Source: a virus (taxonomy: Duplodnaviria; Caudoviricetes). Taken from it: a DNA stretch of 64,000 nucleotides. The translations under genes and the position numbers were made by a program. Position 1 is the stretch's first letter; each line of letters begins with the position of its first letter. Of this stretch, positions 1 through 64,000 are shown one piece after another. Under the pieces are notes generated by a model. The model made no database searches. It was not told the DNA's origin and saw nothing but the letters and a program-made list of their open reading frames with translations. The DNA is taken from IMG/VR virus record IMGVR_UViG_3300013426_000014, positions 205,323-269,322 of that record. One strand, written 5' to 3'.

Positions 1-1
1 G

Positions 2-349
2 GACAAACTTGCTCTTTACACGTTCGCGCCGTGGCTTGGCACGCAAAGGATAAGCGATATCCATTGCCGCCGCACCGGCCATCATCCGAAATACAAAGAT
101 AATACCGGTAAGATCGTATATAAAGAAAATATCACTGATGACAATATCGCGGAGATGTTGATTGACTGGGAATCCGCGCGGTTTACTAAGCCGGATAAGC
201 CGTTGGACATGTACGGCACGCTGATACGGTATTATCCGGAGCTCACTGCCCGGGCGTGTAAAGTCATAAGGGAACGGTTCCGTCCCGAAACACGGGTGCA
301 TGATCCCGCCGATATAATACAGGCGATGAGAATCGGGATGTTCTGGTGA
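2..349 (+). CDS. 5'-truncated HD-like (DUF5662-type) protein
   Basis: Frame open from base 2; H..R..HHP and EMLIDWESA motifs; ends TGA-TAA. Confidence 0.55.
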   Translation, partial: DKLALYTFAPWLGTQRISDIHCRRTGHHPKYKDNTGKIVYKENITDDNIAEMLIDWESARFTKPDKPLDMYGTLIRYYPELTARACKVIRERFRPETRVHDPADIIQAMRIGMFW

Positions 350-391
350 TAATTTTTTATTTTGAAAATTTTTTATTTACGAAATATTCAC

Positions 392-399
392 TATCTTTG
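392..399 (+). promoter_or_regulatory. Bacteroidetes-type -7 promoter element (TAnnTTTG), representative copy
   Basis: TATCTTTG here; TATATT(T/C)G-like copies at 6937, 12231, 13840, 18749, 22394 (+) and 27883, 33350, 34126, 44209, 49977, 58287, 59524 (-), nearly all just upstream of gene starts. Confidence 0.7.
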
Positions 400-547
400 C
401 GATACAAAAAAAATGAAAGTTGTTTTGTTTTATTTGCCATGATTGTATAAACCCGTGTCCCGGCCGGGACGGTACCAGACGCGGGTTCATTAAAAGATTA
501 TGAAAAATTTCGGTCCGTCTGATATATAATATATGAATGACGGAAAC

Positions 548-618
548 GCGGTGTTAGTATAACGGTATTATACCGGCTTCCCAAGCCGGGGACGGGGGTT
601 CGACTCCCCTACGCCGCT
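548..618 (+). tRNA. tRNA-Gly(CCC)
   Basis: Cloverleaf; CCGGC-TTCCCAA-GCCGG; GGTTCGA T loop. Confidence 0.93.
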
Positions 619-647
619 CAAAGAATGCTCATTGAAATACAGTTAAT

Positions 648-721
648 TGAGGCGTGATGTAATGGTAGCATTACTGATTTTGGTTCAGTCCGTTCGGGTT
701 CGAATCCAGACGTCTCAACCA
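648..721 (+). tRNA. tRNA-Gln(TTG)
   Basis: ACTGA-TTTTGGT-TCAGT; encoded CCA. Confidence 0.93.
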
Positions 722-723
722 CA

Positions 724-808
724 GATAAGCGGCCATTGCCAGGCCGCGGGATCCTGAAGGGTATATGTGTGGATCGGGCCGGGCAGGAAGGCAATACCAC
801 CGGTTATC
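724..808 (+). ncRNA. Candidate rod-like structured RNA
   Basis: Nested stems GATAA/TTATC, ATTGCC/GGCAAT, GGCC/GGCC, GATCC/GGATC between tRNAs. Confidence 0.4.
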
Positions 809-914
809 GGATCGCTATACAGCTCTGCTTTCGGCGGCGGATGTCCGGATGATAAAAAGCGCCATTCGCGGAATAGCGGTTGCAAAGAAGAGATGACCCC
901 TGCAGGATCAATTT

Positions 915-1003
915 GGAAAGGTGTGATAATTGGTAGTCGGCCGCTCTCGAAAAGCGGTGGTCGGGTAACCGGCTTGCGGGTTCGAGCCCCGCCCTTTCCG
1001 CCA
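915..1003 (+). tRNA. tRNA-Ser(CGA)
   Basis: CCGCT-CTCGAAA-AGCGG; long variable arm; G73 and CCA. Confidence 0.95.
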
Positions 1004-1112
1004 GAATGATGTCCGGCCTTCCTCCGGGAAAACACGGAAATGAGTTACGGTCAAGACTCACGTTAATCAAAATTGTATCGGGACGGTCGCGTCCTGTAGT
1101 TGGATGTCATTT
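1004..1112 (+). ncRNA. Candidate multi-branch RNA directly after tRNA-Ser
   Basis: 13-bp closing stem AATGATGTCCGGC/GTTGGATGTCATT with GU pairs, enclosing three hairpins. Confidence 0.5.
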
Positions 1113-1139
1113 GTTTTCATAACTGTGTTTTTGTTGGTT

Positions 1140-1211
1140 GCGGGTATAGCACAACGGTTAGTGTGTCAGCTTGCCATGCTGGAAATGCCGGTTCGATTCC
1201 GGCTACCCGCT
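1140..1211 (+). tRNA. tRNA-Gly(GCC)
   Basis: TCAGC-TTGCCAT-GCTGG. Confidence 0.93.
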
Positions 1212-1286
1212 CAAAATTTTGAAAAAAGTTTGAAAAAAGTTTGGCAGTTACATATATAATTTATGTTGATTGTCAATAAGATAAAT

Positions 1287-1358
1287 AGCGGGGTAGAGCA
1301 GAGGCAGCTCATCAGGCTCATAACCTGAAGGTCAGGGGTTCGAATCCCTTTCCCGCTA
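1287..1358 (+). tRNA. tRNA-Met(CAT), initiator-like body
   Basis: TCAGG-CTCATAA-CCTGA. Confidence 0.92.
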
Positions 1359-1366
1359 CGAGACAT

Positions 1367-1439
1367 GCGGATATGGTGTAATGGATAACATTCTTGATTC
1401 CGGTTCAAGCGATTTCAGGTTCGAGTCCTGATATCCGTA
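1367..1439 (+). tRNA. tRNA-Arg(CCG)
   Basis: CTTGA-TTCCGGT-TCAAG; A20 in D loop. Confidence 0.88.
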
Positions 1440-1452
1440 CAAGCAGAAATTT

Positions 1453-1527
1453 TGTGGGATAGAGCAGAGGTAGCTCATCAGGCTCATAACCTGAAGGTCG
1501 GGGGTTCGAATCCCCCTCCCGCTACCA
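1453..1527 (+). tRNA. tRNA-fMet(CAT)
   Basis: Near copy of 1287-1358; 1:72 mismatch; CCA. Confidence 0.92.
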
Positions 1528-1537
1528 AAACCGTGAT

Positions 1538-1902
1538 GCCTTCGTAGTTTAACGGTAGAACAATGGTCTTTGAGAATGTTGAATACAGTTTGTATATGAT
1601 GTGTATGAATGCTAGCATTCATCCAGATCTTTATATAGAGTGTATTTGACACAATTGGAGCTTGCAAATCGAAAGGTTTGCAATGGACATGATGATAACG
1701 TTGAACCCGTAACAGGTCACGCTGACGGTAACGACGTCGGAACGGTAGATTTGCCGGCCGCGAGAGAGTAGATAATCATGCACCTGTAGCGATTGATTTC
1801 GTATGGTGAATACGTACTCCAGACCACAACGATTTTTGTCGGCATGGTAACATGCGTGGTAAGCAAAACCATTAAGTGTGGGTTCGAATCCTACCGAAGG
1901 TG
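1538..1902 (+). tRNA. Opal-suppressor tRNA (anticodon TCA, probably Trp) interrupted by a group I intron
   Basis: Exon 1 1538-1570 (GCCTTCG...ATGGTCTT) plus exon 2 1864-1902 (CAAAACCAT...GTTCGAAT...CGAAGGTG) join to ATGGT-CTTCAAA-ACCAT; G73 discriminator. Confidence 0.9.
1571..1863 (+). mobile_element. Group I self-splicing intron, 293 nt, no homing ORF
   Basis: Exon ends in U and intron ends in G; IGS TTGGAG 1655-1660; P3 CATGAT/ATCATG; P4 ACGTTG/CGACGT; P7 GAGAGTA/TACTCC; P9 GCATG-GTAA-CATGC. Confidence 0.9.
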
Positions 1903-1936
1903 CGAATATTAACAGACAGAATTAGATTTATTGATT

Positions 1937-2731
1937 ATGACAGAAACAAAGATGAATACGCTGCTGGCCAGGACAGATCATGCTGCGGCGAGTGTGAACA
2001 AGATGTTTGCCGATTACGGCGCTTTCTTCAAGACGAAGCAGGGCGCATTCAGAGGCGAGAAGAAGACTTTCGAGCCAAGGGCCGGATATTTTGAGGATCC
2101 GTCTAAAATTGGCAATACTAAGGTTGTCACCACGGTCGGAGAGAAACTCGATTGGTTCAATGATCGTCTTAAGAAATATCTTAAGGACGTGTTCACAGTT
2201 GAGGAGACGAATTCCGCTGGCGCGAACAGAGTGGAGCTTGTCGTCAACGGCAGGTCATTCGGAAAGTTTACCGCGCTTGAGCTTATGCGTCTCAAGTCAT
2301 TGCTGACCAACTCCTCGCTTTCCACCGTATATGAAAACATTCCTGTCCGATCAGATGCGGAGGTGTGGAGTCCTGTGACTGATCCTGAGTACGCCGGACG
2401 TGAGGTGTTCCAGACGGAGCTCGTCAAGGGCGTTACCCGTACAACAGAGAATGAGGAGGTGATCCTTAAGGATCCGAATCTCGATCCTGCTCATCTTCCT
2501 TCAAACTATTCGGCGAAAGTGACGGTTAAACGCAAGACCGTCGAGACTGGTGATTACACGCAACAGAAGTTTACCGGCGAGTGGACACAGCGTCAGCGCG
2601 CCGAACTGCTCAAGCGTAAGTCAGATCTTCTCGCCGCCGTTATTGCCGCGCTTAAGGAGGTCAATGACACCGATGTGCAGCTACCGGAGTTCGACGTTGA
2701 TTCCATTGTTGACTATATTACCGAAGGGTAA
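1937..2731 (+). CDS. Hypothetical protein embedded in the tRNA cluster
   Basis: 264-codon ORF with coding-like composition. Confidence 0.8.
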   Translation: MTETKMNTLLARTDHAAASVNKMFADYGAFFKTKQGAFRGEKKTFEPRAGYFEDPSKIGNTKVVTTVGEKLDWFNDRLKKYLKDVFTVEETNSAGANRVELVVNGRSFGKFTALELMRLKSLLTNSSLSTVYENIPVRSDAEVWSPVTDPEYAGREVFQTELVKGVTRTTENEEVILKDPNLDPAHLPSNYSAKVTVKRKTVETGDYTQQKFTGEWTQRQRAELLKRKSDLLAAVIAALKEVNDTDVQLPEFDVDSIVDYITEG

Positions 2732-2940
2732 TTGACAATAAGAGACAGACGCCTTCTCTGATTGGCGTTCAGTAGCACTGATCAAGGATCTGAGCGTGAC
2801 GCGAAACACCTGGATTGATTTTTTCTTTGACATAATAATTTTTATATATTGACAAAAGCTTCAGCTTAAGCATCAACGTTAACAAGATCCTGGACGATCA
2901 AGTTTTAGTGTTGTGTCAATAGCTTTGGCTTTACAGTCAA

Positions 2941-3128
2941 TGTCTTGATGTCAGCGTTTTGATCTATACACTTCAAGACCGCGGTTTCGCGGGTTCGATT
3001 CCCGCATCCCCCTCTACTTTTATTGAATATACGGGGGATTGCTGAAGTGGTTAACAGCGCGGTTTCAGATTTTCACATGAATGAATATCGATAAAGCTTC
3101 AGTATAAATACGTTGAACACATCAGACA
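2941..3128 (+). ncRNA. Permuted tRNA-like RNA (YrlA/Y-RNA-like)
   Basis: T arm GCGGG-TTCGATT-CCCGC and ATCCCCC precede GGGGGAT, the D arm and GCGGT; outer stem 2941-2960 pairs with 3106-3128. Confidence 0.65.
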
Positions 3129-3170
3129 AAATTTGGGGCGGTTTTTTGAGGATATTTGGATTATCGCCCT

Positions 3171-3244
3171 GGCCGGATAGCTCAGTTTGGCAGAGCGCAA
3201 GCCTTGTAAGCATGAAGTCTATAGTTCGAATCTATATCCGGCCG
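3171..3244 (+). tRNA. tRNA-Thr(TGT)
   Basis: CAAGC-CTTGTAA-GCATG with one mismatch. Confidence 0.82.
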
Positions 3245-3253
3245 CGAGAATAT

Positions 3254-3361
3254 AACGGGTTGGCGGAATGGTATACGCGCGCCGCGTGAATTATTTTGCG
3301 GTGTATTGTTTCCGGAAAATTCCAGGGTTCCGGATTGATGGTTCGAGTCCATCACCCGTTG
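3254..3361 (+). tRNA. Atypical tRNA-like gene, anticodon undetermined
   Basis: Perfect acceptor AACGGGT/ACCCGTT, D and T arms, enlarged anticodon and variable arms. Confidence 0.65.
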
Positions 3362-3368
3362 CAAGTTT

Positions 3369-3442
3369 GGTCCCTTAACTCAGTTGGTCAGAGTAACTGA
3401 CTCATAATCAGTAAGTCGGGGGTTCAAGGCCCTCAGGGACCA
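3369..3442 (+). tRNA. tRNA-Ile2/Met(CAT)
   Basis: ACTGA-CTCATAA-TCAGT. Confidence 0.9.
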
Positions 3443-3449
3443 CAAAAAT

Positions 3450-3525
3450 CGGGATGTAGCGCAGTTGGCAGCGCGCCGCGTTCGGGACGCGGAGGTCGGA
3501 GGTTCGAGTCCTCTCATCCCGACCA
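3450..3525 (+). tRNA. tRNA-Pro(CGG)
   Basis: CCGCG-TTCGGGA-CGCGG; CCA. Confidence 0.95.
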
Positions 3526-3529
3526 GTTC

Positions 3530-3602
3530 GGGCTTTTGGTGATAACGGTCAGCACAGCGGCTTCGCATGCCGCAGGTACGAGTTCGATTCTCGTAAAGTC
3601 CA
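3530..3602 (+). tRNA. tRNA-Ala(CGC)
   Basis: GCGGC-TTCGCAT-GCCGC; G3:U70. Confidence 0.93.
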
Positions 3603-3618
3603 CTTTATTTTTACGGAT

Positions 3619-4032
3619 ATGTCAAAAAACAGGAAAGATATTTCAGCGGTGGTTTCTATTGGTGATCATATCGAATATGCGAATTCATCCGATGCGGTTG
3701 ACGCGGTTCTGATGATATTGGAGAAGAATGGAGAGAAGATGACGTAGAAAGAGCTTTCCGACATCATTTTTGCCGCGGTGGAAAATATGCAGAAATCTCC
3801 GGTCGATGTTATATATTCGCTTATCCAGAATCTGGTGAATGACAAGGATCTTGTTATGGTGCAGTCTGCAATTACGTCACATGATGTTGTCAATGATTCT
3901 GATATGGCATATAAGATTTGGTCTGCTGTCACTAAGATGTTCCAGTCTTGTTTCGCGCCGACCGATCTTCTGAACAAGATGCTTAACCTGGTAAAGGCCA
4001 TGTATAAAGAACTGTACAGGTCAAGTTGGTAA
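3619..4032 (+). CDS. Hypothetical protein with one in-frame TAG (3745-3747)
   Basis: ATG 3619 is in frame with ORF 3778-4032; EKMT*KELSDII. Confidence 0.5.
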
Positions 4033-4141
4033 TATCTGTAATTTTGGATTTTACGAACTTTTTATAATGAATTTTTCATAATTGTTTTTTGGTTTCTCCG
4101 CGGCAGTGACGTCCCGGAGTTTTTTTATTATAAATAATTAT

Positions 4142-4264
4142 ATGAAACGTTTTTATAAAGTACAAGAAGAGTTTGACATGTCGGAGATATCCGACACGGA
4201 CTGCACTGATACGGATATGTCCGTTTTTTGAAAGTATATTGAATTATTGGATTTTATAACTTAA
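4142..4264 (+). CDS. Minimal FD-motif family peptide
   Basis: MKRFYKVQEEFDMSEISDTDCTDT; TATAAATA just upstream; TGA at 4229. Confidence 0.45.
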
Positions 4265-4269
4265 ATACA

Positions 4270-4737
4270 ATGAACCATATTAACGAAGATTTTGATTTGT
4301 CTAATATGTCAGATATAGACTATATTGATATATTTGCTGACATTGATCAGGATGCAGAAATTGTTAATAATTTCACCAATGCATTAAGGCGAGATTTGTA
4401 TCTTACCAATACAGCAATTCCAGATAATTTTGATGTCGGCGGGGTTGATTTAATCAAAATAGATGACGATTGCATCGTTGGGAAGATTTTGACATGGGAC
4501 GCGGAAAAAGTAATGCATCATTTTGGATTATACAGATTGTTTTGTTCGATTATATTATATCCTGGCAAAGACGGGCAGATAGAGTTCAATAGGCGGATAG
4601 GTCTTCCATGACGGATTGTGTCAAAAACCGAAGCATGTAATGTCAGAATCGTTACAAGTAATTTTATGATGACAGACGGCGCGCCATTTTCCGTTGACGG
4701 CGAGGTGACAACCGTGGTCAGGTCGTGATGAAATTAA
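4270..4737 (+). CDS. FD-motif family protein (TGA=Trp)
   Basis: LP*RIVSK aligns to VPWRIKSR of paralog 51181-51651 and similarity continues to TAA. Confidence 0.85.
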
Positions 4738-4797
4738 ATGATAATATATAGGTGTTGCATTGTATTATTAAAAGATAAGCAAATATATAGAAAGTCA

Positions 4798-5862
4798 ATG
4801 AGTAACCAGATTAAAATACAAAAAAATCAATACCTGAACGATTTTTTAGTAACAGAAGATTTTGATTTCAGCGACATGTCAGATGTCGACTACACTGACA
4901 CTTTCAGTGATATGGATCAAGCAGCGGAGGAAATGTTTGATTTCACGGCATGCCTCCGGAAATCCATTCTTATACGCGCACAGACACAAGAGAAGAAAGG
5001 ATTTATCCGTGGTTCAGATCCGGCATTTGACTCGCTTTTCGCCACTGCTGTATCTGGTTCTGCTGCAGACGGATGAAATGTAGATATCAAATCCACATCA
5101 GAAGCAATTCTTCTTAATATATTTGGTGGAACATCTGTGGATAATAATGGTTTCCATACTATTTGTATTGTGCTAGATTTAGCGTCCGCCACTGCATCGT
5201 GAGTGAAAACTGCGCGATGACGTCTATTATCCTCACCAGAATCCAATACACGATATATTTTGTATATCCGCCCTGCCGGACCGGGGACTGGAAAAAGAAA
5301 CGGATCGATGATTGGATCACCGGAATATGTGTTCGGCGATGTCATTGCTGGTGATCCCGTTATTGAGCCGATGGTCGGGCTTAAACCGATAACATTGCGT
5401 ACTTTAATCGGCTCGCCTGTGGAAGTGACCGGAGATTTTATCTGTACTATGGATCCCGCTGGTCCGTTTGTCCCGGGTTTTTTGAACGGAGCGCCGGAAC
5501 GGATCGGTCAAAACTTCGCGGTCCATGTGACTGGAGAAGAACGCATGTCACGTTCCATGACATCATTTTTGTGGGACGGAAAAGGAAATATTATTCCGGC
5601 TTTCACTGATGGTATCAGACGGGTGGTGAAAGGTTTTTTTGTATACCCACCGCATCCTGGCGCCCGTTCTGTGGAACGGCGGAAATCTGAATGTGACCTT
5701 ATTGTGATTGGAACCTCATCATCGCAGCGGAGACTGCCTCCGAGTCTTGTCGGCAAAACGCTTCCGGATATGGAAGTTTCGACCGGTAATGTGGTTGTAT
5801 ACGGTGATCCGGTGGTATGTGTCAAATGATTGGCAAAGGTCAACGGCGTGTACGTTGAATAA
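4798..5862 (+). CDS. FD-motif family LRR-like protein (4 TGA=Trp)
   Basis: TGA at 5074, 5200, 5218 and 5827 all align to W in paralog 51677-52801. Confidence 0.9.
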
Positions 5863-5901
5863 AATTAGACAGAAAGAATAACGGTAGTTAAAAAATATTG
5901 T

Positions 5902-6867
5902 TTGACTGAAGAATTTGATCTGACTGGAATGTCCGAAGTCGACTACACCAACACGTTTTCTGATATTGACGAGAAAGAACAAAAGAAATACACAGAGGAG
6001 TCCATATTGCGCTCGCATATATTGACATGATACGGCGAGTCGACCATACCGGATTTCATCTGGAATGATGAATGCACACATGTCGATTTGAAATTTCCTT
6101 CGCATTGCGATTTCTCGCATGACAATATGAATTTGTATCTTTTTGCTGACGGTGTCGCACTCGCCGAAATTGTCCGAAATAATATCAGTTATACGATTGA
6201 TCCATTGTACCAGATAATCGTCAAATTGACCGCGGCCGGACATGGAGACGGCGGAAATATGATTTATACAGGGAACATGGACATCGATTTGACTGGATGT
6301 CCTGATAAATGTGGAAGGCTTACCATTCAGTTAGATGAGCCGTTTAATACATTTTCTTTCACCGGCTCCCCGCGGGAGGTCGACGGAGATTTTATCGTCC
6401 GTGATATGTGGGCGGACGTCAATGACATGACTGGCGGTCCAGACAGGATCACCGGGTCGTTTTATTGGTATGCAAAGGCGAATATTCCAGGCAGGCTGAA
6501 GTCATTGTTGGGATGCCCGTTCGAAATTATGGGCAATATGTCGGTTGTGAATTCACCGTGCGCTCGATTTCCGTTGAATGCAGGGCATAAAGTAAAAATC
6601 GGTGGATTACTAAATGCCGGCTATCTTTCTCAAGATACGATTCCGGATATGATCAAAAAACGGGGATACACTGTATTGTCAGACGGTGCGGTTTTGGAAA
6701 TGACCACAGGAGGAAAATCTGCTTGATCACACGTAATTAAAGGTGACGACCGTGAACGAGCCGCGCCGGATTTCAAAGTTGATGGAGATATATATTCCGC
6801 CGTATACATCGCATGGAACGATGAGATCGGAGATAAGACTTATATATGGCAGCTGCCGAATTCATAA
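5902..6867 (+). CDS. FD-motif family LRR-like protein (2 TGA=Trp), start uncertain
   Basis: LTEEFDLTGMSEVDYTNTF; TGA at 6028 and 6724; GxP..VxGxF repeats. Confidence 0.8.
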
Positions 6868-6964
6868 GTAAAGACCGTTAAAATAACATAATATAAAAAA
6901 GTTCCGGAAATATTTTCATGTTTCCGGAACTTTCGCTATATTCGTGCTACAAAAATAACAGGTT

Positions 6965-8791
6965 ATGGAAAAGATAAATGATAACGTGATGAAATCGACA
7001 TATATCTATATAGCGACGACCGATCAGTTGCGTAAGCAGCGTAAGCAGAACGTGTTTAAGGTCGGATACGCAGATGACGTCGAGCGAAGGATGAAAGAGC
7101 TGCGCGGATATGCGAGTTCCAGGAATGACAGGTGGTACGCCATGCATGTGTATGAGGTCGTCAAAAATCCCGGAAAGAATCCGGATCACGAGTTTCATGT
7201 ATGGTATGAGATAAAGCATGGTGTCAAACTTATGACCGATGACGAGATCCGCGCGGTCATTGGGTTGGGGCAAAACGACAAGATAAGTGAGAAGGAATTA
7301 TACCGCGGCATATCGACAGACAGTGACGTTTCTGTCACAGAACTTGACAGTAAGGTACGGGAATTCCTCCGCATCGGCAAAACAAGTAAGACCGTCAGGA
7401 CGAACTGGTGCATCCCGGCGAGCAGGACCCCGCGTGAGATCGCGGACATGATGGTTGATAAACTGACGGCGATCAATCCGAGATTTTTTGATTTCGATTC
7501 CAATAAGAATCTGAAAGTTTGCGATTTCGCGTGCAAGGACACATCGTTCGTGAACGCGCTGTTGGACGCGATGTTCACTTATAATAACGGAATGTCAATG
7601 TCGAAGTCTAAAGCGAAATCACTTATAGAAGATATCCTGTCTGAACATATTTTCGCGTATTGCCTTGATTCTGAACGTGAAAACATTATGAATGGAGTAA
7701 AACGACATATAACGAGTAATCCAGACATATATAAAAAGATGGACGGAAACAAACTGAACGATAAAATATTCCGAAATTTCACAGTAGAATATATGGAAGA
7801 ATATAACAGAGATACGATGGACAGCAAACTGGATATGTTGAGTGGCGGTGGAAGAAGGTTCGACGCGGTTGTAATGAACCCGCCGTACAGTACGACCGGC
7901 GGCGGCAATCTTCACCTTGATTTCACGAAAGCCGCGCTCGAGATAGCGGACAATGTCGTGTCACTGTTTCCGTTCAGCTTTATCAAAAGGACAAGCAAGC
8001 AGTATGAGAAATACAATGTCGCATTCGACGACAGATTGTTGTCAGTGGAGGAGATTTCATCGAAAATGTTCTCAGGGACGAACATGCAGAACGTCGGCAT
8101 ATACAATTTCGTGCCGTATAACGACAGTGTGATAACTGTGACCGATTTGACAGGTTCGACGAAAACAGTAAGGTCTTTGTCAGAGTCGGATGTCGTCAAA
8201 GAAGAGTCTGAACTTTTCGACGCGATGAAATCGGTCGGTCATATAAATCATGTCGCGCTATTACGTGATGGCCGAAACATAAGGAAAATGAATCCAAATT
8301 TATCTGCCGCCGATGCGCAAATAATCAAATGTAATGAATTAGCAGCCAAACAATCCAGTAAATTCGACAATAAAAAGGTTTGTCTTGTCGCTTCCGCAAT
8401 AAGCGGAACGAATACTAAATTTAACGGCAAAATAATATCACAAAGTTCTGGACAAATTTGTGATACAGTTGAATCGTTGAATGATGCGCTTGTACATATG
8501 ACCGCGCATAATTATTGCGGGCTATTCGTTAATTCGGTAAAGGCTGCGAAACAGCTCAAACAGTCGTGTCAGGGAAATCTTATTCGTTTTTTGATTTACC
8601 GGTCACAAAAAGATAGACGTATAACGGCAAGGACGCTTGATTCGATTCCCAACATCGACTGGTCAGATTCGAAGGCGAAGACAGATCAGGGAATACTTGA
8701 ACTTTGCGGCATGACACCGGACCGCGCGAGATATTGGGCGGAATACTGCGCCGACAAGATTTATCAGGTTGATCACGGCAAACTGGTGTAA
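6965..8791 (+). CDS. GIY-YIG/T5orf172-like domain fused to an N6-adenine DNA methyltransferase
   Basis: YIY...KVGY...VERRMKEL; FDAVVMNPPY; degenerate motif I DFACKDTSF. Confidence 0.75.
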   Translation: MEKINDNVMKSTYIYIATTDQLRKQRKQNVFKVGYADDVERRMKELRGYASSRNDRWYAMHVYEVVKNPGKNPDHEFHVWYEIKHGVKLMTDDEIRAVIGLGQNDKISEKELYRGISTDSDVSVTELDSKVREFLRIGKTSKTVRTNWCIPASRTPREIADMMVDKLTAINPRFFDFDSNKNLKVCDFACKDTSFVNALLDAMFTYNNGMSMSKSKAKSLIEDILSEHIFAYCLDSERENIMNGVKRHITSNPDIYKKMDGNKLNDKIFRNFTVEYMEEYNRDTMDSKLDMLSGGGRRFDAVVMNPPYSTTGGGNLHLDFTKAALEIADNVVSLFPFSFIKRTSKQYEKYNVAFDDRLLSVEEISSKMFSGTNMQNVGIYNFVPYNDSVITVTDLTGSTKTVRSLSESDVVKEESELFDAMKSVGHINHVALLRDGRNIRKMNPNLSAADAQIIKCNELAAKQSSKFDNKKVCLVASAISGTNTKFNGKIISQSSGQICDTVESLNDALVHMTAHNYCGLFVNSVKAAKQLKQSCQGNLIRFLIYRSQKDRRITARTLDSIPNIDWSDSKAKTDQGILELCGMTPDRARYWAEYCADKIYQVDHGKLV

Positions 8792-8793
8792 TT

Positions 8794-9267
8794 ATGGAAT
8801 CCATGAAATCATACGGCAATTATTCTCGCGTCTCGAACATTTCGATCCCGCCATATTGCGCGGCCGCGCGGGAATATGACACGGCGATATGCTATCATCT
8901 GAGATACATGAACTATATCGCGCATCCGAATTATTTTAACCGCGGAACCGGATCAAAGATATGCCGTGTCTGCCCGCACTGTGTCGGCAGATATTCGGTT
9001 TACCCTAAAATTGTGCACGGTTTCTTGTGGAGTATAATGCGCCGGTCGGAATCATATTCTGTTCATGTAGAAGATCAGCTTGCCAATATTGACGATTACG
9101 TGTCGTATACCCGTTACGCGTCGTATCTTGCCGGGCTAACGGATGATACATATTATGACTGCAACAGTATCACATATTCATTCCATATTGTCAGACTGTA
9201 TATAAACAAGTGGCACGCTGGCAGACATGCCGAATATGATGTAAATGACATAAACAGTACAGACTAA
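8794..9267 (+). CDS. PxWC-family Cys-rich protein
   Basis: PPYC...C...CPHC..RY. Confidence 0.6.
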   Translation: MESMKSYGNYSRVSNISIPPYCAAAREYDTAICYHLRYMNYIAHPNYFNRGTGSKICRVCPHCVGRYSVYPKIVHGFLWSIMRRSESYSVHVEDQLANIDDYVSYTRYASYLAGLTDDTYYDCNSITYSFHIVRLYINKWHAGRHAEYDVNDINSTD

Positions 9268-9524
9268 TGACAGTTAATTTACAAACGCCGATACGTGATT
9301 TCACACAAGGTCCGGCGCCGGGACAAAATATGCTTGATTTTAAGCGAGACCTGACACCGGCGCAAAAGTACATGCTTACGAGAATAAATGTCATGTCGGC
9401 GGTCAAGATGTATATGATGTATCATCTTGATCTCAAACTACCAGTGAAGAGAATGACGCCTCCTGTCGATATTAATGACACGTTCGATCCATTCCATCCG
9501 TTCCATATGATTTCTTTGAAATAA
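9267..9524 (+). CDS. Hypothetical protein
   Basis: ORF coupled to the upstream stop (TAATG). Confidence 0.5.
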   Translation: MTVNLQTPIRDFTQGPAPGQNMLDFKRDLTPAQKYMLTRINVMSAVKMYMMYHLDLKLPVKRMTPPVDINDTFDPFHPFHMISLK

Positions 9525-9556
9525 TGCGTCAGTGAGCGATATATAATATATGAAAC

Positions 9557-9629
9557 GGTCGTATGGTTGAATGGTAACAATGCCGGCTTGTCACGCCGCG
9601 CGGTCCGGGTTCGAATCCCGGTATGACCG
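9557..9629 (+). tRNA. tRNA-Asp(GTC)
   Basis: CGGC-TTGTCAC-GCCG; G73. Confidence 0.9.
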
Positions 9630-9794
9630 CAAATAAAATAATAACATGTCCAGGGATCAGTGGGACGGCAAGCGCGGGTCGGCGTGTCTGTAAGGTGCAC
9701 ACTTAGTAACGGCCTTATGGTGTGTGAAGTCCCGGGTTATAGATGTCCGGAAGATCAGATACCCTATGAAACCGTCCGGACATGTTTTTTGTAT

Positions 9795-10580
9795 ATGTCT
9801 TTTTCGGTCAATGAATATATCAGGTCCGGCGGACGTTCACTTGACGCGGGGATTCGCGCGGGCAGGCGGTATTCCGTGCTTGAGTCGTTTTACCCGCGGG
9901 GAATTGTGCCGGCGGATGTACGGAACAGGTTTGGCGCCGATCCACGGTTCGATTTTATCAATGAGAATCTGAACACGCATGATTATAATATCATGATGAA
10001 GGCGGTGGAGCGGTATCTCGGTGATCATCTTGACGGATGAAATCCGCTGTTCGGAAAAGACAGGGAGCTTGACATGATAGAGCTGCGGTTTCCGTCGTTC
10101 ATCATGTCGGAAATATATGAGGACGACCCCGGGCTTAGGGATATACTTGACTTTTATGGGTATTACGTCACCCATATTGAGGATAATGTCATTCAGGTCG
10201 AGCCGAAATATTCCAGGAATATGAGTTCATACATATACGGCGAATGCCGTGGGATTGTGTTCCATATGACAGATGTCAATAATATTCCATCAATAATGCG
10301 GAATGGGCTGAGAACGAAAACGGCGAGGTATCGTATTTTTCCGCGGCGTGTGTATGTGTTCGCCGATCCAGATATCATGGATGTTAATGACGATATATTC
10401 GCTGAATACGCGCCGGAATTGATGGAGCGTCCAGAGAATTTGTCCGTCCTTAAGCTTGACGTCCGCGGGATGGGTGTCGATTTTTATCAAGATCTCGCGA
10501 TGGACAGGGACGGTGTGTTCTTCACGTATACGAATTTGCCAGCGGCGTGTATTGTCGGATGCAGTCGCGTGTTGAAATAA
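9795..10580 (+). CDS. Tpt1/KptA-like ADP-ribosyltransferase-fold protein (TGA 10038=Trp)
   Basis: Two ORFs in frame across one TGA; FHMT..NIPSIMRNGL, RVYVF and LPAACI motifs. Confidence 0.65.
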
Positions 10581-10608
10581 AATATATCAGAATCATATAT
10601 AATTTAAT

Positions 10609-10803
10609 ATGGATAATAATCTTAGGAAATTCGGATGGATCGCGTTTGTAATGGTATCAGTCCTGCTGTTGGTGATCACGTCTTCCGGCGTGTGGAACGC
10701 GGTTGCGCTTAAGTCAGTTGATCCTTTTTATGGATGGATTGCCGGAGCGAATTTCATTGTTTCTGCATTTTTTATCTGGAGATATTTCAAAGACAAACTG
10801 TAG
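10609..10803 (+). CDS. Small two-TM membrane protein
   Basis: Two hydrophobic segments. Confidence 0.65.
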   Translation: MDNNLRKFGWIAFVMVSVLLLVITSSGVWNAVALKSVDPFYGWIAGANFIVSAFFIWRYFKDKL

Positions 10804-10835
10804 TCAATACAGTAAAAAACAAAATATTGTGTGTT

Positions 10836-10997
10836 ATGAAGAAATTCATTTCATTCATTCTCGCCGCCGCGATGCTGGTTTGCGTCATGTCATGCGGTAA
10901 TAACAAAAAGGCGGATGTCACGGATCAGGACAATGTGACTGTAATCGCGTCCTCTGCTGATTCGACCGCCACGGCGGATTCGGTAGTAGTTGAATAA
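10836..10997 (+). CDS. Small lipoprotein
   Basis: MKK-hydrophobic-VMSC lipobox. Confidence 0.7.
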   Translation: MKKFISFILAAAMLVCVMSCGNNKKADVTDQDNVTVIASSADSTATADSVVVE

Positions 10998-11035
10998 TTT
11001 TTACCGGCATAACGGGTGTTTACCCGTTTTTTTAA

Positions 11036-11106
11036 GGCTCTGTAGTTAAACGGTATAATCTCTGTTTTGTACTCAGATGTTGTCGGTTCGATTCCGGCCG
11101 GAGCCT
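11036..11106 (+). tRNA. tRNA-Thr(TGT)
   Basis: TCTGT-TTTGTAC-TCAGA; GGTTCGATT. Confidence 0.85.
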
Positions 11107-11129
11107 CTAAATTTATTATTCAGACAGAA

Positions 11130-11402
11130 ATGAAACAACGTATTATCGCGATTCTGCTCGCTTTGTTCCTTGGCACATTGGGCGTGCATGCGTTTTATCT
11201 TAACGATAAGAAACATGGTCAGACGCTGCTTATACTGACATTGGTCGGATGGTTCACGTCATTCCTTCTTATCGGGTTCATCCCGCTTGTTGTGACAGCG
11301 GTATGGGCATTTGTTGATTTCGTCAAACTGTGTCTTATGTCCGACCGGGAGTTTGAACGCAAGTATACCTGTCCGGAAGAAATTATCGACATATCAGAAT
11401 AG
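11130..11402 (+). CDS. TM2-domain membrane protein
   Basis: LALFLGTLGVHAFYL motif. Confidence 0.85.
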   Translation: MKQRIIAILLALFLGTLGVHAFYLNDKKHGQTLLILTLVGWFTSFLLIGFIPLVVTAVWAFVDFVKLCLMSDREFERKYTCPEEIIDISE

Positions 11403-11467
11403 ACATATTAGAATAATTTCTTTCGTCTCGATATATAATATATGAAACGGGTTATAAGACCCGAAAT

Positions 11468-11540
11468 GCCACTTTAGCTCAGTCGGTAGAGCAGCGCATT
11501 CGTAACGCGCAGGTCGTCAGTTCGAACCTGATGAGTGGCT
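11468..11540 (+). tRNA. tRNA-Thr(CGT)
   Basis: GCGCA-TTCGTAA-CGCGC. Confidence 0.93.
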
Positions 11541-11552
11541 CAGAGAGTTGAT

Positions 11553-11626
11553 GGGCGTGTGGGATGAGCGGTTTAGTCCACGGTCTGCAAAACCGTTTGA
11601 CGCCGGTTCGAATCCGGCCTCGCCCT
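11553..11626 (+). tRNA. tRNA-Cys(GCA)
   Basis: ACGGT-CTGCAAA-ACCGT; U73. Confidence 0.93.
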
Positions 11627-11755
11627 CGGATTTGGATATTTAATGTGATATATACAATACACATAGATTTAATAGATTTAAGTTTTTGATTACACCTCTT
11701 TTTTGGTCCCGGATTTGTTGTGAAATAAGTTCGGGACATTTTATATATAATAATC

Positions 11756-12190
11756 ATGGATAACACACGGTTTGAACATTATTATGAGAAAGTTGACGAG
11801 GAACGCGACATGCGACGTATCGGATTCGTTCTCACATTGTATTATGCCAGGCGGTTCGAGATAGTGACGTCGAACATCCGGACCGCGATGAAGGATTTCG
11901 ACACGGTGTTCCGTCCGTCTGCAGAGCCGACAGTAAAGAAGTATAAGATGCTGTCAACATATTCAACGCGAAACGCGCATAATGTCGATGAGAACGGAAA
12001 GTCAATATTGTGTAAAGGCATAAGAAATTCGCTGCTGAAAAATGATTATATAAACGTCATTGATCTTGACCGCCGTATAACCGGAAAAAAATATGCTGTG
12101 GAACAGTTTTCTGTCGGTTATATACGTTTATTGTCGTCGATTTCAGAACAGCAAGGATGTATAATGAAGCATTGCAGGATTATCAGGTAA
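11756..12190 (+). CDS. Hypothetical protein
   Basis: ORF after ATATATAAT motif. Confidence 0.65.
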   Translation: MDNTRFEHYYEKVDEERDMRRIGFVLTLYYARRFEIVTSNIRTAMKDFDTVFRPSAEPTVKKYKMLSTYSTRNAHNVDENGKSILCKGIRNSLLKNDYINVIDLDRRITGKKYAVEQFSVGYIRLLSSISEQQGCIMKHCRIIR

Positions 12191-12287
12191 TAATTTTTTG
12201 AAAATATTTTTCTGTTACGGAAAAAACTCTTATATTCGCATTGTCATTCTTGATGACATATTGTTTAACCTTTTAATTTACAAAGTT

Positions 12288-12692
12288 ATGGCTAAATTGA
12301 AGAAGAATCAGTTCCAGAGCGATCTGATGCGTAATTACAAACAGCTGCGTGATTCCAAGGCGCAGGCCGTCGTCACGAACTGTGAGAAGGTCTACCGCCG
12401 TAAGATCGAGGATCTCGTCGAGAGGTGCCGTCAGGTCGAGATGGACAGACAGGATATCATCAACGAGCTTGTTCCGTCCGGGTTGGGTCAAACCAATGTC
12501 GTGCCATCGGACTTTTCCGCTGAGTCACTCTACCAGAAGGACATTGAGATGGGCAAGGTTGAGCGACGCGCGAAAATCGAGCTCGAGGTCGCATGCGACC
12601 GTTATCAGAAGCTGTTCGGCCCGTTGAAGGAAGCTGAGTCGATCAAAGAGATCCTTCCTGATCTCACGGTTTACGAGTTCGAGGAGGAATAA
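12288..12692 (+). CDS. Hypothetical helical protein coupled to the VWA gene
   Basis: TAATG overlap; promoter at 12231. Confidence 0.75.
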   Translation: MAKLKKNQFQSDLMRNYKQLRDSKAQAVVTNCEKVYRRKIEDLVERCRQVEMDRQDIINELVPSGLGQTNVVPSDFSAESLYQKDIEMGKVERRAKIELEVACDRYQKLFGPLKEAESIKEILPDLTVYEFEEE

Positions 12693-13597
12693 TGGGTTGC
12701 GGCACATATAGCTCCGCCGCACGGGAGATCCGTGCGGCGGAGAATGGTTATCGCGACAAATCCGCACGTGAGATATTCACGGAGCGGTCATTGAATTCAG
12801 AGATGTCGCCGTACGGGCTTGACGTCAGGGAGTCTCGCGATTCAGCGGAACATCCGGATTCGTTCCCGATCATCATCGCGCTTGACGTCACCGGATCGAT
12901 GGGCTCAATCCCCACGTATCTTGTCAAGAGGGGATTGCCCGCCATCATGGACAAGATCATAAAGTCCGGCATTAAGGATCCACAGGTTCTTTTCCTTGGC
13001 ATCGGTGATCATGAGTGGGACGATGCGCCGCTGCAGGTCGGACAGTTCGAATCGTCTGACGAACTTCTCGATCACTGGCTCACGAAAGTATACATCGAAG
13101 GGGGCGGCGGCGGTAATGACGGTGAGTCATACCTGCTCGCGTGGGATGTCGCTGCGAGGCATACGTCGACCGACGCGTGGGAAAAACGCAAAAAGAAAGG
13201 ATTGTGCGTCACAATTGGTGACGAGAAGACCCTTGAAACCGTACCGCTTTCCGATATGAAGAGATTATACGGTCCGGATTGCGCCGGTCAGTCCGCGGGT
13301 GACGCGAACATGTTGTTTGTGGCGGCGTCTGAAAAATGGGAATGCTTTCATATCAACCTGACATCCACATATTCCGGAAAACGCCCTTCCGTTCAGTCGT
13401 TCTGGAAGCAGCTATGCGGTGATCATTGCGTTATCGTTGACGACAAGGAGAAAGTCGCGGATGTGATTGCGGATCTCGCCATAAAGACATACGGTGAAGT
13501 CAAGCCTGAAACTGTCGGGCTGGATGACGATGATAATTTCACGATCAAGCCGGCGGGCACAAAGCGGGCCGTTCCGGATGACGACTGGGACGATTAA
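12692..13597 (+). CDS. VWA-domain protein
   Basis: MIDAS-like DVTGSMG; GGGGNDGESY; TIGDE. Confidence 0.88.
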   Translation: MGCGTYSSAAREIRAAENGYRDKSAREIFTERSLNSEMSPYGLDVRESRDSAEHPDSFPIIIALDVTGSMGSIPTYLVKRGLPAIMDKIIKSGIKDPQVLFLGIGDHEWDDAPLQVGQFESSDELLDHWLTKVYIEGGGGGNDGESYLLAWDVAARHTSTDAWEKRKKKGLCVTIGDEKTLETVPLSDMKRLYGPDCAGQSAGDANMLFVAASEKWECFHINLTSTYSGKRPSVQSFWKQLCGDHCVIVDDKEKVADVIADLAIKTYGEVKPETVGLDDDDNFTIKPAGTKRAVPDDDWDD

Positions 13598-13868
13598 AAA
13601 TCAGCAACATCAAAATAATTACATAAAAATATGGGATGTATCAATTACGGGACAGCTCCGATTGAGGTCGAGAAGCAGGAACAGGTGAAGTCTGATACCG
13701 AAAACAAAGAGCATCAGAATAACGACGCGGCGGAAGAATCTTAGTTCGGCGCCGGAAGTGAATGATTCAGCGGATCCGTTTTTTACAGGCGGATCCGCGT
13801 TTTTTATTATAAAAATTTCCATATGTGAAAATAAAGCGTTATATTTGTGTTGTTAATTGAATTGGATT

Positions 13869-15368
13869 ATGGTAGAGACAACACATGTAAAAACAAATAT
13901 CGTTATCGGTATGGGATTCGGTGACGAGGGAAAAGGCAGAGTCACCGCATGGCTCGCCGATAAAATGGCGCGGACAACGTCGGCGCCGTACAGAGACAAG
14001 GCGGCGTGTGTCGTCAGGTTTTCCGGCGGGCAGCAGGCGGGACATACCGTCGTGTCGAAACTTGACGGGATGATACCGTACACGTTCGAGTCAGACAAGT
14101 ACAGTCATCAAATCCGTCATGTGTTCTCGACCCTCGGTTCCGGGACGCTTTCGGACTTTAATACGTATGTCTCGAAATACTGCGTGTTCGATCCGCAATG
14201 CGCTGTGAACGAGTTCCGTGCCATCGGGAATGAGATTGAGAACGAGCTGGTCGGAGTCCCGGTCAAGGGTTTTGATATGATCATGCCAGATGACGCCGCT
14301 CATGACATGTGCGGAAAATATTGGATGTATCTTCCGAAATGCGTCATCGACCCCCGCGTCCCGTTGACCACACCGTATGAGGTGTACGCAAACCAACATT
14401 CGGGTGACACCATTTCGGACGGCACGTGCGGGATGGGCGTGTGGGCGACGCGCGTCCGTGAGACGGCGGGTATCTCGATCACCGCCGGCGATATGCGGTA
14501 TCCCGTCGTCTTACGGACCAAACTGAAATCACTCGCCGGCTGGTACCGCAAATCCGGCGTCTTGCCGGCAGATATCGATCTCGAGCTCGACAGATGGCTT
14601 TCCGCCGTCGATTTGATCATCAGGGACAGCAGACATTTTTCAATCGGTCCGCTTCCCGCATGTTCGGACGGATTGATATTCGAAGGGTCACAGGGACTGT
14701 TGCTTGACCAGACGCATGGTTTCGCGCCGAACACGACGCCGTCCGATACCGGACTGTCCAACCTCACCGCGTTCGATAACGATCTTGGTTTCGGTAAACG
14801 TCCGATTAACATGCTCAACGACATATTCTTACGAAACAACGGCGAAGACATGCGCGACATTGTGTTCTCTTCTGACATATATCTCGTCACCCGCGCGTAT
14901 CAGACGCGGCACGGCGCCGGTTTCATGACGAACGAGACGCTGCCGCACAATATCGCGGATGATCCGGACGAGACAAATGTGATGAACGAGTGGCAGAAAG
15001 ATTTCAGAAAATCAATTCTTGACGTCGATCTGCTCAATTACGCGCTCGACCGCCACATGATATGCGAGACGGTGAACGGCACGAAGTCGAGACTTCATCT
15101 CGTTGTGACATGTGTCGATCATGTGCGTGACGCGTTGTGCTTCACTGAGAACGGGAAGATGCGGCAGTTTTCTGACACAGACGAGTTCATCGCGGAAATC
15201 GGATCGGCGCTGTTTGACCACAGGACGATCACCAGTGAGGTAAAGCTGCATTATAGCGATTCGCCGTCCGGCCAGATAAAGGATGCGATGTCGAAACAGG
15301 AATATATGCGCCGTAACTACGTGAGATATGCGAGCACATATGATTCGAATTGCGTCGCGATAGGTTAA
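13869..15368 (+). CDS. Divergent adenylosuccinate synthetase (PurA)-like protein
   Basis: GFGDEGKG, RFSGGQQAGHT, FEGSQG, TRAYQTRHGAG. Confidence 0.88.
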   Translation: MVETTHVKTNIVIGMGFGDEGKGRVTAWLADKMARTTSAPYRDKAACVVRFSGGQQAGHTVVSKLDGMIPYTFESDKYSHQIRHVFSTLGSGTLSDFNTYVSKYCVFDPQCAVNEFRAIGNEIENELVGVPVKGFDMIMPDDAAHDMCGKYWMYLPKCVIDPRVPLTTPYEVYANQHSGDTISDGTCGMGVWATRVRETAGISITAGDMRYPVVLRTKLKSLAGWYRKSGVLPADIDLELDRWLSAVDLIIRDSRHFSIGPLPACSDGLIFEGSQGLLLDQTHGFAPNTTPSDTGLSNLTAFDNDLGFGKRPINMLNDIFLRNNGEDMRDIVFSSDIYLVTRAYQTRHGAGFMTNETLPHNIADDPDETNVMNEWQKDFRKSILDVDLLNYALDRHMICETVNGTKSRLHLVVTCVDHVRDALCFTENGKMRQFSDTDEFIAEIGSALFDHRTITSEVKLHYSDSPSGQIKDAMSKQEYMRRNYVRYASTYDSNCVAIG

Positions 15369-15393
15369 ACAATCAAAATAAAATCATAGGGTC

Positions 15394-16029
15394 ATGGAGA
15401 TATTGACAGATTTTGATTATACATTCGAGAGCGGTGACAGACTGTTCTTTACTTCAGACACGCATTTCGGGCATGAACGGATAATACAATACTGCAATCG
15501 TCCGTTCAGGGACGCGGTTGAAATGAACGAGGCGCTGATCCGGAACTGGAACGCCGTCGTGCCGTCGGACGGAATTGTGTTTCATCTTGGCGACTTCGCG
15601 ATGGGGATGGATCAGGACAGAATCGCCGGGATCATATCACGGCTCAACGGGACGGTGTATCTTGTTGCCGGGAATCATGACAGGCATTCACTTTCCCCAT
15701 CGGTGCAGGACATGTTCAAGGATGTCATATATCAGACATTGATTAAGGTCGGCAGGAAAAAGCTGTTGCTCTCGCATTTTCCGCTGCTGTGCTACACGGG
15801 TCAGGACAAGGGAGTCGACGATACAGTCATCCAGCTGTACGGGCATGTTCACTCTGGCCCGTCGTCAGACGGCTCTGATTCTGAACGGGTCAGGATGTGC
15901 TGTTTCCCGGGGCAGTATGACGTCGGCGTCGACAATAATAGTTACGCGCCGGTGTCTTACGCGGATGTTATCGGCAAAGTCATCCCGGCGCTGGAGAAAC
16001 ATGACAGACATAAAAGAAAGGATTTATAA
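15394..16029 (+). CDS. Calcineurin-like metallophosphoesterase
   Basis: SDTHF, HLGDF, GNHD, GHVH. Confidence 0.9.
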   Translation: MEILTDFDYTFESGDRLFFTSDTHFGHERIIQYCNRPFRDAVEMNEALIRNWNAVVPSDGIVFHLGDFAMGMDQDRIAGIISRLNGTVYLVAGNHDRHSLSPSVQDMFKDVIYQTLIKVGRKKLLLSHFPLLCYTGQDKGVDDTVIQLYGHVHSGPSSDGSDSERVRMCCFPGQYDVGVDNNSYAPVSYADVIGKVIPALEKHDRHKRKDL

Positions 16030-16347
16030 ATGGAGAATAAGGAAAGAAAAATCATCCGGTACGAAGTGACATGGCCGGCAGGGATGAATCCGTCATACAG
16101 GATGACGTTCCCACCGGATCAGTTCAAGGACAGGCTCGCCGCCGGTTTTGTTGTCGATTTTCAGCGGACGCTTAACTCGATGCGGAAAGGCGGGAAGACT
16201 GTCACGATCAATCTCAGTGACTGTGATGTTTACCGGGTTGAACGCACAGTGACAGTGACTAAATCAAAGGTCGACATCCCCAATATGGAGGAAAGGTTTA
16301 TTGACAGGGACATCAGAGACAACGACGACACATTGCTGACAGATTAA
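16030..16347 (+). CDS. Hypothetical protein
   Basis: ORF abutting the upstream gene. Confidence 0.65.
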   Translation: MENKERKIIRYEVTWPAGMNPSYRMTFPPDQFKDRLAAGFVVDFQRTLNSMRKGGKTVTINLSDCDVYRVERTVTVTKSKVDIPNMEERFIDRDIRDNDDTLLTD

Positions 16348-16364
16348 TTCAATTCAAAATTACA

Positions 16365-16817
16365 ATGGAAGAGATTCATAATGAAATCAAAGACGCGAGA
16401 CCGGTGAAGCAGGTCATCGTGTTCAGGAAGGATTTGCTCAAGGGGCAGGACGCGATAAGGAAAGGGAAGTTCGCCGGTCAGGTCGCGCACGCGTCGACGG
16501 CCGCGCTGCTGTCGTGTTTCCGTAAAAGGGAGGCCGGCGGCATGTGCTGTTATGACGTCGAGTTCAAGAAAGGAACGTATCTTGACACATGGCTGAACGG
16601 TATATTCACGAAGGTTGTTGTATCTGTGCCGGACGACGACACGTTGAGGGACCTGTACAATCAGATCCAGATGGACGCACCGGAGATTCCTGTGGCGCTT
16701 ATAACGGATTGCGGTCGGACGGAGTTTCACGACATGCCGACGAATACCTGTATCGGGATTGGCCCGTATTACGCGGATGAAATCGACAAGTTCACCGCTG
16801 GTCTGCCGTTGTTGTAA
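16365..16817 (+). CDS. pth2: Peptidyl-tRNA hydrolase, Pth2 family
   Basis: KQVIVFRKDL, GKFAGQVAHA, DCGRTEF, TCIGIGP. Confidence 0.92.
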   Translation: MEEIHNEIKDARPVKQVIVFRKDLLKGQDAIRKGKFAGQVAHASTAALLSCFRKREAGGMCCYDVEFKKGTYLDTWLNGIFTKVVVSVPDDDTLRDLYNQIQMDAPEIPVALITDCGRTEFHDMPTNTCIGIGPYYADEIDKFTAGLPLL

Positions 16818-16933
16818 TATAGGATTCGTTTATTTGACCCGTGACGAACGTCTGGACAAAAGATGCAGTATTTATCGGTTTTATATGAATAATCGTCCAG
16901 GGGACGATATATAATATATAGAATTGATATTAA

Positions 16934-17022
16934 GGAAAGTTACCCAAGTCGGTGAAGGGGACGGTTTGCTAAACCGTTAGGTCGCGTCAAGCGGCGCGGG
17001 AGTTCGAGCCTCCCACTTTCCG
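16934..17022 (+). tRNA. tRNA-Ser(GCT)
   Basis: ACGGT-TTGCTAA-ACCGT; long variable arm. Confidence 0.95.
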
Positions 17023-17030
17023 CGCATTAT

Positions 17031-17102
17031 GTTCCTGTGGCGCAATGGAAGCGCATTTCGGTCCTAACGAAAGGGTTGCGTGTTCGAGTCACGCCAGGAA
17101 TA
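17031..17102 (+). tRNA. tRNA-Arg(CCT)
   Basis: TTTCG-GTCCTAA-CGAAA. Confidence 0.88.
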
Positions 17103-17103
17103 C

Positions 17104-17319
17104 GGATCATCCCATGTCCTTCTTCGGTGCAAGGACCTTGCCAGCGGGAACGGCCTTGTAAATCGCGGTTAAAGCGTGCGCGTTTTGGATCTCGCTGTAT
17201 TGAGCTTCGGGTAGGCTAGACCGGATATAATACATAAACCGGCGAATACGCGCGGCGTGACGGCGGGTGGATATAATCACCCGCGTACGTGGAAAGACCG
17301 CGATGCAGCGGGATGATTT
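17104..17319 (+). ncRNA. Candidate structured RNA of about 215 nt after tRNA-Arg
   Basis: ATCATCCC/GGGATGAT closing stem; ATCGCGGT/ACCGCGAT; GTCCTT/AAGGAC; GCGGGTG/CACCCGC. Confidence 0.55.
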
Positions 17320-17342
17320 TTTTGATTATAATTTTAATAGAT

Positions 17343-17735
17343 ATGGTTGTATTGAAATCTATTTTGTTTGTGATCGGAGCAATTATTGCTCTGATTGCGA
17401 TTGCCGGGACAGTGATGATGTTGTTTCACGTGCTATCGATGTGTGCGCATGACAAAGATTGTGATAATCTTGCGGCGGCAAATGATGTCGACATACCAGA
17501 ATCGGCGGAGGAATACAGGATCGGGACGGAAGAGCCGTATGATGTTATCAATCCGGTGCTGGTAAACAAAACAGTCGGTAATGTCGTTACGAATCCGAAT
17601 GATGACGGTCAGGATTCCGACGGCAATACGATGACAGTGTCGCCTGATGATAGCACAACAACAGTGGAGCCGGAGCCGCCTGTGAAAAAGAAAACCATGC
17701 GGAAGAAAAAGACAAGTGTCAATCCGGTCGAATAG
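17343..17735 (+). CDS. Membrane-anchored hypothetical protein
   Basis: N-terminal TM helix, acidic body, basic tail. Confidence 0.7.
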   Translation: MVVLKSILFVIGAIIALIAIAGTVMMLFHVLSMCAHDKDCDNLAAANDVDIPESAEEYRIGTEEPYDVINPVLVNKTVGNVVTNPNDDGQDSDGNTMTVSPDDSTTTVEPEPPVKKKTMRKKKTSVNPVE

Positions 17736-17840
17736 CCGGTTTCACAATGCCATTTTGATCCGGGACCGTGTGTTCCGGATTTTTATTAATATGCGGTCGG
17801 ATAGATATTTTCATATAATATACAGCAGACTTTTAATTTT

Positions 17841-18299
17841 ATGTTCAGGACAGAGAAAGGCGGCAGGGTAGAGGATCCGGCCGCATATGTCAAGGAATAC
17901 ATCAAATCCCGTCGGGGAACACCGGTACAGGTCATAATAGGCAGTGATTCACAGAATTACGGTCCTGTAACTTCATATGCTACCGTCATTGTGCTGTATG
18001 TTCCGGGTCATGGCGGTCATGTGCTGTATGAGCGCGACCGCAAGAAAAGAGAGATTTCCAACGCGGCTCGGCTGCTGAACGAGGTGTCGAGAAGCATCAC
18101 GACGGCGGATATGCTGAAGGCGGGCGGCGTCGGAAAGGTTGACTACATCGATATCGATATCAATCCGGATGACAGGTACAAGTCGAACGGCGTGTACGCC
18201 GCGGCGGTCGGTATGGTCCGCGGCATGGGGTATGAGTGTAGGTGTAAGACGCTGGGCGCCGCGGCGACGTATTGCGCCGACCGGGCAGCGAGACGTTAA
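17841..18299 (+). CDS. RNase H-like YkuK (DUF458) family protein
   Basis: IIGSDSQ, RLLNEV..S, IDIN, A.YCADR. Confidence 0.85.
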   Translation: MFRTEKGGRVEDPAAYVKEYIKSRRGTPVQVIIGSDSQNYGPVTSYATVIVLYVPGHGGHVLYERDRKKREISNAARLLNEVSRSITTADMLKAGGVGKVDYIDIDINPDDRYKSNGVYAAAVGMVRGMGYECRCKTLGAAATYCADRAARR

Positions 18300-18313
18300 A
18301 ATCGGATGACCGA

Positions 18314-18685
18314 ATGAACAGCAAACTATCTTCTGAATCTTTTGTTGTTTCCGGCCCGTCGTTTCGTTCGGGCGCGCGGCCGTCGTGGTGCCGAGTGAAA
18401 TACCCGTTTAATTCGGCTCCGTATCTCGACAATCATTTCTTGCGGATCGATACGGACGGATCGTTTCCTGATACAAATTGTCTGAAATGGCCGCAGTCGT
18501 TGCGTTTCGCCGCCAGCAGGTTTCATTATAACATGCGGACGGAGCATCATGCGCGGCTGACGGAAGACGTCCGGCTGTATCAGAGCACATGCATGAACTG
18601 TGTCTATTATGTCAGTAAATTCAATTATTCGCCGAAAGCGGTGATGCATCGCGCGAATCATCTGCTGAACGAGCTTGAATTTTAG
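18314..18685 (+). CDS. PxWC-family Cys-rich protein
   Basis: RPSWC...C...CMNC...FNY. Confidence 0.65.
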   Translation: MNSKLSSESFVVSGPSFRSGARPSWCRVKYPFNSAPYLDNHFLRIDTDGSFPDTNCLKWPQSLRFAASRFHYNMRTEHHARLTEDVRLYQSTCMNCVYYVSKFNYSPKAVMHRANHLLNELEF

Positions 18686-18823
18686 GCATAAATTCATCGG
18701 GGCGTAAAAATATTTCAGGAATCGTTTTCACGGTTCCTGATTTTTTGTTATATTCGTGTTATAATTGATGAATCATATGAAAGAAAGACATGACATACTA
18801 TATACAAAAGAGCGCCAATACCG

Positions 18824-19216
18824 GTGGTGCAGACGCACGATGTTGGGATGCCGTCATGGTGTCCGTTTCAAGGTCAGTGTATGATGCTAAGAACGATATT
18901 CGGTGGTCCACAAAGACATATACCGCTTTTGACCGAAAACGGAGCGGCCGCGGCCGTTGACCTGAAAGTAAAGGATGTTCGGCCGGCGGGAAAGAATTTC
19001 TGCATGTTTTGCGACGATGGAATACTATTTCACAAATCATTGAATTCATGCAGGGACACGCGGAAGTATAATGTCGCGAACATGACTGTCATCGGTATGC
19101 AAAAACTGACTGGCGGACGTCCCGGTGTATATGATTTCGCGGCGGTAAGGTATACCGCATATATCGGCCATGGCGAGAATCCAAAAGCGCTGTCACACAA
19201 AAGGAACGTTCATTGA
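18824..19216 (+). CDS. PxWC-family Cys-rich protein, ends uncertain
   Basis: MPSWC...C...CMFC...KYN. Confidence 0.6.
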   Translation: MVQTHDVGMPSWCPFQGQCMMLRTIFGGPQRHIPLLTENGAAAAVDLKVKDVRPAGKNFCMFCDDGILFHKSLNSCRDTRKYNVANMTVIGMQKLTGGRPGVYDFAAVRYTAYIGHGENPKALSHKRNVH

Positions 19217-19236
19217 TATATGAAAATGCGTGGTCA

Positions 19237-19677
19237 ATGAAGTCAAGAATGAAGTCAGGAAAAGATAGTCAATACAAGGAAAGCATGTTTATGATGAATA
19301 AAGGAAAAACAAGTAAGAATGGTTATGATATAAAATCATTGCCGACTTATATGTGGTGCGATCTCGCCGCCCGGGGACTTATGTGCTGGAAACGTCTGAA
19401 CGGCGAACGTAACGCGAAAGGACTGTATATGACGCAATGCATTCGGTGTAATCATATACGGAAGTCATCTGAACAGTATGACCCGCGGATGGCGAGGTTG
19501 ACATCCGGTTGGAATATGATGTATAATATTCGGCATTTCTGTATACAAGGCATGTCTGGCAGGTACACGGTACCGGATATCAATGTGTATGGATACAGTT
19601 CGCCGCATCCGGGATGGACGAGACTTGTTTCGGTCCCGCCGCGACATGGATGGCATAAGGGCAACATATCAGATTGA
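19237..19677 (+). CDS. PxWC-family Cys-rich protein
   Basis: MWC...C...YMTQCIRC. Confidence 0.65.
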   Translation: MKSRMKSGKDSQYKESMFMMNKGKTSKNGYDIKSLPTYMWCDLAARGLMCWKRLNGERNAKGLYMTQCIRCNHIRKSSEQYDPRMARLTSGWNMMYNIRHFCIQGMSGRYTVPDINVYGYSSPHPGWTRLVSVPPRHGWHKGNISD

Positions 19678-19697
19678 ATAACAATTGAAATATATAA

Positions 19698-20021
19698 ATG
19701 AACAACCAAGGTAAACCGACATTTCCGATGTCGGTGAATCAGCCGAAATACTGCAGATTCGGCAAGTACTGCTGGGACAAATCTAAGCAGTACAAATGTC
19801 TTGTTCCCACCGCGCGCTGCAGGTCGATGTGGGTGTCGTCATATGACGCGTGCATGAAATATTGCGGTCGGGAATTGGCCATCATTTTGCACGGCAGGCT
19901 GGATTATGACAATGTCGAGACGTCATTGCTCACCATGTCGCATTATGCCGAAATGGTTTATAATCCGTATCAGGTAATCGGCAAATGCAAGATCCTGATG
20001 AAAAAGGATGTTCACACATAA
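19698..20021 (+). CDS. PxWC-family Cys-rich protein
   Basis: PKYC...C...CMKYC. Confidence 0.6.
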   Translation: MNNQGKPTFPMSVNQPKYCRFGKYCWDKSKQYKCLVPTARCRSMWVSSYDACMKYCGRELAIILHGRLDYDNVETSLLTMSHYAEMVYNPYQVIGKCKILMKKDVHT

Positions 20022-20502
20022 ACATATTATAAAGGTTAAAATAAAAGCGTATAAAGATATGGGAATTGTTGATTCCGGCTCACGGTTAAAAGTGAAAGGC
20101 AGGTCATCCGCGCCGACCAGATTCAGAAAAGTGCGAAACATATTGAACAATTTATTCTATATGCCTGCGTGGTGTGCCAAACCAGTGGAGAAGATTTATC
20201 CGTTCGTGATGTGTGCGCAAATGCAGAATGACAACGCGTTCGGCAGATGCATTGCGTTCGATGATGACATGTCGGGACCCCGCTGCCGGCCGACGAGATA
20301 TACCGAATGCATGTCGACCAGATGTATGTATGTGCGCGGGCTGTATCACGGTGTTGCGATGTCCCGTTATATCAGAACATTTATGAAAAATATATATAGA
20401 CCAGACCTGAACACGGCGTATATAAAATTTAATCAAAGGTTGTTTGATTTATATGAGCTGCGTTCCGCGCAATGGCATAAAGGAAACGGTGAAAATGAAT
20501 AA
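20008..20502 (+). CDS. PxWC-family Cys-rich protein
   Basis: MPAWC...C...RPTRYTEC. Confidence 0.7.
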   Translation: MFTHKHIIKVKIKAYKDMGIVDSGSRLKVKGRSSAPTRFRKVRNILNNLFYMPAWCAKPVEKIYPFVMCAQMQNDNAFGRCIAFDDDMSGPRCRPTRYTECMSTRCMYVRGLYHGVAMSRYIRTFMKNIYRPDLNTAYIKFNQRLFDLYELRSAQWHKGNGENE

Positions 20503-20992
20503 TCCTATGTTCGACATGCATGAAATCACGTTCAAACCGCCGAAAGGACGAATCCGGAAGGGAATGCGTATCGTCCAGAGGTCACGGCATAATAATGATC
20601 CGATTTTCATGCCAGAATGGTGCGCGTACGCGTCCCACGGGATTTACAACAGGTTCACGCAATGCACACAGATAACACATGACACCATGTACGCGCTCGG
20701 CGGTGGATCTGAACATTCTTTCACGCGTCCGACGAGATACACACAATGCGTTTTTCAACGTATGAATGGAATTTTATATACATGTCTGAATGTGAAAGGC
20801 GGCGTATATAAAGGTTACACGACCGCGAAAATCGTGAAAGACTGTATGACAAAGATTATGATAAACGAAGAAGATGAAACTGGGATGAACGGAGTTATCT
20901 TGATGACAAATTATGCGCGATCATTAAATCATACCTTGGAATATTATAACTTATCCGGCGCGTCATGGAAAGCCGGAACAAATAATGAATAG
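20495..20992 (+). CDS. PxWC-family Cys-rich protein
   Basis: MPEWC...C...RPTRYTQC...GGVYKG. Confidence 0.7.
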   Translation: MNNPMFDMHEITFKPPKGRIRKGMRIVQRSRHNNDPIFMPEWCAYASHGIYNRFTQCTQITHDTMYALGGGSEHSFTRPTRYTQCVFQRMNGILYTCLNVKGGVYKGYTTAKIVKDCMTKIMINEEDETGMNGVILMTNYARSLNHTLEYYNLSGASWKAGTNNE

Positions 20993-21266
20993 ATGGCGAC
21001 AATACATAAAATCGGCAAAATGAAATGGTCGACCGAACGGCCGCGTTGGTGTGGCATGTCCGGGATTGTTCGGCATAAATGCGAACTGACCGAATGTAGT
21101 GTATGCAAATATGATTGATCATAATATAATATCTGAAATGTGGCCGTCGGAGATTAATTTTTGTATGAAAATAAGATGTGTCAATTTCGCGTTTCCGTCG
21201 GTATTTCAGATACGGGATGATCTTGAACATATATTCCGCATATCAAAGTTACGGGATAATCTTTAG
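20993..21266 (+). pseudogene. Frameshifted PxWC-family gene
   Basis: RPRWC half in one frame; MWPSEINFC half, matching 21282-21521, in another. Confidence 0.55.
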
Positions 21267-21281
21267 ATAAGTACGAAATAA

Positions 21282-21521
21282 ATGGTGACCAGTAGACCTG
21301 TATTTTGCAAGTGCCGCGACACTTATTGCAAGCGCATGAAACGTATCTTCATCGAGACGTATCCTTTCCGTATCACAGACACGGATATATGGCCAAATAA
21401 AATCAGTTTCTGCATACATGAATGCTGCATGAATCTGAACCGTTTACCGTCGCCGTATATGGTCATGTACAGGGCAAGAAATTTATTAAATGCATATCCT
21501 ATAAAAACAGGCAGGATTTAA
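21282..21521 (+). CDS. PxWC-family small protein
   Basis: RPVFC...C...CIHECC; HRA/YRA tail like 18314. Confidence 0.6.
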   Translation: MVTSRPVFCKCRDTYCKRMKRIFIETYPFRITDTDIWPNKISFCIHECCMNLNRLPSPYMVMYRARNLLNAYPIKTGRI

Positions 21522-21781
21522 TCAGATAACAGTATCATATCCATAAGTAATGTCAAAGCAAAAGCAAGATAAATTCAATGTGCCGATGGTCAGACAGCTG
21601 AATTTTTGCGTGCGGACCGACGGAAAAAATGTCGTTAGCTGATATACGCCAGATGGCATTTCCGTTATCATTGGAATCCGAATTGAACAGATTCTCGTTA
21701 CGGCCCGGCGTCATGTGGTCATATCATTTGTCTTCGACATATGGTCTTTGACATATAGTGATATAGCATATATTAAATGAA

Positions 21782-22075
21782 ATGAACGATAATATTCCAG
21801 ACAATCAAATCTGTCAAGTCACAAGTTCAGTTAGTCGGCAAAAACCAAAATGGTGCGGATCGACACATTGTATCGCATTGACACATTGTATCGCGATAAT
21901 GGCAAAAGAGTGTCGTGACGGGTTTTTTAGATACAAAAATATATGTGACACTATATGTATGGGATGTATAAAAACATATTCGGGCAAATTTATACAAAAC
22001 AATATACGCAGGACAATATTTTGGTATATGAACAAGAGAACGACGAAAACGATGAGTGAGAACTTGTTGAAATAA
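21782..22075 (+). CDS. PxWC-family small protein
   Basis: KPKWC...C...CMGC. Confidence 0.6.
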   Translation: MNDNIPDNQICQVTSSVSRQKPKWCGSTHCIALTHCIAIMAKECRDGFFRYKNICDTICMGCIKTYSGKFIQNNIRRTIFWYMNKRTTKTMSENLLK

Positions 22076-22182
22076 TAATTTCGGAACTGTTCGTGTTAGA
22101 TTTGCGATTCATGACAAAGCCGTATGATTGGATATATTTTTATAAAAAATGTATAAGTCAGTTTTTTCTGATTAATAATTAT

Positions 22183-22250
22183 ATGAAACGCTTTCGTGAA
22201 GTACAAGAAGGATTCGGCATGACATGTCAGGAATGTCAGATATAAAAGCG
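22183..22250 (+). pseudogene. Decayed FD-motif leader
   Basis: MKRFREVQEGF then DMSGMSDI in a shifted frame; similar to 4142. Confidence 0.5.
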
Positions 22251-22405
22251 AAAGATGCCATGCCAGTATTATTCATAATCGGATGACGATTGATAGTTCA
22301 GATGATTAATATGACGACGTGTACACGTGTACACAACATAATAAAACCATCAAAATAAAAATTCAGGAATGTCAATGTTCCTGAAATTTTTATTATATTT
22401 GTATT

Positions 22406-22762
22406 ATGAATGATAATGATATTATAAGGCATGGAGCAAGTTCATTTGACGAGCTTGCTGGATGGTGCAGACTTTCTATGATAAGTCGGAACAAGACGTA
22501 TCCGTGCATCCCGATGATGAAAATCAGTAGGGGGCAGACCGTGTTCATGATGAACGCGGAATGCATCCGGTGCGCGCACAGGATGCAATTTAAGCAAGAT
22601 TTTTTGAGGGCCGGATGGACGCGGATATATGGCGTCAATAAGAATAATCTTTTTTTGAGAACATGCGTTCCTATTCCAGCCGTCAAATCTATGGAATCTA
22701 TGGGACGGAATATTATAAACATAGACAAGTCAGGTGGATGGCATATCAGTATACATGATTAA
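22406..22762 (+). CDS. PxWC-family protein
   Basis: GWC...C...ECIRC; promoter at 22394. Confidence 0.6.
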   Translation: MNDNDIIRHGASSFDELAGWCRLSMISRNKTYPCIPMMKISRGQTVFMMNAECIRCAHRMQFKQDFLRAGWTRIYGVNKNNLFLRTCVPIPAVKSMESMGRNIINIDKSGGWHISIHD

Positions 22763-22768
22763 ATATGA

Positions 22769-23893
22769 ATGATGAACTGATATAATTCTTATAATATTCC
22801 ATTGTCGGAAGGTTTTGACATGTCGAACATGTCGGATTCTGACTATACCGACACATTCGCCGACGCGGACAACAACGCTGTGCGTGACGCTGCGGTGAAC
22901 GCATTTATCGCGGCCTGTGTCGAAGCGAATGACGAATCGGTCAAACTACAGTCCGGTAAATATTGTCTCGCTCAGATACAATTTTGTTCAAACGCAGAAA
23001 AATGAAAGGGATTTGAATATCAAGGTATATTAAGATATCCGTCAGATGATAGGATCGTGAATATCGATGAGGACGGTTTACGTGCGATCACCAGGGCGGA
23101 ATATGATACTGACGGTATTCAGATTATCATTGATCCGGAAAAAGTCGGGCAATTGCCTGGACGGATTTACAGTCTGAGCTTACGCATCGGATCCGGAATT
23201 AAATTTCCTATAGAGTGATCATCGATTTCATTATCCGGCCGTGATGTAGGCAGGAAGTACGCGCTTAAATTGTCTGTGATTCCGTCTTCCGACAGAAAAT
23301 TGTCATGTATGCCGAAACGGGTTGTCGGTAATTTCATACTTTTGGCGTCAGAAGGTCCGGTCGGACTGTATAGACATCCGATGAAATCATACGATGGATG
23401 CCCGGAATATGTTGCAGGTAATTGCACAATCGAATATGGGGCATGATGTAAGGATCCATTCCCACGTGATTTTACAGGATGTCCAAAATATGTCGGCGGT
23501 AATTTTACGGTATTGCTGAATCCATATAATGGCGCGGACTCGTTTCATAAAACGTTCGAGTCCGGCACTGGACTGCCTATTGAAATCGGAGGTCATGCAG
23601 ATCTTCAATACATACGGGATCTTGTTAAAAGGTCAAAGAATGGCGGGCTGATATCTTTATGTCCAGATGGGATGCGAAGGAGTTGAAAGTCATGCACATT
23701 GTTCATACCGTATAATAATTATTATGAAGTCCGTACAAACGGAAAATACAAGGGCGTTCCTATTGACGATAAGGTCGCGGGTAAAAAGCTTAACATAGAT
23801 GACGGCAAAATCAGTATATTGCTTGATGACATCAATATATCAGATAAAGCATGGATTGTTTATTTCACTCCCGGATTATCAAGAAAGCGTTAA
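22769..23893 (+). CDS. FD-motif family LRR-like protein (5 TGA=Trp)
   Basis: Single frame interrupted only by TGA; LSEGFDMSNMSDSDYTDTF; GCP.YV.GN repeats. Confidence 0.85.
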
Positions 23894-23903
23894 TAAATTG
23901 ATT

Positions 23904-25280
23904 ATGAAACTATATAACATTAAATCTGGATTGAATTTATCAAATCAAAGGATAACTGAGGATTTTGATCTGTCCAGAGAAGATGACGCAGACTGAACCG
24001 ACGCCATGTCGGACTCCGATGATGAAGCGATGGAGTTTTATACGTTTGTCACGACATTAAGATCTGCTGTACAACTATATGTACAGAACGAGGATGGTAA
24101 AGCTGTATATAAAAAAGGAACGGATCCGTCGCTCGATATATTGTTCAAAACATCTGTGACTGGAACAAACGCGGATGGATATGACGTGCGGTTGTTTTCT
24201 TGTCCGGCTGCTAATCAACTACTTTCGAGTATACATGGCAGAGCCGCTGCCGAAAATATGTATAATACCCACAGTGAACATACTTATATAGTAAGAGCAC
24301 GGCAGGTGCTGATCTGTCTGGATCTTTCCGCCCTGCCGGCGAATTTTCCGGTATGACGTCTTCCTCGACAGAAGGTTGATGGTTTCAATGTCATGCATAT
24401 GTTATATGTAATACCGTCTGCAGACGGCTCTTTACGTGGGATGCCGGAATTTATTGCCGGTAATGTATATATAGGCAAAGAGGAAGAAGAGAAAGAGGAA
24501 GAAGTTGGACCATTGGAAAAAGAGATATTATGACCAATGGATGCATCAGTGCGTCCAGTTCGGTCGATGACAGGATCGCCGCAAATAGTTGAAGGCAATT
24601 TCCGGGCGGTTATTATATGTCCTGATTCCAGTATGGTATCGTCTGATATTCTGAACGGATCACCGAAATGGGTTACTGGAATTTTTAGAATTATAGGGTT
24701 AAACAGGATTGATTGACCGGCATATAACTCATTTCTGTGAGATTCGGACGGTGCCATCCGGCCGGCGTTCACAGATGGTGTAAGCCGGATGTACGGTCAA
24801 ATTTACATAGACATACTGCATCCGGGTGTTGATTCATCAGCAATAGATTTATCAACAATAAAATCAGATGAGCGAACAAAGTGAACAGATTATATAGAGT
24901 TTGAACAATACAGTTATCGTTGTAGACTAACACATATAATGTTTCCTGATACTATTGTATTAGGTTGCATATGACATATTAAAATATATGGAGATCCAGA
25001 TGATACGGCACGATGATTGAAGAAAATCAATATTGATACACGAATTAACGAAGGTTTCGACATGTCGGATATGTCAGATATCGACTATACTGAAACGTTC
25101 GCGGACGCGGATCATGAGGCGCAGATGGTCAATAACTTTCTTAACGCGTTGTCGCACGATATCATTGAACTCGCACCGTTTTCAATGATATATCACAATC
25201 CGGAGTACCGACAGTTTACAGCGAAATCTACCGGAAGGATCAAATCACGTGCCGCCGCGAAAAAGTCGTCAGTATGATAG
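23904..25280 (+). CDS. FD-motif family protein running into a second unit (about 9 TGA)
   Basis: DAD*TDAMSD matches ENDWTDTMSD; SFL*D..PAFTDGVSR matches SFLWD..PAFTDGVSR; TAR*LKKINIDTRINEGFD. Confidence 0.8.
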
Positions 25281-25909
25281 GGCATGCTCGCTACATAGAC
25301 GGCGAGGTCATATATACCATGTCACCGTTACATAATTGAGAAGTGACGGTCGATTTGTCTCGGAACTGCTTGCGTGATTTTGTTTTGAACGGCGGCAGAT
25401 GACGGCGGGAAGCTCCCGATCCGGATCCCGAAGATCAATTTTACCACATGCATGTCATACCCGGACTGGCCGGTGATTTGACAGGATGCCCGGCTTATAC
25501 AGACGCGTATTTCACTGTTGATGATAACGATGGTCGTCTGACATCGCTGTACGGCGCGCCGGAATGAGCGGACCGTGATTTTGAGTACATATATCAAGGT
25601 GATGAGTGACTGGGTAAACATAATTACACCTACATGATGGGTCCTTTGCAGTCGCTTGAATGATCACCTGAATATGTTGGCGGCACATTCTGGATACAGG
25701 GAGCGAATCTGACAGATCTGACTGGCATGCCGGCGAAAGTTACCGGACAGGTGAGAATCAAAGATTCTATGATGCCGGAAATTTACGCGGGATTAAACTG
25801 TGGTGGTGACAGCGTGCCGCCGGAACTGCTGCCTACCGGGCGATGCGCGATAACAGTAAGGAATCCGTGCGACATGGGAGCACCGTTCAGGATATGGTCG
25901 TCAATTTAA
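25274..25909 (+). CDS. C-terminal LRR-like part of an FD-motif unit, -1 frame (5 TGA)
   Basis: LTGCP, SLYGAPE, LTGMP repeats; only TGA interruptions. Confidence 0.7.
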
Positions 25910-25938
25910 TAGGATAAAACAATTTAATAGGATAAAAC
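25903..25938. repeat. 18-bp direct tandem repeat x2
   Basis: AATTTAATAGGATAAAAC twice. Confidence 0.9.
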
Positions 25939-25954
25939 AAATAATAAAGACTAT

Positions 25955-26923
25955 ATGTTGTCATTAAACGAAGATTTTGACTTTACCGATATGTCGGATA
26001 CCGATTACACAAATACATTCGCCGATATCGATGAATCCGCGGAAAAAGAAAAGGCTTTACAGGATGCGTTCTGAACAGATTATGTGCCATGCTACCGTGA
26101 TTATCCGTCTGTGACAGTGATATGTAAGAGCAAAAATGATATTCCGGAATTATCCGTCACAATAGTGGACAATCCGTATTGAAATCCTGCTATTATTCTG
26201 GATTTGGCGCGTGGCGGATTTGCCGGTTTCATTAAAAAATATGGTGATTATATTATTCGCGGCGGCAAATCCGGATCTATAGCAGGTACGGTATCACGTC
26301 TATTATTACAATTCATCCCGACATCAGACTTTAACCTTATCGGAGCACCGGTAGAGACAATCGGGTTGAATGTTTGTATCGGCAAGAATGACCGTACTAC
26401 TGGCCCGGCTCTCCAAAAATATGATCCCCGCGTCGCAATTCGTTCATATCAGCTGAACTCATTAGACGGATGCCCGCGCCGGATTACCCGCGGAAATTTC
26501 AATATCACCAATTGTCCAAATCTAAATTCGTTAAAAGGATCGCCGGAACACATCGATTATAATATGTCTGTTCGTAAATGTGGAGGGGAACGCATAAAAA
26601 ATTTAGACGGTATGCCAGAATATATCGGCGGAACATTTTATTCAATTAAATCTATACAGCCGGTCGGGCATGATCCAGACACAGGTGAATGACGGCGGCT
26701 GCTGACAACTGGAACAGTGCAAGTCGGTGGTATCACCATATTGAATACCATACCGGCGGAGCCGAGCTACGACATCACATCTAATGACGCAAAAAATCCG
26801 AAAAGCAAAGCAGGTAAGGTATACAAAATGGTAACAGCTGGAATCACCAGTCATACCGGCGCGGATATTGTCAAAGGATCTGTTGAAGTTGACACATCAA
26901 TTCCGATCAATGAGATAAGATAA
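25955..26923 (+). CDS. FD-motif family LRR-like protein (3 TGA=Trp)
   Basis: MLSLNEDFDFTDMSDTDYTNTF; joins ORFs 26204 and 26717. Confidence 0.85.
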
Positions 26924-26947
26924 TAGTATGACACATATACAGTCAAT

Positions 26948-26992
26948 TAAAAAAATGTCATGTATGATATGATATCAACATGACATTTTTTA
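26948..26992. terminator. Bidirectional terminator at the strand convergence point
   Basis: A-tract TGTCATGT...ACATGACA T-tract. Confidence 0.8.
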
Positions 26993-27011
26993 TTACAGAT
27001 TGAGGTGTTGA

Positions 27012-27863
27012 TTAATTTTTTAGATATGTAAACGGCTCAACCTTTCCTGTTTTTGTGTCATTCCACATATGTGTGACGAGGATCCAGTCACCGGCGGACC
27101 ATCTCACTCCGGTCCTGCCTTTTCGTCCAAACCACCGCCGCCATACTTTGTACATGACATCATCGTCCTGCTTGACATCTTGTGACTTATGCAGGATATT
27201 GAGCTCTTTTCCCGGTGATGATTTCCATCCGTCATTGTCTACTTTGTTTCTGTCTATAAATGTCGCGTGCGCGTGTTTTCCGTCAACAAGATTTATGATC
27301 CTGCATAAAAGTTTTCCCCATAATGTATTGACAGCATCTGTCATTTTTTCAGCCAATGGGCTGGATATTCTGTAGTACCACCAGTGGTGGAATAACCAGC
27401 GCAACAGACTTTCTGACTTTCCGTCCCATACCTCATAATAGTATTTTGCAAGGGCAAATGACGGATTTCTTTTTATCAGCCAGACATGATTCTTGAACGA
27501 CCGCGTGATAAAAAACAAATCATCTTTCCGTTTATCGGAATCCCAGTCTGACGTGAAGCCGGTGAACGCTTTCATCGTCTCGAGCACCGGTGATCTGTTC
27601 GGCTTGAACTTATCAATCAAGTCGTCATGCTGTCCGAACAGCTCTATCATATACGCGGGATCACCGGATTCTGTTTTCGTGTCGGTGATCCACATACCGA
27701 ATGTCCACCTTTTTATCCCGCGGATTTTGAATATCGTCACAGCGTCCTCGCCCAGGTCGAATATGAAATACCCGTTTCCGGTACTGACATTCACCGGCGT
27801 CAACCCGTCATCCGTCAGTGACATGAATATTGTATCACGGATTTCTTTTTTTGTCGTTTTCAT
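27012..27863 (-). CDS. Hypothetical Trp-rich protein
   Basis: Long ORF after promoter 27883; all Trp encoded by TGG. Confidence 0.75.
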   Translation of the reverse strand: MKTTKKEIRDTIFMSLTDDGLTPVNVSTGNGYFIFDLGEDAVTIFKIRGIKRWTFGMWITDTKTESGDPAYMIELFGQHDDLIDKFKPNRSPVLETMKAFTGFTSDWDSDKRKDDLFFITRSFKNHVWLIKRNPSFALAKYYYEVWDGKSESLLRWLFHHWWYYRISSPLAEKMTDAVNTLWGKLLCRIINLVDGKHAHATFIDRNKVDNDGWKSSPGKELNILHKSQDVKQDDDVMYKVWRRWFGRKGRTGVRWSAGDWILVTHMWNDTKTGKVEPFTYLKN

Positions 27864-28036
27864 GATATCGTATTTTAATATGCAAATATAATAAAAAATA
27901 TTAAAATAAAAAACTTTAACAGAAAAACAGATAACGTGATATGACAAAAAATGAACTATATAATGTTAGATAACGTCATCAAATATAAAACCCACTGATA
28001 TATATCAGTGGGTTTTTTAGAAGGAATGCTATATGA

Positions 28037-28699
28037 TTAACCCATCAAATTGTCCTCGATGGAGTCCATATATTCATTATACTGATCATATGGCAGCGGT
28101 GACACATTCGACATTTGATCTACCAAATCAAAAAGCACGATGTTAAGGTTTTTGAAATCGTTCAATGATTCAAAATCCGAATTGTCCAGTCTGATGTTAT
28201 GATTTTTTGCGGTAAGGCCATACCATATCGACATCGCCAAATCATCGAAATCTGATGATGAACCGACCGGATACATACTGTCAACGCCCGCGGCGACAAT
28301 AAGATCATACGGCACGCGGATCTTATCTCTGACACCATGACCTTGACGACCTGTATAATTCGGGAAGTCAGCCGCGATAACAAATTGACGTGAATTGGTA
28401 CAGCCACTGGCGGCAATCAATGAGTTCAGTAGGTTGACACCAATCAGATTGATACCAGCGTATTCGAGATCATTCTCATAATTCGCGGCATAATCACTAT
28501 CTGGATCTGCATCACTGTCAAAATTGTAATCACATGCTCGCTCCGCGTCAACTTTCGCGTTTTGGAACGCGTCACGCATCAAATCATCAAGTACTGACTG
28601 ACGAATGCCACAAGCGGAACGACTGCCTGCCCTACCGACAGGTTGTTCCGACTCGTTAAGGAAGTACGTCCTTCCATTATATCTTACCAATCTTTTCAT
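28037..28699 (-). CDS. Hypothetical acidic protein, possibly head-internal
   Basis: TAAATA upstream; FLNES near the N-terminus; terminator 27987-28018. Confidence 0.7.
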   Translation of the reverse strand: MKRLVRYNGRTYFLNESEQPVGRAGSRSACGIRQSVLDDLMRDAFQNAKVDAERACDYNFDSDADPDSDYAANYENDLEYAGINLIGVNLLNSLIAASGCTNSRQFVIAADFPNYTGRQGHGVRDKIRVPYDLIVAAGVDSMYPVGSSSDFDDLAMSIWYGLTAKNHNIRLDNSDFESLNDFKNLNIVLFDLVDQMSNVSPLPYDQYNEYMDSIEDNLMG

Positions 28700-28750
28700 T
28701 TGTAAAGATCTTTTTTTTCACTTGATATATTATTTATCAGTGTGATATGA

Positions 28751-29308
28751 CTAAAAAAGCGGAACCGACACATCCGCGGCGCGGCAAATTTTTTCCAGTC
28801 CATTTTCAGATCGTCTGAATTCTTTGAAAGATGACAACTGTCCCCATTCGATTCGTACGCCATTGCCATTAAATCTGCCGTTTATACTATTGGGTTTATA
28901 TGTAACATGTGTCTGCGTTCCATCTCCATTGGTGAATGTATCAGACACCGCGTTATTGCCGTCTGGATGACGTTTCTTATATTGCCGACGCCAATTTTCT
29001 ATAACTGATTTAGGGATGACATACACACCATTGACATATCCGGACTTATTGATTTCCCTCAAAACAAGATCACTGTCACCGGCGAATAGATCTGCTTTGC
29101 CCGCGGGCGGAAAAATACTTTCCTCCGGTATTAGAATGGCGAGCGGGTGAACCTCACTGTTGCCGTACGGGATATGGTTCCTACCTGATGCAGAAGGAAC
29201 AAGATCATCGACGATTTTTTTCACGCCATTGTTATTATACGGATTATATACCGTGCCATTGATAATTGTTTTATGTTCCACTTTTTGTGTCGCCGTAATT
29301 GTTGTCAT
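28751..29308 (-). CDS. Hypothetical protein
   Basis: 185-aa ORF. Confidence 0.7.
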   Translation of the reverse strand: MTTITATQKVEHKTIINGTVYNPYNNNGVKKIVDDLVPSASGRNHIPYGNSEVHPLAILIPEESIFPPAGKADLFAGDSDLVLREINKSGYVNGVYVIPKSVIENWRRQYKKRHPDGNNAVSDTFTNGDGTQTHVTYKPNSINGRFNGNGVRIEWGQLSSFKEFRRSENGLEKICRAADVSVPLF

Positions 29309-29450
29309 AATTTTATGAGATTAAAAGATAAATAACATGTCTAATCAAAAATCAGAATGCCGTGAAATCACGGCGTCCGAAAACGGTCGTTTTTCATTTC
29401 TGTCTGTACTGGAACGCCCGTTTCGGACCAGGGGGATATAACAATCCCCC

Positions 29451-29960
29451 TTATTCTGTTATATCAGACGTCACGCTATTATTTGTAATCGCACCCCCGT
29501 TTTCAAGATTTGCTGTATCTATATCCGCGGCTGGGCCGATTTTCACGATGTCATTCACCTGCCGGATAATATCGGATAAAAGATACGCGTAACATTCTTC
29601 TGACGCGGGTTCCAGTCTCGCTCCAATCCGGCGCATTATCCTCGCGACGGCATGAAATGCCTCATGCGCAATATTGATATGATCATTTGGATCAGCAACC
29701 CATAATACCATATCCTGTTCTGATATGGAAGAGTCAAGAAAACCCACACATCTACCGGAATCATGCCGCCCGGCGTTTCCCCGGATCATCTCGTCTACCA
29801 TGCTGTCCGCGATATCACGGTCGACTTCGTTTTCAGTCTCACGCATAAAACGCATAATAGATCTGACCGTTTCCCGCTCGACATCACCGTTCGAAGGCAC
29901 GCCCGCTATGAACAATATTGAAGTCCTGTAACTGGACAGGCAGATTACCCCGCTTTTCAT
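29451..29960 (-). CDS. HExxH zincin-like protein
   Basis: AHEAFHA...EECYAYL. Confidence 0.7.
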   Translation of the reverse strand: MKSGVICLSSYRTSILFIAGVPSNGDVERETVRSIMRFMRETENEVDRDIADSMVDEMIRGNAGRHDSGRCVGFLDSSISEQDMVLWVADPNDHINIAHEAFHAVARIMRRIGARLEPASEECYAYLLSDIIRQVNDIVKIGPAADIDTANLENGGAITNNSVTSDITE

Positions 29961-30484
29961 AATATATGCGATGTTTTTGATTCATCTTTGACGGATTCAT
30001 CCTCTGTGGTTTCATCATCTATCGCCTGGATTCGCATCGCTTGTACAAGAAGTACAACAAAAAACGCGACGATGATAATCGTCATGAAATCAATAATAAT
30101 AAAAATCCAGTTCATATCCAAAAAATTATAATATTCTATAAATAAATTCTTTGACAAGACGACGTCCATCCACGAATATTGTTCTCACCAGTAAAACTTA
30201 TATAATCAAAAATAGACAATTACATACATCCATACATTGAATATTAAATACATATATCCAAATGATGCATGCTGTCTTAAATGGTGTACCCGCTTCCGAC
30301 ACGGATGTAATCTGCCCTGTGAACTATATATCCTCACATCGGCCATCCGCTATATTGTATCCGGGGTCTGCTTTATAGCGCTGTTAAGACTTACGCTCCG
30401 GAAATCCGTCATCTTGTCAAAGAACTGTATTGCAAATATAGATATAATTTTTGAAATAGAAAACTGTTTTCTTATATTTTTGTG

Positions 30485-31393
30485 TTATTCTTTAATCCAT
30501 TTGATGAACACGTTCTTTGCCTTACGAAATACAATACATATACGGCATATAATCGAATCCGAATCACCGATTTTACATCCTCCCTTTACAGTCTCTGCAC
30601 TTACCACCTCATGATTGCTTTTTGATGTCAGCTCGCCGTTCCGTTCAAACACGCGGTTAAGCCGCCTATTGACTGTGTCGTATAGCATCCTTTCTATTGT
30701 AATGCCTGTACGGAAAAAGAGATGATCCGCGGTCCCGTATGGATCCGTCAGTTTCTTCTCGTTCATCCGCATCATCGCGTCGTCGAATCTCAAAGCGAAA
30801 AGACTGTTCTTACTGTCTTCGTCTTCCGACACGCCGCATAATACAGCGGTCACATCATATGACCAATTTTTTATGTCATATATTTTATTGTCAACGCCGA
30901 CCATACATCCAATCATATCACCGATTTTACTGAACATATGACGAACAGGATTTCTTTTGAACATAAGTGTCATGCACATAACATCCGTACCGCGTACCGG
31001 CCGCAATAACGATACAGTCGAAAGAACTGGATATAATCCGTCATTTAATTTTTTCGCCTGCCGCAAAAGTTTGTCGAAATCAATATGCAGCAGAAAATCA
31101 GCGGTGATGACGCTTCCGTCAATATAATCCGGATCATCCACACGGACATCGGCAGATTTCAATCTTGTTATCACGCCCGGCTGGAATAAAGACAGCAACA
31201 CTGCCATTTTTACCTGTTCCGATGCTTTACCGTATACAGAATGATCATCTCTCACTGCATCATGCAAAAAATCAAAAATCTCACGTATTGTCTTTGTCTG
31301 CATCGTACATCGTTTCACGGGTGGCTTGTTATTCACCGATGTGCCACGCTGATTTTCCATGTTCTGACGTCGTTTTGTATTAGGTGATGTCAT
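30485..31393 (-). CDS. Hypothetical protein
   Basis: 302-aa ORF. Confidence 0.7.
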   Translation of the reverse strand: MTSPNTKRRQNMENQRGTSVNNKPPVKRCTMQTKTIREIFDFLHDAVRDDHSVYGKASEQVKMAVLLSLFQPGVITRLKSADVRVDDPDYIDGSVITADFLLHIDFDKLLRQAKKLNDGLYPVLSTVSLLRPVRGTDVMCMTLMFKRNPVRHMFSKIGDMIGCMVGVDNKIYDIKNWSYDVTAVLCGVSEDEDSKNSLFALRFDDAMMRMNEKKLTDPYGTADHLFFRTGITIERMLYDTVNRRLNRVFERNGELTSKSNHEVVSAETVKGGCKIGDSDSIICRICIVFRKAKNVFIKWIKE

Positions 31394-31512
31394 AATAAAA
31401 TCTTGTAAATCAACTAAAAATTATATATGTGGTATTCGTTAATTTTTATGATTTATAATAAAAAAGACGGAATATGTTATCCCGTCTTTTTAATAAAAGC
31501 GATTACCGTCGA

Positions 31513-31836
31513 TTACGCTTCCGCTTCGATTTCCCGCATGATTATCGCACGGATATCCCGCATCTCCGGCGGCGTGATTCTGCGGATAATCTTGCCGGAT
31601 TTATAAACCAGCGCGGCCGGGATGTTCCTTATGCCGCACACCGCCGTGATCTCGTCCGCGCCATTTGAATCGACATCGATTTTAATGACGGATACCTTCC
31701 CAGCAATGAATGGATCCGCCGCGAGCTTGTCGATCTCTGGTCCCGCGACCTTACATGGTCCGCACCATCCCGCGTAAAAATCGACAAGAGTCATACGATC
31801 GGTTGACACCGCGTCATTGAATTCGGTGATGTTCAT
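31513..31836 (-). CDS. trxA: Thioredoxin
   Basis: DFYAGWCGPCK. Confidence 0.93.
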   Translation of the reverse strand: MNITEFNDAVSTDRMTLVDFYAGWCGPCKVAGPEIDKLAADPFIAGKVSVIKIDVDSNGADEITAVCGIRNIPAALVYKSGKIIRRITPPEMRDIRAIIMREIEAEA

Positions 31837-31838
31837 CG

Positions 31839-32420
31839 TTACTGCTCGTCTTTTTCAGAATCCGTGTCGATGACCTCGTAAGGAATGTCACCGAAATCAT
31901 CCTGCTCCTCGTCATCCACACCGATGTACTTTTTGAAATCAAACTTGTCACCGGTAAGTTTTTCGAGATACGCGCCGTTCGCCTTGATGACATTGATCGT
32001 CCTTTCCGCGAAAATACCGATAAGTTTGGTGTAAACAGATGCGATTTCTGTCACAGCGGCGTCGACGATACACAATGTGTCGGCATATGCCTTATTCTCC
32101 GCTTTCGTCAACGCGATCTTCTTGCCGATCTCCTCGTTGAACTCGTCATCGGGCGAGCACACGGCACGGCCGATGACCTTCAGATTCTTGCCGTCGTAAA
32201 GCGAGCGGCTGTACACACGCATCAGCGATCCGGTGTACGGATGCACATGGGCGGACGGTTTCTGCCATTGTGTCGCTGGATCGACACCAGTGTTGTCCTC
32301 GAGCGACGGGATGGATATCTTGTACTGCAGCACACACGTCACCATGCGTTTCTCTTTGTTGACTGAATAAATTGGCTCGCCCTGATAGACGACTTTGATT
32401 TTCGTTGAGCTTAAATCCAT
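31839..32420 (-). CDS. Phage hypothetical protein
   Basis: GRAVCSPDDEFNEEIGKKIA motif. Confidence 0.7.
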   Translation of the reverse strand: MDLSSTKIKVVYQGEPIYSVNKEKRMVTCVLQYKISIPSLEDNTGVDPATQWQKPSAHVHPYTGSLMRVYSRSLYDGKNLKVIGRAVCSPDDEFNEEIGKKIALTKAENKAYADTLCIVDAAVTEIASVYTKLIGIFAERTINVIKANGAYLEKLTGDKFDFKKYIGVDDEEQDDFGDIPYEVIDTDSEKDEQ

Positions 32421-32446
32421 AATGATATAAGATTTGATTGTTTGAC

Positions 32447-33319
32447 TTATTGATTGTCCGATTCCTTGCAGTCGATGACATACCCGGCGGCGTATCTGAA
32501 CAGTTTCCTGTTCATGTCGAGATCTTTCGCGACGGCGGTGATTGCCCTGACCTTGCGCGGCTTCTTCGCCGGATCCGCCGACGCCTTGAACCCGCCGCGG
32601 GTCATCTTCTCCTGAAGGATATTGTATACCGTCCACAGGTCGTCACCGTGATCTTCTTGCCTCACCGGCTCGATAATTTCTTCAGCGACGTCGAACGGCA
32701 ACGTGAACGGAACTTCCGGCTTAATGCCGCGGCGGATTTTGAACGCAGCAGAAGCAAAGTCAATCTTCTGCTTTTTCGTCAGCATGACGCGTTTCATTCC
32801 GTTGATGATCTCTATCTGCTTCGGCAGCTGCGCGATAACGCCGGCGGTCAGGTCACGAAGTTCCTGGAATGTGTATGCTACATGACGGATTGACAGATCC
32901 GCGAACTGGTCGGACGCGATGACCAGACCGTTGCTGCACACCACCCTGTACAGGCCGACCATGAACTTGAACGAATGCATCCCGTCATGCGAGTTGGTCA
33001 GGATGATGCGCGGCCAGCAGTCGACACCGCCATCGAGATTGCGGACGACCACGTCCGGATTCTGGAATGCGACCATATGGAACGAATACTTCCTGTCGCC
33101 ACGCTGACGCTGCTGCTTCGCGTCGACCGGATACCACCCGAGCTTCGCCATATCGTCGATGACGGTCTTCGTGTTCGCCGGAACATACAGCGTCGACACG
33201 TCGGGGTTAGACGGCTCCGTCATGAAGGCGCATGGGCATTTCTTTCTGAGTTCGTTTTCTGTAAGAAACTCAGTGGCGAGACCATTGTCTCTGAAATTCA
33301 TCATAATGTCTTCTTTCAT
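32447..33319 (-). CDS. DUF932/DUF945 family protein
   Basis: PRIILTNSHDG..F..GLYRVVCSNGL..IRH; DLWTVYN.LQE. Confidence 0.88.
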   Translation of the reverse strand: MKEDIMMNFRDNGLATEFLTENELRKKCPCAFMTEPSNPDVSTLYVPANTKTVIDDMAKLGWYPVDAKQQRQRGDRKYSFHMVAFQNPDVVVRNLDGGVDCWPRIILTNSHDGMHSFKFMVGLYRVVCSNGLVIASDQFADLSIRHVAYTFQELRDLTAGVIAQLPKQIEIINGMKRVMLTKKQKIDFASAAFKIRRGIKPEVPFTLPFDVAEEIIEPVRQEDHGDDLWTVYNILQEKMTRGGFKASADPAKKPRKVRAITAVAKDLDMNRKLFRYAAGYVIDCKESDNQ

Positions 33320-33392
33320 AATTGTATGTTTTTTTATTGATTAACGATGCAAATATAATAGTTATATTCGAAAAGAAAAAATTTATTTCAAA

Positions 33393-33929
33393 TTATTTTC
33401 GCCATGCAGATTTCGACATCATCTTCGACATGTTCCTGATATTGTCTTTGCCGTTGTCATATGATAATATATCATCGTCCATCTTCATATCAGGGGACCA
33501 CCACCAACTATCATATTTCCCGGTTCCCGTTTCGATATGCCTTGTCATACGGGCAAACTCTTTTGACACCTCCCATTCGGTACTGTTCCCGAATTTGTAA
33601 TTGACGTAATCCCATGATCTACCCTGTATCTGCCGCATCGAGATTTTTTCGTACTTCATATCCATTGACTGCTTTTTGGACGTCAGTATGAAATTCGGAT
33701 GTTTCTGCATGAACCACATGAAATCAAATTCGTCGCCGAGTATCAGCGCCTCCGCGGTGGTGATACAGTGAGTCCGCCGTTTGTTGAAATGCCGCCTGTG
33801 CCTTTTCACTGGATCGACAAAATGCCAGTAACTCAATGGAAGCATGCCGATGTTAGCGGTAATGGCGACAGTCCGCGATGATGTCATTTTGCCGGCTTCG
33901 GCATAAGTTATTATATCCGGATTGTTCAT
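33393..33929 (-). CDS. Hypothetical protein
   Basis: ORF in the co-oriented block. Confidence 0.55.
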   Translation of the reverse strand: MNNPDIITYAEAGKMTSSRTVAITANIGMLPLSYWHFVDPVKRHRRHFNKRRTHCITTAEALILGDEFDFMWFMQKHPNFILTSKKQSMDMKYEKISMRQIQGRSWDYVNYKFGNSTEWEVSKEFARMTRHIETGTGKYDSWWWSPDMKMDDDILSYDNGKDNIRNMSKMMSKSAWRK

Positions 33930-34203
33930 ATTACAGGACGCACGCGAGCAAGATGACAATACCAATCACGACAAAAATAAGGCATCCACATCCGAATTCG
34001 GAACATCCGAAATCCGCGTCGAATATGGTGTTGAATATCTCGCCGCCTGTGGCGAGCAGCGATATCAGAAGTATCGCGATAATTATTATCAAGAAAACCA
34101 TAACCATTGATATTTTAATATGACACAAATATAGACATTATTTTTGAAAATAAAAAATCCGGGCTGAAAAATTTCAGTCCGGGACAAATTATATGGTTAT
34201 CCG

Positions 34204-34476
34204 TTATTTCTTTCTTTTTCCGTCGGCGGCAATCATATCCGCGAGACATTCATCTATATAGTTGTATTCCATACCATTAATTGTCCGCCGTTTATAAAAT
34301 TTTCCATCCTTTTTTGTATCGCCGAACAGTATATCGTCGCCGTTAAGGATCACCGTTGTGACGCATATGTCTTTCGCACATACCGGATACGTATTCCATG
34401 TGCCGCCGGCGTCCTGTAAATACAGCTTTAACTTTTCCGCGGACTTCGCCGCTTTCTGTTCCTTTGTCTGACCCAT
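34204..34476 (-). CDS. Hypothetical protein
   Basis: ORF with downstream terminator-like hairpin. Confidence 0.6.
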   Translation of the reverse strand: MGQTKEQKAAKSAEKLKLYLQDAGGTWNTYPVCAKDICVTTVILNGDDILFGDTKKDGKFYKRRTINGMEYNYIDECLADMIAADGKRKK

Positions 34477-34523
34477 TGCGAATATGTAATTATCGGGTTA
34501 AGCGTCTGCTCTCATTATTGATG

Positions 34524-34904
34524 CTACTTGCTTTTGCGGTATGACGTAAACATATAATTAAGTCACGCATACGGTTTCCTTGTATCGAGATATGACAAGT
34601 CCCATTGGTGATTATACGCCTCCTGCTCGAATGAGATGTCGATATATGCGGTCTTCACAGGCGGTGTCAGCAGCCTTATCAGCCATGCGATGAAATACCA
34701 GACATAAAATAAAATATATGCCATCTCTTTCATCTGTGCTGTGTGTATCTGCTCATGGTTCAATGATTTTAACACTCGTGTGTTTCCGTTACGTATTCCG
34801 TCCCTAATTGTCTTTTCATATTTTTTACGGATAAACAAAACACCGAATATGTTCATCATAGAGAACCTGCCGAACGGGATGATATCATTGAAAACCATTT
34901 TCAT
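34524..34904 (-). CDS. HExxH membrane-associated protein (TGA 34563=Trp)
   Basis: NHEQIH..Q, ISFEQEAY, RKPYA*LNYM; TAAATA upstream. Confidence 0.75.
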
Positions 34905-34940
34905 AGAGCGGATATTTATCTTTACCGCTTTATTTATCAG

Positions 34941-35291
34941 CTACACATAAGAATCGAGCTCTTTTGCAATATTGTCAAGTTCATTTGCATATTTATCAAA
35001 TTCATTATGCGTGAAATACCGCGCGGCATTAGTTCTGAGCAGTTTGGACAAAATTTTTGATATCGTCGACACCCGGATGCATATATCATTGATTCTGTCG
35101 GAAGTAACAGTCGAGTTTAATCCGTGATCAATAACGCTGATTACAGATGGATTACTTGTGATTGTCTGTGACTGATCAACATATCCAACCGATCCGATCG
35201 ATCCGTTCTGTTCAGTGACAGACAAATCAATATCAACCGTCTTATATGTCCCGTCCAATTGCGCTATATTTACAAATTGACTCATGTTCAT
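34941..35291 (-). CDS. Hypothetical protein
   Basis: ORF. Confidence 0.6.
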   Translation of the reverse strand: MNMSQFVNIAQLDGTYKTVDIDLSVTEQNGSIGSVGYVDQSQTITSNPSVISVIDHGLNSTVTSDRINDICIRVSTISKILSKLLRTNAARYFTHNEFDKYANELDNIAKELDSYV

Positions 35292-35296
35292 AATGA

Positions 35297-35668
35297 TTAT
35301 GAAAGATATGATGTCGGCGCTGACAAATCGGCGTTATTATTCTTGTCGCGCGCCTGTGCTTTCACTTTCTCACTCGCCTGTGAAAGCATCGCCTTGTAAT
35401 ACTCCTTCCGTGCGATCTCGCGAAGTCTCTTATTCGTCTTTACCTCTTTCTCATACGCGAGATATGTCTCAGATGACACATACGGAACGCTCTGCCGTAT
35501 CTGTTTGAACTTCCAGAAAAGAAACCGACGCTCGATAATATATGTCACTATCATCGCCGTATATTTGTCTCTTACTGCATCGGCGCAGTTGTCGACCGTC
35601 ACCTCGTTGTAATACACCATCTTTTCTGGGCGAACGATATTCGCAGTATGCTTTCTGTAATCTTCCAT
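35297..35668 (-). CDS. Hypothetical protein
   Basis: ORF. Confidence 0.65.
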   Translation of the reverse strand: MEDYRKHTANIVRPEKMVYYNEVTVDNCADAVRDKYTAMIVTYIIERRFLFWKFKQIRQSVPYVSSETYLAYEKEVKTNKRLREIARKEYYKAMLSQASEKVKAQARDKNNNADLSAPTSYLS

Positions 35669-35686
35669 TGAATCTAAAATTAAATG

Positions 35687-36313
35687 TTACAAATAATCAA
35701 CGTCCTGTAATGCAGGATCCTCGCTATATGGACGATCCGGACAATGCTCGCTGCAATACGGAGACAGCCATCCTGTCGTCCACCGTCTCGCCGGCCTACC
35801 ACATATTATACAGGTATGCCATGAAAGTTTTTCATATTCGTCGATTATTTCCGGTATTCTTGACCCGGCCGGATATCCGGCGTCATACCAGCGGAGCGTC
35901 CCATACTTCTCTTTTATATCCATGATCCGGTATTTCCGCGTGAAACGGAAACGTCTAAGTTCACTTCTGATATCCTTACACATCTTGATACCGAACGCGT
36001 CACGCCAACCGGCCGGCATCATGTCAAGCTCCGTGTATGTCGGCACGCAATGAATAATCTGCAGCGGCCACTTGTTCATCCAGTCAAGAAATTTGATCTT
36101 GATGTATAACCACCGGTTTTTGATCACCGGTCTGTAATGATCGTCATATGTAACAGCATCTGCCCAATGATCACGGTGATACTCGACAATCTTCCAGTTA
36201 TTATAATGAAGCCCGGTGAACCTGTTCCGCGGATAAAGGAACGGGAACCGTATGCACAGCGCGGTCGATTTTGCCGCGGCCTTAATATTATCCCATATAA
36301 TGCTGAAACTCAT
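35687..36313 (-). CDS. Phage hypothetical protein with C-terminal Zn ribbon
   Basis: IKEKYGTLRWY; CIICG...C..H. Confidence 0.75.
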   Translation of the reverse strand: MSFSIIWDNIKAAAKSTALCIRFPFLYPRNRFTGLHYNNWKIVEYHRDHWADAVTYDDHYRPVIKNRWLYIKIKFLDWMNKWPLQIIHCVPTYTELDMMPAGWRDAFGIKMCKDIRSELRRFRFTRKYRIMDIKEKYGTLRWYDAGYPAGSRIPEIIDEYEKLSWHTCIICGRPARRWTTGWLSPYCSEHCPDRPYSEDPALQDVDYL

Positions 36314-36325
36314 ATCTGAATTGAT

Positions 36326-36901
36326 TTATAACCTGTTTATAGAAAATTCCATTATTGTTGCGTTTATCGCGTTGCCTCCGCCAGAATCAGAGCCGACCCA
36401 CACTGTTATATCGTCTCTCGTAAGATTCAATGATGTGGTTTTTACTGTTGACCCATTATTGGTGATGGTCAAGGTCCCGTTCTTGTATGTAAACGTCATG
36501 TCAACAATGTTGTCCGAATCAAGTGTCAGGTTTGTTTTACTTGAGCCAATGACAAGCCGGAGCCGGTCGGATCCTCAATATTTCTCGTACCTGACGATAA
36601 ATCCCTCATATGATGATGTCGAACCCTCCGCGTAATCAAGCGCGTGAAGCAGTGTCGGAAACTTGCTGCTGTAATCGGCGGAGTTTGACCCCATTTTCGC
36701 CTTTATGTGAAGAACAAAACCGGATCCACTTTTGAACGGAATAAATTCTGTGTCCGTGCCCGTATCAGTCACATCATATTCCTCAGATACAACGTAATCT
36801 GTTATGTTCCCGTTTGGATCGGTCTTCACGCTCGGTTTTCCCGGTCCGACATATACGGTCGACGTCGACATCAGCATCCGTCTCCGATTGTGAAAAGACA
36901 T
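36326..36901 (-). CDS. Beta-rich (LamG/lectin-like) protein (TGA 36575=Trp)
   Basis: RRRMLM N-terminus; frame stays open 82 more codons after TGA, to TAA. Confidence 0.7.
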
Positions 36902-37019
36902 AAAATTGTTTTTTTTTTGCCTTTCATCACCCCGTGCCCAGGGCAAAATCAAAACAAGCGTCATCGCTTGTTTTTGAACAAAACAAGTAATATGCCTTAT
37001 ATTTACCTAAATTAATAGA

Positions 37020-37331
37020 TTATCGCGGTCCCGCATCCGGTCCCGCGTCATCTATGTCTGTCAGATAAATCGATTTTACTCTGACGTCGTTTGTATCGAA
37101 TCTTGAACAAAAATTCAACCCGGCTGGAAACCCGGCTGTGAACTGTTTGATATGGTCACAGCATGTGTTTATGCCATAGCATCCACCGTACGTCCGTTTA
37201 TCAGATATCGCGGCGTATGGATAATTCTGTGGATATGACGTCGTGTAGTTGAAGAAACAATATTCACATGACGCCGGTCCGGCATTCGTCTTTCGTTCCG
37301 GAATTTCCAATATGACATGCATTTTTTTCAT
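37020..37331 (-). CDS. Cys-rich hypothetical protein
   Basis: CxxC and further Cys. Confidence 0.6.
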   Translation of the reverse strand: MKKMHVILEIPERKTNAGPASCEYCFFNYTTSYPQNYPYAAISDKRTYGGCYGINTCCDHIKQFTAGFPAGLNFCSRFDTNDVRVKSIYLTDIDDAGPDAGPR

Positions 37332-37346
37332 ATTAAACTATCAGAT

Positions 37347-37907
37347 TTATCTGTCAAAAATCGGATAATCATTTTTCCACTCGCCACATCTCTTTCCTAT
37401 ATGCCGAACAGGAATTTTATGATTATATGCAGCTGTCAACGCCGTACGCAAAGTCGGTATGATGAATACATTATCCGGAATATCTGAATTTGATAAGCTT
37501 CCCTGACCGTCAGCGATCATCAACGACATTGAATATATATTATTTGTTACGGCCGAATTTTTGATGGCTTTCATCTTTTCTGGTCGCGGACGATAAAAAT
37601 AATTAGTCTTGAATTTATCACACGGCGGCAGGTTTCTGACTAATCTCGCGAATTCAGGCGGCACGCACGCGAATGCGGTATAAATAGAGTCTTTATACGT
37701 ATACATATCAATATACGGCCTGTCATCGACAGGTGGAATGCCGACCGTATTTCTTGCAGTCAGCGGACCGGATCCAATGCGGAAATCATTGTGGAAATCA
37801 TCCGATCCGGTTTCAGCGATAATGTTTTTCACATTATTCATAATCGCGTTAATGTTCCTCACATTATTCATAATGGTGTCAACGCTCTGTCTCATCCCAA
37901 AACTCAT
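37347..37907 (-). CDS. Hypothetical protein
   Basis: ORF; short internal repeat IMNNV.NI. Confidence 0.6.
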   Translation of the reverse strand: MSFGMRQSVDTIMNNVRNINAIMNNVKNIIAETGSDDFHNDFRIGSGPLTARNTVGIPPVDDRPYIDMYTYKDSIYTAFACVPPEFARLVRNLPPCDKFKTNYFYRPRPEKMKAIKNSAVTNNIYSMSLMIADGQGSLSNSDIPDNVFIIPTLRTALTAAYNHKIPVRHIGKRCGEWKNDYPIFDR

Positions 37908-38118
37908 TGCATTCGCCTTTCGCGTTTGTCCGGTCCATCATATAGACATATTCATCCCCGTCGACAAGCGACCGCACATACATGAGATATCGATGACACA
38001 ATTTGGTCTTTTGACATCCCATTCCCGCGCACAATGTTATATCGCGACAACCATTCGGCAATTCTTCTATATGCCGTCCGGTCATCGCGAAAACCTTATC
38101 GTCTGATATACGTTCCAT
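37879..38118 (-). CDS. Small Cys-rich phage protein
   Basis: DITLC...C.....CHRY...C..FW. Confidence 0.65.
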   Translation of the reverse strand: MERISDDKVFAMTGRHIEELPNGCRDITLCAGMGCQKTKLCHRYLMYVRSLVDGDEYVYMMDRTNAKGECNEFWDETER

Positions 38119-38125
38119 ATTGAAT

Positions 38126-38665
38126 TTATAAAGAATCCTTTATAAATTTATATGTGATATCAATCCATTTATTTTTATCCGGTGTCAAAAAAATCTCATG
38201 ATTGGTGGGATGAAAATCGTTACCGTGCAATTTCATATACATACGTTGGTTTCCGCCCGGCGATCCCAATGGACCGCGCTCTTTGATCCACGGACCGATT
38301 TTTAGGTAGTCGAGCGAATCATATGACAATACAGACCCGTCTGATCCCGCAGTGGGCGGCGCGACGGATCCGCTGTACCAACATGTTTTTACCGTGTTGA
38401 AATTATCGTGGACGAATCTCGCTTTCGCCAGCACGTCATCAGGCTCCGCGTCGCCGCCCATGAACGCGATACACGACACACCCGGTGTATTGTGTATCAT
38501 CCGGTCAAGGATATTAAATGTCAACATCTCACCAGCGTTCCTGTCCCGCATCCATGGACTGTGACAGCCGGGACATGTATAAGGACAACCGGTGAGATTC
38601 ACGCACAGCGTTATCTCATCCGGCACCTCCTCGAATGTTACACGTGTCTCCGCGTATCTAATCAT
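38126..38665 (-). CDS. nrdG: Anaerobic ribonucleotide reductase activating enzyme
   Basis: Radical SAM CPYTCPGC; adjacent to nrdD. Confidence 0.93.
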   Translation of the reverse strand: MIRYAETRVTFEEVPDEITLCVNLTGCPYTCPGCHSPWMRDRNAGEMLTFNILDRMIHNTPGVSCIAFMGGDAEPDDVLAKARFVHDNFNTVKTCWYSGSVAPPTAGSDGSVLSYDSLDYLKIGPWIKERGPLGSPGGNQRMYMKLHGNDFHPTNHEIFLTPDKNKWIDITYKFIKDSL

Positions 38666-40868
38666 CGGATTTTCCTCCGTCTTTTACCGCGTTCGCCTTG
38701 TCCGAATAGACACGGCGTTCGGCTTCTTTATACCGTTCAGAATCAAATGATTTTATCGGTCGTAGAAAACCAATCACCCGTGTCCACCATGACACATGTT
38801 CACTTCCACACTTAGGACAGACCGTGAACTTTGATTTCGATATATAGCCACAATCATCACAGCTCGAGTTGATGACGTTGAACGTATAATAACTCGTGCC
38901 ATTCTTGATCGCGAAATCCATCAATTTCGTGTATTGCGCTTCCGAAAGGTGATCAGCGAGATTGCAGTGCAGGCCGACACCGCCGTCGAGCAGTCCGGTG
39001 AACTCCCTGCCGTGCAGACGGAACCTGTCAAGTACGCTCGTCTCAGGATCATCCGCGAGATAAAAATACGAGTTGTACAGGTTGCGGTTATCCGGGACCC
39101 AATATCCGTCTGCCTTATCCCACTTGTAGTTTTTGCTTGAAAGTCCTTCCGCCGGAACGAATTCAGTATTGAACAGATAATCTTTCTTTCCGTGTATCTT
39201 GTTCTGCTCGCTGATCACGCCTGTAATCAGCTGGCAAAGATGCTTGTAATCGTCATTGTACGAGCATTTGAGTCCGAGAAATTCCGCCGCCTCGTTGATG
39301 CCGTTAAGCCCGATGGTCGAATACAGCTTGTTCATTTTGATGTAACCGGCGGTCGACGCGTTGAGCATGCCGGCGTTCTCGACGTCATAAAGCAACGACT
39401 TATACGCGATCTGGTATTTGTAAACACGTTCCAAAATCGAAATCAGATAATCAGCGAATGACTTGTCGAACGCGGACCAGTCGATTTTTCCCGCCGGCCT
39501 GCCTCCATCTTTCTTGTGATACCCGGTCATATCCGCCCAATTCTGGACGATGCGAGAAAGATTGAGCGTCATGACGTTCGCCGATCCCGTCTGCACGCCG
39601 GTCAGGCCATTGGTGAAGCTGAATGTGTTCTCGTTGATTTTGTTCTGCAGTCGGCAGCATGATGACAACGAATTTGGGTTATCTGATATATATGTGAAGA
39701 AACTGTGACCCTTCGCGTACATCTTGTTCGTGAACGCCTTATAATCCTTGTCGATTATATCATTCCCGTCGGAAAGCAACGCCATCGTCTCAACCGGGAA
39801 CGTGAGCATCGTCTTTGTCCGTTCCTTGTTGAACCACTCCATGAAATCACGCTGCAGGAAATCGACGCGTTCCCATACAGGTTTCGAACCGTCAGGAAAC
39901 AGGAAATCGTCGAACAACGCGTGCCAGTAATTACTGTCATAATATGATATGTTTGTGAACGGGCTCTGATATGACCTGTTCCCCGCCGGCTGGTTCCACC
40001 CGTACACTATCTGCTGATACGCCTGGTGGATCATCTGAATGACTGTCTTTTTCGGACGGACAGACACGACATCAGAACCGCGGAGGTGATAATCATCGCC
40101 GAAATCGTGCGCACAGAAATAATCAAGGAAATTGAAGAACTCGCCGAATGCGACAGCGCCTTTACACTGTGACGACAGCAGGAACGTCAGGTTAACAAGC
40201 TGACCACAGAAAGAGTTGAGATTTTTCGGCGCTGTCGTGCCGAGACCGTCCATCCCCTTGGTGCCGTCAACGAGCAATGGATAAAGCGTGACGGCCTCGC
40301 AGTAATTCTTACACGCAGGAGTTGAACTCTCATCATGTTCATACACAATATGTTGCGCCAAATCTTGTTCATATTGCCGCGCGACTTCTGGAAAATCCTG
40401 TTCCAATCTTTTTCGCATGCGGTAACGCTGAATTTTCCTGTTCATTGTCTTGTACACCTCGCCGTCGAGATTCGCGACATTCTTGATCTGCATGTTCGCA
40501 TTCGGATCCGTCTCCGACGCGGTTGACGCGTTCGTCGACGAGTCGGCGTACTGATCCATATAGTCGATCCGATCCTTGATAAATCTCATCTCCTTGTGTG
40601 ACTCCCTATATATGATATACGCCTTCGCTACCTCATACGGGGCGGCGTCGACAAGTATCCGCTCGACCGCGTCCTGTACGTCTTCGACACCGACCGTCTC
40701 TGGACCGCCGTCCCCGCCGAATTTATCCCGGACCGACGACATTATGTCGTCCTTCCATGAATCGAACTCAATACCCTGCTCGTCGAACGCGGCCTTCACC
40801 GCGGTGATGATTTTGTCGAAATCAAACGGCTCGACCTTGCCGTTTCTTTTCTTTACATGTAACGTCAT
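38658..40868 (-). CDS. nrdD: Anaerobic ribonucleoside-triphosphate reductase with ATP cone
   Basis: VKKRNG ATP cone; SCCRL; CxxC..CPKCG; TRVIGFL glycyl loop. Confidence 0.97.
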   Translation of the reverse strand: MTLHVKKRNGKVEPFDFDKIITAVKAAFDEQGIEFDSWKDDIMSSVRDKFGGDGGPETVGVEDVQDAVERILVDAAPYEVAKAYIIYRESHKEMRFIKDRIDYMDQYADSSTNASTASETDPNANMQIKNVANLDGEVYKTMNRKIQRYRMRKRLEQDFPEVARQYEQDLAQHIVYEHDESSTPACKNYCEAVTLYPLLVDGTKGMDGLGTTAPKNLNSFCGQLVNLTFLLSSQCKGAVAFGEFFNFLDYFCAHDFGDDYHLRGSDVVSVRPKKTVIQMIHQAYQQIVYGWNQPAGNRSYQSPFTNISYYDSNYWHALFDDFLFPDGSKPVWERVDFLQRDFMEWFNKERTKTMLTFPVETMALLSDGNDIIDKDYKAFTNKMYAKGHSFFTYISDNPNSLSSCCRLQNKINENTFSFTNGLTGVQTGSANVMTLNLSRIVQNWADMTGYHKKDGGRPAGKIDWSAFDKSFADYLISILERVYKYQIAYKSLLYDVENAGMLNASTAGYIKMNKLYSTIGLNGINEAAEFLGLKCSYNDDYKHLCQLITGVISEQNKIHGKKDYLFNTEFVPAEGLSSKNYKWDKADGYWVPDNRNLYNSYFYLADDPETSVLDRFRLHGREFTGLLDGGVGLHCNLADHLSEAQYTKLMDFAIKNGTSYYTFNVINSSCDDCGYISKSKFTVCPKCGSEHVSWWTRVIGFLRPIKSFDSERYKEAERRVYSDKANAVKDGGKSDD

Positions 40869-40941
40869 ATGCTACCGCAAATCTGTTTATATTATTATGC
40901 ACCGGTGATGAACCGGCGCTGATTATTTACCATATTTGATT

Positions 40942-41772
40942 CTAATGCAAACCGAACCACCGGTTGATCTTTCTTTTCACCCCGTTAAACTCATACGCGT
41001 TGAACATCGCGCACGACCATATATTCGAGCAGAACACAAAAGCTTTACTGAAAAAACCCGGATGCGTTCTCATTACCTTATAGCAGAATTCCGTGTCATG
41101 TACAAGTTCAAGCGGCAAAGTCGTTTCCCCGATGACGACCTTATATTCTATCGATCCGTCCTGCGATTTTTTATGAATGTTCAACCGCGGAATGTAACTA
41201 AACAGATTCTTGACAATCTTCTTGTTCCTGTACATCATTTTTACCAAATCAAATTCATACATCGGCGCCGCCTCGAATTTTGTTCGACCAGTACGCGCAT
41301 AATCGCGCAACTCTGACCATGTTGAATTGATTTTCGGATTGACTATCGGCAGCGTCAGCCGATTGACACCATGGCCGATACGTCCGCGCCTGTACATCAG
41401 ATCCAGACGAGCGATCTCGTTCGCGTAAAAGACATAATCATACCGGATTGTTTCTTTGCCGATCCCGTCATGATAAAGCATCATATACGGAAAATGATGC
41501 AGTATCCGCATCCGCCTCATGAATTTCGGACCATACCCCACATCGCCGTCAAATCCGAATATTGGTCCGAACCTTGACATCGGCTCGCCGGGATTATTCA
41601 AGAAATTCAGCTCCGATATCCTGAACGCCGGCGGGACGACGCCCAAAAGAGCCTGTATCATCGCGCCCCGCTCGCAGCACTCCCTTAACATACGACGATG
41701 ACGGAAAACCGCGACGAGATTGTCATGAATTTTCCGCCATATCCGCCTGCATATGAATTTCGGATTCATCAT
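40942..41772 (-). CDS. Hypothetical protein
   Basis: 276-aa ORF. Confidence 0.65.
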   Translation of the reverse strand: MMNPKFICRRIWRKIHDNLVAVFRHRRMLRECCERGAMIQALLGVVPPAFRISELNFLNNPGEPMSRFGPIFGFDGDVGYGPKFMRRMRILHHFPYMMLYHDGIGKETIRYDYVFYANEIARLDLMYRRGRIGHGVNRLTLPIVNPKINSTWSELRDYARTGRTKFEAAPMYEFDLVKMMYRNKKIVKNLFSYIPRLNIHKKSQDGSIEYKVVIGETTLPLELVHDTEFCYKVMRTHPGFFSKAFVFCSNIWSCAMFNAYEFNGVKRKINRWFGLH

Positions 41773-42035
41773 ATGTTACGCGTCGTCGTTCTCCTCCGCC
41801 TTGCGCAACTCAGATCGGAACTGTTCCGTCTCACATATTATTTCCGACCGTATTTTCCTGGCGTCTTTCAAACTGGCCTCCGCCGCGGCGATTTCGGATT
41901 CGAAACGCGTAATGCACATGTCGAGCATTTTCAGATACTGCTCATTCCGCCGTATACCGCGTCTGAGCTTGCGAATACGTCTTTTGTTCATGTCAAATAA
42001 ATTCATATAATTAACGATTATATTGCTGTTAACGA

Positions 42036-42599
42036 TTATATTGTCGTACGGATATAAAGATCGTATTCCCTGTACAGAATACGTTCTATCGTTGCCTGTC
42101 TGTTTTTCAGCAGCCGGAGTTTTTCCTTCACGTCTTCGATATATTGTTCGTTACCGGATTTGGAATTCTCCGCTTCGCGCTTCATTTTGGAAAGGTCCTT
42201 TATGATCCTTTCATTTTTGTTATATTCGGAAATAAGATCATTTTTTGACGGCAATATATTGCCGCGCGAATCCTTTATCGTATGAGACTTGTTGTAATAA
42301 TCCTCGATTTTAATAACATAAACGCTGTCGATCTGAATAATCCTGCCGGCAATGAATCTGCGTTCACCAGAACGATCATTAAAAAATAAACCGTTACCTG
42401 TAAAAAATTTAGATTCTATATATGAATAGAGATTATAATCATAATTTTGCGTCGCGATCACACTCTCCGGATACGTATTCATCAGCTCGCCTGACTCGTT
42501 TCTGTGCGTCACGTTCCCGACGACATAATAAGGCGCGCACGCGATCATGAATGACGACATGATGATAATTGTCAAAATAATATACCAATACTTTCCCAT
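42036..42599 (-). CDS. Putative lipoprotein
   Basis: Hydrophobic leader ending MIAC. Confidence 0.65.
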   Translation of the reverse strand: MGKYWYIILTIIIMSSFMIACAPYYVVGNVTHRNESGELMNTYPESVIATQNYDYNLYSYIESKFFTGNGLFFNDRSGERRFIAGRIIQIDSVYVIKIEDYYNKSHTIKDSRGNILPSKNDLISEYNKNERIIKDLSKMKREAENSKSGNEQYIEDVKEKLRLLKNRQATIERILYREYDLYIRTTI

Positions 42600-42609
42600 A
42601 ACCTTTATT

Positions 42610-43272
42610 TTACATGTTTCTAAAACTTGTCTTCTTATCAAACCCCGCGTCGGCGATCTTTTGGAGATCATCTCTTTTGTCCGTCGTGTCCGGCTCGTTC
42701 TTCTTGAGCAGATAATCATATATGTCCGTCCATATTTCCTCCGCGGGCAGCAGGCCGGCCAGCGGCGATCCAGACAGTATCGGATTCTCGACGACGCTCC
42801 TGTCTTTCGATCCCGGCGTCACCGTGTAATACGGATACGCGCTGAATCGCAAAGCGAGCGGCGCGTCAGAAAATCGCTTGCAATCGCCGTTCATCCGCTC
42901 GATGATCCTGTTCAGACCATAAACATATTTCCCGCGGGACTTCACGATATCCGATTTCAGATCCTCCGGACTGTACGCCGAATATTTCAGATCCATCGAC
43001 ATGTTGTCACCGTCATAAACGGGGGTCCTGTTGACCTTTATCGCCGTGACGTTAAATCCGTGCTGCACATATATGTACAGCGGCGACGGTTTGCCATCTT
43101 TCTTGTCATAGATCCCGACATAATTGGAATAGAAATAGTATGGAAAACTGTCCATCCATTTCTTCGCCGGCACAGAGTTCCTCCGGTCGTATACGACTGC
43201 CGGATCCGTCCCGTATTCAGGAAGTCCCGAATAGAAATCGTAATAATCTTTCTTTGAATCAATTATTTTCAT
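42610..43272 (-). CDS. Hypothetical protein
   Basis: MKII...KDYYD...; GFDKKTSFR C-terminus. Confidence 0.75.
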   Translation of the reverse strand: MKIIDSKKDYYDFYSGLPEYGTDPAVVYDRRNSVPAKKWMDSFPYYFYSNYVGIYDKKDGKPSPLYIYVQHGFNVTAIKVNRTPVYDGDNMSMDLKYSAYSPEDLKSDIVKSRGKYVYGLNRIIERMNGDCKRFSDAPLALRFSAYPYYTVTPGSKDRSVVENPILSGSPLAGLLPAEEIWTDIYDYLLKKNEPDTTDKRDDLQKIADAGFDKKTSFRNM

Positions 43273-43277
43273 GACTG

Positions 43278-43649
43278 TTACTCCTCCCACCCGTCTTCCG
43301 GGTCGAAATATATGTTGCCCATCGTTTTCGTCTTTTCTAACGCGCATTTCCCGCACACATCAGACAAGCCGCGCCGCGAGCATATGCCGCACACATCGGG
43401 CGCGTTCATCGCCGCGATGAAATCACTGATCACGTCGACCGACCTGATGAACCCGACGTTCGAATCAACAAACTTCTTCGTGCCGGATCTCCCGTCCTGA
43501 TCATCATTGTCAGACACGGTAATGACACCGGCCTTGACCAGATCCGCATAACGTGCCTGCATGACCTCATACGCCGCGTCACATTTCGTGACAAGTGCGG
43601 CCAGCGCCGCCGGCAGTCCGGCCGGACCTTTGTCTTTTTTCTTTTTCAT
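43278..43649 (-). CDS. Hypothetical protein
   Basis: Two CxxC. Confidence 0.6.
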   Translation of the reverse strand: MKKKKDKGPAGLPAALAALVTKCDAAYEVMQARYADLVKAGVITVSDNDDQDGRSGTKKFVDSNVGFIRSVDVISDFIAAMNAPDVCGICSRRGLSDVCGKCALEKTKTMGNIYFDPEDGWEE

Positions 43650-43652
43650 CTC

Positions 43653-44195
43653 CTATATATTGTTTGCTCTCATCTTGATGATTTCGGCGCGTGCCGTTTC
43701 CATCCTTTTGATGAACTCGATATTGTCCCTGATTTTCTTCGGATATCCGACCGATTCGCCGCCGGGATTATGACCGCTCACGGCGCGGGCCATGTCATTG
43801 CGCGGATTCTTCTTCGACTGCATGATATTGAACATCTCGATCGATTTCGACACAGAGAACGCATCGTCGTGCGTGTATCGGTCCTCGCCAAGCAGCCTGT
43901 TTACCTCCCTCACATAGATCGGCGTGATCTGCAGCACGCCGCGGTCGTTCGACGTCCCGACAGCGGCCGGATCGAATCCGGACTCGGTCTTCATCATCGC
44001 CATCTGAAGGATCTCCCAGTCATCCAGGATATCTGGATCGGCGCCGCCGTCGTGATTCGTTTCAGTGATTATGCAGTCAGCCGCCGATTCGGCGGGTCGC
44101 GCCGAAGCAAGACGGAAACCAGATAAACAGCACGCCGCGGCGAACAGCACGCCGCACATAAAAATCATAATGTCGTTTCTCTTTTTCATACCCAT
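43653..44195 (-). CDS. Lytic transglycosylase (SLT/lysozyme-like) with signal peptide
   Basis: ESGFDPAA...GVLQI...HN.G. Confidence 0.82.
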   Translation of the reverse strand: MGMKKRNDIMIFMCGVLFAAACCLSGFRLASARPAESAADCIITETNHDGGADPDILDDWEILQMAMMKTESGFDPAAVGTSNDRGVLQITPIYVREVNRLLGEDRYTHDDAFSVSKSIEMFNIMQSKKNPRNDMARAVSGHNPGGESVGYPKKIRDNIEFIKRMETARAEIIKMRANNI

Positions 44196-44268
44196 TATTT
44201 TAACAACACAAAGATAATGAAATTTTTTGAAATAGAAAACAAAACGGCAAAAAATATTTCACAATGGT

Positions 44269-44595
44269 CTATTCTGGTTTTTTATAGCCGCTCAAATTGC
44301 ATATCCATGACGTAATCAATGCCGGGTTGTATCCTTTGCACATGCTACATCCGTTGCACGTCGTACGATGCAAAGCGACATCCGCCGACGTCTTGATGAT
44401 CATCCCGTCAAGGATCCTGTCGATTTTCATGCACGTCTGTCTGTACCCGCTTGACGATACGATGAAATTGTCGTAGCAACACCACGGCGGCGCCGGCATT
44501 TTTATAAGCTGATAATCGCCGTTGGCGCCGAGAATCCGTTCATGCATGACCGTTATCATGTCGTTCTTATAATGAATCGAATCGCAGTTTTTCAT
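44269..44595 (-). CDS. PxWC-family protein
   Basis: PPWC...C...CNGC...GYN. Confidence 0.65.
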   Translation of the reverse strand: MKNCDSIHYKNDMITVMHERILGANGDYQLIKMPAPPWCCYDNFIVSSSGYRQTCMKIDRILDGMIIKTSADVALHRTTCNGCSMCKGYNPALITSWICNLSGYKKPE

Positions 44596-44608
44596 ATCAA
44601 TTTTCGGT

Positions 44609-45034
44609 TTATATGAACATCATCCCGCCATGCTGTATTATAGTTTGCCGCATCTTGTCGTTGTCTTTCACGATGAACAGATTGTTGGCTTTGACGGCCG
44701 GACTTATGTTATATCCGGTTTTACACATGCACCGGACGCACATTCCAGGATACATCACTGACTTGCACATGCCGATGATCCGCCGGCCGCGGCCAACCGC
44801 CGCGGCGATTATCCCGCGGGGCGCCGGCCGCTCCGCGGAGCAGTACGGATATGAGTTATGCATCCAGCCAGTGTCACACCACACCGGAAAACAGTAGTCG
44901 ACGCCATTGCATCGGTCAAACAATATATAATGTTTGCGATCATCCGATTTCATGACGTCATAAATTACTTTGAGATCATGATCTGTCGGTATCTCTTTTG
45001 TCTTCTTCACCATGATATCACCATTAAATTTCAC
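44609..45034 (-). CDS. PxWC-family protein
   Basis: PVWC...YPYC...CVRCMCKTGYN. Confidence 0.7.
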   Translation of the reverse strand: MKFNGDIMVKKTKEIPTDHDLKVIYDVMKSDDRKHYILFDRCNGVDYCFPVWCDTGWMHNSYPYCSAERPAPRGIIAAAVGRGRRIIGMCKSVMYPGMCVRCMCKTGYNISPAVKANNLFIVKDNDKMRQTIIQHGGMMFI

Positions 45035-45494
45035 CGCTCCGCATCCTTCTCCACGGGAAAACGGTCATGTTGAAATGATCGCTCCATGGTTTCGTCCGCC
45101 GCATGTATTCGACAAGCCCGCACAAAGTGATAGATCCTTCGCGGACCATCGTCCTGTTCCATTTACACATGTCGTGCAGCATGTCGGCGGCGTGCATACT
45201 GTGCCGCGACCTGTACCACCTACAGAACCTGCACCGGCCGGTCCGTCTCGCCGAGCCGGGCGTCATGTTCTCCATCTTGAACGGCGAACATTTCGAGTCA
45301 CCGTACTCGTCCGACTCCGCGCGCGGCGCGCACCATTCCGGACGCAGGACCATTGCGTCCGTGTACGGATCGGTGTCAACCACGACCCGCGCGCCGGCGG
45401 CGTTCCTGCCTTTTATCCCGGTCATGACGATGTCACCGGGTTTCGGATCAGACCGACGGATGGCCTCCGCGGTTTTCGCGTATATAATTTTCAT
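45024..45494 (-). CDS. PxWC-family protein
   Basis: PEWC...C...CRFC. Confidence 0.7.
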   Translation of the reverse strand: MKIIYAKTAEAIRRSDPKPGDIVMTGIKGRNAAGARVVVDTDPYTDAMVLRPEWCAPRAESDEYGDSKCSPFKMENMTPGSARRTGRCRFCRWYRSRHSMHAADMLHDMCKWNRTMVREGSITLCGLVEYMRRTKPWSDHFNMTVFPWRRMRSGEI

Positions 45495-46054
45495 TACTTT
45501 TCTTTATATGTACACTTCCAAAAACACGCGTTTGGATTCATTTTGCTTTCGGTTTTGCCCATTGTGCACAAGAATTCGTAATCAGCGTTAATCATGTCGC
45601 GCATCCGGTTTATGCCGAGCAAATTTCCCTTTGAACCCCTTGACAGTTTATGCGCGTGCCGTATGATGTTCAGCATATACGCGCCCTTGTATACGCCGCC
45701 GACACACATGACGCAATCCACACATTCCGCGTATCTCGCGTTGTCGTTTATCTTGCAGACATCCGTCCGGCCCATGTCGACCGCCGTGTCGAACGGGGCG
45801 GGCATCGTGTCGCTGAATATCTGCCGGCACCAGCCGTCGGGCGGAACCGCCCCGGAATCGTGAAACCTGTGCGCGCACCATTCAGGGACGTTCCTGTACG
45901 GAGCGAACGACAGCGTATCGTCCCACGCGCATCGCGTGACCGTGCCCATGCCGAGACGCCGCCTCCCCCGTGTGTTTATGTTCACGACGGCCGCTTTCCG
46001 CTCGATCTCGTTCACCGGCAACATGAACAGCGCGTCATCTGATCCCTTCGTCAT
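45494..46054 (-). CDS. PxWC-family protein
   Basis: PEWC...C...RYAECVDC...GGVYKG, as in 20495. Confidence 0.7.
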   Translation of the reverse strand: MTKGSDDALFMLPVNEIERKAAVVNINTRGRRRLGMGTVTRCAWDDTLSFAPYRNVPEWCAHRFHDSGAVPPDGWCRQIFSDTMPAPFDTAVDMGRTDVCKINDNARYAECVDCVMCVGGVYKGAYMLNIIRHAHKLSRGSKGNLLGINRMRDMINADYEFLCTMGKTESKMNPNACFWKCTYKEK

Positions 46055-46668
46055 ACCGCATGGTTTTTGTAAAGTCTCTGTGGTCTCCACGCGTCCCGGG
46101 ATCCGGTCAACGTCTCGTAAAGCACCGTCGGTATGAGTCTCGTGTCACACATATCGCGCCACTTCATACGCTCAAGCGCCGGGCGCGGGATATTCATGTA
46201 AACGTTTATGGCATGAAACATCGACTGGACTATAAGGTTATAGTTTCTTCTGTTGTTCAACGGACAGCGCATGCAGCGCGTGTACCGCACCGGCGCGCGG
46301 TCCTCCAGACATCCGTCGAGATATGAGTAAAGATGCGCCGCCGTCTTTTCCTGACTTCCGGCGCCGGAATTTCCATGCGCCTCCGCCTTGTGATCCGATA
46401 TGAATCTCGACTCGCCCTTAATCGCGCGGCAGACTTGCGGCGCGGAACGCGGCCGTACGGCGTCGCACCATTCCGGGACGGAACGGACCGGCACCATATC
46501 CGAGCTGAACGCAGTGTACCTGTCCAACACGTACGGATTCGTTATCGATCTCGACCTGAATCCGGCGCGGCGCCGTCCGCGGACCGCCGACACGACCGGG
46601 TCGTAACCGTTATACTCGACCCGCTCCGTCATCTGATCCACCGGGCCGTATGTTGTATTATCAATCAT
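46051..46668 (-). CDS. PxWC-family protein
   Basis: PEWC...C...RYTRCMRC...NYN. Confidence 0.7.
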   Translation of the reverse strand: MIDNTTYGPVDQMTERVEYNGYDPVVSAVRGRRRAGFRSRSITNPYVLDRYTAFSSDMVPVRSVPEWCDAVRPRSAPQVCRAIKGESRFISDHKAEAHGNSGAGSQEKTAAHLYSYLDGCLEDRAPVRYTRCMRCPLNNRRNYNLIVQSMFHAINVYMNIPRPALERMKWRDMCDTRLIPTVLYETLTGSRDAWRPQRLYKNHAV

Positions 46669-46727
46669 GCAGCGAATATAGCGATAAAAAACGTAAATTA
46701 AAAGCGGAACGTGAAATTTTTTCGTTC

Positions 46728-47297
46728 CTATATTTTCCTGCCGCGCCGCCACATGGCCGACGAAATAAAATCGACGACATACTCCGGCCACGACACGTCG
46801 CCGTACTTATCACCGGGATCGCGCTCTACACGATACATGTCATATAATGAGCTGTAATGTGACAGCAAATCCCGGACGGACAGGTTGTAGTTCCTGTTCA
46901 GCCCGCATCGCATGCATTTCTCCGATATCCGGGCGGGGATAATCCCGCTGCGGAAAACCGGTTTGAACCCGTCCGCGTACGCGGCGTCGAACGCCATCAT
47001 GCTGCACACGTGCCGCCCGTCGAACGCCGCGTGCAGATGTCCGTAATCCCGGGAGTCGAGCCCGTCCAGCGCCTTGCACCACTCCGGCACCCACGCGCAC
47101 AAACATTTCTCGGCCGGACCCATTATGACCGGAACGGATCCGTAACCCGGCCGGCGCCGTCCCCTGACCCGCCGGATTCTTTCCGCGGCGGCGTCAGGGT
47201 CGGGACATCCGGTCCACATCACGGACCGGACGAACGGGACAGCCGACGCCGCCGTGTCGTTCATGTTCGCGGTGGTGATCCTTTTCAATACTATCAT
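46728..47297 (-). CDS. PxWC-family protein
   Basis: RGRRRPGYGS; PEWC; CMRC..NRNYN. Confidence 0.7.
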   Translation of the reverse strand: MIVLKRITTANMNDTAASAVPFVRSVMWTGCPDPDAAAERIRRVRGRRRPGYGSVPVIMGPAEKCLCAWVPEWCKALDGLDSRDYGHLHAAFDGRHVCSMMAFDAAYADGFKPVFRSGIIPARISEKCMRCGLNRNYNLSVRDLLSHYSSLYDMYRVERDPGDKYGDVSWPEYVVDFISSAMWRRGRKI

Positions 47298-47722
47298 TGC
47301 CCCGTCCTTTTGTTGTTTATTATGTCCATCGCCGTCCTTCTGACCCTGTGGACTTCAATTTCCGCCGCGGCGCGCCTGGCCTTCGCCATCACCGCCGTGT
47401 TATAACCGGATTTCATCGCGCATCCGCAGCAGAACGCAGCATGCAGCCGGACGCTCTCGCACATGTTCGAATTCATGACGAACTTCTGCTCGACGCCGGC
47501 CGGCGGCTCGTGGTGCATGGCATAACCGCCCGCGCCGAGCGCGCGCCATACGTGAATGATCCTGTCGCACCGCCGGCCGGGCGGAGTGAGCGTGTCTTTC
47601 GACGTCAGCTTGCACCAGACAGGCGGCGGGACCGACCCCGGACCATACAGCGCGCCGAAACGGAAACGGACGGCGTCGTCCGTCGTGTATACAGCTGTCG
47701 TATGTTTCTTATTATATCTCAT
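47294..47722 (-). CDS. PxWC-family protein
   Basis: PVWC...C...CCGC..KSGYN. Confidence 0.7.
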   Translation of the reverse strand: MRYNKKHTTAVYTTDDAVRFRFGALYGPGSVPPPVWCKLTSKDTLTPPGRRCDRIIHVWRALGAGGYAMHHEPPAGVEQKFVMNSNMCESVRLHAAFCCGCAMKSGYNTAVMAKARRAAAEIEVHRVRRTAMDIINNKRTGQ

Positions 47723-47734
47723 ATCAAATCAATA

Positions 47735-48124
47735 TCATCGCACAGGCATACCGCGGCGTCCGCGCCGTGCCGCGGCGCGTTCCAAATCCCGCCTTCTGAA
47801 GAACGACATCAGTCCGATGTTATACCCGCGCTTGTACCTGCATACCACGCATGACGACGGGTAAAGCACCATGTCATGCATGCCGCGCATATCCGCCGCG
47901 GCCGCGATTTCGTCCGGGATCCGCCGGTAGGCGGCCGCCGGACAGAACGGATAAGGCGCCGGTGATCCCGCGATGATCCGTCCGCCGTCGCACCACGCCG
48001 GAACCGACGCCGAACCGTTCCACATGTCACACATGTCAGCGCAGACAAAATGCCGCCTCGCGGTGTTTTCCGGCAGGGAACCGTCGAGAAACCCGGCGGT
48101 GATGCTCGTGAACCCGTCAATCAT
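47735..48124 (-). CDS. PxWC-family protein
   Basis: PAWC...YPFC...CVVC.YKRGYN. Confidence 0.7.
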   Translation of the reverse strand: MIDGFTSITAGFLDGSLPENTARRHFVCADMCDMWNGSASVPAWCDGGRIIAGSPAPYPFCPAAAYRRIPDEIAAAADMRGMHDMVLYPSSCVVCRYKRGYNIGLMSFFRRRDLERAAARRGRRGMPVR

Positions 48125-48641
48125 CTGCCGTCAAGTTTTTCGAGATCCTCCACCCGTCGAACAGGAACGGCTCTATCTGCCGCGGCCAATCCGGCACGCC
48201 GTCCGTGAACTTGTCGGCATGCTGGGACCAAAAACGCTCCACTTGCCGGAACCGTCCCCGAAGCTCCATATACCCGCCGACGTTCTTGTACGCGCCGCGG
48301 CAAAAGTCGCAGCCCTTCCGTATACAGTCGGTGTATCTGCATCCGCAGGACGAAGGGTCCAGAGCGGACTCCTTCATAATACAGTCACATGACAAGGCGG
48401 TCCTGCTCCCCATTATCCGGTCCGGGACCGGATCCTGACGGAAGAATAAGCACCATTCTGGAAAATTTCTGTACACGATATCGCCGTCCGCGTCCTGGAC
48501 CGCCCTTGTGCCGGAGCCGTAACCGGGGCGGCGTCTTCCTTTCCGCGCGGTGATCACGCTGATCTTCTTCTCCTTGAGCTGCCGGCGGGCGCGCTCAACA
48601 AGTTCCTCCGCCGGTATCTTGTATTGTGATGTTCCCTCCAT
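48117..48641 (-). CDS. PxWC-family protein
   Basis: KGRRRPGYGS; PEWC; RYTDC...GAYK. Confidence 0.7.
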   Translation of the reverse strand: MEGTSQYKIPAEELVERARRQLKEKKISVITARKGRRRPGYGSGTRAVQDADGDIVYRNFPEWCLFFRQDPVPDRIMGSRTALSCDCIMKESALDPSSCGCRYTDCIRKGCDFCRGAYKNVGGYMELRGRFRQVERFWSQHADKFTDGVPDWPRQIEPFLFDGWRISKNLTADD

Positions 48642-48660
48642 TCTGAAAGTAAATTTACGA

Positions 48661-49167
48661 TTATACAGGTTCCGCGGAACGGACGTGCCGTCTGATGTTA
48701 TACATCCGTCCCACCATATCTCGCACGGAGTCTGTCCCGCCGAAATAATATTTCATATCGGACGCGGTCTTCAGGTTATACAGCCGGCTCGCCTTGCACC
48801 GGAGACAGCCCCTGACAGGGGACGCGCCGGAATTCGGCCGGCCGTCCCCTGACATGCTGTACATATCGTTCTCCGCGGCGATCTCCGGACAGGTGTATAT
48901 GACGGCGCCGTTGTATTCGCGGAGCAGCTGGTCGTCCTTCAACCGGCACCATTCCGGCGTCAGTATCGTCTTGACCCGGACGTACATCCCGCATGGCAGC
49001 GCGGCATTCCGGTCCATCTCGTCATAGCTGAAATACACCGCGTCCGTGATCGCCGTCCGTCTGCCCGGCGCGGTCCTGCCTTTCATCATGGTCAGCTCCG
49101 AGAGCCGTGAGAGCCGCCTGACCGCCTCGCGTTCGGCGTCCCGATTTGTTTCGCATACCGTCGTCAT
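48661..49167 (-). CDS. PxWC-family protein
   Basis: PEWC...C...CLRC...LYN. Confidence 0.7.
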   Translation of the reverse strand: MTTVCETNRDAEREAVRRLSRLSELTMMKGRTAPGRRTAITDAVYFSYDEMDRNAALPCGMYVRVKTILTPEWCRLKDDQLLREYNGAVIYTCPEIAAENDMYSMSGDGRPNSGASPVRGCLRCKASRLYNLKTASDMKYYFGGTDSVRDMVGRMYNIRRHVRSAEPV

Positions 49168-49179
49168 ATAATCCGCATC

Positions 49180-49545
49180 CTAACCCCCGAACTCGACCGG
49201 GTATTTCGCGAACAGCCGCGCCGCGCGCCACCGGACCGACGTGTTGTACCCGTTCCTTTTCTCGCACGACATGCAGCGGATGTACGATCCTTCCGTCGCC
49301 CGCCCGCCCTGCCGCGCGGATGATGTGGTGCCGGCGATCATACGGACGAGCATGTCGCAGTGGAAGCGGACAGGCCAGCCGCCGTCAATGTCGTCAAAGA
49401 ATCGGTCATGACACCACACGGGAAGCCGGCCGTACCGGCACCATCTCTCCTGCAAGCCGACCTTGACCGCCGGGTCGTGATATGTCCGCGTCCTTATGAC
49501 GCGGCCTTCGAATTCATTCATTTCCTTCATGATCATTTTATGCAA
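49180..49545 (-). CDS. PxWC-family protein
   Basis: PVWC...C...CMSC...GYN. Confidence 0.7.
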   Translation of the reverse strand: MHKMIMKEMNEFEGRVIRTRTYHDPAVKVGLQERWCRYGRLPVWCHDRFFDDIDGGWPVRFHCDMLVRMIAGTTSSARQGGRATEGSYIRCMSCEKRNGYNTSVRWRAARLFAKYPVEFGG

Positions 49546-49972
49546 GCCGGCCCGCGGGGATTCCCCGCCGCCATTTCCTTCCGAACATCACCATATCCGC
49601 GCCCGCGGGTTTGAACACGCCCGGCGGCAGGGGTCTGATGAACGCCGAACCCGACGAGCCGAACCCCCTGCCGTAGAAATCCATATCCCACATCCGCCGG
49701 CACGCGACCATGTTATAGACGCTGTAGAACCGGCAGAACTTACACCTGACGCACTGGCGGGGCGTCACGTAACAGAACGCGTCCGTTCCGTTCTCGTCGT
49801 ACAGGGCCATGCAGTCATACACGGGGGCGGAAACACGGTCCGCCGTCACCGGCCGCCCGTTCGAACACCATTCCGGGACCGTGATCGTATTCCCGGCGCC
49901 GGTTCTCATCCGTATGAGTCTCCTTCCCGCCGCCGACCGTCCCGGCTCTCGTATGATCTCAATTATATTCAT
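49538..49972 (-). CDS. PxWC-family protein, first in operon
   Basis: PEWC...C...CVRC; promoter 49977. Confidence 0.7.
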   Translation of the reverse strand: MNIIEIIREPGRSAAGRRLIRMRTGAGNTITVPEWCSNGRPVTADRVSAPVYDCMALYDENGTDAFCYVTPRQCVRCKFCRFYSVYNMVACRRMWDMDFYGRGFGSSGSAFIRPLPPGVFKPAGADMVMFGRKWRRGIPAGRLA

Positions 49973-50053
49973 GACGCAAATATAATAAAATTCCGGGAAA
50001 CATGGAAACGTTTCCCGGGATTTTTTTAGCGTTTGTTTTGCTTCCCCGCCGGT

Positions 50054-51196
50054 TTACCTTACCGTGTTCGCGACTGTCACGGCGCGGAGGACCGCGGCCT
50101 TGTTATACGACATCATCTCGATGATAATCCCCTCCCCGCACGAGCAGTCGTCAGCTATCAATTCGGCCAGCCCGTTATATTTTCCGGACCCCGGCGCGCC
50201 GATGTTCACCATCTCCGTCTGCCGATTCGCGCCACTCGCTCTGTCCTTCGCCACGTCCGGCGACATAAGCGCAATCTGCCCGCCGATCTCGCGCCGGACG
50301 CCGTCGCCGAACAGCGGGACGCATCTGCCGTCGTCATCCCACGGCAGAACACGCGTCCCGCACAGTAACAGGGAATTGCCGATCCGCCGCGGCGCGCCCT
50401 TCGCCGACGTCAATGAGCTGCAACATGAGAAATCGGCGAAGTCGCGGACGACATCCGGCGATCCCGTCAGGTCGTTGACCTCTGTCCGCCATGCGGCGCC
50501 GCCGGCTGACGTATGTGACACGAACCTCGCGACACCGAAGTCGTCACACTCCCGCGGCGCGCCCTCAAACGACCGCAGTGGACGGAATCCGGATTCCGGG
50601 CCGGCCGGATCATAGTAGAATATATAATACGGCTTCTCGCGCGGCGGCGCCGGAACGATCATATAACTCCCGTCCACGTACGACGGCGACCCGACGAGCG
50701 TCCCGTCCGCGCGCGGCATCGCGTACACCCAGAAGCTGCTGCTGTTATGATTTATCCCGTCAGGATAAACCGGGACAATCGCGTACTCGTGTATATTCGC
50801 CGGGATCTTGTCGAGATCCAGTATGACGCCGGTGAAGCCGCCGCGGACCGTGACATACACACAGAACATGTCATCCGTCCTGTCGAACCGTATCCTGTGA
50901 CCGAACATGTTCCCGCGCCGCCGGATTGACGTCGACATGTTACAATCTGAATCAAAATAATAACATACCGCCGGGACGAGCGACCGTTCGAATTCGGCCA
51001 TCTCCACGGCGGCCTGATCCATGTCGCCGAACGTGTCCGTGTAGTCGACGTCGGACATGTCCGAAAAGTCGAACCCCTCGCGTATTGCCGCGCCGACAGA
51101 TGTCCGCGCGTCCGCGTCCCATATGTATGTGTCTGTCATGCGGTCCGCCATGATATTCGTCATGTCCTGTGTTTTGTTTGTTACAGCCGCGGCCAT
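50054..51196 (-). CDS. FD-motif family LRR-like protein
   Basis: IREGFDFSDMSDVDYTDTF; GSP/GAP repeats. Confidence 0.85.
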   Translation of the reverse strand: MAAAVTNKTQDMTNIMADRMTDTYIWDADARTSVGAAIREGFDFSDMSDVDYTDTFGDMDQAAVEMAEFERSLVPAVCYYFDSDCNMSTSIRRRGNMFGHRIRFDRTDDMFCVYVTVRGGFTGVILDLDKIPANIHEYAIVPVYPDGINHNSSSFWVYAMPRADGTLVGSPSYVDGSYMIVPAPPREKPYYIFYYDPAGPESGFRPLRSFEGAPRECDDFGVARFVSHTSAGGAAWRTEVNDLTGSPDVVRDFADFSCCSSLTSAKGAPRRIGNSLLLCGTRVLPWDDDGRCVPLFGDGVRREIGGQIALMSPDVAKDRASGANRQTEMVNIGAPGSGKYNGLAELIADDCSCGEGIIIEMMSYNKAAVLRAVTVANTVR

Positions 51197-51651
51197 TTGA
51201 TCACCTCTTGCACATTTTTTATTCCGTCGACGGAGGACGGCGCGCCTAATGTGTCGTCATAATTTTTCGTGATGATCTTGACGCAAACACAGCCGGACCG
51301 CGATTTTATCCGCCACGGGACGCCGTACTTCTCTGTGAACCGCCTCAGCCCGCCGGCGCCGTCCTTTAGCAGGACACTGCAGTACAGGACCGTGATCCAT
51401 CGGTCCATGGAGAGGACCTTGTCCGCGTCCCACGTCATGATCCGGCCGGCGTCGGGATCGTCGTCCATGCTGATCAGATCCGACGATCCGACGTCGATCC
51501 GGTCCGCCAGCGCCGCGTTCGTGATCCGCATGTCACGCCGGAGCGCGTCCGCGAAAGCCGACACCATCTCCGCGTTCTCGTCAATACTGGAAAATGTATC
51601 AGTGTAGTCGACGTCCGACATGCCGGATAAATCAATTTTCTCGTTTAACAT
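51181..51651 (-). CDS. FD-motif family short protein, paralog of 4270
   Basis: LNEKIDLSGMSDVDYTDTF; ALRRDM.ITN; TWDA.KV. Confidence 0.85.
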   Translation of the reverse strand: MLNEKIDLSGMSDVDYTDTFSSIDENAEMVSAFADALRRDMRITNAALADRIDVGSSDLISMDDDPDAGRIMTWDADKVLSMDRWITVLYCSVLLKDGAGGLRRFTEKYGVPWRIKSRSGCVCVKIITKNYDDTLGAPSSVDGIKNVQEVIKWPRL

Positions 51652-51676
51652 TTATAAAAACCGAATAATTTTAATC

Positions 51677-54640
51677 TTATACCAGCCCGTTCATCACGCA
51701 CAGCCATTTCGCGCACGCGGCCGCGTCGCCGTACACCGTCACGCGCGCCCGGGCGGCGGACAGATCCGGGAACATCATGCCGTACAGTCCCTGCGGCCAG
51801 TTCCGCGGGGAGCCGGAGCCCAGCCACATGGACGACGACTCCGACTTCCGCCGGCCGGCGACGTTCGCGCCCGGATGCGGGACGTCGACTTTGATCTCGC
51901 CGCACCGCCGGGACACCCCGTCCGTGAACGCCGGCACGACGTTCCCCTTGCCGTCCCACAGGAACGACGTCGTCGGACGCTGCATCTTCCTCGCATCCGG
52001 GAACGTCACGGTGAAGTTGTTGCCGACCCGTTCCGGCGCGCCGTCGAGGAAGCCCGGGCCGTAAGCGAGTCTCGGACCCGGTGCCTCCATCACGCATTCG
52101 ATGTTGCCGGTGACCTCCTTCGGCGCGCCGGCAAGCGACCTGCAGACAGACGGCCTGAGGCCGATGACGTCCGTCAGGCTCCCGTACACGCCGGCGTTCA
52201 CGTCGCCGCCGACGAATTCGGGCGAGCCGATCAGCGAGCCGAAACGCTTGCCTGTTCCCGGCCCGGCCGGCAGTATGAACAGCTGGCATTTCGTTATGCC
52301 CGGCCCGGGCTCGAGCCGCCAGCGAGCGGACTTCGACCATGACGCCGGCGCCGCCTTGAGATCCAGCGCCGCCTCGGCGATCCTGCCGTCAGACGGGGCC
52401 GCGAACGCCGGTGTGTCGAACATCGAGGTCGTCATGACGCCCGGCGCGTCGGACAGCGTGACCGTCCATCCGTCCGCGGACGAGCCGGACACCGCGCGGG
52501 CGAACAGCGGGTCGAGGACGGGGTCGGACCCCCTGACCCACCCGTTCTTCCCGGCGGACGTGCGGACCTGCAAAAGGAGCGCCTTCCGGAGGCCGGCGGT
52601 GAACGCAGACTTCTCCGCCGCGGCCTGGTCCATGTCGCTGAAAGTATCCGTGTAGTCGACGTCGGACATGTCTGAGAAGTCGAAGCCCTCCGACACGGCT
52701 TTCCGCCGGGACGGTTTTCCGTCCTTTCCGGACGGCTCAGCCGGCCGCGTGTCGATACATATGAGACCGGACGGGGCGTCAATCCCTTTCATCGCGTTCA
52801 TGTAAACCGTCCTTCAGTATGACGTCGACGCGTCGGCGATCCCGGCTTCTTTTCATCTGTCCTTTCCGGCGGTGACGGTGAAAACACGGAATTTCCCGTT
52901 CTTCTCGCGTACCACGCGCGGCAGCGTGCGATCGGCGGACCTGACGTTCACATTGCCGCCGACACGCGCCCGGCCGGGCGCCGGGAGGATCCTCTCGCAC
53001 GCGCCGTCCCGGCCGGCCCGCGGGGCCGCGATGACGCCGGCCACATCGAGGTCGCCGCCGATGAACGCCGGCAGTCCGGACATGAAGTCCGGACCCTTCT
53101 GCCGCGAGCTGTTATTCGGGTCATATATGTACCTGAACTCCAGCGTCACCGACCCGTCGACATACTCCGGCGCGCCGGCGAGCGACGTCAGGGAGTCTGA
53201 CTCGACATAGAGCGACGCGCCGAGGTCCAGCCTCCGCGGAGCGCCGGACATCGACTTCACCGCCGAGTTGACACGCACGTCAATGCCGGCCACCTCCGCC
53301 GGCGCGCCGTGAAGGTCCCCCGCCGCCGACGGGTTGAGCGTGATCGTGACGTCGTCGATCAGGGCGGTTACATCGCCGACGACCCCTCCGTTATCGAACA
53401 CCCGTCCCGCTTTCAGCGACCATCCCCCGTACGCGTCGGCCAGCCGGGCGAACCCGCCGCGGGACAGATCGATCCCGATATTGATCTCGTACGGCGCGTA
53501 CTCGGCGCCGTTCAGATCGACGTCGAGCCTGACGATCACATTGCCGCCGCCGTCGCGACTGAGCGGGTCGCCGTTGTCGTCCCGTGCCGTGAGGATCACC
53601 TTGACGTCGATGTCGGCGTCATCGCGAAGATCGCTGCCATAGTTGATCATATCCGATTCGCACGCCTTCTCCACCGCGACACACGGCCCCTCGCGGTCGT
53701 CGATATCGCTCAGCGTGTCGGTGTAGTCGACATCGGACCTGTCAGAGAAGTCGAATCCCTCATTAATCCCGCCGCTCCCGCCGCGGCGTTTCATATGGTC
53801 GCGCGACGCCTTCTGATAGCACGGATCTCACTGCGTGCTGTCTAAATAATCGGCAGGCAGTTCGCCATGTATGTCGCTGAGCGACCGGATCTCCCGCGGG
53901 ACAAGATTCGCCGGGAAAAGATCCGCGCAATCCGCCCCGCCTGTGATCACATACAGCCTGATATCGGTCGGCGCCGGCGCGCCGAACTGATCGCCGATGT
54001 CAATCAGCGATCACGTCATTCATTTCGGAAGGCGGTCCACCGTCCATCGATTGAACGACGCGCCGTACATCGCGGCGATCGCGCGCCGCATTGACGACCG
54101 CGCGGCGGCAGACCGGAAATCCATGATGAGCGGGAACGAATCCCATGATGTCAACGTCTTCACCTCGTCGGTGATGAAGAACCTGATCCCCCAATTGTCA
54201 CGTGGAAGGGAATAAGTCGACGTCGTCATCCATATGGACTGTTTGCTCTTAATTTGGCGGCCGGCCGGCGAGAGCGGCGTCATCGTCAGGCCGGGCGCGC
54301 GGGAGATCATCTCGGCGGCGCTTGCCGCCGTCATCAGTTCGACCCGCCCGGACGACTGGATGAACATCGGATCGAACACCGGACTGTCACATCTTATCCA
54401 CTTGACATGTTTCGGCACATACATACCGCCGGCATTCAACGCCACGCCGGCGTCAGACACCCGCACCCGGGATATCCGCCGCATCCATTTAATGAAAAAT
54501 TCAGGCGCGGCGCGGTATTGCATATCATTGTCATCCATGTCAGACAATGTGTCGGTATAATCGACATCGGACATGTCCGAGAAGTCGAAATCCTCGTTGA
54601 TCTCCCGTCTTCATCCGTGTGTTTTATTACAAGCGTCCAT
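51677..54640 (-). CDS. Three FD-motif units in one frame: 987-aa polyprotein if TGA=Trp, otherwise ORFs 54020-54574, 52853-53794 and 51677-52801
   Basis: Only TGA (54611, 54020, 54011, 53828, 52853, 52814) between ATG 54640 and TAA 51677. Confidence 0.75.
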
Positions 54641-54766
54641 AATAATTTTGTTCTTTTCTTTTTTACCGTTATATAGTAAAAATGAATAACGTAGATATAA
54701 TTATTTAACACGCAAAAAGACGGGCGATTTCATGTCCCGCCCGTCTTTCCTTTCGATGATGCAGTC

Positions 54767-55960
54767 TTACTGCTTCGACAATTTGTCGGACAACTGGATG
54801 AGCATGTTCAGCCCCATCGCGTCCATCGCGGTGCCGCCGGCGTTTCCGGATGATCCGGTCGACACGATCCTCGGCAGCGCGACCTTTGACATCGCCTCCG
54901 CGACGCCGACCCGGGTTTTGTACTCCCACTCGGCCCTCTCCTGCGGGGTGAGGCCGGCCGCGACCTTGAGCCTGTTCGCCTCCGCCTCGGCCTGGCCCTC
55001 GGCGATTATCTTCTTCTTGTCGAACTCTGCCTTCTCAGCGGCGAGCCTTGACACCTCGCGCTCCTGTTCGGCCTTGGTGACGGCGACGGCCTTCGCCTTC
55101 TCCTGCTCCCACCGCGCCCTCGCGGCCGCTGCCTTTCCCTCCTCCTCGGCGCGGATCGACTCCTGCTGGGCGGCGGCGGACTTGGCCTTGCTGGTCTGAA
55201 TGAGCATATTCGCCTCCTGCTGCTGGGCTATCTGGTTGTTGACCTGGTCGGAATATCCTATCTTAGAAATGGAAACCTGCCCTATCTCGAGCCCGTAATA
55301 TCGGAACGGTGACGACTCTGATCTCTTATAGCCGCCCGGGCTGTCCGGGTCCGGGACGAGATCCGCGACCTTCGTCTGCTTCTTCTCGCCGGTGACGGGA
55401 TCCTCCGTCTCGACGACGCGGACGGTGGTCTTGTAGACGCCGTTATTGAGCTGGTCTGTTATGTAGTATATAAGATCGTTCTTTTTCTCCGCGTAGGACT
55501 CGAACGCCGACATGAGCGGTCCGGACGCGTAGATGACCTTGTTGACGGTCTGCTTCACCAGGTCGGTCATGAGCCTGTCCATCCCGTTGTAGTCTGTCTG
55601 TATCCTGGCGAGGTGTTCGACGTCGGTCGGCAGTTTGACCCTGAGCGACCCGTATATGGCGCCGTCGGACGCGTCGTTGAATATCACCTGTATGGGCGAC
55701 CCGATCTGCTCGCCGTTCCCGTCGGACGACCCGAACCACAGCTGCTGCGTCTTGTAATACCTGGTGACGTCGCCGAATCCCTGCCACTTGACGCCGGGCG
55801 TGGTCCAGTAGACCATGCGGCCGGTGAACGGGTACTGGTTGACGACGATCTCCTCGTTCTTCACGTTCTCCCCGAGCTTGCCGACCATGGTCAGGCCGAT
55901 GAGGAGGACGACGCCGAGAATGAGCACGGCGATTTTCTTTGGTGAAACTTTCACTGACAT
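54767..55960 (-). CDS. SPFH/Band 7 membrane protein
   Basis: N-terminal TM, SPFH-like core, Ala/Glu coiled coil; terminator 54714-54750. Confidence 0.8.
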   Translation of the reverse strand: MSVKVSPKKIAVLILGVVLLIGLTMVGKLGENVKNEEIVVNQYPFTGRMVYWTTPGVKWQGFGDVTRYYKTQQLWFGSSDGNGEQIGSPIQVIFNDASDGAIYGSLRVKLPTDVEHLARIQTDYNGMDRLMTDLVKQTVNKVIYASGPLMSAFESYAEKKNDLIYYITDQLNNGVYKTTVRVVETEDPVTGEKKQTKVADLVPDPDSPGGYKRSESSPFRYYGLEIGQVSISKIGYSDQVNNQIAQQQEANMLIQTSKAKSAAAQQESIRAEEEGKAAAARARWEQEKAKAVAVTKAEQEREVSRLAAEKAEFDKKKIIAEGQAEAEANRLKVAAGLTPQERAEWEYKTRVGVAEAMSKVALPRIVSTGSSGNAGGTAMDAMGLNMLIQLSDKLSKQ

Positions 55961-56057
55961 TCTTTTCTTCTGGTTAAAAATGTTGAACAAAAATGAAAAC
56001 AAAAATGAAAGGGGCGGGCGGAAAATCCCGCCCTTTCGCAAGGTGATCCGCCGGGCG

Positions 56058-56336
56058 TTACTCAGACGCCGGCATCTTTTTTCTTTTCCGTTTCGGGACG
56101 GACGCGGTCGTGTCGTCCACCGCCGCCGGTTCCCTCTCCGGCGCCTTGTCCCTGACGGCGTCTTCCTTCCGTGACGGATTCCCGGACGCGAACAGCCCGG
56201 CGAACGGGATCAGCGCGGACCATGACGAGAACCTCTCCCCGTCCGCGTCGACGATCCCGAACATCGCGAGCGCGACGTAACCGTAATACAGAAGCGCGCA
56301 CAGGATGACGGCGCCGATTATGAGCCTGAACACCAT
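56058..56336 (-). CDS. Small membrane protein
   Basis: Hydrophobic N-terminus; WSALIPF. Confidence 0.65.
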   Translation of the reverse strand: MVFRLIIGAVILCALLYYGYVALAMFGIVDADGERFSSWSALIPFAGLFASGNPSRKEDAVRDKAPEREPAAVDDTTASVPKRKRKKMPASE

Positions 56337-56340
56337 ACCG

Positions 56341-57297
56341 CTAGTCCTCCTTGAAAGGGTTGAGCTCAACGGTGTTCGTGTCGACGCCTATCGCCGACCC
56401 CGGCAGCACCTCGTAGAACCAGTCCTCGTCCGGGCCGTAATCCAGACGGGCGAGCTCCGGGTAGGCGGAGTCGATCCAGTCCTCGATCATGCAGGCGGCG
56501 GCGTCGGCCTCGGTGTCGTCGCCGAAGAACCTGCTGTCGTCCTCGGCCGGCAGGGACGCCGGGCGGCGGAAATCCGGGATCAGGATGTCGTGCAGGTAAT
56601 GCACGCCGTGGTCCAGGTAGAGCGGGTTCGGCGTGTGCATCGCCGGGTCCGTGTAGTAGTCCGGGTCCAGTTTCTCGCAGCCGGACGGGTTGACGGTGAT
56701 CATCAGCACCGCCGGGACGGACGGATAGGACGGGACGGACACCTCGCGGGCCGCGGCCTTCTCCGTCAGGACGAGATGGCTGTCCGGCGCGGGCGGATTC
56801 TCCGCGGCCGGGAGCTCGGTCTCGATGCCGAGATCTATCGGCTCCTCGCGGTCATCGTCCTCGCTCACGCCGGCCAGCGCGCTGATGAACGCCTTCGCGA
56901 CATCGCTGACGAGATCGGCGACGGTGTACTCCTCATCGGCGTTTCCGTCATCATCCCGCTTTTTCACGTCGTCGGAGTTGGCGCGCCTGCCGTTCTCCGC
57001 GTTATAGCGGACCTGCCCCTCGTTGTATTCGGCGTCCGCGGCGTCCGCGGCGGTGTGGACCGACGTCAGCGTCTCGCCGGCGCCGAACTCGATCCTGTCC
57101 TTGAACAGCGACGCCACCGGGACGGCGACGTTCTGGACGTCGGTGTCGAACAGCACAAGCGCGTTATTGGCGTCCGGCTTGACTTCGGTCACGTGGCCGA
57201 GCCTGATCGAAGGGACACCCGCCTTGGCGCCGGTCACGAACCAGACCTTGTCGCCGGCCTTCACGTCTTTGAAAATCTTCTTCTTAATGTCTTCCAT
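56341..57297 (-). CDS. Acidic hypothetical protein
   Basis: 318-aa ORF. Confidence 0.7.
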   Translation of the reverse strand: MEDIKKKIFKDVKAGDKVWFVTGAKAGVPSIRLGHVTEVKPDANNALVLFDTDVQNVAVPVASLFKDRIEFGAGETLTSVHTAADAADAEYNEGQVRYNAENGRRANSDDVKKRDDDGNADEEYTVADLVSDVAKAFISALAGVSEDDDREEPIDLGIETELPAAENPPAPDSHLVLTEKAAAREVSVPSYPSVPAVLMITVNPSGCEKLDPDYYTDPAMHTPNPLYLDHGVHYLHDILIPDFRRPASLPAEDDSRFFGDDTEADAAACMIEDWIDSAYPELARLDYGPDEDWFYEVLPGSAIGVDTNTVELNPFKED

Positions 57298-57429
57298 TGT
57301 TTGTGAAAACAGTTTTGTTTGTTTTTGAAAGCTAAAGAGTCATTCGCCGGCCTCCGGGCCGCGGCGTTCAGCCCCCGCGCCGTTTCCGCTCCCGGCGGGC
57401 GCGCGCCGGTTTCGCCACTTGTTATCCCG

Positions 57430-58260
57430 TTAGATGTCGCCGTGCGACTCGAACACCCATCCGTCGGACGTGTCGCCGGAGCAGCTGACCGCGAGCGTCC
57501 CGTCCGGGTATCCGGCGTCCTTCGCCTGCTCCGACATCTTCCTTGCGAGCGCGGCGGAGTCGGGGTTGTCGTCCGCCGCCATGTTCACGTACATGTCCTT
57601 GCTCGTCCTGTATTCCTTCCTTCCCTTCTCGTCGAGCGACCCGTACACCGCGACGCCGACGTCTATCGTCTTCCCGTCCGTCCTGACCCACCTGAAACCG
57701 GGATCGTTGTCCGACACGTCGAGCACCCCGCCGATTTTCAGCGGCAGGCCGTCCAGGCTCTTCAGCCTGTTGTTCCTGCAGCTGCAGTTCCCCCTGACAT
57801 ACTCCGGGAAATCAGTGATCTTCTCGACGTCGGAATCAAACATCCACATCGAGCCGCCGACCTTCTTCGGGAACCCGTTGGTCGACTTCAGGTTCTGCCC
57901 GATGATGTATATGTCCTTCCCGATCTCGCCGAACCTGATGTACGGCGGCAGGTCCCCGTCGGTCCTCAGGCTGATGTGGTTGGCGACGTTGATGACGCCG
58001 CCCTCGGCGATCCACCAGTCCGGCCCGCCCTCGACGCCGATGCCGGCGCCCTCGTACTCCGCGGACTCGTCGAGCCTGTCACAGAACACGCAGTGCGTGT
58101 CCATCCATTCGGTGATCGCCTTGACCTCCTGCTCGGCGTCGTTGTCGGACATCGTGTCGGTCCAGTCGTTCTCGTCCATGTTCGACATGTCGAAGGGCGA
58201 CGTCTGCTCCCCGGTGTCGGGGGTCTCGTTCAAATTAAAATCAAAATTTCTCTCTTCCAT
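57430..58260 (-). CDS. FD-motif family LRR-like protein
   Basis: LNE...FDMSNMDENDWTDTMSD; LKSLDGLP.KIGG repeats. Confidence 0.8.
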   Translation of the reverse strand: MEERNFDFNLNETPDTGEQTSPFDMSNMDENDWTDTMSDNDAEQEVKAITEWMDTHCVFCDRLDESAEYEGAGIGVEGGPDWWIAEGGVINVANHISLRTDGDLPPYIRFGEIGKDIYIIGQNLKSTNGFPKKVGGSMWMFDSDVEKITDFPEYVRGNCSCRNNRLKSLDGLPLKIGGVLDVSDNDPGFRWVRTDGKTIDVGVAVYGSLDEKGRKEYRTSKDMYVNMAADDNPDSAALARKMSEQAKDAGYPDGTLAVSCSGDTSDGWVFESHGDI

Positions 58261-58340
58261 ATTATCTGGCGTTAAAATTCATAACGCGAATATAGCGCTT
58301 TCTTTTCATATACGGAAATATTTCCGGAAAAATTTTTTCG

Positions 58341-58649
58341 CTACCACCTGACGATCGGCCAATACGGATCGTCGTACAGCAGCGGCCCGCGGAAGTCGTC
58401 GTACATCGGCAACGCCGCCCACGCCCTGAACCCGGCGAAGCAGTCCGCCGCCCCGTAAAGCAGTATGGACGCGACGGTGAAGAACACAGCCATGCCGTCA
58501 TAAAAGAAATAAGGGATCCCGCCCGCCATGACGGACCCGGCGTCGAGCGCCGCAAGCGCCGCCGCGATCACCGTCATCGTGTCGGCAAGCATCCGGCCGT
58601 TCGTGTACCGGCCATACATATCGCTGTTACATATTTTCCTTTCACTCAT
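58341..58649 (-). CDS. Small membrane protein
   Basis: Two hydrophobic segments. Confidence 0.5.
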   Translation of the reverse strand: MSERKICNSDMYGRYTNGRMLADTMTVIAAALAALDAGSVMAGGIPYFFYDGMAVFFTVASILLYGAADCFAGFRAWAALPMYDDFRGPLLYDDPYWPIVRW

Positions 58650-58677
58650 AAGCTATTGCTCTGTTTTTCCTGTTCTT

Positions 58678-59484
58678 TTATTGCTGAAATCCGCGCCGCG
58701 CCTTCTCCGCCTCCGCCATTATGTCGCGGCCTGACAGTTCGGACACCCGCTTCACCCACCGGACGACCTTCTTGATAAAATCCGGTGTTTCCCGGTCCGG
58801 GATCCACGTCTGATTCGACGGGTCGTCGCTCTCGCCCGCGGCATCGATGTCGTTCCCGTCGGAAATCCACACCCACTCAGCGGGCGTCTCGTATACGGAA
58901 CATATACCCGGGAAGTCCGCCGCGAGCCCCATCCAGCTCTTACATGAACGCGCGTTCGCGTCCTTCCATTCCGCGACGGCGGCGGCAGCCCGCTCCGCCA
59001 GCGGGACCACGCCGTCCATCATCGACGGATACATCGCGGCCGAGTCCGAATCGTACGGCAGGCCGGTCTTCTCGCATTCCTTCCGGATGGCCGACACCCG
59101 GACGATGACGTCACCCATGCGGATTTCCTGTTCCATCTCGTCCTCGACCGATTTCCGGCGGCGGGCATACCCGTCGATCGACGTCCACGGCAGGGCGGCG
59201 TATCCAGCCTTCCTGACGACGCATCTCCTGACGGTGACGAGCGCCGCGCCCCCGCCGGACGACACGAACGACGCCGGCGACCCGTCCGGGTTGACCCACG
59301 ACACGACGCCGTTGTATATGTCCGGCCTCATCGCGGACGCCCTGTCGGCGCCCTGCCGGACAAGCGCGTTCCTCACCTTGGAGACGTTGCCCCCGCACAT
59401 GTACTCGACGTCGCCGTAAAGATCGACGACATACGACCTTGACGTCGGCTCAATCTCTTTCGCGGATGTTTTCGATACAGCCAT
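58678..59484 (-). CDS. Hypothetical protein
   Basis: 268-aa ORF after promoter 59524. Confidence 0.7.
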   Translation of the reverse strand: MAVSKTSAKEIEPTSRSYVVDLYGDVEYMCGGNVSKVRNALVRQGADRASAMRPDIYNGVVSWVNPDGSPASFVSSGGGAALVTVRRCVVRKAGYAALPWTSIDGYARRRKSVEDEMEQEIRMGDVIVRVSAIRKECEKTGLPYDSDSAAMYPSMMDGVVPLAERAAAAVAEWKDANARSCKSWMGLAADFPGICSVYETPAEWVWISDGNDIDAAGESDDPSNQTWIPDRETPDFIKKVVRWVKRVSELSGRDIMAEAEKARRGFQQ

Positions 59485-60139
59485 ATCTGATTCGTCTTTA
59501 TAATCTTTTTGACTTTGACAACACGAATATAGCGCTTTCTTTTTGAATACGGAAATTTATTTTGAAAAAATATTTCATCGGCGGAAGGCGCATAATAAAA
59601 AGAAAGGGACGGAATGAAACGACATCCGCCCCGAAAGAAACGAAAATGAACCGGGGCGGGTCCTACAGCATGCCGAACGCGGCAAGCAGCGTGGCCGCGA
59701 TCAGCGCGATCACGCCGGCTCCGACGCCGAAGCCGATGAACGCCATCATCCCGTCTGACCCCCGCCCCCCGGAACAGCCTTCGTCCCCGTCATAAAATTC
59801 AGGTCTCATGACTTCGGCTGTTTCTTTTTCAGGGTTATTTATCCGGCGGGACGGTTTTTATTTATTATATAAAGGAACGCACGCCATGCTCGCGCGTGTT
59901 TCCGCCATGACGCGAGCACTGTATTGGTGCGTCAGTACACTGATACACTGATACACCGGCGCCGAAACATATTAATAAAAGAAGGGCTTTTATATATAAA
60001 AGCCCCCCGCTAATATAGCCGTTTTTTCCGATATACGGAAATTTATTTGATGTCGAAAGGTAGAGGATCCGGCCGATCCGCCGATCATTTCTTCCTGTTT
60101 GGTGTATAAAAGTCCACTGATCAAAAAGTCCGCTCTTTC

Positions 60140-61486
60140 CTACCGGCGGTTCGCGCCGTCCAGCCACGCGGCGAATTCCGCGGCCTTGCCCGGGTCGACA
60201 TACGCCTTGACCCTGACGCCGCCGTCCATCTTCACGCCCGGGAACATCGCCGCCGTCCACGCGCCGGCCGGTATCACGATCTCCGCCGGCTTCGCCTTCT
60301 CGACGCGGCCCATCTCGGACCAGTCGCTGTTATGTCACCAGCCGTTCTTTTCCACCGTCATCCCGGCCGGGACCGCCGCGACCTTCGGCCGGACATTATC
60401 TGGCGCGTTCCGCTCCGGCTGCGCCATGTGGTTATAAGCCCCGCCGGAGATGTCGACGGAAACCGGCTCGCCGACCGTCCCGTCCAGCCTTGCCATTTCC
60501 GTACATTTGTCGCCCCATGATCTGGAGACGCCGTCGGTCAGCGCCGGGGCAATCACTTGCCCGTCCGGTCCTCACAGTGTGTACATCTGGCGTCCGGGCG
60601 TATCGGAGCACATGACCATGACGCCGCCCGCCTTCTTCGGCGCGTGGTTAAACCAGCCGGCGCCGTCTACTGTCGCCAGCAGCTCCGCGTTGTAAACGGA
60701 GAAGACGCCTGTCACCTCCTCCGGCGCGCCATCCAGCGTCCGGAGCCGGGACTTCGCCGAGTACGCGCCCCGGAGAGAACTCCTCACCGGGCCGTCACTG
60801 TCGACATGGACGGTCCCCCGGACGAACCGCGGGCACCCGCGCAAGGACCCGTCCTTTCCGGGGATGACGTTGAGCGCGGTGTTGACCGTCGCCGTTCCCA
60901 TCGCGCCGGAGACGAACTCCCGGACGCCGGCGGATTCGATCCTCCACCGCCCGCCGAACCTTTTCCTCCACGCGGCGGACGCCTTGTCGAGCCTGAGCGT
61001 CATCATGACCCAATACATGCTGTTCGTCATGGCGGTTCTTCTCGCCGAACCGGCCGGAAGATTGCCCGCCGCCTTTTTCGCCCACGGGTTTGTCGTGATG
61101 CCGACGGCAGACACGCCATACGCGGCCGGATCCGCCGGGTCCATCCACCCGGTGATGTCGCTGACATCAAGGGTGATGTCGCCGTTCCCGTCGATCACGC
61201 AGCATCCGATCAGCGCGAGCATCGGATCCTCCACGCTGGTGAGCTTGCCCCATGATCTCGCGACCGGATCAAGCTGCCCGGCGAACCGCCGCTTCCCGGC
61301 GCAGTCCTGCACCCACAACGCAGGCATCAGCCCCTTCGCGAACTCGCTTATCAGCTCCGCGTCCTGGTCCATGTCGCTGAACGTGTCCGTGTAGTCGACA
61401 TCCGACCCGGAGAGGTCGAAACCCTCGTCCAGCCGGCCGGCGTCATATCGCCCGTATCCGTATCCTTCCATTTTGGTCATATTCAT
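60140..61486 (-). CDS. FD-motif family LRR-like protein (2 TGA=Trp)
   Basis: YTL*GPDG..PALTDGVSR matches FLWDGKG..PAFTDGVSR; similarity continues past TGA 60335 to TAG; TATAAATA upstream. Confidence 0.85.
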
Positions 61487-61554
61487 ATGTGATCCCGTTT
61501 TGTCCTTTGAATTATTTATAGCGGGCGGAGATGCCGACACTTCGGACGCCGGAA

Positions 61555-62200
61555 CGCGTAACTGATTGGGAAACCGCACAGGAAAAGCGTCAGTTACGCA
61601 CCCGGACAGATCACGTAACTGACACTTTTTCCCCGATCCTTAAATTTTCCGGACGGAATTTTCGGTCCCTACGGGAAATCAATCGGGCCGTTTTCACATA
61701 AGATTCGCCGCCAGCCAGTTATATGGATTCTATAAAAACGGACCTTTCCGCCGTCAGGCCCGTAACTGACGCTTTTTTCGTCTCCCTTAAATTTTCCGGC
61801 GGCGGAATTTAAGGTTCCGATCCGATAACGCCGGAAATCGACGCCGGATATAGCGGAACGGCGTTCCCGGACCGGAAAAAACAAGGGGCGAGGCGGATCC
61901 GGACGGCCGGTATCATGAAAAATCCGGCCCGGACCGCCTAACTGGCACTTTCCCGTAAAATTTCTCAATGAGTTACGCGTCCCGGCCGTCTTCCTAACTG
62001 ACGCTTTTTTCCCGATCCTTAAATTTTCCGGCCCGTCGTTTCCGCCCTTATAGGGAAATCGATCGGGCCGTTTTCATATCGACATCGCCATCAGCTCTTT
62101 ATGAAAAATATCAAAAAACCGGCCGGTTCCGCGAAAAGCCCGTAACTGACGCTTTTTATTCAGTCCTTAAATTTTTCCGGAACGGGATTTAAGGTGTTTT
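61555..62200. repeat. Imperfect direct repeats with TAACTGAC...CCTTAAATTTTCCGG core
   Basis: Core near 61616, 61763, 61995 and 62143; block 61616-61815 repeated at 61995-62195. Confidence 0.8.
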
Positions 62201-62799
62201 TTATATAATAAAAAAACACCCGTCAAATATAGCGGTTTCCGGCGACATACGGAAATTTATTTTGTGTAAAAAGGTATAATCCGCCGCCGGCCGTTATCCG
62301 GCCGTTCCATACAATCCGGATAAACATCCGCCGCCGGATTCCGAACCAATTTTCATGATGTCAAAAGGTATAATCATATAACATGCTGGTATCCAATAAT
62401 GACGGTATCCGGGTATACCGCCGGCGGCGACATGCCGTCATATATTAAAAATGTCAGAATCCGAAGTGACTTTATGTCATATATAAAGGCCGGCCGGCGC
62501 GGTTCCTGATTAAGGCGGGGGACGGGGACGGGCATTAAAATGTTTAGTGATACGGTGACGCGGAACGGTTTAATACTAAAGTTTTAATAAAGGGAGCCGG
62601 CGGCGTTTTAGGCGAAGGGACGGGGATGTTAAAGATCGTCAGAAATCGCCGGCGGCTGGATACTAAACTGTAGCTAAAATACTGATATTAAAACGTTTAA
62701 GTAAACGGATAGAAATGCGGGCGGCTAAAATTTTAAAAAAACAGATCTAAAATTTTTAGTTAAAAAATTTTCCGAAACGAACGGAGAGCCGCTAAGATC

Positions 62800-63230
62800 A
62801 GCCGCCGGACATCCAATATAAGCCGCCGGATAATGATAATATCCAATTAAATTATATTCCAATATAAGCCGCCGGATATCCCGATATCCCCCAATCGCGT
62901 GTCAAGAGGTTAATAATATGTCATAAGCCGCCCGCCCACTCACATAAGCCGCCCGCCGGATAGGATACTACGGATATCTCAATATATTCTTCCGACAATA
63001 TAAGCCGCCGGCCGTGCCGAACACCGGGAACACCGGATAGAATATCGGATATGTGATGATATCCAAATTATCCAATGTCTATTATCACAATATAAACTAA
63101 ACATACATACATATATAAACTTTATAAACTTAAACCGCCGGACGCACGGACCAGGTAGATGGCGGCCGGATATCCAAATCAAATCAAATCATCAAATCCA
63201 ATGTATCGTCCAGCATAAGCCGCCGGATGC
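62800..63230. repeat. Dispersed ATAAGCCGCC(GG) repeats
   Basis: Copies near 62818, 62863, 62923, 62944, 63000 and 63215. Confidence 0.75.
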
Positions 63231-63616
63231 CGAACATATGACGCGCGCCGGAGAAAGCGGAAAGTGGCGGCGGCGGAACAAAAATAAGGATAAGACGGCG
63301 GGTTTTTACGGCGCGGCCGTTTTTTATCGCGCCGGGCGGGGGCGTTCCGGGCGGAATAAGGGCGCCGGGAGGGGTCTGCCCCCCGGAATTATCTGATTGG
63401 GAACCAGCGCGTTCCGGTCTGCGGCGGTCCGGACGGGGAAAACCCGCGGGGTCAGGGCGGAACGGCGCGGGCGGGCGGGAAACCCCCGGAAAACCGACGG
63501 AAAACCGCGTTTCCGCGCCCGGTTTTCTCACGTTTTTCACGTTTTCCACCCTGATGTGGCGCCGGGACGCGTCCGGGGGATAAATACCGGTGGAAAACAA
63601 ACGGTTGCGATTGGTT

Positions 63617-64000
63617 ATGCCGAACGACAGGCTTTCAGACAACATGGGGCGGCTCGCGAGGGCCGTCGAGGCGCTCTACCCGACCCTCTCGCGGATAGCG
63701 GGCGACAACGGGGGGCGCGGGATCGACCCGGGGATCGGGGAGGACGGGCGCGTCAGGCCGTCCGGGAGGGCAGCGGACCCGGGACGGGCCGCGGTCGTCG
63801 GGATAACCGTGACGGGCGGGTCCGCCGAGGCGGTGAAGGCGGCGCCGGGGCTGGCGGAGGCGATGGCCGCGATGAAGGCGGTCGGGGCCGGCGGGCCGGC
63901 GGCGTTCGAGAGGTCGGCCGGGGCGATGGCGAGGGCGCTGTCCGCGCTGTGCGGCCCCTCCGGGACGCGGACGGGCGCGGTCAGGGCGGCGGTGAACGCC
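63617..64000 (+). CDS. 3'-truncated GC-rich hypothetical protein
   Basis: Open from ATG 63617 to the window end; ATAAATA upstream. Confidence 0.5.
   Translation, partial: MPNDRLSDNMGRLARAVEALYPTLSRIAGDNGGRGIDPGIGEDGRVRPSGRAADPGRAAVVGITVTGGSAEAVKAAPGLAEAMAAMKAVGAGGPAAFERSAGAMARALSALCGPSGTRTGAVRAAVNA

Follow-up and report, generated by a model that had tools for sequence, protein, structure and literature searches.

The locus at 1538-1902 is, as far as sequence and comparison can show, a real and functional tRNA(UCA) gene that is split by a group I intron, and the phage that carries it reads TGA as tryptophan (Trp) in its proteins, as its coding sequences show. Very probably, the tRNA is spliced, charged with Trp and used to read the TGA codons of the phage, and the intron is a maintained mobile element. 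The analysis supports the anatomy of the intron, its family membership, the splice junction, selection on the ribozyme structure and the assignment of TGA to Trp. An intron-split tRNA(UCA) combines elements of known kinds, namely the group I introns of tRNA genes and the suppressor tRNAs of phages. Full-text literature searches did not turn up any phage suppressor tRNA described as interrupted by a group I intron, which is not proof of absence.

The phage and its split tRNA gene

The phage genome is about 265 kb long and has a G+C content of 50%. The IMG/VR record, which is linear according to its IMG/VR class, comprises 269,322 bp with an estimated completeness of 87% (CheckV); the window, meaning the whole 64-kb stretch of DNA that was analyzed, is its last 64 kb. 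The gene adjoining the split tRNA is also present in nine ENA assemblies of approximately 110-263 kb, five of which are approximately 263.4 kb and some of which have more than 1,000x coverage. The phage is highly abundant in the samples behind ERZ26859177, ERZ26859191 and ERZ26858448, with contig coverages of 1,400-4,300x. Across these nine assemblies, the identity of window 1500-1950 is 99.3-100%, and the sole difference within the intron lies in an unpaired joint. The G+C fraction rises from ~0.44-0.48 to ~0.59-0.60 at either end of the record (window ~45000-64000 and genome 1-10000), and these high-G+C ends would form a single block of ~30 kb if the genome were circular or permuted. Additionally, at genome 190058-193149 (L010:10058-13149), a DNA polymerase fragment of 493 aa is followed directly by a 536-aa HNH/homing-endonuclease gene, and a mobile element may interrupt this polymerase gene.

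The split gene belongs to a tRNA array on the + strand. A tRNA-Met (1453-1527, + strand) lies 10 nt upstream in the same array, and just downstream is a DUF7873 gene (1937-2731, + strand) that serves as the synteny anchor to a sister phage. ARAGORN called 33 tRNA genes at genome 202-222 kb, including a tRNA-Trp(CCA) and a tRNA-Cys(GCA); none of these 33 has a UCA anticodon. In a promoter and terminator scan of window 1-4200, the counts were the same as in shuffled sequences, and the split gene has no signal of its own. No match to the locus was obtained with blastn against INPHARED phages, and an exact 17-mer of the 5ʹ exon had no match in IMG/VR. The DUF7873 protein, used as a single query, retrieved no related loci, and a DNA search across five related records gave generic T-loop matches only.

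An earlier note on this DNA had described two tRNA halves around a 293-nt insert, and both the halves and their coordinates are as it gave them. When run with introns permitted, ARAGORN finds a single tRNA, at 1538-1903, whose anticodon is tca and whose annotation i(34,293) denotes a 293-nt intron after position 33. The 5ʹ exon (1538-1570, + strand; ARAGORN -i) contains the 5ʹ strand of the acceptor stem, the D arm, the 5ʹ strand of the anticodon stem and the loop bases C32, U33 and U34. The 3ʹ exon (1864-1902, + strand) continues with C35, A36, A37 and A38, followed by the 3ʹ strand of the anticodon stem, a short variable region, the T arm and the 3ʹ strand of the acceptor stem; it ends in the discriminator G73 (1902), and CCA is not encoded. 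Joined in silico at 1570|1864, the exons yield a 72-nt tRNA with a clean 7/4/5/5 cloverleaf, the loop CUU|CAAA, U33 and the anticodon UCA. The choice of junction matters, as a join moved by one base gives the anticodon GCA or UUA. The junction CUU|CAAA proposed in the note is the one at which ARAGORN arrives when introns are allowed, and the same loop occurs in an uninterrupted homologue. This intron-less gene, found on another viral contig (L134:5558-5653), reads GGTCTTCAAAACCAT unbroken across the predicted junction. The uninterrupted loop confirms the spliced product and shows that a tRNA of this kind can be made without the intron. A search by pattern across 48 related records yielded no convincing uninterrupted UCA tRNA.

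The locus might alternatively encode a cysteine tRNA, either as a tRNA-Cys(GCA) at 1832-1903 or through splicing at 1569|1863. Default ARAGORN indeed calls a tRNA-Cys(gca) at 1832-1903, and a GCA cloverleaf results when the exons are joined at 1569|1863. However, the default call is built from P9 of the intron, taken as the 5ʹ half, and the true 3ʹ exon, and the Rfam tRNA model scores it at 17.4 bits versus a cut-off of 29. Moreover, G1863 is fixed as the last intron base by the family alignment, the discriminator is G73 and not the U73 that is characteristic of tRNA-Cys under established identity rules, and a normal tRNA-Cys(GCA) is called by ARAGORN at 11553-11627. A cysteine tRNA at this locus is hardly credible. 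The expectation that standard tRNA scans would overlook the split gene proved correct, since default ARAGORN returns this false tRNA-Cys and the Rfam tRNA model remains below its cut-off. Any automatic annotation of the phage will probably include the false gene. A selenocysteine tRNA was also considered and is ruled out by the 7/5 stems and the short variable arm.

The spliced tRNA(UCA) has G73, C35 and A36, all three compatible with Trp identity, and its pair 1-72 is G1.U72. G73, to which the note had pointed as a feature fitting Trp identity, is present, and G73 and G1.U72 are both common to the split tRNA and the phage's own tRNA-Trp(CCA). In E. coli, A1-U72 is an identity element of tRNA-Trp; the relatives L205, L152 and L243 have A1-U72 at this pair. 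Both a split tRNA of the same intron clade (L205:6520-6830) and the uninterrupted homologue (L134:5558-5653) have an extra hairpin at the position of the variable arm, the loop of which contains CCA, like the anticodon loop of tRNA-Trp. The window tRNA is without this hairpin.

Anatomy and family of the intron

The insert (1571-1863, + strand) is a 293-nt group I intron with no ORF. It belongs to the tRNA-intron family, is IC3-like and occupies the site after U34 (3Ug in Williams' naming). The note had claimed a complete group I core with P3, P4, P7, P9 and a terminal G, and every one of these elements is present. All helices from P1 to P10 can be drawn with standard pairs only, the P3/P7 pseudoknot is formed, and the fold of the insert is more stable than that of shuffled sequences (z = -5.2).

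All elements of the intron lie on the + strand. The 5ʹ strand of P1 (1568-1573) consists of exon CUU and intron UGA and pairs with 1655-1660, placing the 5ʹ splice site after U1570. P1 comprises C1568-G1660, U1569-A1659 and the wobble U1570.G1658 at the splice site, together with three intron pairs; the exon part of 3 bp is as the note had it, and the intron pairs go beyond that claim. The internal guide UUG-GAG (1655-1660), which combines part of P10 with part of P1, is aligned to the guide positions of the family. As had been proposed, its GAG pairs with exon CUU and its UUG (1655-1657) pairs with CAA (1864-1866) of the 3ʹ exon to form P10. P2 (1662-1683) is a hairpin with a GAAA loop, and the 5ʹ strand of P3 (1688-1693) pairs with its 3ʹ strand (1775-1780). 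The P4-P5-P6 domain (1698-1760) is composed of P4 (1698-1703/1732-1737), P5 (1707-1715/1722-1728) and P6 (1738-1760), with the A-rich joints AAC and UAA. The 5ʹ strand of P7, G(A)GAGUA (1764-1770), has a bulged A1765, and G1764 and G1766-A1770 pair with U1815-C1820. Within P7, the pair G1766-C1819 probably forms the binding site for guanosine. After the P8 hairpin (1781-1808), the 3ʹ strand of P7, UACUCC (1815-1820), is followed by the family motif CAGACCACAA. P9 (1824-1859) contains two inner hairpins, the second of which is capped by GUAA. The terminal G, or omega G (1863), directly precedes the 3ʹ splice site and is the last position of R2, a covariance model of the family described below; introns of the family end in GUAAG.

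The P1 loop contains a 75-nt hairpin (L1; 1577-1651, + strand) with a fold energy of -31 kcal/mol, and the R2 match begins only at 1649. Neither the sister intron nor the intron family has this hairpin, and a search of the genome for it as a dispersed repeat found no other copy. With just 3 bp of P1 contributed by the exon and 85 nt of loop between splice site and guide, folding might be slowed. In minimum-energy folds, the guide UGGAG (1656-1660) pairs over 5 bp with CUCCA (1816-1820) of the P7 3ʹ strand. Such pairing competes with P1 and P7 and may be due to chance; the complementarity depends on a P7 pair flip that is common to the window intron, L249, L205 and L243.

The note had called for a check with the Rfam group I model, and this check was negative: Intron_gpI (RF00028) matches neither the region nor any other part of the genome, even at E<=10. 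Related jumbo phages have numerous group I introns that the same model does match, including some located within split tRNA genes, and the strings AGAGACUA and UAGUCCAGACYACAA are common to the window insert and the RF00028-matched introns. This two-part motif is present at a minimum of 119 loci in IMG/VR. Among the matches listed, the variable P7 pair is C-G in 113 cases and G-C in 6, with no mismatch under a pattern that permitted one, and the motif is enclosed in 72 of the 74 intron-containing tRNAs called by ARAGORN. Sixty-eight junctions among the matches listed were fixed by the rule of U at -1 and a terminal G; the corresponding host tRNAs are Leu(UAA) in 46 cases, CAU in 7, Asn in 6, Arg in 3 and UCA in 3, with one each of Phe, Thr and CUA.

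The covariance model R2 was built from 37 non-redundant viral tRNA introns, most of them from Leu(UAA) genes, with the window intron left out. It has a single match to the window, at 1649-1863 (86 bits, E 6.7e-20), which spans the full model length, ends on G1863 and is the only one in the whole 269-kb record. The guide positions of the model fall on AAUUGGAG in the window intron, and no non-standard pair was flagged. This match bears out the proposal that the insert is a group I intron which, like that of tRNA-Leu(UAA), is located after U34. A single-sequence model, R1, gave no match with default filters; with the filters off, its two best matches fell on true tRNA-intron cores, but with E values of 0.09 and 0.16. 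The RF00028 cut-off is reached by the family members L144 (63.1 bits) and L208 (62.6 and 70.2 bits), and L163 is also matched, whereas RF00028 misses L205 and L152, which are introns in UCA tRNAs of the same clade. Because members of the same family match RF00028 and other UCA-tRNA introns fail to do so, the Rfam miss of the window intron reflects the reach of the model. RF00028 is without bacterial seed sequences (Williams 2020, bioRxiv 10.1101/2020.01.27.920355).

The tRNA-Leu(UAA) intron of cyanobacteria and plastids ("Leu.3Ug", IC3; 10.1101/2020.01.27.920355) shares with the window intron the site after U34 (CUU|), a U.G pair at -1, the terminal G and the arrangement of the core, in which P2 and P9 are capped by GNRA loops, and the two fall into one covariance-model family. 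Unlike that intron, the window intron resides in a short-arm phage tRNA with the anticodon UCA, has a P4-P6 domain diverged enough for RF00028 to miss it, has one flipped P7 pair (G-C for C-G) and carries the 75-nt hairpin in its P1 loop.

The structure is also evident from comparison within the family. When 46 family introns were aligned to R2 and P7 was added as a pseudoknot, 96.9% of cells were paired, versus 72% in shuffles and ~35% with partners slid, a figure that leans towards structure because the alignment was fitted to R2. P7, which lies outside the R2 model and is hence free of this bias, is 99.6% paired. Compensatory change was found in 39 of the 46 pairs in these introns, a level reached by none of 500 shuffles. 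Furthermore, a DUF7873 orthologue (71% identity) on a 318-kb ENA contig identifies a sister phage with its own split tRNA (L249:9358-9642), located ~360 nt upstream of the orthologue with a tRNA-Lys in between. The sister gene has the loop CUU|CAAA and a 212-nt intron that scores 115 bits with R2; its ARAGORN junction was off by three bases, and the rule of U(-1) and terminal G restores UCA. Between the window and sister introns, 33 of 46 pairs are identical, 1 has a change on one side, 12 have compensatory changes and none is broken. With 12 compensatory and no broken pairs, the intron structure has been under selection in this lineage. Within a gap of the sister tRNA array (L249:6583-7285), there are two weaker R2 matches (29 and 22 bits), in a stretch that ARAGORN -i interprets as a tRNA-Phe with a 615-nt intron; further split tRNAs may exist there.

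In a tree of 46 introns, the five from tRNA(UCA) genes (window, L249, L205, L152 and L243) form one group with 100/100 support. The nearest neighbours of this group are mostly Leu(UAA) introns, as placed by a midpoint-rooted tree in which the surrounding forks are weakly supported. The anticodon loops of tRNA(UCA) and tRNA-Leu(UAA) differ only at position 35. The grouping fits a single move of the intron into tRNA(UCA).

The branch of the window intron is long (0.48), which, like the missing RF00028 match, could be taken to mean that the gene is dead, with an intron that no longer splices and with TGA read by a host tRNA or by near-cognate recognition through tRNA-Trp(CCA). The conserved pairing argues against this: each of the 46 family pairs is standard, and in all 12 cases where both sides of a pair differ from the sister, pairing is retained. 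The near identity of the nine assemblies, with the only intron difference in an unpaired joint, points the same way, as does the phage tRNA-Trp(CCA), which has a normal 5-bp anticodon stem. Loss of function is thus very unlikely indeed.

On the favored reading, that of a spliced and working tRNA(UCA), a group I intron belonging to the bacterial and viral tRNA family separates positions 34 and 35 of the anticodon in a single tRNA gene. The precursor would be transcribed together with the surrounding tRNA array. The intron would fold into P1-P10, and a guanosine would attack after U1570; the terminal G1863 would then bring in the 3ʹ splice site, and ligation of the exons would release the 72-nt tRNA with the loop CUUCAAA and G73. 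On this anatomy, splicing would presumably be carried out by the intron itself. Since the phage needs the tRNA, the intron would be maintained in a functional state; it is most simply seen as a mobile element, not a regulator.

TGA as a tryptophan codon and the question of a gate

That the phage reads TGA as Trp, as the note had supposed, is shown by protein alignments at two TGA sites and by coding that continues past most TGA codons. The match of P0001 (726 aa) to one PHROG family runs unbroken through an in-frame TGA. This TGA, codon 218, aligns to W in 57 of 64 homologues, and TGA codon 416 of a second gene (L006:5651-7201, - strand) aligns to W in 35 of 35, with the caveat that some database homologues may themselves be TGA=W translations (one case was seen). 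A comparison that used no homology took strong coding segments ending in TGA or TAA; the in-frame coding score stays high past 82% of the TGA codons (n=68) versus 11% of the TAA codons (n=71). Approximately five genomic TGAs look like true gene ends, each of them followed by TAA or TAG within 2-16 codons.

The TGA codons are unevenly distributed. There are 93 in-frame TGA versus 195 TGG codons in genome 84-170 kb, and 5 versus 83 in genome 170-250 kb. The TGA-poor block (genome 170300-250000, which includes window 1-44700) contains the DNA polymerase and all tRNA genes. PHROGs and Pfam named few of the TGA-rich genes, so the term "late genes" is presumptive. The sister phage (L266) is more heavily recoded; TGA is commoner there than TGG for Trp in most genes examined near the P0001 orthologue, with 22 TGA versus 6 TGG in one example. 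The genes of the sister that carry TGA include those for a DnaB-type helicase and a metallophosphatase, and all complete genes end in TAA.

Phage opal suppressor tRNAs (Ivanova 2014; PMC7886860; 10.1101/2021.08.26.457843) are likewise tRNA(UCA) species associated with TGA at Trp positions, and opal-recoded phages have a TGA-poor block around the replication genes, as does the phage studied here. However, the known opal suppressors were found uninterrupted, whereas the window gene is split. The tRNA(UCA) described here would be charged with Trp and would read in-frame TGA codons, which lie mostly outside the near TGA-free block of 170-250 kb. The host presumably stops at TGA, in which case the tRNA would deserve the name of suppressor.

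The host may, on the other hand, read UGA as Trp itself. The gene would then be an ordinary supplementary phage tRNA-Trp(UCA), there would be no change of code, and the intron would be a passenger. TGA is hardly a stop anywhere in the genome, the main Trp codon of the sister phage is TGA, replication genes included, and a search for the RF1 and TrpRS families found neither encoded in the phage genome, all of which would suit such a host. The tRNA-Trp(UCA) of Mycoplasma and Spiroplasma (code 4) has the same anticodon and reads UGA as Trp; it is, however, cellular and uninterrupted and serves a wholly changed code, whereas the window gene is phage-borne and split. The bacteria known to read UGA as Trp are Mollicutes of low G+C content, unlike the 50% G+C of the phage genome. 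Additionally, the 170-250 kb block nearly avoids TGA, a pattern described for phages of standard-code hosts (10.1101/2021.08.26.457843). A host with UGA as Trp is considered improbable, and the reading as a suppressor in a standard-code host is preferred.

The note had further suggested that splicing acts as a timer or gate. Under this proposal, slow or conditional self-splicing would delay the tRNA(UCA) so that TGA-containing late genes are translated late only. The split gene does sit in the near TGA-free block with the DNA polymerase (5 TGA vs 83 TGG), which agrees with the published view of early genes kept in the standard code, but this block bears on the tRNA and not on the intron. The association of the tRNA(UCA) introns, which form one group (100/100), has outlasted much divergence, and the long L1 hairpin and the predicted 5-bp pairing of guide and P7 3ʹ strand could slow folding. 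However, the sister intron has no L1 hairpin, and the same intron family interrupts ordinary tRNAs (Leu(UAA) in 46 of 68, and CAU, Asn and Arg, among the matches listed). An intron-less homologue of the tRNA exists, the split gene is without a separate promoter or terminator signal, and the TGAs in the DnaB-type helicase gene of the sister are a poor fit to a late-only tRNA. None of the tests supports the gate, and it is judged unlikely.

A precedent for a ribozyme coupled to the maturation of phage suppressor tRNAs is provided by the theta (HDV-like) ribozymes (PMC10879173). These adjoin phage tRNAs, one in five of which are suppressors, and a part in code switching has been proposed for the ribozymes next to suppressors, which lends the gate some plausibility. 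Theta ribozymes cut the 3ʹ trailer, whereas the window intron lies inside the anticodon, so that no anticodon exists before splicing; introns are not mentioned in the theta ribozyme paper (PMC10879173). A broader proposal, about as doubtful as the gate, is that the intron is no passenger and has been kept with tRNA(UCA) through >30% protein divergence in a TGA-recoded clade since a ribozyme-dependent anticodon is advantageous. Read-through of UGA could thereby be delayed or dosed, or the suppressor could stay harmless or unrecognized until the phage controls the cell, with the L1 hairpin and the pairing of guide and P7 3ʹ strand tuning the splicing rate.

Further split tRNAs and the annotation of recoded phages

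Further split UCA and CUA tRNAs are found in other viral contigs, among the R2-family matches listed. One of them (L117:1477-1794; record G011, 24% G+C) has the corrected loop CUCU|AAA, the anticodon CUA and a junction after position 35, and is by its anticodon an intron-split amber suppressor; L241 likewise has CUA. Within the tRNA array of a distant relative (record G002, 364 kb), a 480-nt group I intron (RF00028 42.5 bits) interrupts a tRNA-Lys(UUU) after U34 (L111:1373-1926). On a 126-kb viral contig with a split tRNA(UCA), the tRNA array also includes a tmRNA gene (L205:4160-4600; RF00023, 61.9 bits). The tRNA introns of Lak megaphages (Devoto 2019, PMC6784885) are likewise conserved and missed by bacterial tRNA-finder settings. 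In passages of that report, these introns are called "enigmatic" and are not classed as group I, and the tRNAs named (Tyr and Thr) are not suppressors.

Only 35% of TGA-recoded genomes have a detectable suppressor (Borges 2021 preprint, 10.1101/2021.08.26.457843), and recoded genomes without one were also noted by Yutin 2021 (PMC7886860). The split tRNA(UCA) provides one concrete cause of such "missing" suppressors in recoded phages: an anticodon cut by a group I intron is missed by default tRNA finders and by Rfam, and the gene is thereby hidden. A small model of the R2 type recovers the gene, and such a step could join pipelines for the annotation of phage genetic codes. The practical value of the finding lies in annotation, and the regulatory question is so far unsupported; for that question, the 365-nt transcript would allow a possible effect of ribozyme splicing on the timing of a code change to be studied in an experimentally simple system.

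Follow-up and report, generated by a model that had tools for sequence, protein, structure and literature searches.

The phage described here very probably uses UGA as a tryptophan codon (NCBI translation table 4) and decodes it with a tRNA-Trp(UCA) whose gene, at positions 1538–1903, is split by an intron. Unless marked as genome coordinates, positions are those of the window, i.e., the whole 64,000-nucleotide stretch of DNA that we analyzed. The window comprises bases 205,323–269,322 and so forms the final 64 kb of an IMG/VR phage record that is 269,322 bp long, linear, and, by CheckV estimate, 87% complete. In the mechanism that we propose, UAA and UAG terminate translation, UGA specifies tryptophan, and the phage tRNA, whose gene carries a 293-nt intron between bases 34 and 35 of the anticodon, would read UGA. 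The intron would be removed by self-splicing, the host TrpRS would presumably charge the tRNA, and the host itself would keep the standard code.

The contig encodes a T4/Lak-type large terminase (TerL), a portal, a major head protein, a tail sheath, and a tail tube, together with DNA polymerase, helicases, an NAD-dependent ligase, and an anaerobic ribonucleotide reductase. Default ARAGORN reports 33 tRNAs. The nearest TerL proteins in the phage collection that we searched are those of Prevotella Lak megaphages, at ~32% identity. Given this gene content and this TerL affinity, the phage is a jumbo myophage, probably with a gut Bacteroidota host. Its giant proteins carry BACON and BspA-type LRR domains; the assignment to a Bacteroidota host draws on the BACON and LRR_5 domains and on the gut-metagenome relatives, and a standard code in that host is suggested by the same domains together with the TGA-free key genes. 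The contig encodes no RF1, RF2, or TrpRS; specifically, PF00472, PF03462, and PF00579 (release factors and TrpRS) were not found on it, and the missing part of this 87%-complete contig could hold other decoders or release factors.

The case for recoding begins with a gene family at 4270–6867. Table 11 breaks this region into four ORFs (4270–4611, 4738–5076, 5260–5829, and 6088–6726), whereas treating TGA as sense yields three complete plus-strand genes, each ending in TAA, which bears out the claim of a preliminary description of this DNA that standard ORF calls fragment the genes. Gene A (4270–4737) encodes 155 amino acids from its ATG and contains in-frame TGAs at 4609, 4726, and 4729. Gene B (4738–5862; 374 amino acids) has them at 5074, 5200, 5218, and 5827, and gene C (5902–6867; 321 amino acids) at 6028 and 6724. 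Our tryptophan reference for gene B is a minus-strand paralog at 51677–52801 that has 66% GC and lacks TGA; the two proteins are 51% identical over 340 amino acids. All four gene B TGAs (codons 113, 155, 161, and 364) lie opposite TGG-encoded tryptophan in this paralog, and the gene A TGA at 4609 lies opposite a TGG tryptophan in the paralog at 51184–51651; the preliminary description had stated both matches to tryptophan. Conservation between gene B and its paralog is equal before and after each TGA and remains even to the C-terminus, and the 374 codons of gene B contain no TAA, TAG, or frameshift. The same pattern had been asserted for TGAs at 23994, 24738, and 60572. It holds at 24738, which faces TGG tryptophan in two paralogs, and at 60572–60574, where a TGA read as sense in the minus-strand family member of the high-GC island (60140–61579) faces tryptophan or TGA in paralogs and TGA in an ortholog. 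It does not hold at 23994, which faces the tyrosine of the family’s conserved N-terminal D-x-D-Y-T-D motif and is an aromatic swap rather than a tryptophan match. Over the paralog alignments, TGA is opposite tryptophan in 12% of columns versus 1% for other residues. Chance is excluded as the source of the TGA/tryptophan alignment.

Genome-wide, jackhmmer identifies about 19 segments bounded by TAA or TAG that contain modules of this family, including a second TGA-rich cluster on the plus strand at 22769–26923 (22769–23893, 23799–25280, 25274–25909, and 25955–26923). Together, the segments hold 76 TGA and 85 TGG codons, a count that takes in some 5′ leader sequence. The family is therefore larger than the preliminary description proposed, and its figure of more than 35 internal TGAs is exceeded. 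Likewise, its observation that TAG is absent from tryptophan columns extends further: neither TAA nor TAG interrupts any family module in the genome, so internal TAA and TAG are nowhere comparable in number to TGA. The paralogs at 4270–6867 are intact genes in which most tryptophan codons are TGA. With respect to their setting, the low-GC family copies lie in surroundings that are otherwise largely without TGA. On the minus strand at 51677–54640, three family modules share one frame of 987 codons, with only TGA between modules. The sole stop between two of these modules, at 52853–52855, is a TGA, so the region may encode a fused protein or may be the single site at which TGA still acts as a terminator. 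At its N-terminus, the family protein bears a conserved acidic motif, and the body that follows is rich in repeats. The AlphaFold2 model of the protein (pLDDT 75.5) has no Foldseek match at E ≤ 0.001, and VIA-align returned only weak matches to β-solenoid or LRR-like folds (Z ≤ 6).

Support for TGA as a sense codon comes from most of the genome rather than from this family only. In a run-on test, we took every stop-to-stop ORF no shorter than 150 codons and counted the codons that follow until the next of the other two stops. After TGA-ending ORFs (n = 179), a median of 140 further codons is free of TAA and TAG; the control medians are 31 codons after TAA and 30.5 after TAG. Re-calling with TGA as sense raises greedy ORF coverage from 0.852 under table 11 to 0.921, compared with 0.869 when TAG and 0.881 when TAA is the codon made sense. 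ORFs of 2,871, 2,834, and 2,628 codons contain 25, 12, and 20 TGAs, respectively, and no TAA or TAG, and in-frame TGAs occur in the essential genes for TerL (4) and the portal (2) and in that for the head-closure protein (5). A set of 205 genes selected by codon score stops at TAA (162) or TAG (43) and contains 241 in-frame TGA and 744 TGG codons; TGA thus makes up 241 of 985 tryptophan codons, or ~24%. The base that follows in-frame TGA is distributed as it is after TGG, and unlike that after true stops. On the minus strand of the window, including the high-GC island at the right end (about 57–66% GC), TAA or TAG closes 24 of the 29 ORFs called with table 11, an excess opposite to that of a GC-rich standard-code genome. 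Collectively, the data support TGA as sense genome-wide, with UAA and UAG as the only terminators and with ambiguity at the single junction at 52853.

That the residue inserted is tryptophan is supported by comparisons with orthologs. When TerL is aligned with a 69%-identical ortholog from another IMG/VR contig, four columns pair TGA with TGG, the TGA lying now in one phage and now in the other, and a fifth pairs TGA with TTT. From gut-metagenome contigs in ENA, orthologs of the high-GC island add six TGA/TGG columns, counted in called frames only, to give at least 10 swap columns in total. Among them is a tryptophan pair written G-TGA-TGG-H in one phage and G-TGG-TGA-H in the other. At well-aligned columns, no other residue recurs opposite TGA. 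Rather than facing random residues, TGA occupies paralog and ortholog columns that are mostly tryptophan and in some cases another aromatic residue. When TerL is compared with the T4 gp17 structure, a TGA falls one column away from a tryptophan. An excess of arginine opposite TGA, which appeared in an ortholog tally over all six frames, proved false and stems from non-coding frames in high-GC DNA. The alignments support the assignment of TGA to tryptophan that was made in the preliminary description.

A decoder for UGA escapes standard searches. Over the whole genome, neither default ARAGORN nor Rfam (at the gathering threshold and at E ≤ 1) finds a tRNA(UCA); both find a tRNA-Trp(CCA), at genome positions 202836–202907, that has an unusual 3-bp D stem and a non-canonical D arm. 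When introns are allowed, ARAGORN calls a tRNA(tca) on the plus strand at 1538–1903, 2.4 kb upstream of 4270–6867, with a 293-nt insert after base 34. Exon 1 (1538–1570) supplies the acceptor stem, the D arm, the 5′ side of the anticodon stem, and C-U-U34. The putative group-I-like intron follows (1571–1863), and exon 2 (1864–1903) supplies C35-A36, the rest of the anticodon arm, the T arm, the acceptor stem, and G73. The UCA anticodon, as the gene reads, would exist only in spliced RNA. At the same locus, default ARAGORN calls a tRNA-Cys(GCA) at 1832–1903, which we reject: it has A33, three G·U acceptor pairs, and G73 instead of U73. The Rfam tRNA model scores only 17 bits on 1850–1902. A low-threshold ARAGORN run made 207 calls, which we judge to be noise; one of them was a (tca) antisense to a gene at genome position 187846.

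Joined, the exons fold from free energy alone into a perfect cloverleaf of 73 nt with a 4-nt variable loop, a G73 discriminator, and Trp-type D and anticodon arms. They match Mycoplasmataceae tRNA-Trp(UCA) at 52–57 of 73 positions and an unsplit metagenome tRNA-Trp(UCA) at 59 of 73. Exon 1 shares with the latter an identical stretch of 26 nt, which runs from the D arm along the anticodon stem and ends at CUU, and the 9 nt that come next in the metagenome tRNA match the start of exon 2. No exact copy of the exons or of the intron was found in viral_contigs, in the phage collection, or elsewhere in the phage’s own genome.

The intron is strongly structured (z = −5.2 against shuffled sequences). 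A large L1 hairpin is accompanied by a guide, UUGGAG, and by helices P2–P9, in the order guide, P2 (with a GAAA loop), P3, P4–P6, P7, the 3′ strand of P3, P8, the 3′ strand of P7, and P9, such that P3 and P7 would form a pseudoknot. Exon CUU pairs with the GAG of the guide, including a U·G pair, and the intron ends in G. Both the guide pairing and the terminal G are kept in all homologs. Across five homologs, the proposed fold leaves 95.3% of cells paired, and both sides have changed in 17 of its 64 pairs; none of 500 shuffles reaches this level of covariation, and slid controls give at most 4. P2, P6a, and P9 covary heavily. In contrast, no change is seen in P4, P6, P7, or the joining regions; for P7, this invariance is consistent with the proposed fold, with no covariation of its own. 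A bulged A beside a G–C pair in P7 resembles what we take to be the canonical G-binding site of the Tetrahymena and Azoarcus introns. Neither a permissive search over 451 nt (E ≤ 10) nor one at the gathering threshold gave a match to the Rfam group I model (RF00028), and for this reason we call the intron group-I-like.

Related phages carry the same locus with and without the intron. The gene just downstream of the tRNA(UCA) gene encodes a widely conserved DUF7873 protein; relatives of this gene in a protein-cluster database gave access to the locus in other phages, and a search for them in viral_contigs found none. Two near-identical relatives (L032 and L033) have, in the same slot, an unsplit 73-nt tRNA(UCA) gene identical to exon 1 plus exon 2. 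Because this intronless allele matches the joined exons, it fixes the splice junction at CTT|CAAAACC. In two others (L030 and L031), these exons flank a longer form of the intron, of 333 nt. In more distant phages, other tRNA(UCA) genes are split at the same position by homologous introns of 210–212 nt, the carriers being a 318-kb contig of 38% GC and a 103.5-kb, CheckV-complete genome of 34% GC. The 103.5-kb phage is itself TGA-recoded: coverage rises from 0.72 to 0.92 with TGA as sense, and a median of 435 open codons follows TGA, as opposed to 11–12 in the controls. The only tRNA(UCA) gene found in this phage is the one split by the homologous intron, and default ARAGORN misses it. Finally, a degenerate pattern of the intron core matches 22 other IMG/VR contigs of 24–179 kb. 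In all 22, the intron-final G directly precedes CAAAACC and a tRNA 3′ half; default ARAGORN calls a tRNA(tca) in none of them, and with introns allowed it calls one in 14, with the intron at position 34. The intronless allele of near-identical phages shows that recoding can do without the intron, which may be merely selfish.

TGA is used unevenly across the genome. Genes differ in their TGA use by more than chance would give (over-dispersion, chi-square p = 3e-8): of the genes with at least four tryptophan codons, 38 lack TGA, as opposed to 19.5 expected. The TGA-free set includes replication and nucleotide genes (DNA polymerase, helicases, ligase, and NrdD) and virion genes (major capsid, sheath, and tube). 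TGA share does not track GC3 (rho = −0.12), and TGA-containing genes are weakly clustered along the genome (runs test z = −1.6). We discarded a simple pattern in which late genes are recoded, because the major head, sheath, and tube genes are also TGA-free. Avoidance of TGA where translation must be early or very efficient fits better. Capsid, sheath, tube, and replication proteins would then be translated before the suppressor is available, or more efficiently than the suppressor allows.

Several other explanations deserve consideration. The low-GC paralogs could be decaying pseudogenes in which mutation has turned TGG into TGA, a codon that would still be a stop, and the 40% GC of the TGA-rich copies, below the 66% of the intact-looking copy, is in keeping with that idea. 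Decay is difficult to reconcile, however, with a 374-codon frame free of TAA, TAG, and frameshifts, with conservation that is equal around each TGA, with the in-frame TGAs in TerL, the portal, and the giant ORFs, and with orthologs that swap TGA and TGG in both directions. The genome-wide run-on test refutes it, and we regard its probability as negligible. RIP- or APOBEC-like hypermutation as a source of the TGAs was also dismissed, there being no accompanying TAG or TAA. Equally far-fetched is the assignment of TGA to another residue, i.e., glycine (code 25), cysteine, or selenocysteine, to which the default ARAGORN label of “SeC” for a tRNA(tca) might seem to point. The aligned residues are tryptophan or the aromatic phenylalanine and tyrosine, glycine and cysteine do not recur at well-aligned columns, and the 73-nt tRNA, with its 4-nt variable loop, G73, and Trp-like body, is unlike the long-arm tRNA-Sec.

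Two further alternatives accept UGA as tryptophan and place the decoder elsewhere. One is that code 4 is the host’s own and the phage mirrors it with no code switch. In favor of this proposal, the sequence context of TGA is that of an ordinary sense codon, and no phage RF1 or TrpRS was found. Nonetheless, it is unlikely: Bacteroidota, which are not known to use code 4, are indicated as hosts by the BACON and BspA-LRR domains and by the gut-metagenome relatives, a GC content of 50–66% is unlike that of known code-4 bacteria such as Mollicutes, TGA-free genes are in excess, and the phage has its own tRNA-Trp(UCA). The other alternative is that the split gene is dead and that a near-cognate tRNA-Trp(CCA), of phage or host, reads UGA in the manner of the Hirsh suppressor. 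The non-canonical D arm of the phage tRNA-Trp(CCA) and the failure of Rfam to recognize the intron lend this some credence. Against it, the exons are identical to the intronless allele, leaky read-through of 25 TGAs in one ORF would leave negligible full-length product, and the intron core is invariant or covarying across phages of 34–49% GC, which indicates selection on a functional RNA. We consider a dead gene very unlikely. Decoding of UGA by the phage’s split tRNA-Trp(UCA) remains the explanation that we favor.

The practical consequence is that table 11 fragments about half of this phage’s genes, and annotation of the phage and its relatives needs table 4. More broadly, both of the main surveys of recoded phages left open how the reassigned stop codon is decoded in the many genomes with no detectable suppressor tRNA. 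The split tRNA(UCA), here and on the 22 other IMG/VR contigs, offers a testable answer for part of that gap, and a simple remedy for missed suppressors is a tRNA search with introns allowed or with an intron model. We speculate, tentatively and with more doubt than confidence, that the intron-split tRNA-Trp(UCA) is the overlooked decoder in a substantial share of the TGA phages reported to lack a suppressor. Because its UCA anticodon would be made only by splicing, that step would then govern the timing or the strength of the cell’s switch to code 4. An adaptive timer of this kind is made less likely by the near-identical phages that have the intronless allele.

Recoding of TGA to tryptophan in phages whose hosts use the standard code has already been described and is not new here: gut phages of the Agate and Jade clades and of crAss-like groups are known to use it (bioRxiv 10.1101/2021.08.26.457843; PMC7886860). 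In only ~35% of code-4 genomes was a suppressor tRNA detectable, and “divergent” non-canonical tRNAs were guessed for the rest (10.1101/2021.08.26.457843; PMC7886860). Analogous to these phages, the present one is a large gut phage with many tRNAs, a phage-borne tRNA(UCA), and in-frame TGA at tryptophan positions, and some of its genes are compatible with the standard code. Unlike in those phages, the suppressor gene is intron-split and invisible to default tRNA finders, there is no RF1 or TrpRS module, and the major capsid, sheath, and tube genes, which are the virion genes with the highest expression, contain no TGA instead of being recoded. The Lak megaphages of Prevotella likewise combine an alternative code with many tRNAs, some of which have “enigmatic introns” with intron-plus and intron-minus alleles among variants (PMC6784885). 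They differ in reassigning TAG to glutamine and encoding RF2, and in having genomes of ~540 kb and 26% GC, compared with the 269-kb contig here; in the sections of that report on which we draw, the introns are described in tRNA-Tyr and tRNA-Thr and not in a suppressor (PMC6784885). In our literature library, which is incomplete, we found no paper describing an intron-split suppressor tRNA, and such a tRNA looks to be new.

Bacterial tRNA genes provide the closest structural parallels. In cyanobacteria, a group I intron interrupts the anticodon loop of tRNA-Leu(UAA). In general outline, the same holds for the Azoarcus pre-tRNA-Ile, which has a group I intron in its anticodon loop (PMC13168695). 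Like these introns, the one proposed here is inserted in the anticodon loop, has a guide-paired U before the 5′ splice site and a final G, and is predicted to share the P3–P9 order, the P3/P7 pseudoknot, the bulged A by a G–C pair in P7, and GNRA tetraloops. Unlike them, it resides in a phage stop-codon suppressor, has a large and variable L1 hairpin, and has no Rfam match. Finally, the spliced tRNA would share with Mycoplasmataceae tRNA-Trp(UCA) the same D-arm and anticodon-arm signature and G73; the Mycoplasmataceae gene, however, is unsplit and serves cells whose whole proteome is written in code 4.

The paralogous family comprises approximately 20 modules genome-wide (genome coordinates denote the whole phage record); those within the window lie at 4082-6867, 22769-26923, 50054-54640, 57430-58626, and 60140-61579. 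Common to the modules is an acidic motif at the N terminus, F-D-F-S-D-M-S-D-x-D-Y-T-D-T-F, behind which G-x-P-x-x-V-x-G repeats follow. This common head could serve as a targeting or packaging signal.

The meaning of one gene boundary in the family depends on the genetic code. Gene A (4270-4737) ends in TGA-TGA-AAT-TAA (window 4726-4737), and the ATG of gene B (4738-5862) follows directly. The standard code makes this terminus a triple stop; with code 4, the protein ends in Trp-Trp-Asn. In the cluster at 22769-26923, an in-frame G_AAA_AAG (window 25259-25265) stands directly ahead of the TAG that ends 23799-25280. A -1 shift at this heptamer would fuse the N-terminal family motif with the repeat body of 25274-25909. 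Either the frameshift is programmed or the gene is broken.

GC content reaches 57-66% in an island at window 45000-62000 and also at genome 1-5000, while the remaining genome is 40-50% GC. The ENA gut-phage contigs L014-L018 are syntenic with this island, and they too carry genes broken by TGA.

The phage group to which the window belongs is rich in mobile elements. NrdD of the relative L016 (11698-15117) is a 1,139-aa protein with intein and LAGLIDADG domains, whereas NrdD in the window (38658-40868) is unsplit, at 736 aa. TerL (genome 72296-74407) has a weak intein-splicing match. At window 13857-15368, a 503-aa protein partially matches adenylosuccinate synthetase (Pfam E = 3e-21); it is a candidate PurZ-like enzyme that could function in producing 2-aminoadenine DNA.

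The phage tRNA-Trp(CCA), at genome 202836-202907, lies 2.4 kb ahead of the window; its D stem has 3 bp and its anticodon stem 6 bp. In phages L046, L055, and L061, ARAGORN, with introns allowed, also reports a tRNA-Leu(tag) with an intron of approximately 790 nt close to the split tRNA(UCA) gene; further tRNAs of these phages may be split too. Many homologous split tRNA(UCA) genes (L039 11214-11272, also L046-L061) contain an extra hairpin in exon 2, at the variable-arm position. This hairpin resembles the CCA-bearing anticodon arm of a tRNA-Trp (loop C-U-C-C-A-A-A). Through it, the tRNA may offer TrpRS the CCA identity element. Unlike these homologs, the window's own split tRNA(UCA) (1538-1903) lacks the extra hairpin.

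Follow-up and report, generated by a model that had tools for sequence, protein, structure and literature searches.

A clade-restricted acidic tag on diversified proteins of a Lak-related gut phage: candidate head cargo and prohead-protease substrates

The cargo-loading peptides of encapsulins are short and terminal, and direct diverse cargo into an HK97-fold shell; they have another sequence than the peptide described below, are mostly C-terminal and operate without protease or DNA, and the likeness is one of analogy only. The internal proteins of phage T4 are diverse apart from a common capsid targeting sequence: IPI, IPII, IPIII and Alt each carry one short conserved N-terminal peptide on otherwise dissimilar proteins (PMC3012670). 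The T4 maturation protease, gp21, requires L or I at P3 and E at P1 of its cleavage sites (PMC9026906). Large, diverged families of head paralogs are also found in the giant phages SPN3US, phiKZ and 201phi2-1 (the family A/PF12699 inner-body proteins and, in SPN3US, family B): the SPN3US family has 20 members, and in some giant-phage head paralogs a gp21-related protease cuts N-terminal propeptides that are identical, and these proteins are believed to be ejected (PMC5694885).

The phage considered here is a Lak-related gut phage of T4-like lineage (its major capsid protein, MCP, is 49% identical to that of Lak) and not a member of the phiKZ-like group. About 25 of its proteins, together accounting for 22 kb or 8% of the 269,322-bp record, bear a common acidic peptide. 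A regular expression and an HMM profile trained on 21 copies find this tag motif 25 times in six-frame code-4 translations of the record; HMM E-values are 1e-10 to 3e-16, apart from 3e-6 and 9e-6 for two weaker ones. The original prediction had counted about 16 such units in the window (the whole 64,000-nucleotide stretch that was analysed; Table 1), and the units are real: 15 strong copies lie there, those before 27 kb on the + strand and those after 50 kb on the - strand, and these agree with 15 of the gene starts that had been noted. The remaining one, at 22183, is a decayed copy without a significant HMM match, yet it begins with the same leader as the remnant at 4142. Outside the units, Rfam at E <= 0.01 gives no group I intron in window positions 1400-2000.

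Table 1. Tagged units and late-promoter-like elements in the window, with the position of each motif match and the gene start given in the original prediction.
Feature	Coordinates	Strand	Motif position	Predicted gene start	Remarks
Late-promoter-like element TATAAATA	4129..4136	+			ahead of first cluster
Short remnant unit, 40 aa, MKRFYKVQEEFDMSEISDTDCTD...	4142..4264	+	4157	4142	HMM E 9e-6; leader also heads full-length P0018 and P0032 in relatives
Unit with short B body, 155 aa	4270..4737	+	4276	4270	paralog of 51651 (bodies 47% identical, E 2e-32)
Unit with A body (modelled beta-solenoid)	4798..5862	+	4849	4798	4 in-frame TGA = Trp; body 48% identical to that of 52699 (E 2e-89)
Unit with repeat body	5902..6867	+	5896	5902	without ATG; TTG start probable, giving M-T-E-E-F-D-L; ortholog P0018
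Decayed unit-leader remnant, MKRFREVQEGFGM... (translation)	22183..22245	+			HMM E 0.45 only
Unit with repeat body, 374 aa	22769..23893	+	22799	22769	5 TGA = Trp; no Pfam/PHROG family
Unit with A body	23904..25037	+	23949	23904	in-frame fusion to next unit, no stop codon
Unit with tag and repeat body split	25038..25909	+	25038	25017	1-nt deletion near 25265, following an A run; tag and first 80 aa 25038-25277, repeat body 25274-25909
Unit with C body, 322 aa	25955..26923	+	25961	25955	paralog of 53770
High-GC unit, A-like body	50054..51196	-	51088	51196	HMM and body comparison
High-GC unit, B body, start M-L-N-E	51181..51651	-	51651	51651	HMM and body comparison
Candidate polyprotein, 987 codons, 3 units	51677..54640	-	52699, 53770, 54604	52801, 53794, 54640	no TAA/TAG in frame; unit starts near 54640, 53794/53770 and 52801/52699
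High-GC unit, divergent tag SPFDMSNMDENDWTDTMSDND	57430..58260	-	58209	58260	ortholog P0043
High-GC unit, A-like body, 448 aa	60140..61486	-	61435	61486	HMM
Late-promoter-like element TATAAATA	61513..61520	-			26 nt upstream of the 61486 start

The motif is previously undescribed, strongly selected and restricted to one phage clade. Among 1.84e9 proteins it matches only 56 protein clusters (counted as representatives), all in that clade and nearly always within the first 60 residues, which excludes a chance origin. The 66-nt DNA segments encoding it are on average only 63% identical between copies and include switches between the TCN and AGY codons of serine: it is thus the peptide itself that is under selection. 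The profile has no match in Lak-B1, and none within 10 kb on either side of the protease gene of one relative (L012); its filter may miss diverged tags like those of another, L010. On viral contigs, no related locus queried with the motif alignment or the A-body alignment was confirmed by tblastn.

This constant peptide heads at least five body types that have no detectable similarity to each other. Units range from 150 to 530 aa and are acidic as wholes (pI 4.1-6.8); the T4 proteins, in contrast, are small, and IPII and IPIII are basic. The bodies had been described as mostly carrying LRR-like repeats, which is correct to the extent that at least one G-x-P-x-x-[VIL]-x-x-[GDNS] repeat is present in 13 of 24 units, but several bodies have none (those at genome positions 15277, 29182, 76420, 84886 and 47966 also being unlike the rest), and Pfam LRR models find no match at E <= 1. 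For 14 members, Pfam and PHROGs yield no credible family at all: similarity to T4 capsid targeting sequences or internal proteins is not among the matches (and the motif profile reaches only its 56 clade-specific proteins), nor, in Pfam at E <= 0.1 to 1, is PF12699 or any head paralog. An AF2 model (pLDDT 80) gives the A-type body as a beta-solenoid built on G-x-P-x-x-V-x-G-x-F repeats, a possible likeness to LRR and right-handed beta-solenoid binding domains. The matches are weak (VIA Z <= 5.7): Foldseek against PDB and BFVD has none at E <= 0.001, and the best Z of the wide VIA search, 5.7, is at the level of a "common arrangement" only, the matches at Z 4-5.7 being to TPS secretion/adhesin domains, phage tailspikes/beta-helices and LRR receptor chains. 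Is the motif an integral part of one domain? In the AF2 model, half of it is: the leader and the first half of the tag (pLDDT < 55) are disordered and lie outside the folded body, while the DYTDTFSDMD half forms the start of the body's first helix (residues 50-74), which packs on the body. The tag is therefore not purely detachable.

Directly preceding the motif is [ILV]-x-E, a T4-type cleavage pattern. When 31 tag copies are aligned, E is conserved in at least 90% and P3 is I, L or V in nearly all. Comparable sites are found in the phage's own head proteins: the MCP has LNE at residues 48-50, in its N-terminal region, invariant out to Lak-B1 at 49% identity, and the alignment of the protease-scaffold protein has six conserved hydrophobic-N-E sites, among them an invariant LNE19 and VNE172, the latter at the end of the protease domain. 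What stands before [ILV]-x-E in the tagged units is unconserved--a single Met (MLNE, MINE), up to 50 basic residues, or an entire upstream unit--as expected for a segment that is cut off. (The pattern is short, and frequent by chance.) When the tag (40 aa; alignment of 29 rows) is modelled in complex with the protease-scaffold protein (589 aa, 25 rows), ipSAE is 0.00, which counts neither way on binding.

The units are often joined in frame without a stop codon. Such a junction is free of every type of stop codon in the strain variant P0189 and in the relatives P0047 and P0052, and the junction between the units at 23904 and 25038 is likewise continuous in P0047. (An AF2 model of P0189 across its junction has a pLDDT of 33, too low for use.) The original prediction's separate, TTG-started gene at 25017 has to be given up, because this unit is in frame with the one at 23904 and is then broken by the 1-nt deletion; it is intact in P0047 and in another relative, L021. 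The 987-codon frame is identical in two independent assemblies, L007 and L008. The high-GC cluster of the relative L006 consists of separate genes for its units, of which three are fused in the phage considered here; fused and free forms are therefore interchangeable. The linkers at the junctions are conserved between phages. Two further relatives have fusions of their own, each located directly upstream of its own protease gene: a three-unit frame of 1038 aa in L011, and a 956-aa ORF with four variant copies of the tag in L010.

In this phage, too, four units (genome positions 32258, 31153, 30157 and 29182, - strand) lie directly upstream of a protease gene. Its product is a Peptidase_S77 (gp21-family) protease (PF03420, 45.4 bits against a cut-off of 27; phrog_207, E 6e-37) fused to an acidic, helical extension of ~400 aa that is probably a scaffold, and the next gene encodes the Gp23-type MCP. 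In T4, core genes 67 and 68 occupy the equivalent place upstream of the protease gene. Most units are far from this head module. A late-promoter-like element, (G)ATAAATA, is present at 78 sites where 37 are expected; it stands before 6 of the 11 transcription units of the family and before the genes for sheath, portal, head closure, MCP and protease, and none of the helicase, ligase, NrdD and PurA-like genes has it. TATAAATA, the T4 late promoter in its exact form, shows hardly any enrichment, with 16 sites where 9.4 are expected, and the information lies in the shorter ATAAATA.

The same acidic peptide following a protease-type site, and polyproteins that in some cases adjoin the protease gene, lead us to a reading of the family as late proteins that enter the prohead and are cleaved there by its protease, to which we assign an even chance of being right. 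The units would be made late, singly or as polyproteins of two to four units, and recruited into the assembling prohead, where the T4 gp21-type maturation protease would cut at the [ILV]-x-E ahead of each copy of the motif. Every unit would then have one common acidic N-terminus (x-F-D-phi-S-D-M-S-D-x-D-Y-T-D-T-F-S-D-x-D), and site and peptide together would make up a transferable tag for head targeting and processing; the beta-solenoid and other bodies would be diversified cargo, retained in the capsid alongside the DNA and later ejected into the host. Cleavage, targeting, packaging and ejection are steps that we infer. The most specific version, in which one peptide serves both as protease site and as capsid-loading tag, on free genes or on polyprotein "magazines", for ~25 diversified binding proteins delivered with the DNA, is more doubtful and is offered tentatively. 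The proposal at the outset was that diversified bodies share one signal for packaging or docking; circumstantial evidence sides with it (the protease and MCP neighbours, [ILV]-x-E, the polyproteins, the promoter-like element, the unrelated bodies), while the half of the tag that is placed within the body's first helix does not. That the bodies might be injected effectors such as anti-defence proteins, as was suggested along with it, is speculation. Short leaders, acidic pI, remote units and the commonness of [ILV]-x-E count, with that helix, against head cargo.

How far does the T4 precedent carry? The gp21-family protease and the L/I-x-E-type site at the tag (PMC9026906) are points of likeness, as are gene sets that differ between relatives (PMC3012670, PMC9026906). 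The tag of this phage, at ~25 aa, has no sequence similarity to the 10-residue T4 tag MKTYQEFIAE, and it is differently placed: in T4 the targeting sequence ends in L/I-x-E on the upstream side of the cut, as a propeptide that is lost, whereas here the conserved tag is C-terminal of the putative cut and would therefore stay on the mature protein, so that the T4 mechanism is not simply transferable. A further difference is that some of the about 25 members come from genes for multi-unit polyproteins. For heads of the SPN3US/phiKZ type, the cleavage motif is A/S/G-x-E, and neither a shared acidic tag nor polyproteins have been reported.

An unlikely alternative does without cleavage and packaging: the members would be late cytoplasmic proteins, absent from the virion, which the acidic-aromatic peptide, [ILV]-x-E included, docks on a common hub (a host protein, or an assembly or regulatory factor of the phage), each body bringing a different partner. 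A disordered acidic/aromatic peptide, as the AF2 model has it, is typical of docking motifs, and none of the bodies is like a virion protein known to Pfam or PHROGs; the location of most units outside the head module is also accommodated. [ILV]-x-E is retained even after a lone Met, which is more what one expects of an epitope than of a propeptide junction; cutting off a leader no longer than M-L-N-E would gain little, and [ILV]-x-E may simply belong to a binding epitope. Such a hub leaves unexplained why, in three phages, fused units immediately precede the prohead protease gene, why in-frame fusions interchange with separate genes, and why the family has a promoter-like element in common with structural genes.

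Might the proteins instead be displayed on the outside of the virion? A constant N-terminus followed by a variable beta-helix or LRR-like body is the usual anatomy of receptor-binding proteins, and the peptide could anchor adhesins or decoration proteins to capsid, neck or baseplate, in the manner of multiple tailspikes, leaving the variable bodies to bind host or mucosal surfaces. The structural matches to TPS adhesin domains and phage tailspikes, and the late-promoter-like element, are compatible with this, but those matches go no further than a common arrangement, the units are small and without sign of a trimerisation domain, they adjoin the prohead protease and capsid genes rather than a tail module, and the polyproteins need a protease, the sole one identified being one that acts in proheads; we consider external display quite improbable. 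Very improbable, finally, is a motif that signals nothing: it would cap the N-terminus of an ancestral helix-plus-solenoid domain and have been inherited, conserved, by fast-diverging paralogs, and fusions and frameshift would be signs of decay, or of imprecise gene boundaries where a multigene family recombines. The packing on the body of the helix that the DYTDTFSDMD half begins, the one repeat type common to 13 of the 24 units, and the presence of remnants and one frameshifted copy are what such a family might be expected to show. It is harder to see why conservation should be limited to ~25 residues when everything else has diverged past recognition, or why the tag should also be on bodies free of repeats; synonymous turnover indicates strong purifying selection on the peptide alone, and the junction linkers are conserved between phages.

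If the head-cargo reading is true, ~8% of a Lak-related genome is devoted to head cargo carrying a simple tag that can be transferred, and the virion contents of uncultured megaphages could be read from sequence. Tailed phages would then be able to stock their capsids by way of polyprotein processing, which the literature cited here does not describe for them; a second natural packaging tag, besides that of T4, would become available for loading foreign proteins into capsids; and the diversified binding proteins would form a reservoir of candidates for action at the very start of infection.

Two matters bear on how these genes are read. Where low-GC copies have TGA, the aligned codon of high-GC paralogs and strain variants is TGG, at conserved tryptophans including that of D-[YW]-T in the tag, which confirms code 4 (TGA = Trp); as in gut phages with this recoding, in-frame TGA occurs at conserved Trp, and TAA or TAG terminates the genes. 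The possibility that TGA stops translation between fused units was considered and rejected: homology to the paralog at 25961 runs across both TGAs ahead of the junction in the 987-codon frame, and the strain variant has Cys/Trp codons instead (P0189 carries TGY at sites where this genome has TGA). A chimeric assembly as the source of the high-GC block was likewise rejected, the same block and GC transition being present in the independent assemblies L007 and L008 and in the relative L006.

The tagged family is real; it is under strong selection and limited to one phage clade. The original prediction had pointed to a recurrent motif, and a profile search finds strong copies of it at the positions proposed: the window holds 15, together with one decayed remnant at 22183, lying on the + strand before 27 kb and on the - strand after 50 kb, and a profile built from 21 copies brings the genome total to 25. 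The consensus of this constant acidic N-terminal peptide, the "tag", is [ILV]-x-E-[GDE]-F-D-[FLM]-S-x-M-S-D-x-D-[YW]-T-D-T-[FLM]-S-D-x-D. Tag DNA has a mean identity of 63% between copies (its flanks, about 30%), and its synonymous changes, together with TCN/AGY exchanges at serine codons, argue for selection on the peptide. Only 56 of 1.84 billion representative proteins match a 31-copy profile, almost all with the motif within their first 60 residues and many shortened by gene callers that take TGA for a stop; 5.8 billion clusters contain only 10 relatives of the A-type body and 3 of another body. This scarcity indicates that the family is restricted to a small clade of phages. The motif profile did not find the tag in Lak-B1, DNA-pattern scans of viral contigs yielded no confirmable relatives, and none of the papers or protein-family libraries searched describes the family.

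The source IMG/VR record (269,322 bp, estimated 87% complete; the window is bases 205,323-269,322) carries 33 tRNA genes (ARAGORN, whole genome), and its major capsid protein is distantly T4-like and shares 49% identity with its counterpart in the Prevotella Lak megaphages. Family genes are fragmented under translation table 11 and intact under table 4. That TGA is read as Trp in this phage is directly supported by alignment: TGA in low-GC copies aligns with TGG in high-GC paralogs (ADGwNV/ADGWTV; ASwVKTARwRL/ASWSKSARWRL; the conserved FLWD), at the aromatic position of the tag (D-[YW]-T) two copies use TGA and three use TGG, and a strain variant, 97% identical, has TGG or TGY at sites of TGA in this genome. 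ARAGORN found no tRNA with anticodon UCA genome-wide; Rfam (E <= 0.01) found no group I intron at window 1400-2000, matching only the tRNA at 1453-1524. Bodies of types A, B and C are each present twice, in the low-GC clusters (window 4142-6867 and 22769-26923) and again at window 50054-54640; Trp codons are mostly TGA in low-GC copies (38-47% GC) and mostly TGG in high-GC copies (57-69% GC). An assembly chimera is ruled out as the source of the high-GC block, which independent assemblies and one relative also carry.

Downstream of four tagged units outside the window come a T4 gp21-type prohead protease and then a Gp23-type capsid protein gene. The protease extension is acidic and helical: its middle is rich in Asp and very acidic, and its helical C-terminus is conserved. 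This extension is probably the scaffold, as the protease and capsid genes have no separate scaffold gene between them. Such fusion is the norm for the lineage (693 homologs; hundreds are 590-690 aa long), and the predicted protein is probably itself cut into pieces. T4 gp21 cuts on the C-terminal side of a Glu that has L or I two positions ahead of it; a site of this kind ends the T4 capsid targeting sequence, or CTS (PMC9026906; PMC5694885). Here, [ILV]-x-E immediately precedes the tag in all copies, its Glu at least 90% conserved. Residues 48-50 of the capsid protein are LNE, which is invariant out to Lak-B1 and which a weak alignment with mature T4 gp23* places in the propeptide region. Six hydrophobic-N-E sites are conserved in the protease-scaffold alignment, LNE19 and, where the protease domain ends, VNE172 being invariant; the sites parallel the LIE-9 site and C-terminal autoprocessing of T4 gp21. 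What precedes the tag site is not conserved: a lone Met (MLNE, MINE), a basic leader of 10-50 aa, or a whole upstream unit.

Coordinates of features of the tagged family and its surroundings
Feature	Coordinates	Strand	Remark
Tagged units	genome 32258, 31153, 30157, 29182	-	directly upstream of prohead protease
Prohead protease with ~400-aa extension	genome 26277-28049, outside window	-	Peptidase_S77
Homing-endonuclease-like gene	genome 23221-24282, outside window	-	phrog_3339, E 3e-21; directly downstream of major capsid gene
(G)ATAAATA sites	window 3103, 4129, 28737, 29328, 30138, 34919, 37680, 59842, 61520, 63580		
High-GC block	window ~46-62 kb; genome 1-10 kb		
Dead-end leaders	window 4142-4264; 22183-22245		open the low-GC clusters
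A-run deletion	window 25255-25280		

The most unusual feature of the family is its polyprotein arrangement. Window units 23904 and 25017 (named by gene start) share one frame; units 54640, 53794 and 52801 form a 987-codon frame without TAA or TAG; elsewhere in the genome, 31153 is fused to 30157 and 76420 to 75415. An artefact of reading TGA as sense is rejected on three grounds: paralog homology crosses the TGAs, junctions lack any stop codon in the strain-variant protein P0189 and in the relatives P0047 and P0052, and a basic junction linker (G-K-K-W/C-G-L-x-Q-Q-K-K-N-P-A-x-P...K-K-x-N-E) is conserved between phages. One relative (L011, protease 87% identical) has a three-unit, 1038-aa frame before its protease; another (L010, 63% identical) has there a 956-aa ORF with four variant tags, IKESFDNSFDDNAEDYSE, LNEDFNNSFDDNTDDYSD, ILEGFEDSFNDNETDFSD and VNEGFNDSFNDDEEDYTD. 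In a third, L006, units of the high-GC cluster, partly fused in this phage, are separate genes. Fused and free forms are thus interchangeable, the pattern to be expected if cleavage strips away all that lies ahead of the Glu, so that all units come to share one N-terminus.

ATAAATA, usually as GATAAATA, occurs at 78 sites genome-wide (37 expected). It stands 8-65 nt upstream of tail sheath, portal, head-closure, capsid and protease genes and upstream of six of the 11 family transcription units, a seventh being the third gene of an operon with such a site; all four replication and nucleotide-metabolism genes checked (helicase, ligase, NrdD, PurA-like) lack it. This distribution suggests that the family is part of the late regulon of structural genes, and (G)ATAAATA is a candidate T4-like late promoter in this Lak-related phage.

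What might the tag do? The most economical reading, to which we give an even chance, places the family with the T4 internal proteins as a variant of their system, for which we infer cleavage, targeting, packaging and ejection alike: a transferable tag would mark diverse late proteins for the prohead, and the gp21-type protease would process them inside it. Four features set it apart from T4: the conserved peptide lies C-terminal to the proposed cut and would stay on the protein, the members are large and acidic, polyproteins can encode the cargo, and the family has far more members. It is best classed as a new kind of tag-directed head cargo, a variant on the T4 theme. The tag is unlikely to dock its proteins onto a shared cytoplasmic hub, still less likely to anchor external adhesin-like virion proteins, and about as unlikely to be only an inherited helix cap with no signalling role.

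Units measure 150-530 aa, are acidic overall (pI 4.1-6.8) and together take up about 22 kb (8% of the record). The 13 of 24 units with G-x-P-x-x-V-x-G-x-F-type repeats are linked by weak BLAST matches, at least five units share no similarity with the rest of the family, and none of the 14 members tested has a Pfam or PHROG family. AF2 modelled one A-type member (pLDDT 80) as a beta-solenoid after a long N-terminal helix; its leader and first tag half have pLDDT < 55, and the DYTDTFSDMD half begins the helix. Structural searches gave nothing beyond generic beta-helix/LRR likeness (Foldseek E > 0.02; VIA Z <= 5.7).

Compared with the intact relative L021, the 25017/25038 unit has lost one base behind an A run (GCGAAAAAG-TCG), which separates its tag from its body, the latter lying in the -1 frame. 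Possible explanations are a sequencing error, a pseudogene, and slippage at the A run, either ribosomal or transcriptional. Both low-GC clusters open with a short dead-end leader, MKRF(Y/R)(K/E)VQE(E/G)F, which in relatives starts full-length proteins (P0018, P0032), and the 5902 unit has lost its ATG. Dead-end leaders and lost ATG suggest recombination in tag-coding DNA, swapping leaders and bodies.

Follow-up and report, generated by a model that had tools for sequence, protein, structure and literature searches.

Organization of the PxWC operon

The window analysed here (64,000 nucleotides) is the terminal 64 kb of a 269,322-bp virus record (IMGVR_UViG_3300013426_000014; gut-type jumbo phage), and all coordinates refer to this window. 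Positions 44269-49972 are occupied, on the minus strand, by 12 paralogous open reading frames that align on invariant P-x-W-C and CxxC...Y motifs (PxWC genes). Their stop codons are TAA (five genes), TAG (three genes) and TGA (four genes). The predicted features are, in the direction of transcription:

49993-50018, minus strand, strong intrinsic-terminator-like hairpin (11-bp stem and T-rich tail) immediately before the operon
49977-49984, minus strand, TATATTTG, which fits the Bacteroidota -7 box TAnnTTTG and lies 4 nt upstream of the gene 1 start codon (ATG)
49538-49972, minus strand, PxWC gene 1, 144 aa, TAA end
49180-49536, minus strand, PxWC gene 2, 118 aa, TAG end
48661-49167, minus strand, PxWC gene 3, 168 aa, TAA end
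48117-48641, minus strand, PxWC gene 4, 174 aa, ending ...LTADD-TGA (48117-48119) within ATGATTGA
47735-48124, minus strand, PxWC gene 5, 129 aa, TGA end (47735-47737)
47294-47722, minus strand, PxWC gene 6, 142 aa, TGA end (47294-47296) in an ATGA overlap with gene 7
46728-47297, minus strand, PxWC gene 7, 189 aa, TAG end
46051-46668, minus strand, PxWC gene 8, 205 aa, TGA end (46051-46053) in an ATGA overlap with gene 9
45494-46054, minus strand, PxWC gene 9, 186 aa, TAA end in a TAATG overlap
45024-45494, minus strand, PxWC gene 10, 156 aa, TAA end
44609-45013, minus strand, PxWC gene 11, 134 aa, TAA end
44269-44595, minus strand, PxWC gene 12, 108 aa, TAG end

The motifs are invariant over 35 PxWC paralogs and orthologs, and the family profile is matched by 37 clusters in a library of 1.84 billion proteins. 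No Pfam or PHROG family was found for the PxWC proteins, and an AlphaFold2 model from the 35-row alignment reached a pLDDT of 57, too low for a fold search; the C-terminal tails range from 20 to 70 aa. The operon genes contain 37 TGG and no in-frame TGA codons (P = 1e-4 at f = 0.22), and in three other lineages the PxWC genes have likewise no in-frame TGA, against 36, 20 and 33 TGG. The neighbouring genes fit the first-pass description of metabolic genes as code-neutral: nrdD, nrdG, SLT, DUF932 and others together have 77 TGG and no TGA, and end in TAA or TAG. Counted by gene, 24 neighbours (nrdD and 23 others) and eight PxWC genes give the same product under both codes. GC content climbs from about 0.44-0.48 to 0.58-0.66 between 45 and 62 kb.

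Terminal TGA codons and predicted read-through

Four of the 12 genes end in TGA, and in three of these the coupling overlaps that the first-pass annotation had attributed to this operon were recovered, of the ATGA or the ATGATTGA type. At 48117-48119 the TGA lies in an 8-nt overlap with the ATG at 48124, and read-through would add 98 codons that overlap the next gene in another frame (coding score -33.8), in agreement with the earlier estimate of about 300 nt. The end at 47735 reads TGA TAT TGA (second TGA at 47729-47731), and two codons later gene 6 begins at an ATG that is in frame with gene 5; the TGA at 47294-47296 directly precedes a TAG at 47291-47293; and read-through past 46051 would add 24 codons (coding score -8.8). 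Two further PxWC paralogs with TGA ends are located in a second array:

18824-19216, plus strand, PxWC paralog, TGA end; read-through would add 38 codons
19237-19677, plus strand, PxWC paralog, ending ...WHKGNISD-TGA; read-through would continue out of frame across the next gene for about 100 codons

The last of these aligns with paralogs that end ...WHKGNGENE-TAA and ...WKAGTNNE-TAG. Coding scores beyond the TGA ends are strongly negative (-33.8, -8.8, -30.9). Elsewhere in the genome, TGA 'ends' are followed by TAA or TAG within eight codons or by empty space of neutral score. The combination of a TGA end, a strongly negative score beyond it and an overlap with the next gene was found in 6 of 19 PxWC genes and in none of about 228 others (Fisher p = 9e-8), as determined with our own crude gene caller and with all positives in the two PxWC arrays. 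Another TGA end that had been reported, at 29957, is real and carries little weight, since a TAA lies three codons on; there, as at 47294 (TGA-TAG), a near-identical protein is obtained under either code. By the criterion of Mgcod (bioRxiv 10.1101/2022.06.29.495998), under which the stops of the two codes in a dual-coded gene are less than 30 nt apart, the genes ending at 48117 (98 additional codons), 47735 (fusion), 46051 (24), 19214 (38) and 19675 (about 100) are not dual-coded. A backup TAA or TAG soon after the terminal TGA is not a consistent feature.

Programmed read-through, or a polyprotein, was considered and rejected: the extensions differ in length and sequence, their scores are negative, and orthologs have a TAA or TAG stop directly after the same residue. 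Genes 5 and 6 are in frame with each other here, but a TAA separates them in one distant locus (L008). The base after sense TGAs is distributed like that after TGG, sense TGAs are evenly spread along genes, and after the six terminal TGAs come C, T, T, C, T and A. In these six terminal cases the following base does not separate the two uses, so sequence context does not appear to account for them.

TGA as a tryptophan codon

Genome-wide codon, stop and density counts were made with our own crude gene caller. By these counts, TGA makes up 246 of 1095 tryptophan codons in called genes (about 22%), at every GC level; coding density rises from 0.82 under code 11 to 0.89 under code 4; and the stops under the TGA-as-sense reading are TAA (178) and TAG (48). 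In the large terminase, residue 264 is encoded by TGA and aligned to W267 of T4 gp17 (3ezk). The longest recoded open reading frames (2,628 and 2,834 aa) contain 12-20 in-frame TGAs each. In a family of paralogs sharing an FD motif, in-frame TGAs stand opposite TGG-encoded tryptophans of the paralogs:

51677-54640, three-unit gene of the FD family, carries in-frame TGAs
60140-61486, gene of the FD family, carries in-frame TGAs
52853-52855, minus strand, in-frame TGA of an FD-family gene, opposite a conserved Trp near the C-termini of the paralogs (aligned by eye)
60572-60574, minus strand, in-frame TGA of the FD paralog at 60140-61486, with a TGG-encoded Trp opposite in a paralog

The TGA at 52853-52855 is a sense use on the operon's own strand, 3 kb upstream of the PxWC operon. 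Searches of Pfam and PHROGs with the recoded open reading frames of 4-26 kb and with the FD genes returned no family. From these alignments and counts, TGA is a tryptophan codon in much of the genome, the terminase included. The dual use of TGA in one genome that had been proposed is supported by tryptophan-encoding TGAs of the terminase and FD genes together with a tRNA(UCA), and by stop-position TGAs of the PxWC genes. As regards annotation, neither translation table 11 nor table 4 by itself calls the genome correctly.

The tRNA was predicted by ARAGORN with introns allowed, and was missed without the intron option:

1538-1903, plus strand, tRNA(UCA), split by a 293-nt intron (1571-1863)

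After splicing it resembles phage tRNA-Trp(CCA) (G1.U72, G73, identical anticodon loop), and it is the likely opal decoder; no group I match was found in Rfam for its intron. Domains of RF-1, PCRF and TrpRS are absent from the record (87% complete by CheckV). The record has neither an RF1, RF2 or TrpRS gene nor a recognised RF2 inhibitor; RF1, an RF2 inhibitor and TrpRS were the factors for which the first-pass annotation had recommended a search.

Comparison among paralogs and lineages

Relatives were identified by searching protein clusters and looking up contigs; neither blastn with the operon as query against a phage collection nor a scan of IMG/VR with a single PxWC protein gave any. One contig (L022) is 100% identical to the window, and the comparison of the second array gained nothing from it. 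All four operon TGAs are kept in L001-L005, which are about 97% identical, a distance at which this has little weight.

The more distant loci (L006-L009, L024 and L025), which may or may not be recoded themselves, were compared gene by gene, and at no fewer than six of 12 gene positions TGA interchanges with TAA or TAG while the last residue stays the same (L006/L007, L008/L009, L024, L025). Gene 2 (TAG here) ends in TGA-TAA in L008 and in TGA in L025. Gene 4 ends ...LTADD-TAA in L008, L009 and L025, and the stop of gene 5 is TAA in L008 and L009. Gene 6 ends in TAA in L008, L006 and L025 and in TGA in L009. Gene 8 retains its TGA in all loci that have the gene, with the ATGA overlap wherever the junction was read (L008, L006, L007, L024). 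Gene 9 has a TGA stop in L006, L007, L025 and L024, and gene 10 has TGA in L007, L008 and L009 and TAG in L025. Among the paralogs, TGA-ended genes stop at the same alignment column as TAA- or TAG-ended ones, with which their C-terminal basic W-R-R-x motif also aligns. L008 and L009 also show a terminal TGA-TAA opposite TGG-TAA, and some terminal TGAs may simply be the last tryptophan codon.

A conserved extension beyond these TGAs, which would speak against their use as stops, had been named as a point to examine; none was met among five related lineages, nor does any PxWC gene there contain a TGA in its interior. In the 297-nt extension past 48117, all four substitutions relative to L004 are non-synonymous in the extension frame, and three of the four are synonymous in the frame of the overlapped gene. 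Over the whole operon, at about 3% DNA divergence, L004 differs by 71 synonymous and 75 non-synonymous codons. The array is found in the same order beside SLT and nrdD in all five other lineages and is thus ancestral to the clade.

Promoter class, transcription units and host

Tryptophan codons were tabulated by promoter class, as had been suggested, with the class limited to genes directly behind a motif, since propagation along transcription units was too crude. Under our own gene calls, genes directly behind a T4-late-like ATAAATA box have 62 TGA and 140 TGG (31% of Trp codons) and those directly behind a TAnnTTTG box have 3 TGA and 52 TGG (5%; p = 4e-5). A partition by region was ruled out by the sense TGAs that occur 2-10 kb upstream of the operon on the same strand. 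A TGA-rich FD gene also starts 6 nt past the second PxWC array, so that any partition could at most follow transcription units. We infer a split into early and late genes from the motifs that resemble promoters, from where the operon lies and from its avoidance of in-frame TGA.

TAnnTTTG boxes are enriched upstream of genes, and nrdD is nearest to crAss-like and Prevotella phage records; together with the TGA-free gene blocks, this hints at a host that uses the standard code. Nothing points to a host that itself uses code 4, the other condition under which the first-pass annotation would have been refuted.

Interpretation

The best reading of these sequence data is that TGA occupies real stop positions in PxWC genes and that there is a standard-code phase; we infer that termination at these TGAs is real and that late suppression is efficient. 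Most genes, especially those behind ATAAATA boxes, would use TGA as one of two tryptophan codons and need the phage tRNA(UCA), and the PxWC operon and the adjoining nucleotide-metabolism block would be written in the standard code of the host, with TGA in the PxWC family as one of three interchangeable stops, often in ATGA-type stop/start overlaps. Early in infection, translation by host ribosomes would end at the PxWC TGAs with the help of the UGA-specific host release factor, RF2, and 12 small Cys-rich proteins would be made separately. At a later time, the tRNA(UCA) would be made, spliced and charged and would outcompete termination, so that TGA in late genes is read as tryptophan at a time when the early operon is no longer needed. 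Two gene classes for TGA, with such an early-stop and late-tryptophan mechanism, appear to us reasonably probable.

Constant read-through is an unlikely, though by no means far-fetched, alternative. The TGAs would mostly be read through, the PxWC genes would be fast-evolving and dispensable, and changes from TAA to TGA would be tolerated stop losses that give harmless tails or fusions, with no standard-code phase that matters. The rapid evolution of the family (71 synonymous and 75 non-synonymous differences from L004), its variable C-terminal tails, the random-looking extensions (0, 24, 38 or 98 codons, or a fusion), the nearby sense TGAs on the same strand, and TGA-TAA opposite TGG-TAA in L008 and L009 all fit it. 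Under a constant code 4, however, internal changes from TGG to TGA would be neutral, yet none is seen against 37 plus about 90 TGG codons, with 22% TGA genome-wide; the TGA of gene 8 is kept everywhere, in an ATGA overlap that is useful only if translation stops there; and the extensions are unconserved with strongly negative scores. We regard it as distinctly improbable that TGA is ambiguous all through infection, with the suppressor tRNA competing with RF2 at each TGA to give both products and no temporal partition. The lack of a phage RF1, RF2 or TrpRS gene and of a recognised RF2 inhibitor, and the similar contexts of sense and terminal TGAs, would agree with this, but proteins with 12-20 TGAs require near-complete suppression (with 90% at each codon, about 12% of the product would still be full-length past 20 TGAs), and the strong split by promoter class and the TGA-free gene blocks argue for two states and not one.

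Recent import of the GC-rich operon segment from a standard-code phage or host, with TGA stops not yet purged, is very improbable: the rise in GC and the lack of TGA stops in the lineage's other early genes (distant relatives L006 and L008 have some) would be expected from it, but all five other lineages carry this array with its gene order unchanged, TGA stops were both gained and lost among lineages, and TGA already encodes tryptophan in the FD genes of this GC-rich segment. That the PxWC genes are chance open frames, and their TGA ends an annotation artefact, is hardly credible; GC-rich DNA is expected to hold long frames in several phases, and the Pfam, PHROG and AlphaFold results gave no support for a protein family, but this reading is already contradicted by conservation, i.e. 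by the motifs invariant in 35 paralogs and orthologs, the clusters matching the profile, the excess of third-position and synonymous changes, and the gene order kept in all five other lineages.

Beyond the early-stop and late-tryptophan reading itself, the PxWC TGA stops might act as a built-in switch and not be a mere remnant, a proposal we hold to be improbable: once tRNA(UCA) is active, read-through would break the stop/start coupling at ATGA-type overlaps. Separate early proteins would then be replaced by extended or fused forms, e.g. of genes 5 and 6, and the code change would shut off or re-shape the early gene set besides unlocking the late genes. The intron-split suppressor tRNA is an obvious candidate for the timer of the code switch, and the junctions at 48117, 47735 and 46051, together with the TGAs of late genes, would be natural reporters of when and how completely UGA changes its meaning.

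Comparison with known systems

Stop codons with two meanings decided by context are known for UGA in Condylostoma and Blastocrithidia, and for selenocysteine UGA with a SECIS element. Like these, the phage would give one codon two meanings in one genome; unlike these, it has no signal in the following base (six terminal cases), its terminal TGAs lie inside a polycistronic operon and not near an mRNA end, and the two uses are split by transcription units and promoter class. The phage shares with code-4 and code-25 organisms (Mycoplasma, Gracilibacteria), and with the phages of these, the predicted decoding of UGA by a tRNA of anticodon UCA and the use of both TGA and TGG for tryptophan. In real code-4 genomes 80-90% of Trp codons are TGA (Mgcod, bioRxiv 10.1101/2022.06.29.495998); here, in contrast, the figure is 22%, whole blocks avoid TGA, and one family has TGA in stop position.

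Borges et al. (bioRxiv 10.1101/2021.08.26.457843) described TGA-recoded gut phages (Agate, Jade and other clades) and proposed a switch from the standard to the alternative code. The present phage resembles these in that Trp-TGAs cluster in late, structural and lysis genes, with early genes free of the recoded codon, and in its suppressor tRNA, its presumed standard-code host and its strong preference for TAA stops. It differs in that the PxWC family keeps TGA stops (four of 12, and two in the second array) that were gained and lost among lineages, in the 293-nt intron of the suppressor tRNA and, relative to Jade, in having no RF1/TrpRS module in this record. For crAss-like phages, code blocks and 'dual-coded' early genes have been described by Yutin et al. 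2021 (PMC7886860) and with Mgcod (bioRxiv 10.1101/2022.06.29.495998), the latter arguing for a 'soft' code switch. As there, reassignment here affects only part of the genome, and another block (nrdD and 23 genes) is code-neutral; unlike dual-coded genes in the sense of Mgcod, at least four PxWC genes would gain 24-98 out-of-frame codons or fuse under code 4.

A stage-partitioned code has thus been proposed before (Borges, 10.1101/2021.08.26.457843; Yutin, PMC7886860; Mgcod, 10.1101/2022.06.29.495998), and in the published view recoded phages begin under the host code and switch later, with early genes that are merely neutral. What would be new here is modest, i.e. a gene set that appears to depend on TGA as a stop and is not code-neutral, in which genes that are correct only with TGA as stop adjoin genes that are correct only with TGA as tryptophan, with comparative data backing both.

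General features of the phage genome

The virus record comprises 269,322 bp and is 87% complete (CheckV); the window covers its final 64 kb. The record stems from a distantly T4-like jumbo phage with a large terminase of the T4 type that bears an intein; a match to the T4 neck protein is weak (below the Pfam cut-off). A total of 33 tRNA genes were found. The closest matches of nrdD are in crAss-like and Prevotella phage records; the window's nrdD encodes 736 aa and no intein, whereas in two distantly related loci, L006 (7351-10770) and L025 (11337 onward), the product is 1,139 aa long and includes an intein and a LAGLIDADG domain (precomputed Pfam, weak). In this stop-codon-recoding genome, a gene for a PTH2-type peptidyl-tRNA hydrolase (16365-16817, plus strand; Pfam PF01981, E = 1.7e-24) lies directly upstream of tRNA-Ser and tRNA-Arg (16934-17103).

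The GC content is 0.58-0.66 at window positions 45000-62000 and genome positions 1-5000, compared with 0.41-0.49 in the first 45 kb of the window; the GC-rich segment contains the PxWC operon and FD-family genes, and also a Band_7/SPFH gene and a TGA-free ORF of 1,455 aa. Coding density is low around the end of the record and the tRNA arrays (window 62000-64000 and 1-4000), with called values of 0.29-0.43 at genome positions 205-210 kb and 265-269 kb.

Reading of TGA as tryptophan

The genome reads TGA as tryptophan. Genes were called with a simple codon-score caller of our own, which is crude and was trained on long code-11 ORFs; the coding density was 0.89 with TGA open versus 0.82 under code 11. 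The longest ORFs (up to 2,834 aa) contain 12-20 in-frame TGAs, and with TGA open nearly all genes end in TAA or TAG. The TGA at terminase residue 264 aligns with W267 of T4 gp17 (PDB 3ezk). TGA represents 246 of the 1095 Trp codons in called genes (22%), and this share is independent of GC content. The sole UGA-decoding tRNA found is the following:

1538-1903, plus strand: tRNA(UCA), predicted by ARAGORN with introns allowed; 293-nt intron after position 33

A default ARAGORN run recovers no more than the 3' half of this gene, which it miscalls as tRNA-Cys(gca) (1832-1903). After splicing, the tRNA has G1.U72, G73 and its anticodon loop in common with the phage tRNA-Trp(CCA); no Rfam group I match was obtained for the intron. 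The first-pass annotation had suggested a search for a phage RF1 or TrpRS, and none came to light: the record, at 87% completeness, contains no RF1, RF2 or TrpRS gene.

There are hints in the sequence that the L006 lineage may also read TGA as tryptophan. A small gene of L006 between nrdG and the next gene (11313-11534) reads F-TGA-DETKL-stop, and its window counterpart (about 37900-38110, minus strand) reads F-TGG-DETER. In the FD family, the five close relatives L001-L005 all lack 1.87 kb of the window (52690-54555, minus strand) and have one 330-aa FD gene at this site; the window segment holds three FD units in a single frame with TGAs as the only separators. Among these TGAs, the one at 52853 faces a Trp of a paralog and the one at 52814 is near the paralogs' stop position.

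The PxWC operon and its TGA ends

Twelve paralogs on the minus strand (44269-49972) share an invariant P-x-W-C, a CxxC...Y(N) motif and a basic W-R-R-x tail; no family match was found for these proteins, and the fold model was poor. The 12 genes end in TAA (five), TAG (three) or TGA (four), the last being:

48117, minus strand: TGA within ATGATTGA; read-through gives 98 codons out of frame
47735, minus strand: TGA-TAT-TGA, then the ATG of the next paralog in the same frame
47294, minus strand: TGA in an ATGA overlap, TAG directly after
46051, minus strand: TGA in an ATGA overlap; 24 more codons on read-through

The coordinates of the TGA ends in the first-pass annotation are correct, as is its out-of-frame run of about 300 nt past 48117; the further terminal TGA that it listed at 29957 is a TGA end, but a nearly code-neutral one, with TAA three codons downstream. 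Two further TGA ends (19214 and 19675) belong to a second, plus-strand PxWC array, one gene of which ends in WHKGNISD-TGA versus WHKGNGENE-TAA and WKAGTNNE-TAG in paralogs. In-frame TGA is absent from the 12 operon genes, against 37 TGG (P = 1e-4 at a 22% share); it is likewise absent from the remaining 24 genes in the minus-strand block at 27-51.6 kb, which contain 77 TGG.

When each ORF was allowed either to stop at TGA or to read through, the coding score beyond PxWC TGA ends was strongly negative (-33.8, -8.8 and -30.9), and among genome-wide calls only the PxWC arrays had TGA ends combining such a score with an overlap of the next gene. For the remaining TGA 'ends', a hard stop follows within 8 codons or the frame continues with neutral score into otherwise empty DNA, as fits read-through. 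Three ATGA stop/start overlaps were called genome-wide, versus 11 TAATG overlaps, and 97 genes start with ATGA; a fourth (47294/47297), where the caller had merged both genes, was found by eye. Only one of the ATGA overlaps lies outside the PxWC arrays.

Stop-codon exchange among relatives

A PxWC profile search against 1.84 billion representatives yielded no more than 37 clusters, and the family is thus confined to this phage clade. Contig look-ups gave five close loci (L001-L005; about 97% identity over the operon), in which all four operon TGAs are kept, and four sets of more distant loci (L006/L007; L008/L009/L010; L025; L024). The array adjoins SLT and nrdD at every locus long enough to show the neighbourhood. 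The stop codons of the distant lineages provide what we regard as decisive sequence evidence on the role of TGA at PxWC ends.

Table. Stop codons of PxWC genes in the window and in more distant lineages
Gene 2: window TAG; TGA in L008 and L025
Gene 4: window ...LTADD-TGA; ...LTADD-TAA in L008, L009 and L025
Gene 5: window TGA; TAA in L008 and L009
Gene 6: window TGA; TAA or TGA in other lineages
Gene 8: window TGA; TGA at every carrying locus, in an ATGA overlap in L008, L006, L007 and L024
Gene 9: window TAA; TGA in L006, L007, L025 and L024
Gene 10: window TAA; TGA in L007, L008 and L009; TAG in L025

The junction of genes 4 and 5 has both stops on the identical three bases, and extensions past PxWC TGAs vary in sequence and length among lineages. 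PxWC genes of other lineages contain no in-frame TGA, versus 36, 20 and 33 TGG. Gene ends at which TGA freely alternates with TAA or TAG, in genes that strictly avoid TGA internally, are the signature of translation with TGA as a stop. In the 297-nt extension past 48117, all four substitutions between the window and L004 are non-synonymous in the extension frame and, read in frame with the overlapped gene, three of the four are synonymous; these small numbers point the same way and would agree with TGA as a stop. In L009 (1929-2000), a premature TAA cuts PxWC gene 2 short; the remaining frame is intact, and the former end of the gene reads TGG-TAA versus TGA-TAA in L008 (1380-1450), a TGA/TGG difference in the last codon.

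Promoter-like motifs and probable timing

The following signals were located:

50018-49993, minus strand: terminator with an 11-bp stem, upstream of the PxWC operon
4 nt ahead of the operon's first ATG, minus strand: TATATTTG box of the TAnnTTTG type
34913-34938 and 59836-59843, minus strand: window examples of (G)ATAAATA

TAnnTTTG is the -7 consensus of Bacteroidota. Candidate hosts lie in Bacteroidales and Prevotella. The top enriched upstream word genome-wide is (G)ATAAATA (about 18-fold, peaking 26-40 nt before start codons), which is similar to the T4 late promoter TATAAATA. Genes directly behind (G)ATAAATA contain 62 TGA and 140 TGG, compared with 3 TGA and 52 TGG behind TAnnTTTG (Fisher p = 4e-5), and the PxWC operon is probably expressed early. 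The gene at 34524-34904, inside the TGA-free block, has two upstream (G)ATAAATA copies and one in-frame TGA.

Stop and sense TGA are not partitioned by region. On the operon's own strand, 2-10 kb upstream of it, FD-family genes behind a late-like box have TGA opposite the Trp of paralogs, and a TGA-rich FD gene begins 6 nt past the second PxWC array. No sequence context was found that separates sense from terminal TGA.

Interpretation

The best reading, which we consider moderately probable, has two phases: at first the standard code would apply and host RF2 would terminate at the TGAs of the PxWC genes, and later TGA would be suppressed. Partial TGA suppression as one constant state is unlikely, since proteins with 12-20 TGAs demand near-complete suppression. 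The main rival, that the PxWC TGA stops are simply read through and tolerated, seems rather improbable to us: in-frame TGA is avoided in the PxWC genes of every lineage sampled, and the gene 8 TGA is kept at every carrying locus. Recent import of the GC-rich segment is also unlikely, since the clade inherited the array from its ancestor and both gains and losses of TGA stops have occurred.

Comparison with known recoded phages

For recoded phages, translation of early genes under the host code and of late genes under the new code has been proposed (Borges et al., 10.1101/2021.08.26.457843; Yutin et al., PMC7886860), and early blocks have been found to be 'dual-coded', with a soft switch being argued for (Mgcod, 10.1101/2022.06.29.495998). 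The present phage is of the same kind; in contrast to the 'dual-coded' early blocks, however, its PxWC family is not code-neutral. What is added to the known picture is such a non-code-neutral gene family, with comparative proof of its TGAs as stop positions.

Follow-up and report, generated by a model that had tools for sequence, protein, structure and literature searches.

Background

In bacteriophage T4 the head protease gp21 cuts at the consensus L/I-x-E. The T4 internal proteins IPI, IPII and IPIII and the Alt protein evolve fast and are otherwise unrelated, but share a brief conserved peptide at the N-terminus, adjoined by a hydrophobic-x-Glu site of the gp21-family protease; they are tied to the T4-type head module (portal, protease and major head protein, MCP) and their loci vary between close strains. 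The tagged protein family described in this work resembles them in each of these respects, although it has no sequence similarity to the IPs or Alt. In T4 the targeting peptide precedes the cut and is lost from the mature protein, whereas the tag found here (about 22 residues, acidic) comes after the putative cut. The tagged family also differs in its 25 copies, its apparently polyprotein-chained units and its dependence on TGA being translated as Trp. By analogy, the J locus analysed below may be regarded as a variant of the theme of T4 internal proteins and giant-phage propeptides.

Cleavage by the gp21 protease, and by its homologues in giant phages, follows the Glu of a short motif and strips off targeting propeptides (PMC9026906, PMC5694885, PMC9958956), proteases of the phiKZ/SPN3US type preferring A/S/G-x-E (PMC5694885). 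Paralogous inner-head families of jumbo phages, such as those of phiKZ gp175 and SPN3US gp245, have conserved N-termini on diverged bodies, and the N-termini of the paralogues gp53 and gp54 are identical (PMC5694885, PMC9026906). The tagged family, also encoded by a jumbo phage, shares this design as well as multiple cuts after the Glu of a three-residue motif (predicted in our case) and a protease with a C-terminal extension. The giant-phage head proteins have A/S/G-x-E sites and long propeptides, whereas in the tagged family the motif is [ILVM]-(N)-E and the propeptide is short or missing; polyproteins are not described among the former, and their bodies are not homologous to the tagged units.

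For polyvalent proteins, in which several effector-like modules share one polypeptide, packaging and joint delivery with the DNA have been predicted, and sometimes release by proteolysis (Iyer et al. 2017, PMC5512222). Their enzymatic domains are unrelated to one another, and in many cases a peptidase is built in, whereas the units of J are paralogues carrying the same tag and the head protease is encoded separately.

True stop codon read-through extensions are known from Qbeta A1 and retroviral gag-pol, the UGA of Qbeta being decoded by tRNA-Trp. As in J, a longer protein results when UGA is decoded, but in those systems UGA is a stop read through at a few percent, whereas in the J-bearing phage TGA has been reassigned to sense, with hundreds of occurrences, and the long product is the default. 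Gut phages recoded from TGA to Trp (code 4) and carrying a phage suppressor tRNA were reportedly described by Borges et al. in 2022. These phages resemble ours in the genome-wide use of TGA as Trp, in the phage-borne tRNA(UCA) and in having some abundant or early genes free of TGA; the literature on them concerns the code itself, and code-dependent joining of tagged cargo units is not described there. Phage recoding in general has been covered elsewhere (PMC11210395, PMC9523058).

Organization of the J locus

The window (the whole stretch of DNA analysed, 64 kb) is the final part of a 269,322-bp IMG/VR virus record with a CheckV completeness of 87 %; positions refer to the window unless marked as genome positions. 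The J ORF (Table 1) consists of three paralogous units, J1, J2 and J3, starting with INE, INE and VSE, respectively, each followed by the acidic tag. Its translation contains six internal stop codons, all of them TGA (codons 10, 207, 210, 271, 596 and 609), and no TAA or TAG; the 3' end reads TAA-GAT-TAA, the second TAA lying two codons on. The first-pass annotation had reported three FD-motif units sharing a 987-codon frame, with INE, INE and VSE ahead of the motifs, and both points were confirmed by the tag positions in the translation (54601, 53767 and 52696). The tripeptides LTE, ITE, LNE, LSE, IRE, LDE and VTE, listed before other family members, were all found in the window. The description of the units as separated only by TGA proved inaccurate: five of the six TGA codons lie in the leader or in unit tails, and only TGA 271 is close to a unit end.

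Table 1. Positions of the J locus and of other features of the window
Feature	Position	Strand	Remarks
J ORF	54640 (ATG) to 51677-51679 (TAA)	minus	single 987-codon frame, TGA = Trp
J leader, 13 codons	54602..54640	minus	TGA at codon 10 (54611-54613)
Tag copy 1	54527..54601	minus	[ILV]-x-E, then acidic FD...DYTDT... motif
Tag copy 2	53693..53767	minus
Tag copy 3	52622..52696	minus
Unit J1	53831..54601	minus	INE + tag + body
TGA 207 and TGA 210	54020-54022 and 54011-54013	minus	in G-x-P repeat of J1 tail
TGA 271	53828-53830	minus	directly after J1
Linker J1-J2	53768..53827	minus	Arg/Gly/Ser-rich, stops just before INE
Unit J2	52697..53767	minus	INE + tag + body + C-terminal tail
TGA 596 and TGA 609	52853-52855 and 52814-52816	minus	in J2 tail
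Unit J3	51680..52696	minus	VSE + tag + beta-rich solenoid-like body
Tagged genes I1 and H1	50057..51651	minus	immediately downstream of J
F ORF	23799..25280	plus	F1 fused stop-free to F2 (tag at 25044)
tRNA-Trp(UCA)	1538..1903	plus	293-nt intron in anticodon loop; ARAGORN with introns allowed, halves read by eye

The ATG at 54640 is the only in-frame ATG, GTG or TTG ahead of the first tag. J1 is shorter than the J3-type units and lacks their last ~70 residues. The linker between J1 and J2 contains ATG 53794 of a code-11 ORF, and a relative's protein (P0023) has the same nine-residue leader as this linker in front of another body. The J2 tail enters the VSE of J3 without a stop and contains ATG 52801 of the code-11 J3 ORF. 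When translation table 11 is applied, the single J frame is broken into three unrelated-looking ORFs of 184, 313 and 374 aa, the first of which starts at a Met within the tag, so that half of the J1 tag is missing. Of the two tagged genes downstream, I1 (51651-51184) begins with M-LNE-tag and H1 has its tag at 51085. Strings resembling TATAAATA, considered as late-promoter candidates, were seen upstream of several tagged genes, not clearly so before the J ORF.

TGA is a sense codon

TGA is a Trp sense codon throughout the genome of the J-bearing phage (code 4). Coding coverage rose from 0.875 to 0.938 once only TAA and TAG were counted as stops, nearly all long ORFs terminate at TAA or TAG, the giant ones, of 2646-2873 codons, carrying 12-25 TGA. 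In a low-GC paralogue of J3 (4849-5859, within 4738-5862) four of four TGA codons stand opposite a TGG-Trp of J3, and a high-GC tagged member, K1, has TGA at the conserved Trp of a FLWD-like block. The intron-split tRNA-Trp(UCA) is the sole TGA decoder seen in the record. No UCA tRNA was found by standard ARAGORN, which does not allow introns, and at the Rfam gathering score neither a split tRNA nor a group I intron was listed for 1538-1903.

TGA at conserved Trp positions together with a UCA-anticodon tRNA is the pattern of a code-4 recoded phage; the conserved Trp positions and the 12-25 TGA per giant ORF do not fit a true terminator that is occasionally decoded. The read-through earlier proposed to fuse the units is therefore ordinary code-4 translation: TGA is indeed decoded in the J frame, but as a normal sense codon and not by leakage. 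TGA is avoided in the genes of the MCP, the sheath and other abundant structural proteins; its decoding may therefore be incomplete, with shorter products then also being made. Because TGA 10 separates the tag from the sole ATG upstream, J1 with its tag depends on TGA decoding. The proposal that the polyprotein is made only once the suppressor is active is thus supported for the tagged J1 unit, which requires decoding of TGA 10 and of TGA 207/210, but not for the fusion of units as such, which is independent of TGA, the D and F ORFs of the same family having no stop between their units.

The J junctions are coding

Comparison with homologous sequences shows that the J junctions are coding, and it is homology, not the openness of the frame, that carries this case. 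The J1 tail is a further copy of the G-x-P repeat of the unit and matches a repeat of F1, in which TGG-Trp stands at the position of TGA 207. A stop-free orthologue of J2 (P0042, 40 % identity, E 5e-60) gives an alignment that crosses TGA 596, TGA 609 and ATG 52801. GC3 stays at 0.69-0.79 through the junction segments, as against a GC2 of about 0.5.

The open frame alone is weak evidence, since the J DNA is GC-rich (63 %) and its off-frames are nearly stop-free (just 4-7 TAA/TAG per 987 codons). When the 148 non-body codons of J were shuffled, the probability of zero TAA/TAG was about 0.03, and frame openness as strong stand-alone evidence was rejected on these two counts. No relative of the 987-aa product was present among database proteins of 542-1728 aa; gene calls in this database use code 11, and the lack of fused forms is therefore uninformative.

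The tagged family and its relatives

A tag profile detected 25 copies in the genome, each of ~22 acidic/aromatic residues. In 24 of them, the exception being the copy at 58206, a hydrophobic-x-Glu site of the form [ILV]-x-E adjoins the tag; Asn occupies P2 in 10 of the 25 copies and the Glu is one of just four invariant tag columns. Multi-unit proteins, as read from the ORFs, are a real trait of the family: more than one tag is found in J (three) and in B, D and F (two each), B1 and B2 being joined via one TGA and the D and F units without a stop of any kind. The similar fusion noted earlier at 25014 is real (F1-F2), but the TGA there is a conserved C-terminal Trp and the fusion itself is stop-free. 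The linkers ahead of internal tags are flexible and basic.

Among 1.84 billion representative proteins, 53 carry the tag, nearly always within the first 30 residues. In this the family resembles the T4 capsid-targeting system, where a brief conserved peptide heads proteins that are otherwise unrelated. No Pfam or PHROG family matched any tagged protein.

Relatives were compared through their predicted proteins. Two stop-free proteins (P0044/P0074) cross the B1-B2 junction with 59 % identity and have Cys opposite the TGA of this phage, and the F1-F2 fusion is kept in P0040 and P0075-77. Another protein, P0028, ends exactly at the TGG-Trp of D in the D1-D2 linker, as expected if TGA occupies this position in its own phage. 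J3 has orthologues of 52-58 % identity, with about a dozen variants on ~263-kb sister contigs, and J2 has full-length orthologues (P0042/P0073). No homologue of J1 was found outside this genome, and J1 and J2 were absent at the protein level from the ~263-kb sister phages, so the three-unit J chain is not conserved and the locus is variable. The frame linkage postulated for related phages is accordingly preserved for B1-B2 and F1-F2 but not for the three J units.

No other record in IMG/VR bore the tag. The nearest relatives by MCP were a fragment of 26 % GC lacking both the tag and TGA use, and a phage of 288 kb in which the tagged family is missing; a scan of a single metagenome yielded just two contigs, distant and of the MHH type (see below), and INPHARED gave no match in either DNA or protein.

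Head protease and candidate cleavage motif

A gp21-like protease, the presence of which the first-pass annotation had made a test of its idea, is encoded by this phage. PF03420 (Peptidase_S77) matched at genome 27612-27983 on the minus strand with E 8e-13 (45.4 bits, cut-off 27), and the ORF (genome 26277-28067) matched phrog_207, head maturation protease (E 1e-37); its protease domain takes up the first ~190 residues and is followed by a C-terminal extension of ~400 residues. The match to the T4 gp21 structure 5JBL was weak (E 0.009), with GHP and SSR strings, candidates for the sites of the catalytic His and Ser, opposite the corresponding T4 segments. The adjoining gene encodes the MCP (phrog_138), a T4-type portal (PF07230, E 3e-52) is located at genome 53097-54374, and the HK97-type protease PF04586 is absent. 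The tagged units A1, B1-B2 and C1 immediately precede the protease and share its strand.

The commonest tripeptide form before the tag is [ILVM]-N-E. In all code-4 ORFs of the phage 80 [ILVM]NE sites were observed as against 39 expected, and the excess comes from the tags and five ORFs: the protease/scaffold ORF (7 versus 0.5 expected, p 1.5e-6), the MCP (4 versus 0.5, of which two are no more than 50 residues from its Met), genome ORF 8088-10178 (7 versus 0.5) and genome ORFs 79108-83199 and 19074-22082, the latter beside the head module. Half of the sites read [ILVM]NES. Such a pattern of enrichment is what a head-protease cleavage motif would leave. The conserved tag is C-terminal to the proposed cut, a position that runs counter to the cut model.

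Proposed role of J and alternative explanations

Each J unit follows a likely head-protease site, and J is therefore probably a precursor of head-loaded proteins. Judged from its sequence features, the J ORF has a slightly better than even chance of being a tagged head-cargo polyprotein cut by a gp21-type protease. The locus would then be one late gene of a code-4 jumbo phage, encoding a 987-residue precursor of three paralogous cargo units, each planned as a flexible linker, [ILV]-x-E, a tag of ~22 residues and a variable, beta-solenoid-like body. Translation of the precursor would require the phage tRNA-Trp(UCA), and the tags would dock the units to the prohead core; the head protease would cut after the Glu of [ILV]-x-E, so that freed units keep the tag at the new N-terminus, and the units would stay inside the head, either as internal proteins or for ejection, like the T4 IPs and Alt. 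A bolder form of this model is advanced only tentatively. The acidic tag might be a portable head-loading signal of reversed polarity, exposed by the upstream cut and kept on the mature cargo; synthesis of the chained effectors might be gated by the TGA codons of leader and tails, the products being co-packaged and injected only after splicing of the intron-split tRNA-Trp(UCA), and units might be freely gained, lost or fused since the protease would equalise fused and separate forms.

If the cargo model is correct, the tag with [ILVM]-(N)-E would provide a sequence rule by which proteins packaged in the head, and probably injected, could be recognised in recoded jumbo phages of an uncultured clade, and the switch of genetic code would be directly tied to the production of virion cargo. 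The variable bodies are candidate anti-defence or host-takeover effectors, and foreign proteins might be loaded into such capsids by means of the tag, a use to which the T4 targeting sequence has already been put. What this work adds is the homology across the junctions, the anatomy specific to J and the enrichment of the motif over the whole proteome.

The polyprotein could also be real but left uncut at [ILV]-x-E, with [ILVM]-x-E and the acidic motif forming one docking module, N-terminal or internal, in a protein that stays intact like the polyvalent proteins or is cut elsewhere, for instance at A-x-E-like sites. In about a dozen proteins of relatives M-N-E or M-F-E forms the very N-terminus, and in these, as in I1, a cut after Glu would remove just 3-4 residues; M-N-E is thus kept even with nothing upstream, and the Glu varies no more than the tag core. 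A distant subgroup of the family (L036, L037 and P0037) has an internal tag after M-H-H, without the Glu. Because of the M-N-E starts and this Glu-less MHH subgroup the tripeptide may be part of the tag and not a cut site alone. Glu-rich strings of A-x-E-like form occur 3-8 residues past the tag in most units, and A/S/G-x-E is the preferred site of the phiKZ/SPN3US-type proteases (PMC5694885). A docking module, however, does not account for the specific enrichment of [ILVM]NE in the protease/scaffold protein and at the MCP N-terminus, nor for the flexible basic linkers preceding internal tags, and the free variation of unit fusion and fission among relatives is expected if processing equalises the two forms. 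This explanation is considered unlikely, though of some weight.

The units could also be functionally separate genes, J2 and J3 starting at ATG 53794 and 52801 and TGA often terminating (early in infection or by RF2 competition), with the fused product incidental and minor. An in-frame ATG does follow soon after a TGA for both J2 and J3, AAGGA is found 8 nt before ATG 52801, all six TGA lie outside the unit bodies, the highly expressed structural genes avoid TGA, and other family neighbours that share a frame are divided by genuine TAA stops. Nevertheless, the J1 tag needs TGA 10 decoded and the J1 body TGA 207/210, the segment with ATG 52801 matches the C-terminal tail of the J2 orthologue, ORFs with 12-25 TGA require efficient decoding, TGA-free fusions are present in the family, and no promoter-like or terminator-like signal above chance was detected inside the J ORF. 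Separate genes are thus quite improbable. With J1 truncated and J1 and J2 missing from the sister phages, part of the array could also be decaying: J1, possibly together with J2, would be the remains of pseudogenes in which the GC-rich DNA happens to leave the frame open, and J3 would be the one unit of importance. The nearly stop-free off-frames of J, the lack of any J1 homologue and the frameshifted F2 elsewhere are compatible with decay, but J1 and J2 have intact tags, high GC3 periodicity and no TAA, TAG or frameshift, and full-length J2 orthologues exist, which makes decay very improbable.

Structure of the tagged units

Foldseek searches against PDB and BFVD returned nothing at E <= 0.001. 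Measured against the polyvalent proteins, J has the multi-unit layout, but its units are without recognisable domains; the J3 body weakly resembles beta-helix and LRR solenoids (VIA wide, best Z 6.2). The AlphaFold (AF2) model of J3 has a pLDDT of 81 and a pTM of 0.82. In this model tag residues 1-14 form a low-confidence coil, followed by a helix from residue 15 and then by the beta-rich body, and since the coil lies ahead of the helix the putative cut site of J3 would be accessible.

Start and leader of the J ORF

The J open reading frame (ORF), comprising units J1-J3 when TGA is read as Trp, appears to open a transcription unit of its own, since a GC-rich minus-strand hairpin of 8 bp followed by T5 (window 54711-54745, just past the SPFH/Band-7 gene) and then an AT-rich stretch precede its ATG. 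A TGA was found between the start ATG and the tag, the acidic motif heading each unit, in two tagged ORFs: J (window 54611-54613) and B, in the leader of unit B1 (genome ~31150). With the TGA in this position, the entire product of both ORFs would depend on the suppressor tRNA. The nine-residue leader of J2 (window 53768-53794) and the INE that follows it are identical in P0023, a tag-bearing protein of a relative, but the bodies of the two proteins are only 44 % identical, a pattern suggestive of an exchange of cassettes at the tag or close to it.

Frame break in F2 and atypical tags

The F2 unit of the F ORF is truncated after an A5 run (…GCGAAAAAGTCG…), with the shift near window 25255-25270 (+), and continues in a different frame, in the ORF at window 25145-25909 (+). 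In the relatives' proteins P0040 and P0077 the F2 region is uninterrupted, with a single frame across the shift site. Possible causes of the shift are a frameshift mutation, an error in the assembly and programmed slippage.

The tag at window 58206 (-), in the ORF at window 57430-58626, is degenerate or internal and preceded by Q-T-S instead of [ILV]-x-E, the candidate head-protease site. The proteins of two ENA contigs (L036:665-1762 and L037:134-1102) have M-H-H before the tag, without [ILV]-x-E, and the tag is placed between an N-domain of ~250 aa and a C-domain of ~90 aa.

Candidate scaffold/core protein and genomic surroundings

Seven [ILVM]NE(S) sites, versus 0.5 expected, are encoded by an ORF next to the tail sheath gene, which contains no TGA and has no match in PHROG. 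Its product, basic in the middle and very acidic and Asp/Phe-rich at the C-terminus, is a candidate scaffold/core protein that may act as a docking partner or as a substrate.

In a ~30-kb block (genome 250-269 kb plus 1-10 kb; window ~45000-64000) the GC content is 59-66 %, versus 45-50 % elsewhere. Trp codons of tagged units within it are mostly TGG (TGA, 8/39); in low-GC tagged units TGA accounts for 33/57.

The T4 late-promoter consensus, TATAAATA, was found as a putative promoter string upstream of several tagged genes, and [GA]ATAAATA upstream of the major capsid protein and protease genes. The homing/HNH endonuclease-like ORF lies immediately downstream of the major capsid gene.

Coordinates of the genes and putative promoter strings
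Feature	Position	Strand	Remarks
696-aa ORF	L001 (this phage's genome record):8088-10178	-	outside window; adjoins tail sheath gene
Homing/HNH endonuclease-like ORF	genome 23221-24330	-	phrog_3339, E 2.5e-21; outside window
SPFH/Band-7 gene	window 54767-56041		phrog_11908
Putative late-promoter strings, tagged genes (examples)	window 4130-4160; window 61470-61500; genome 76440-76470
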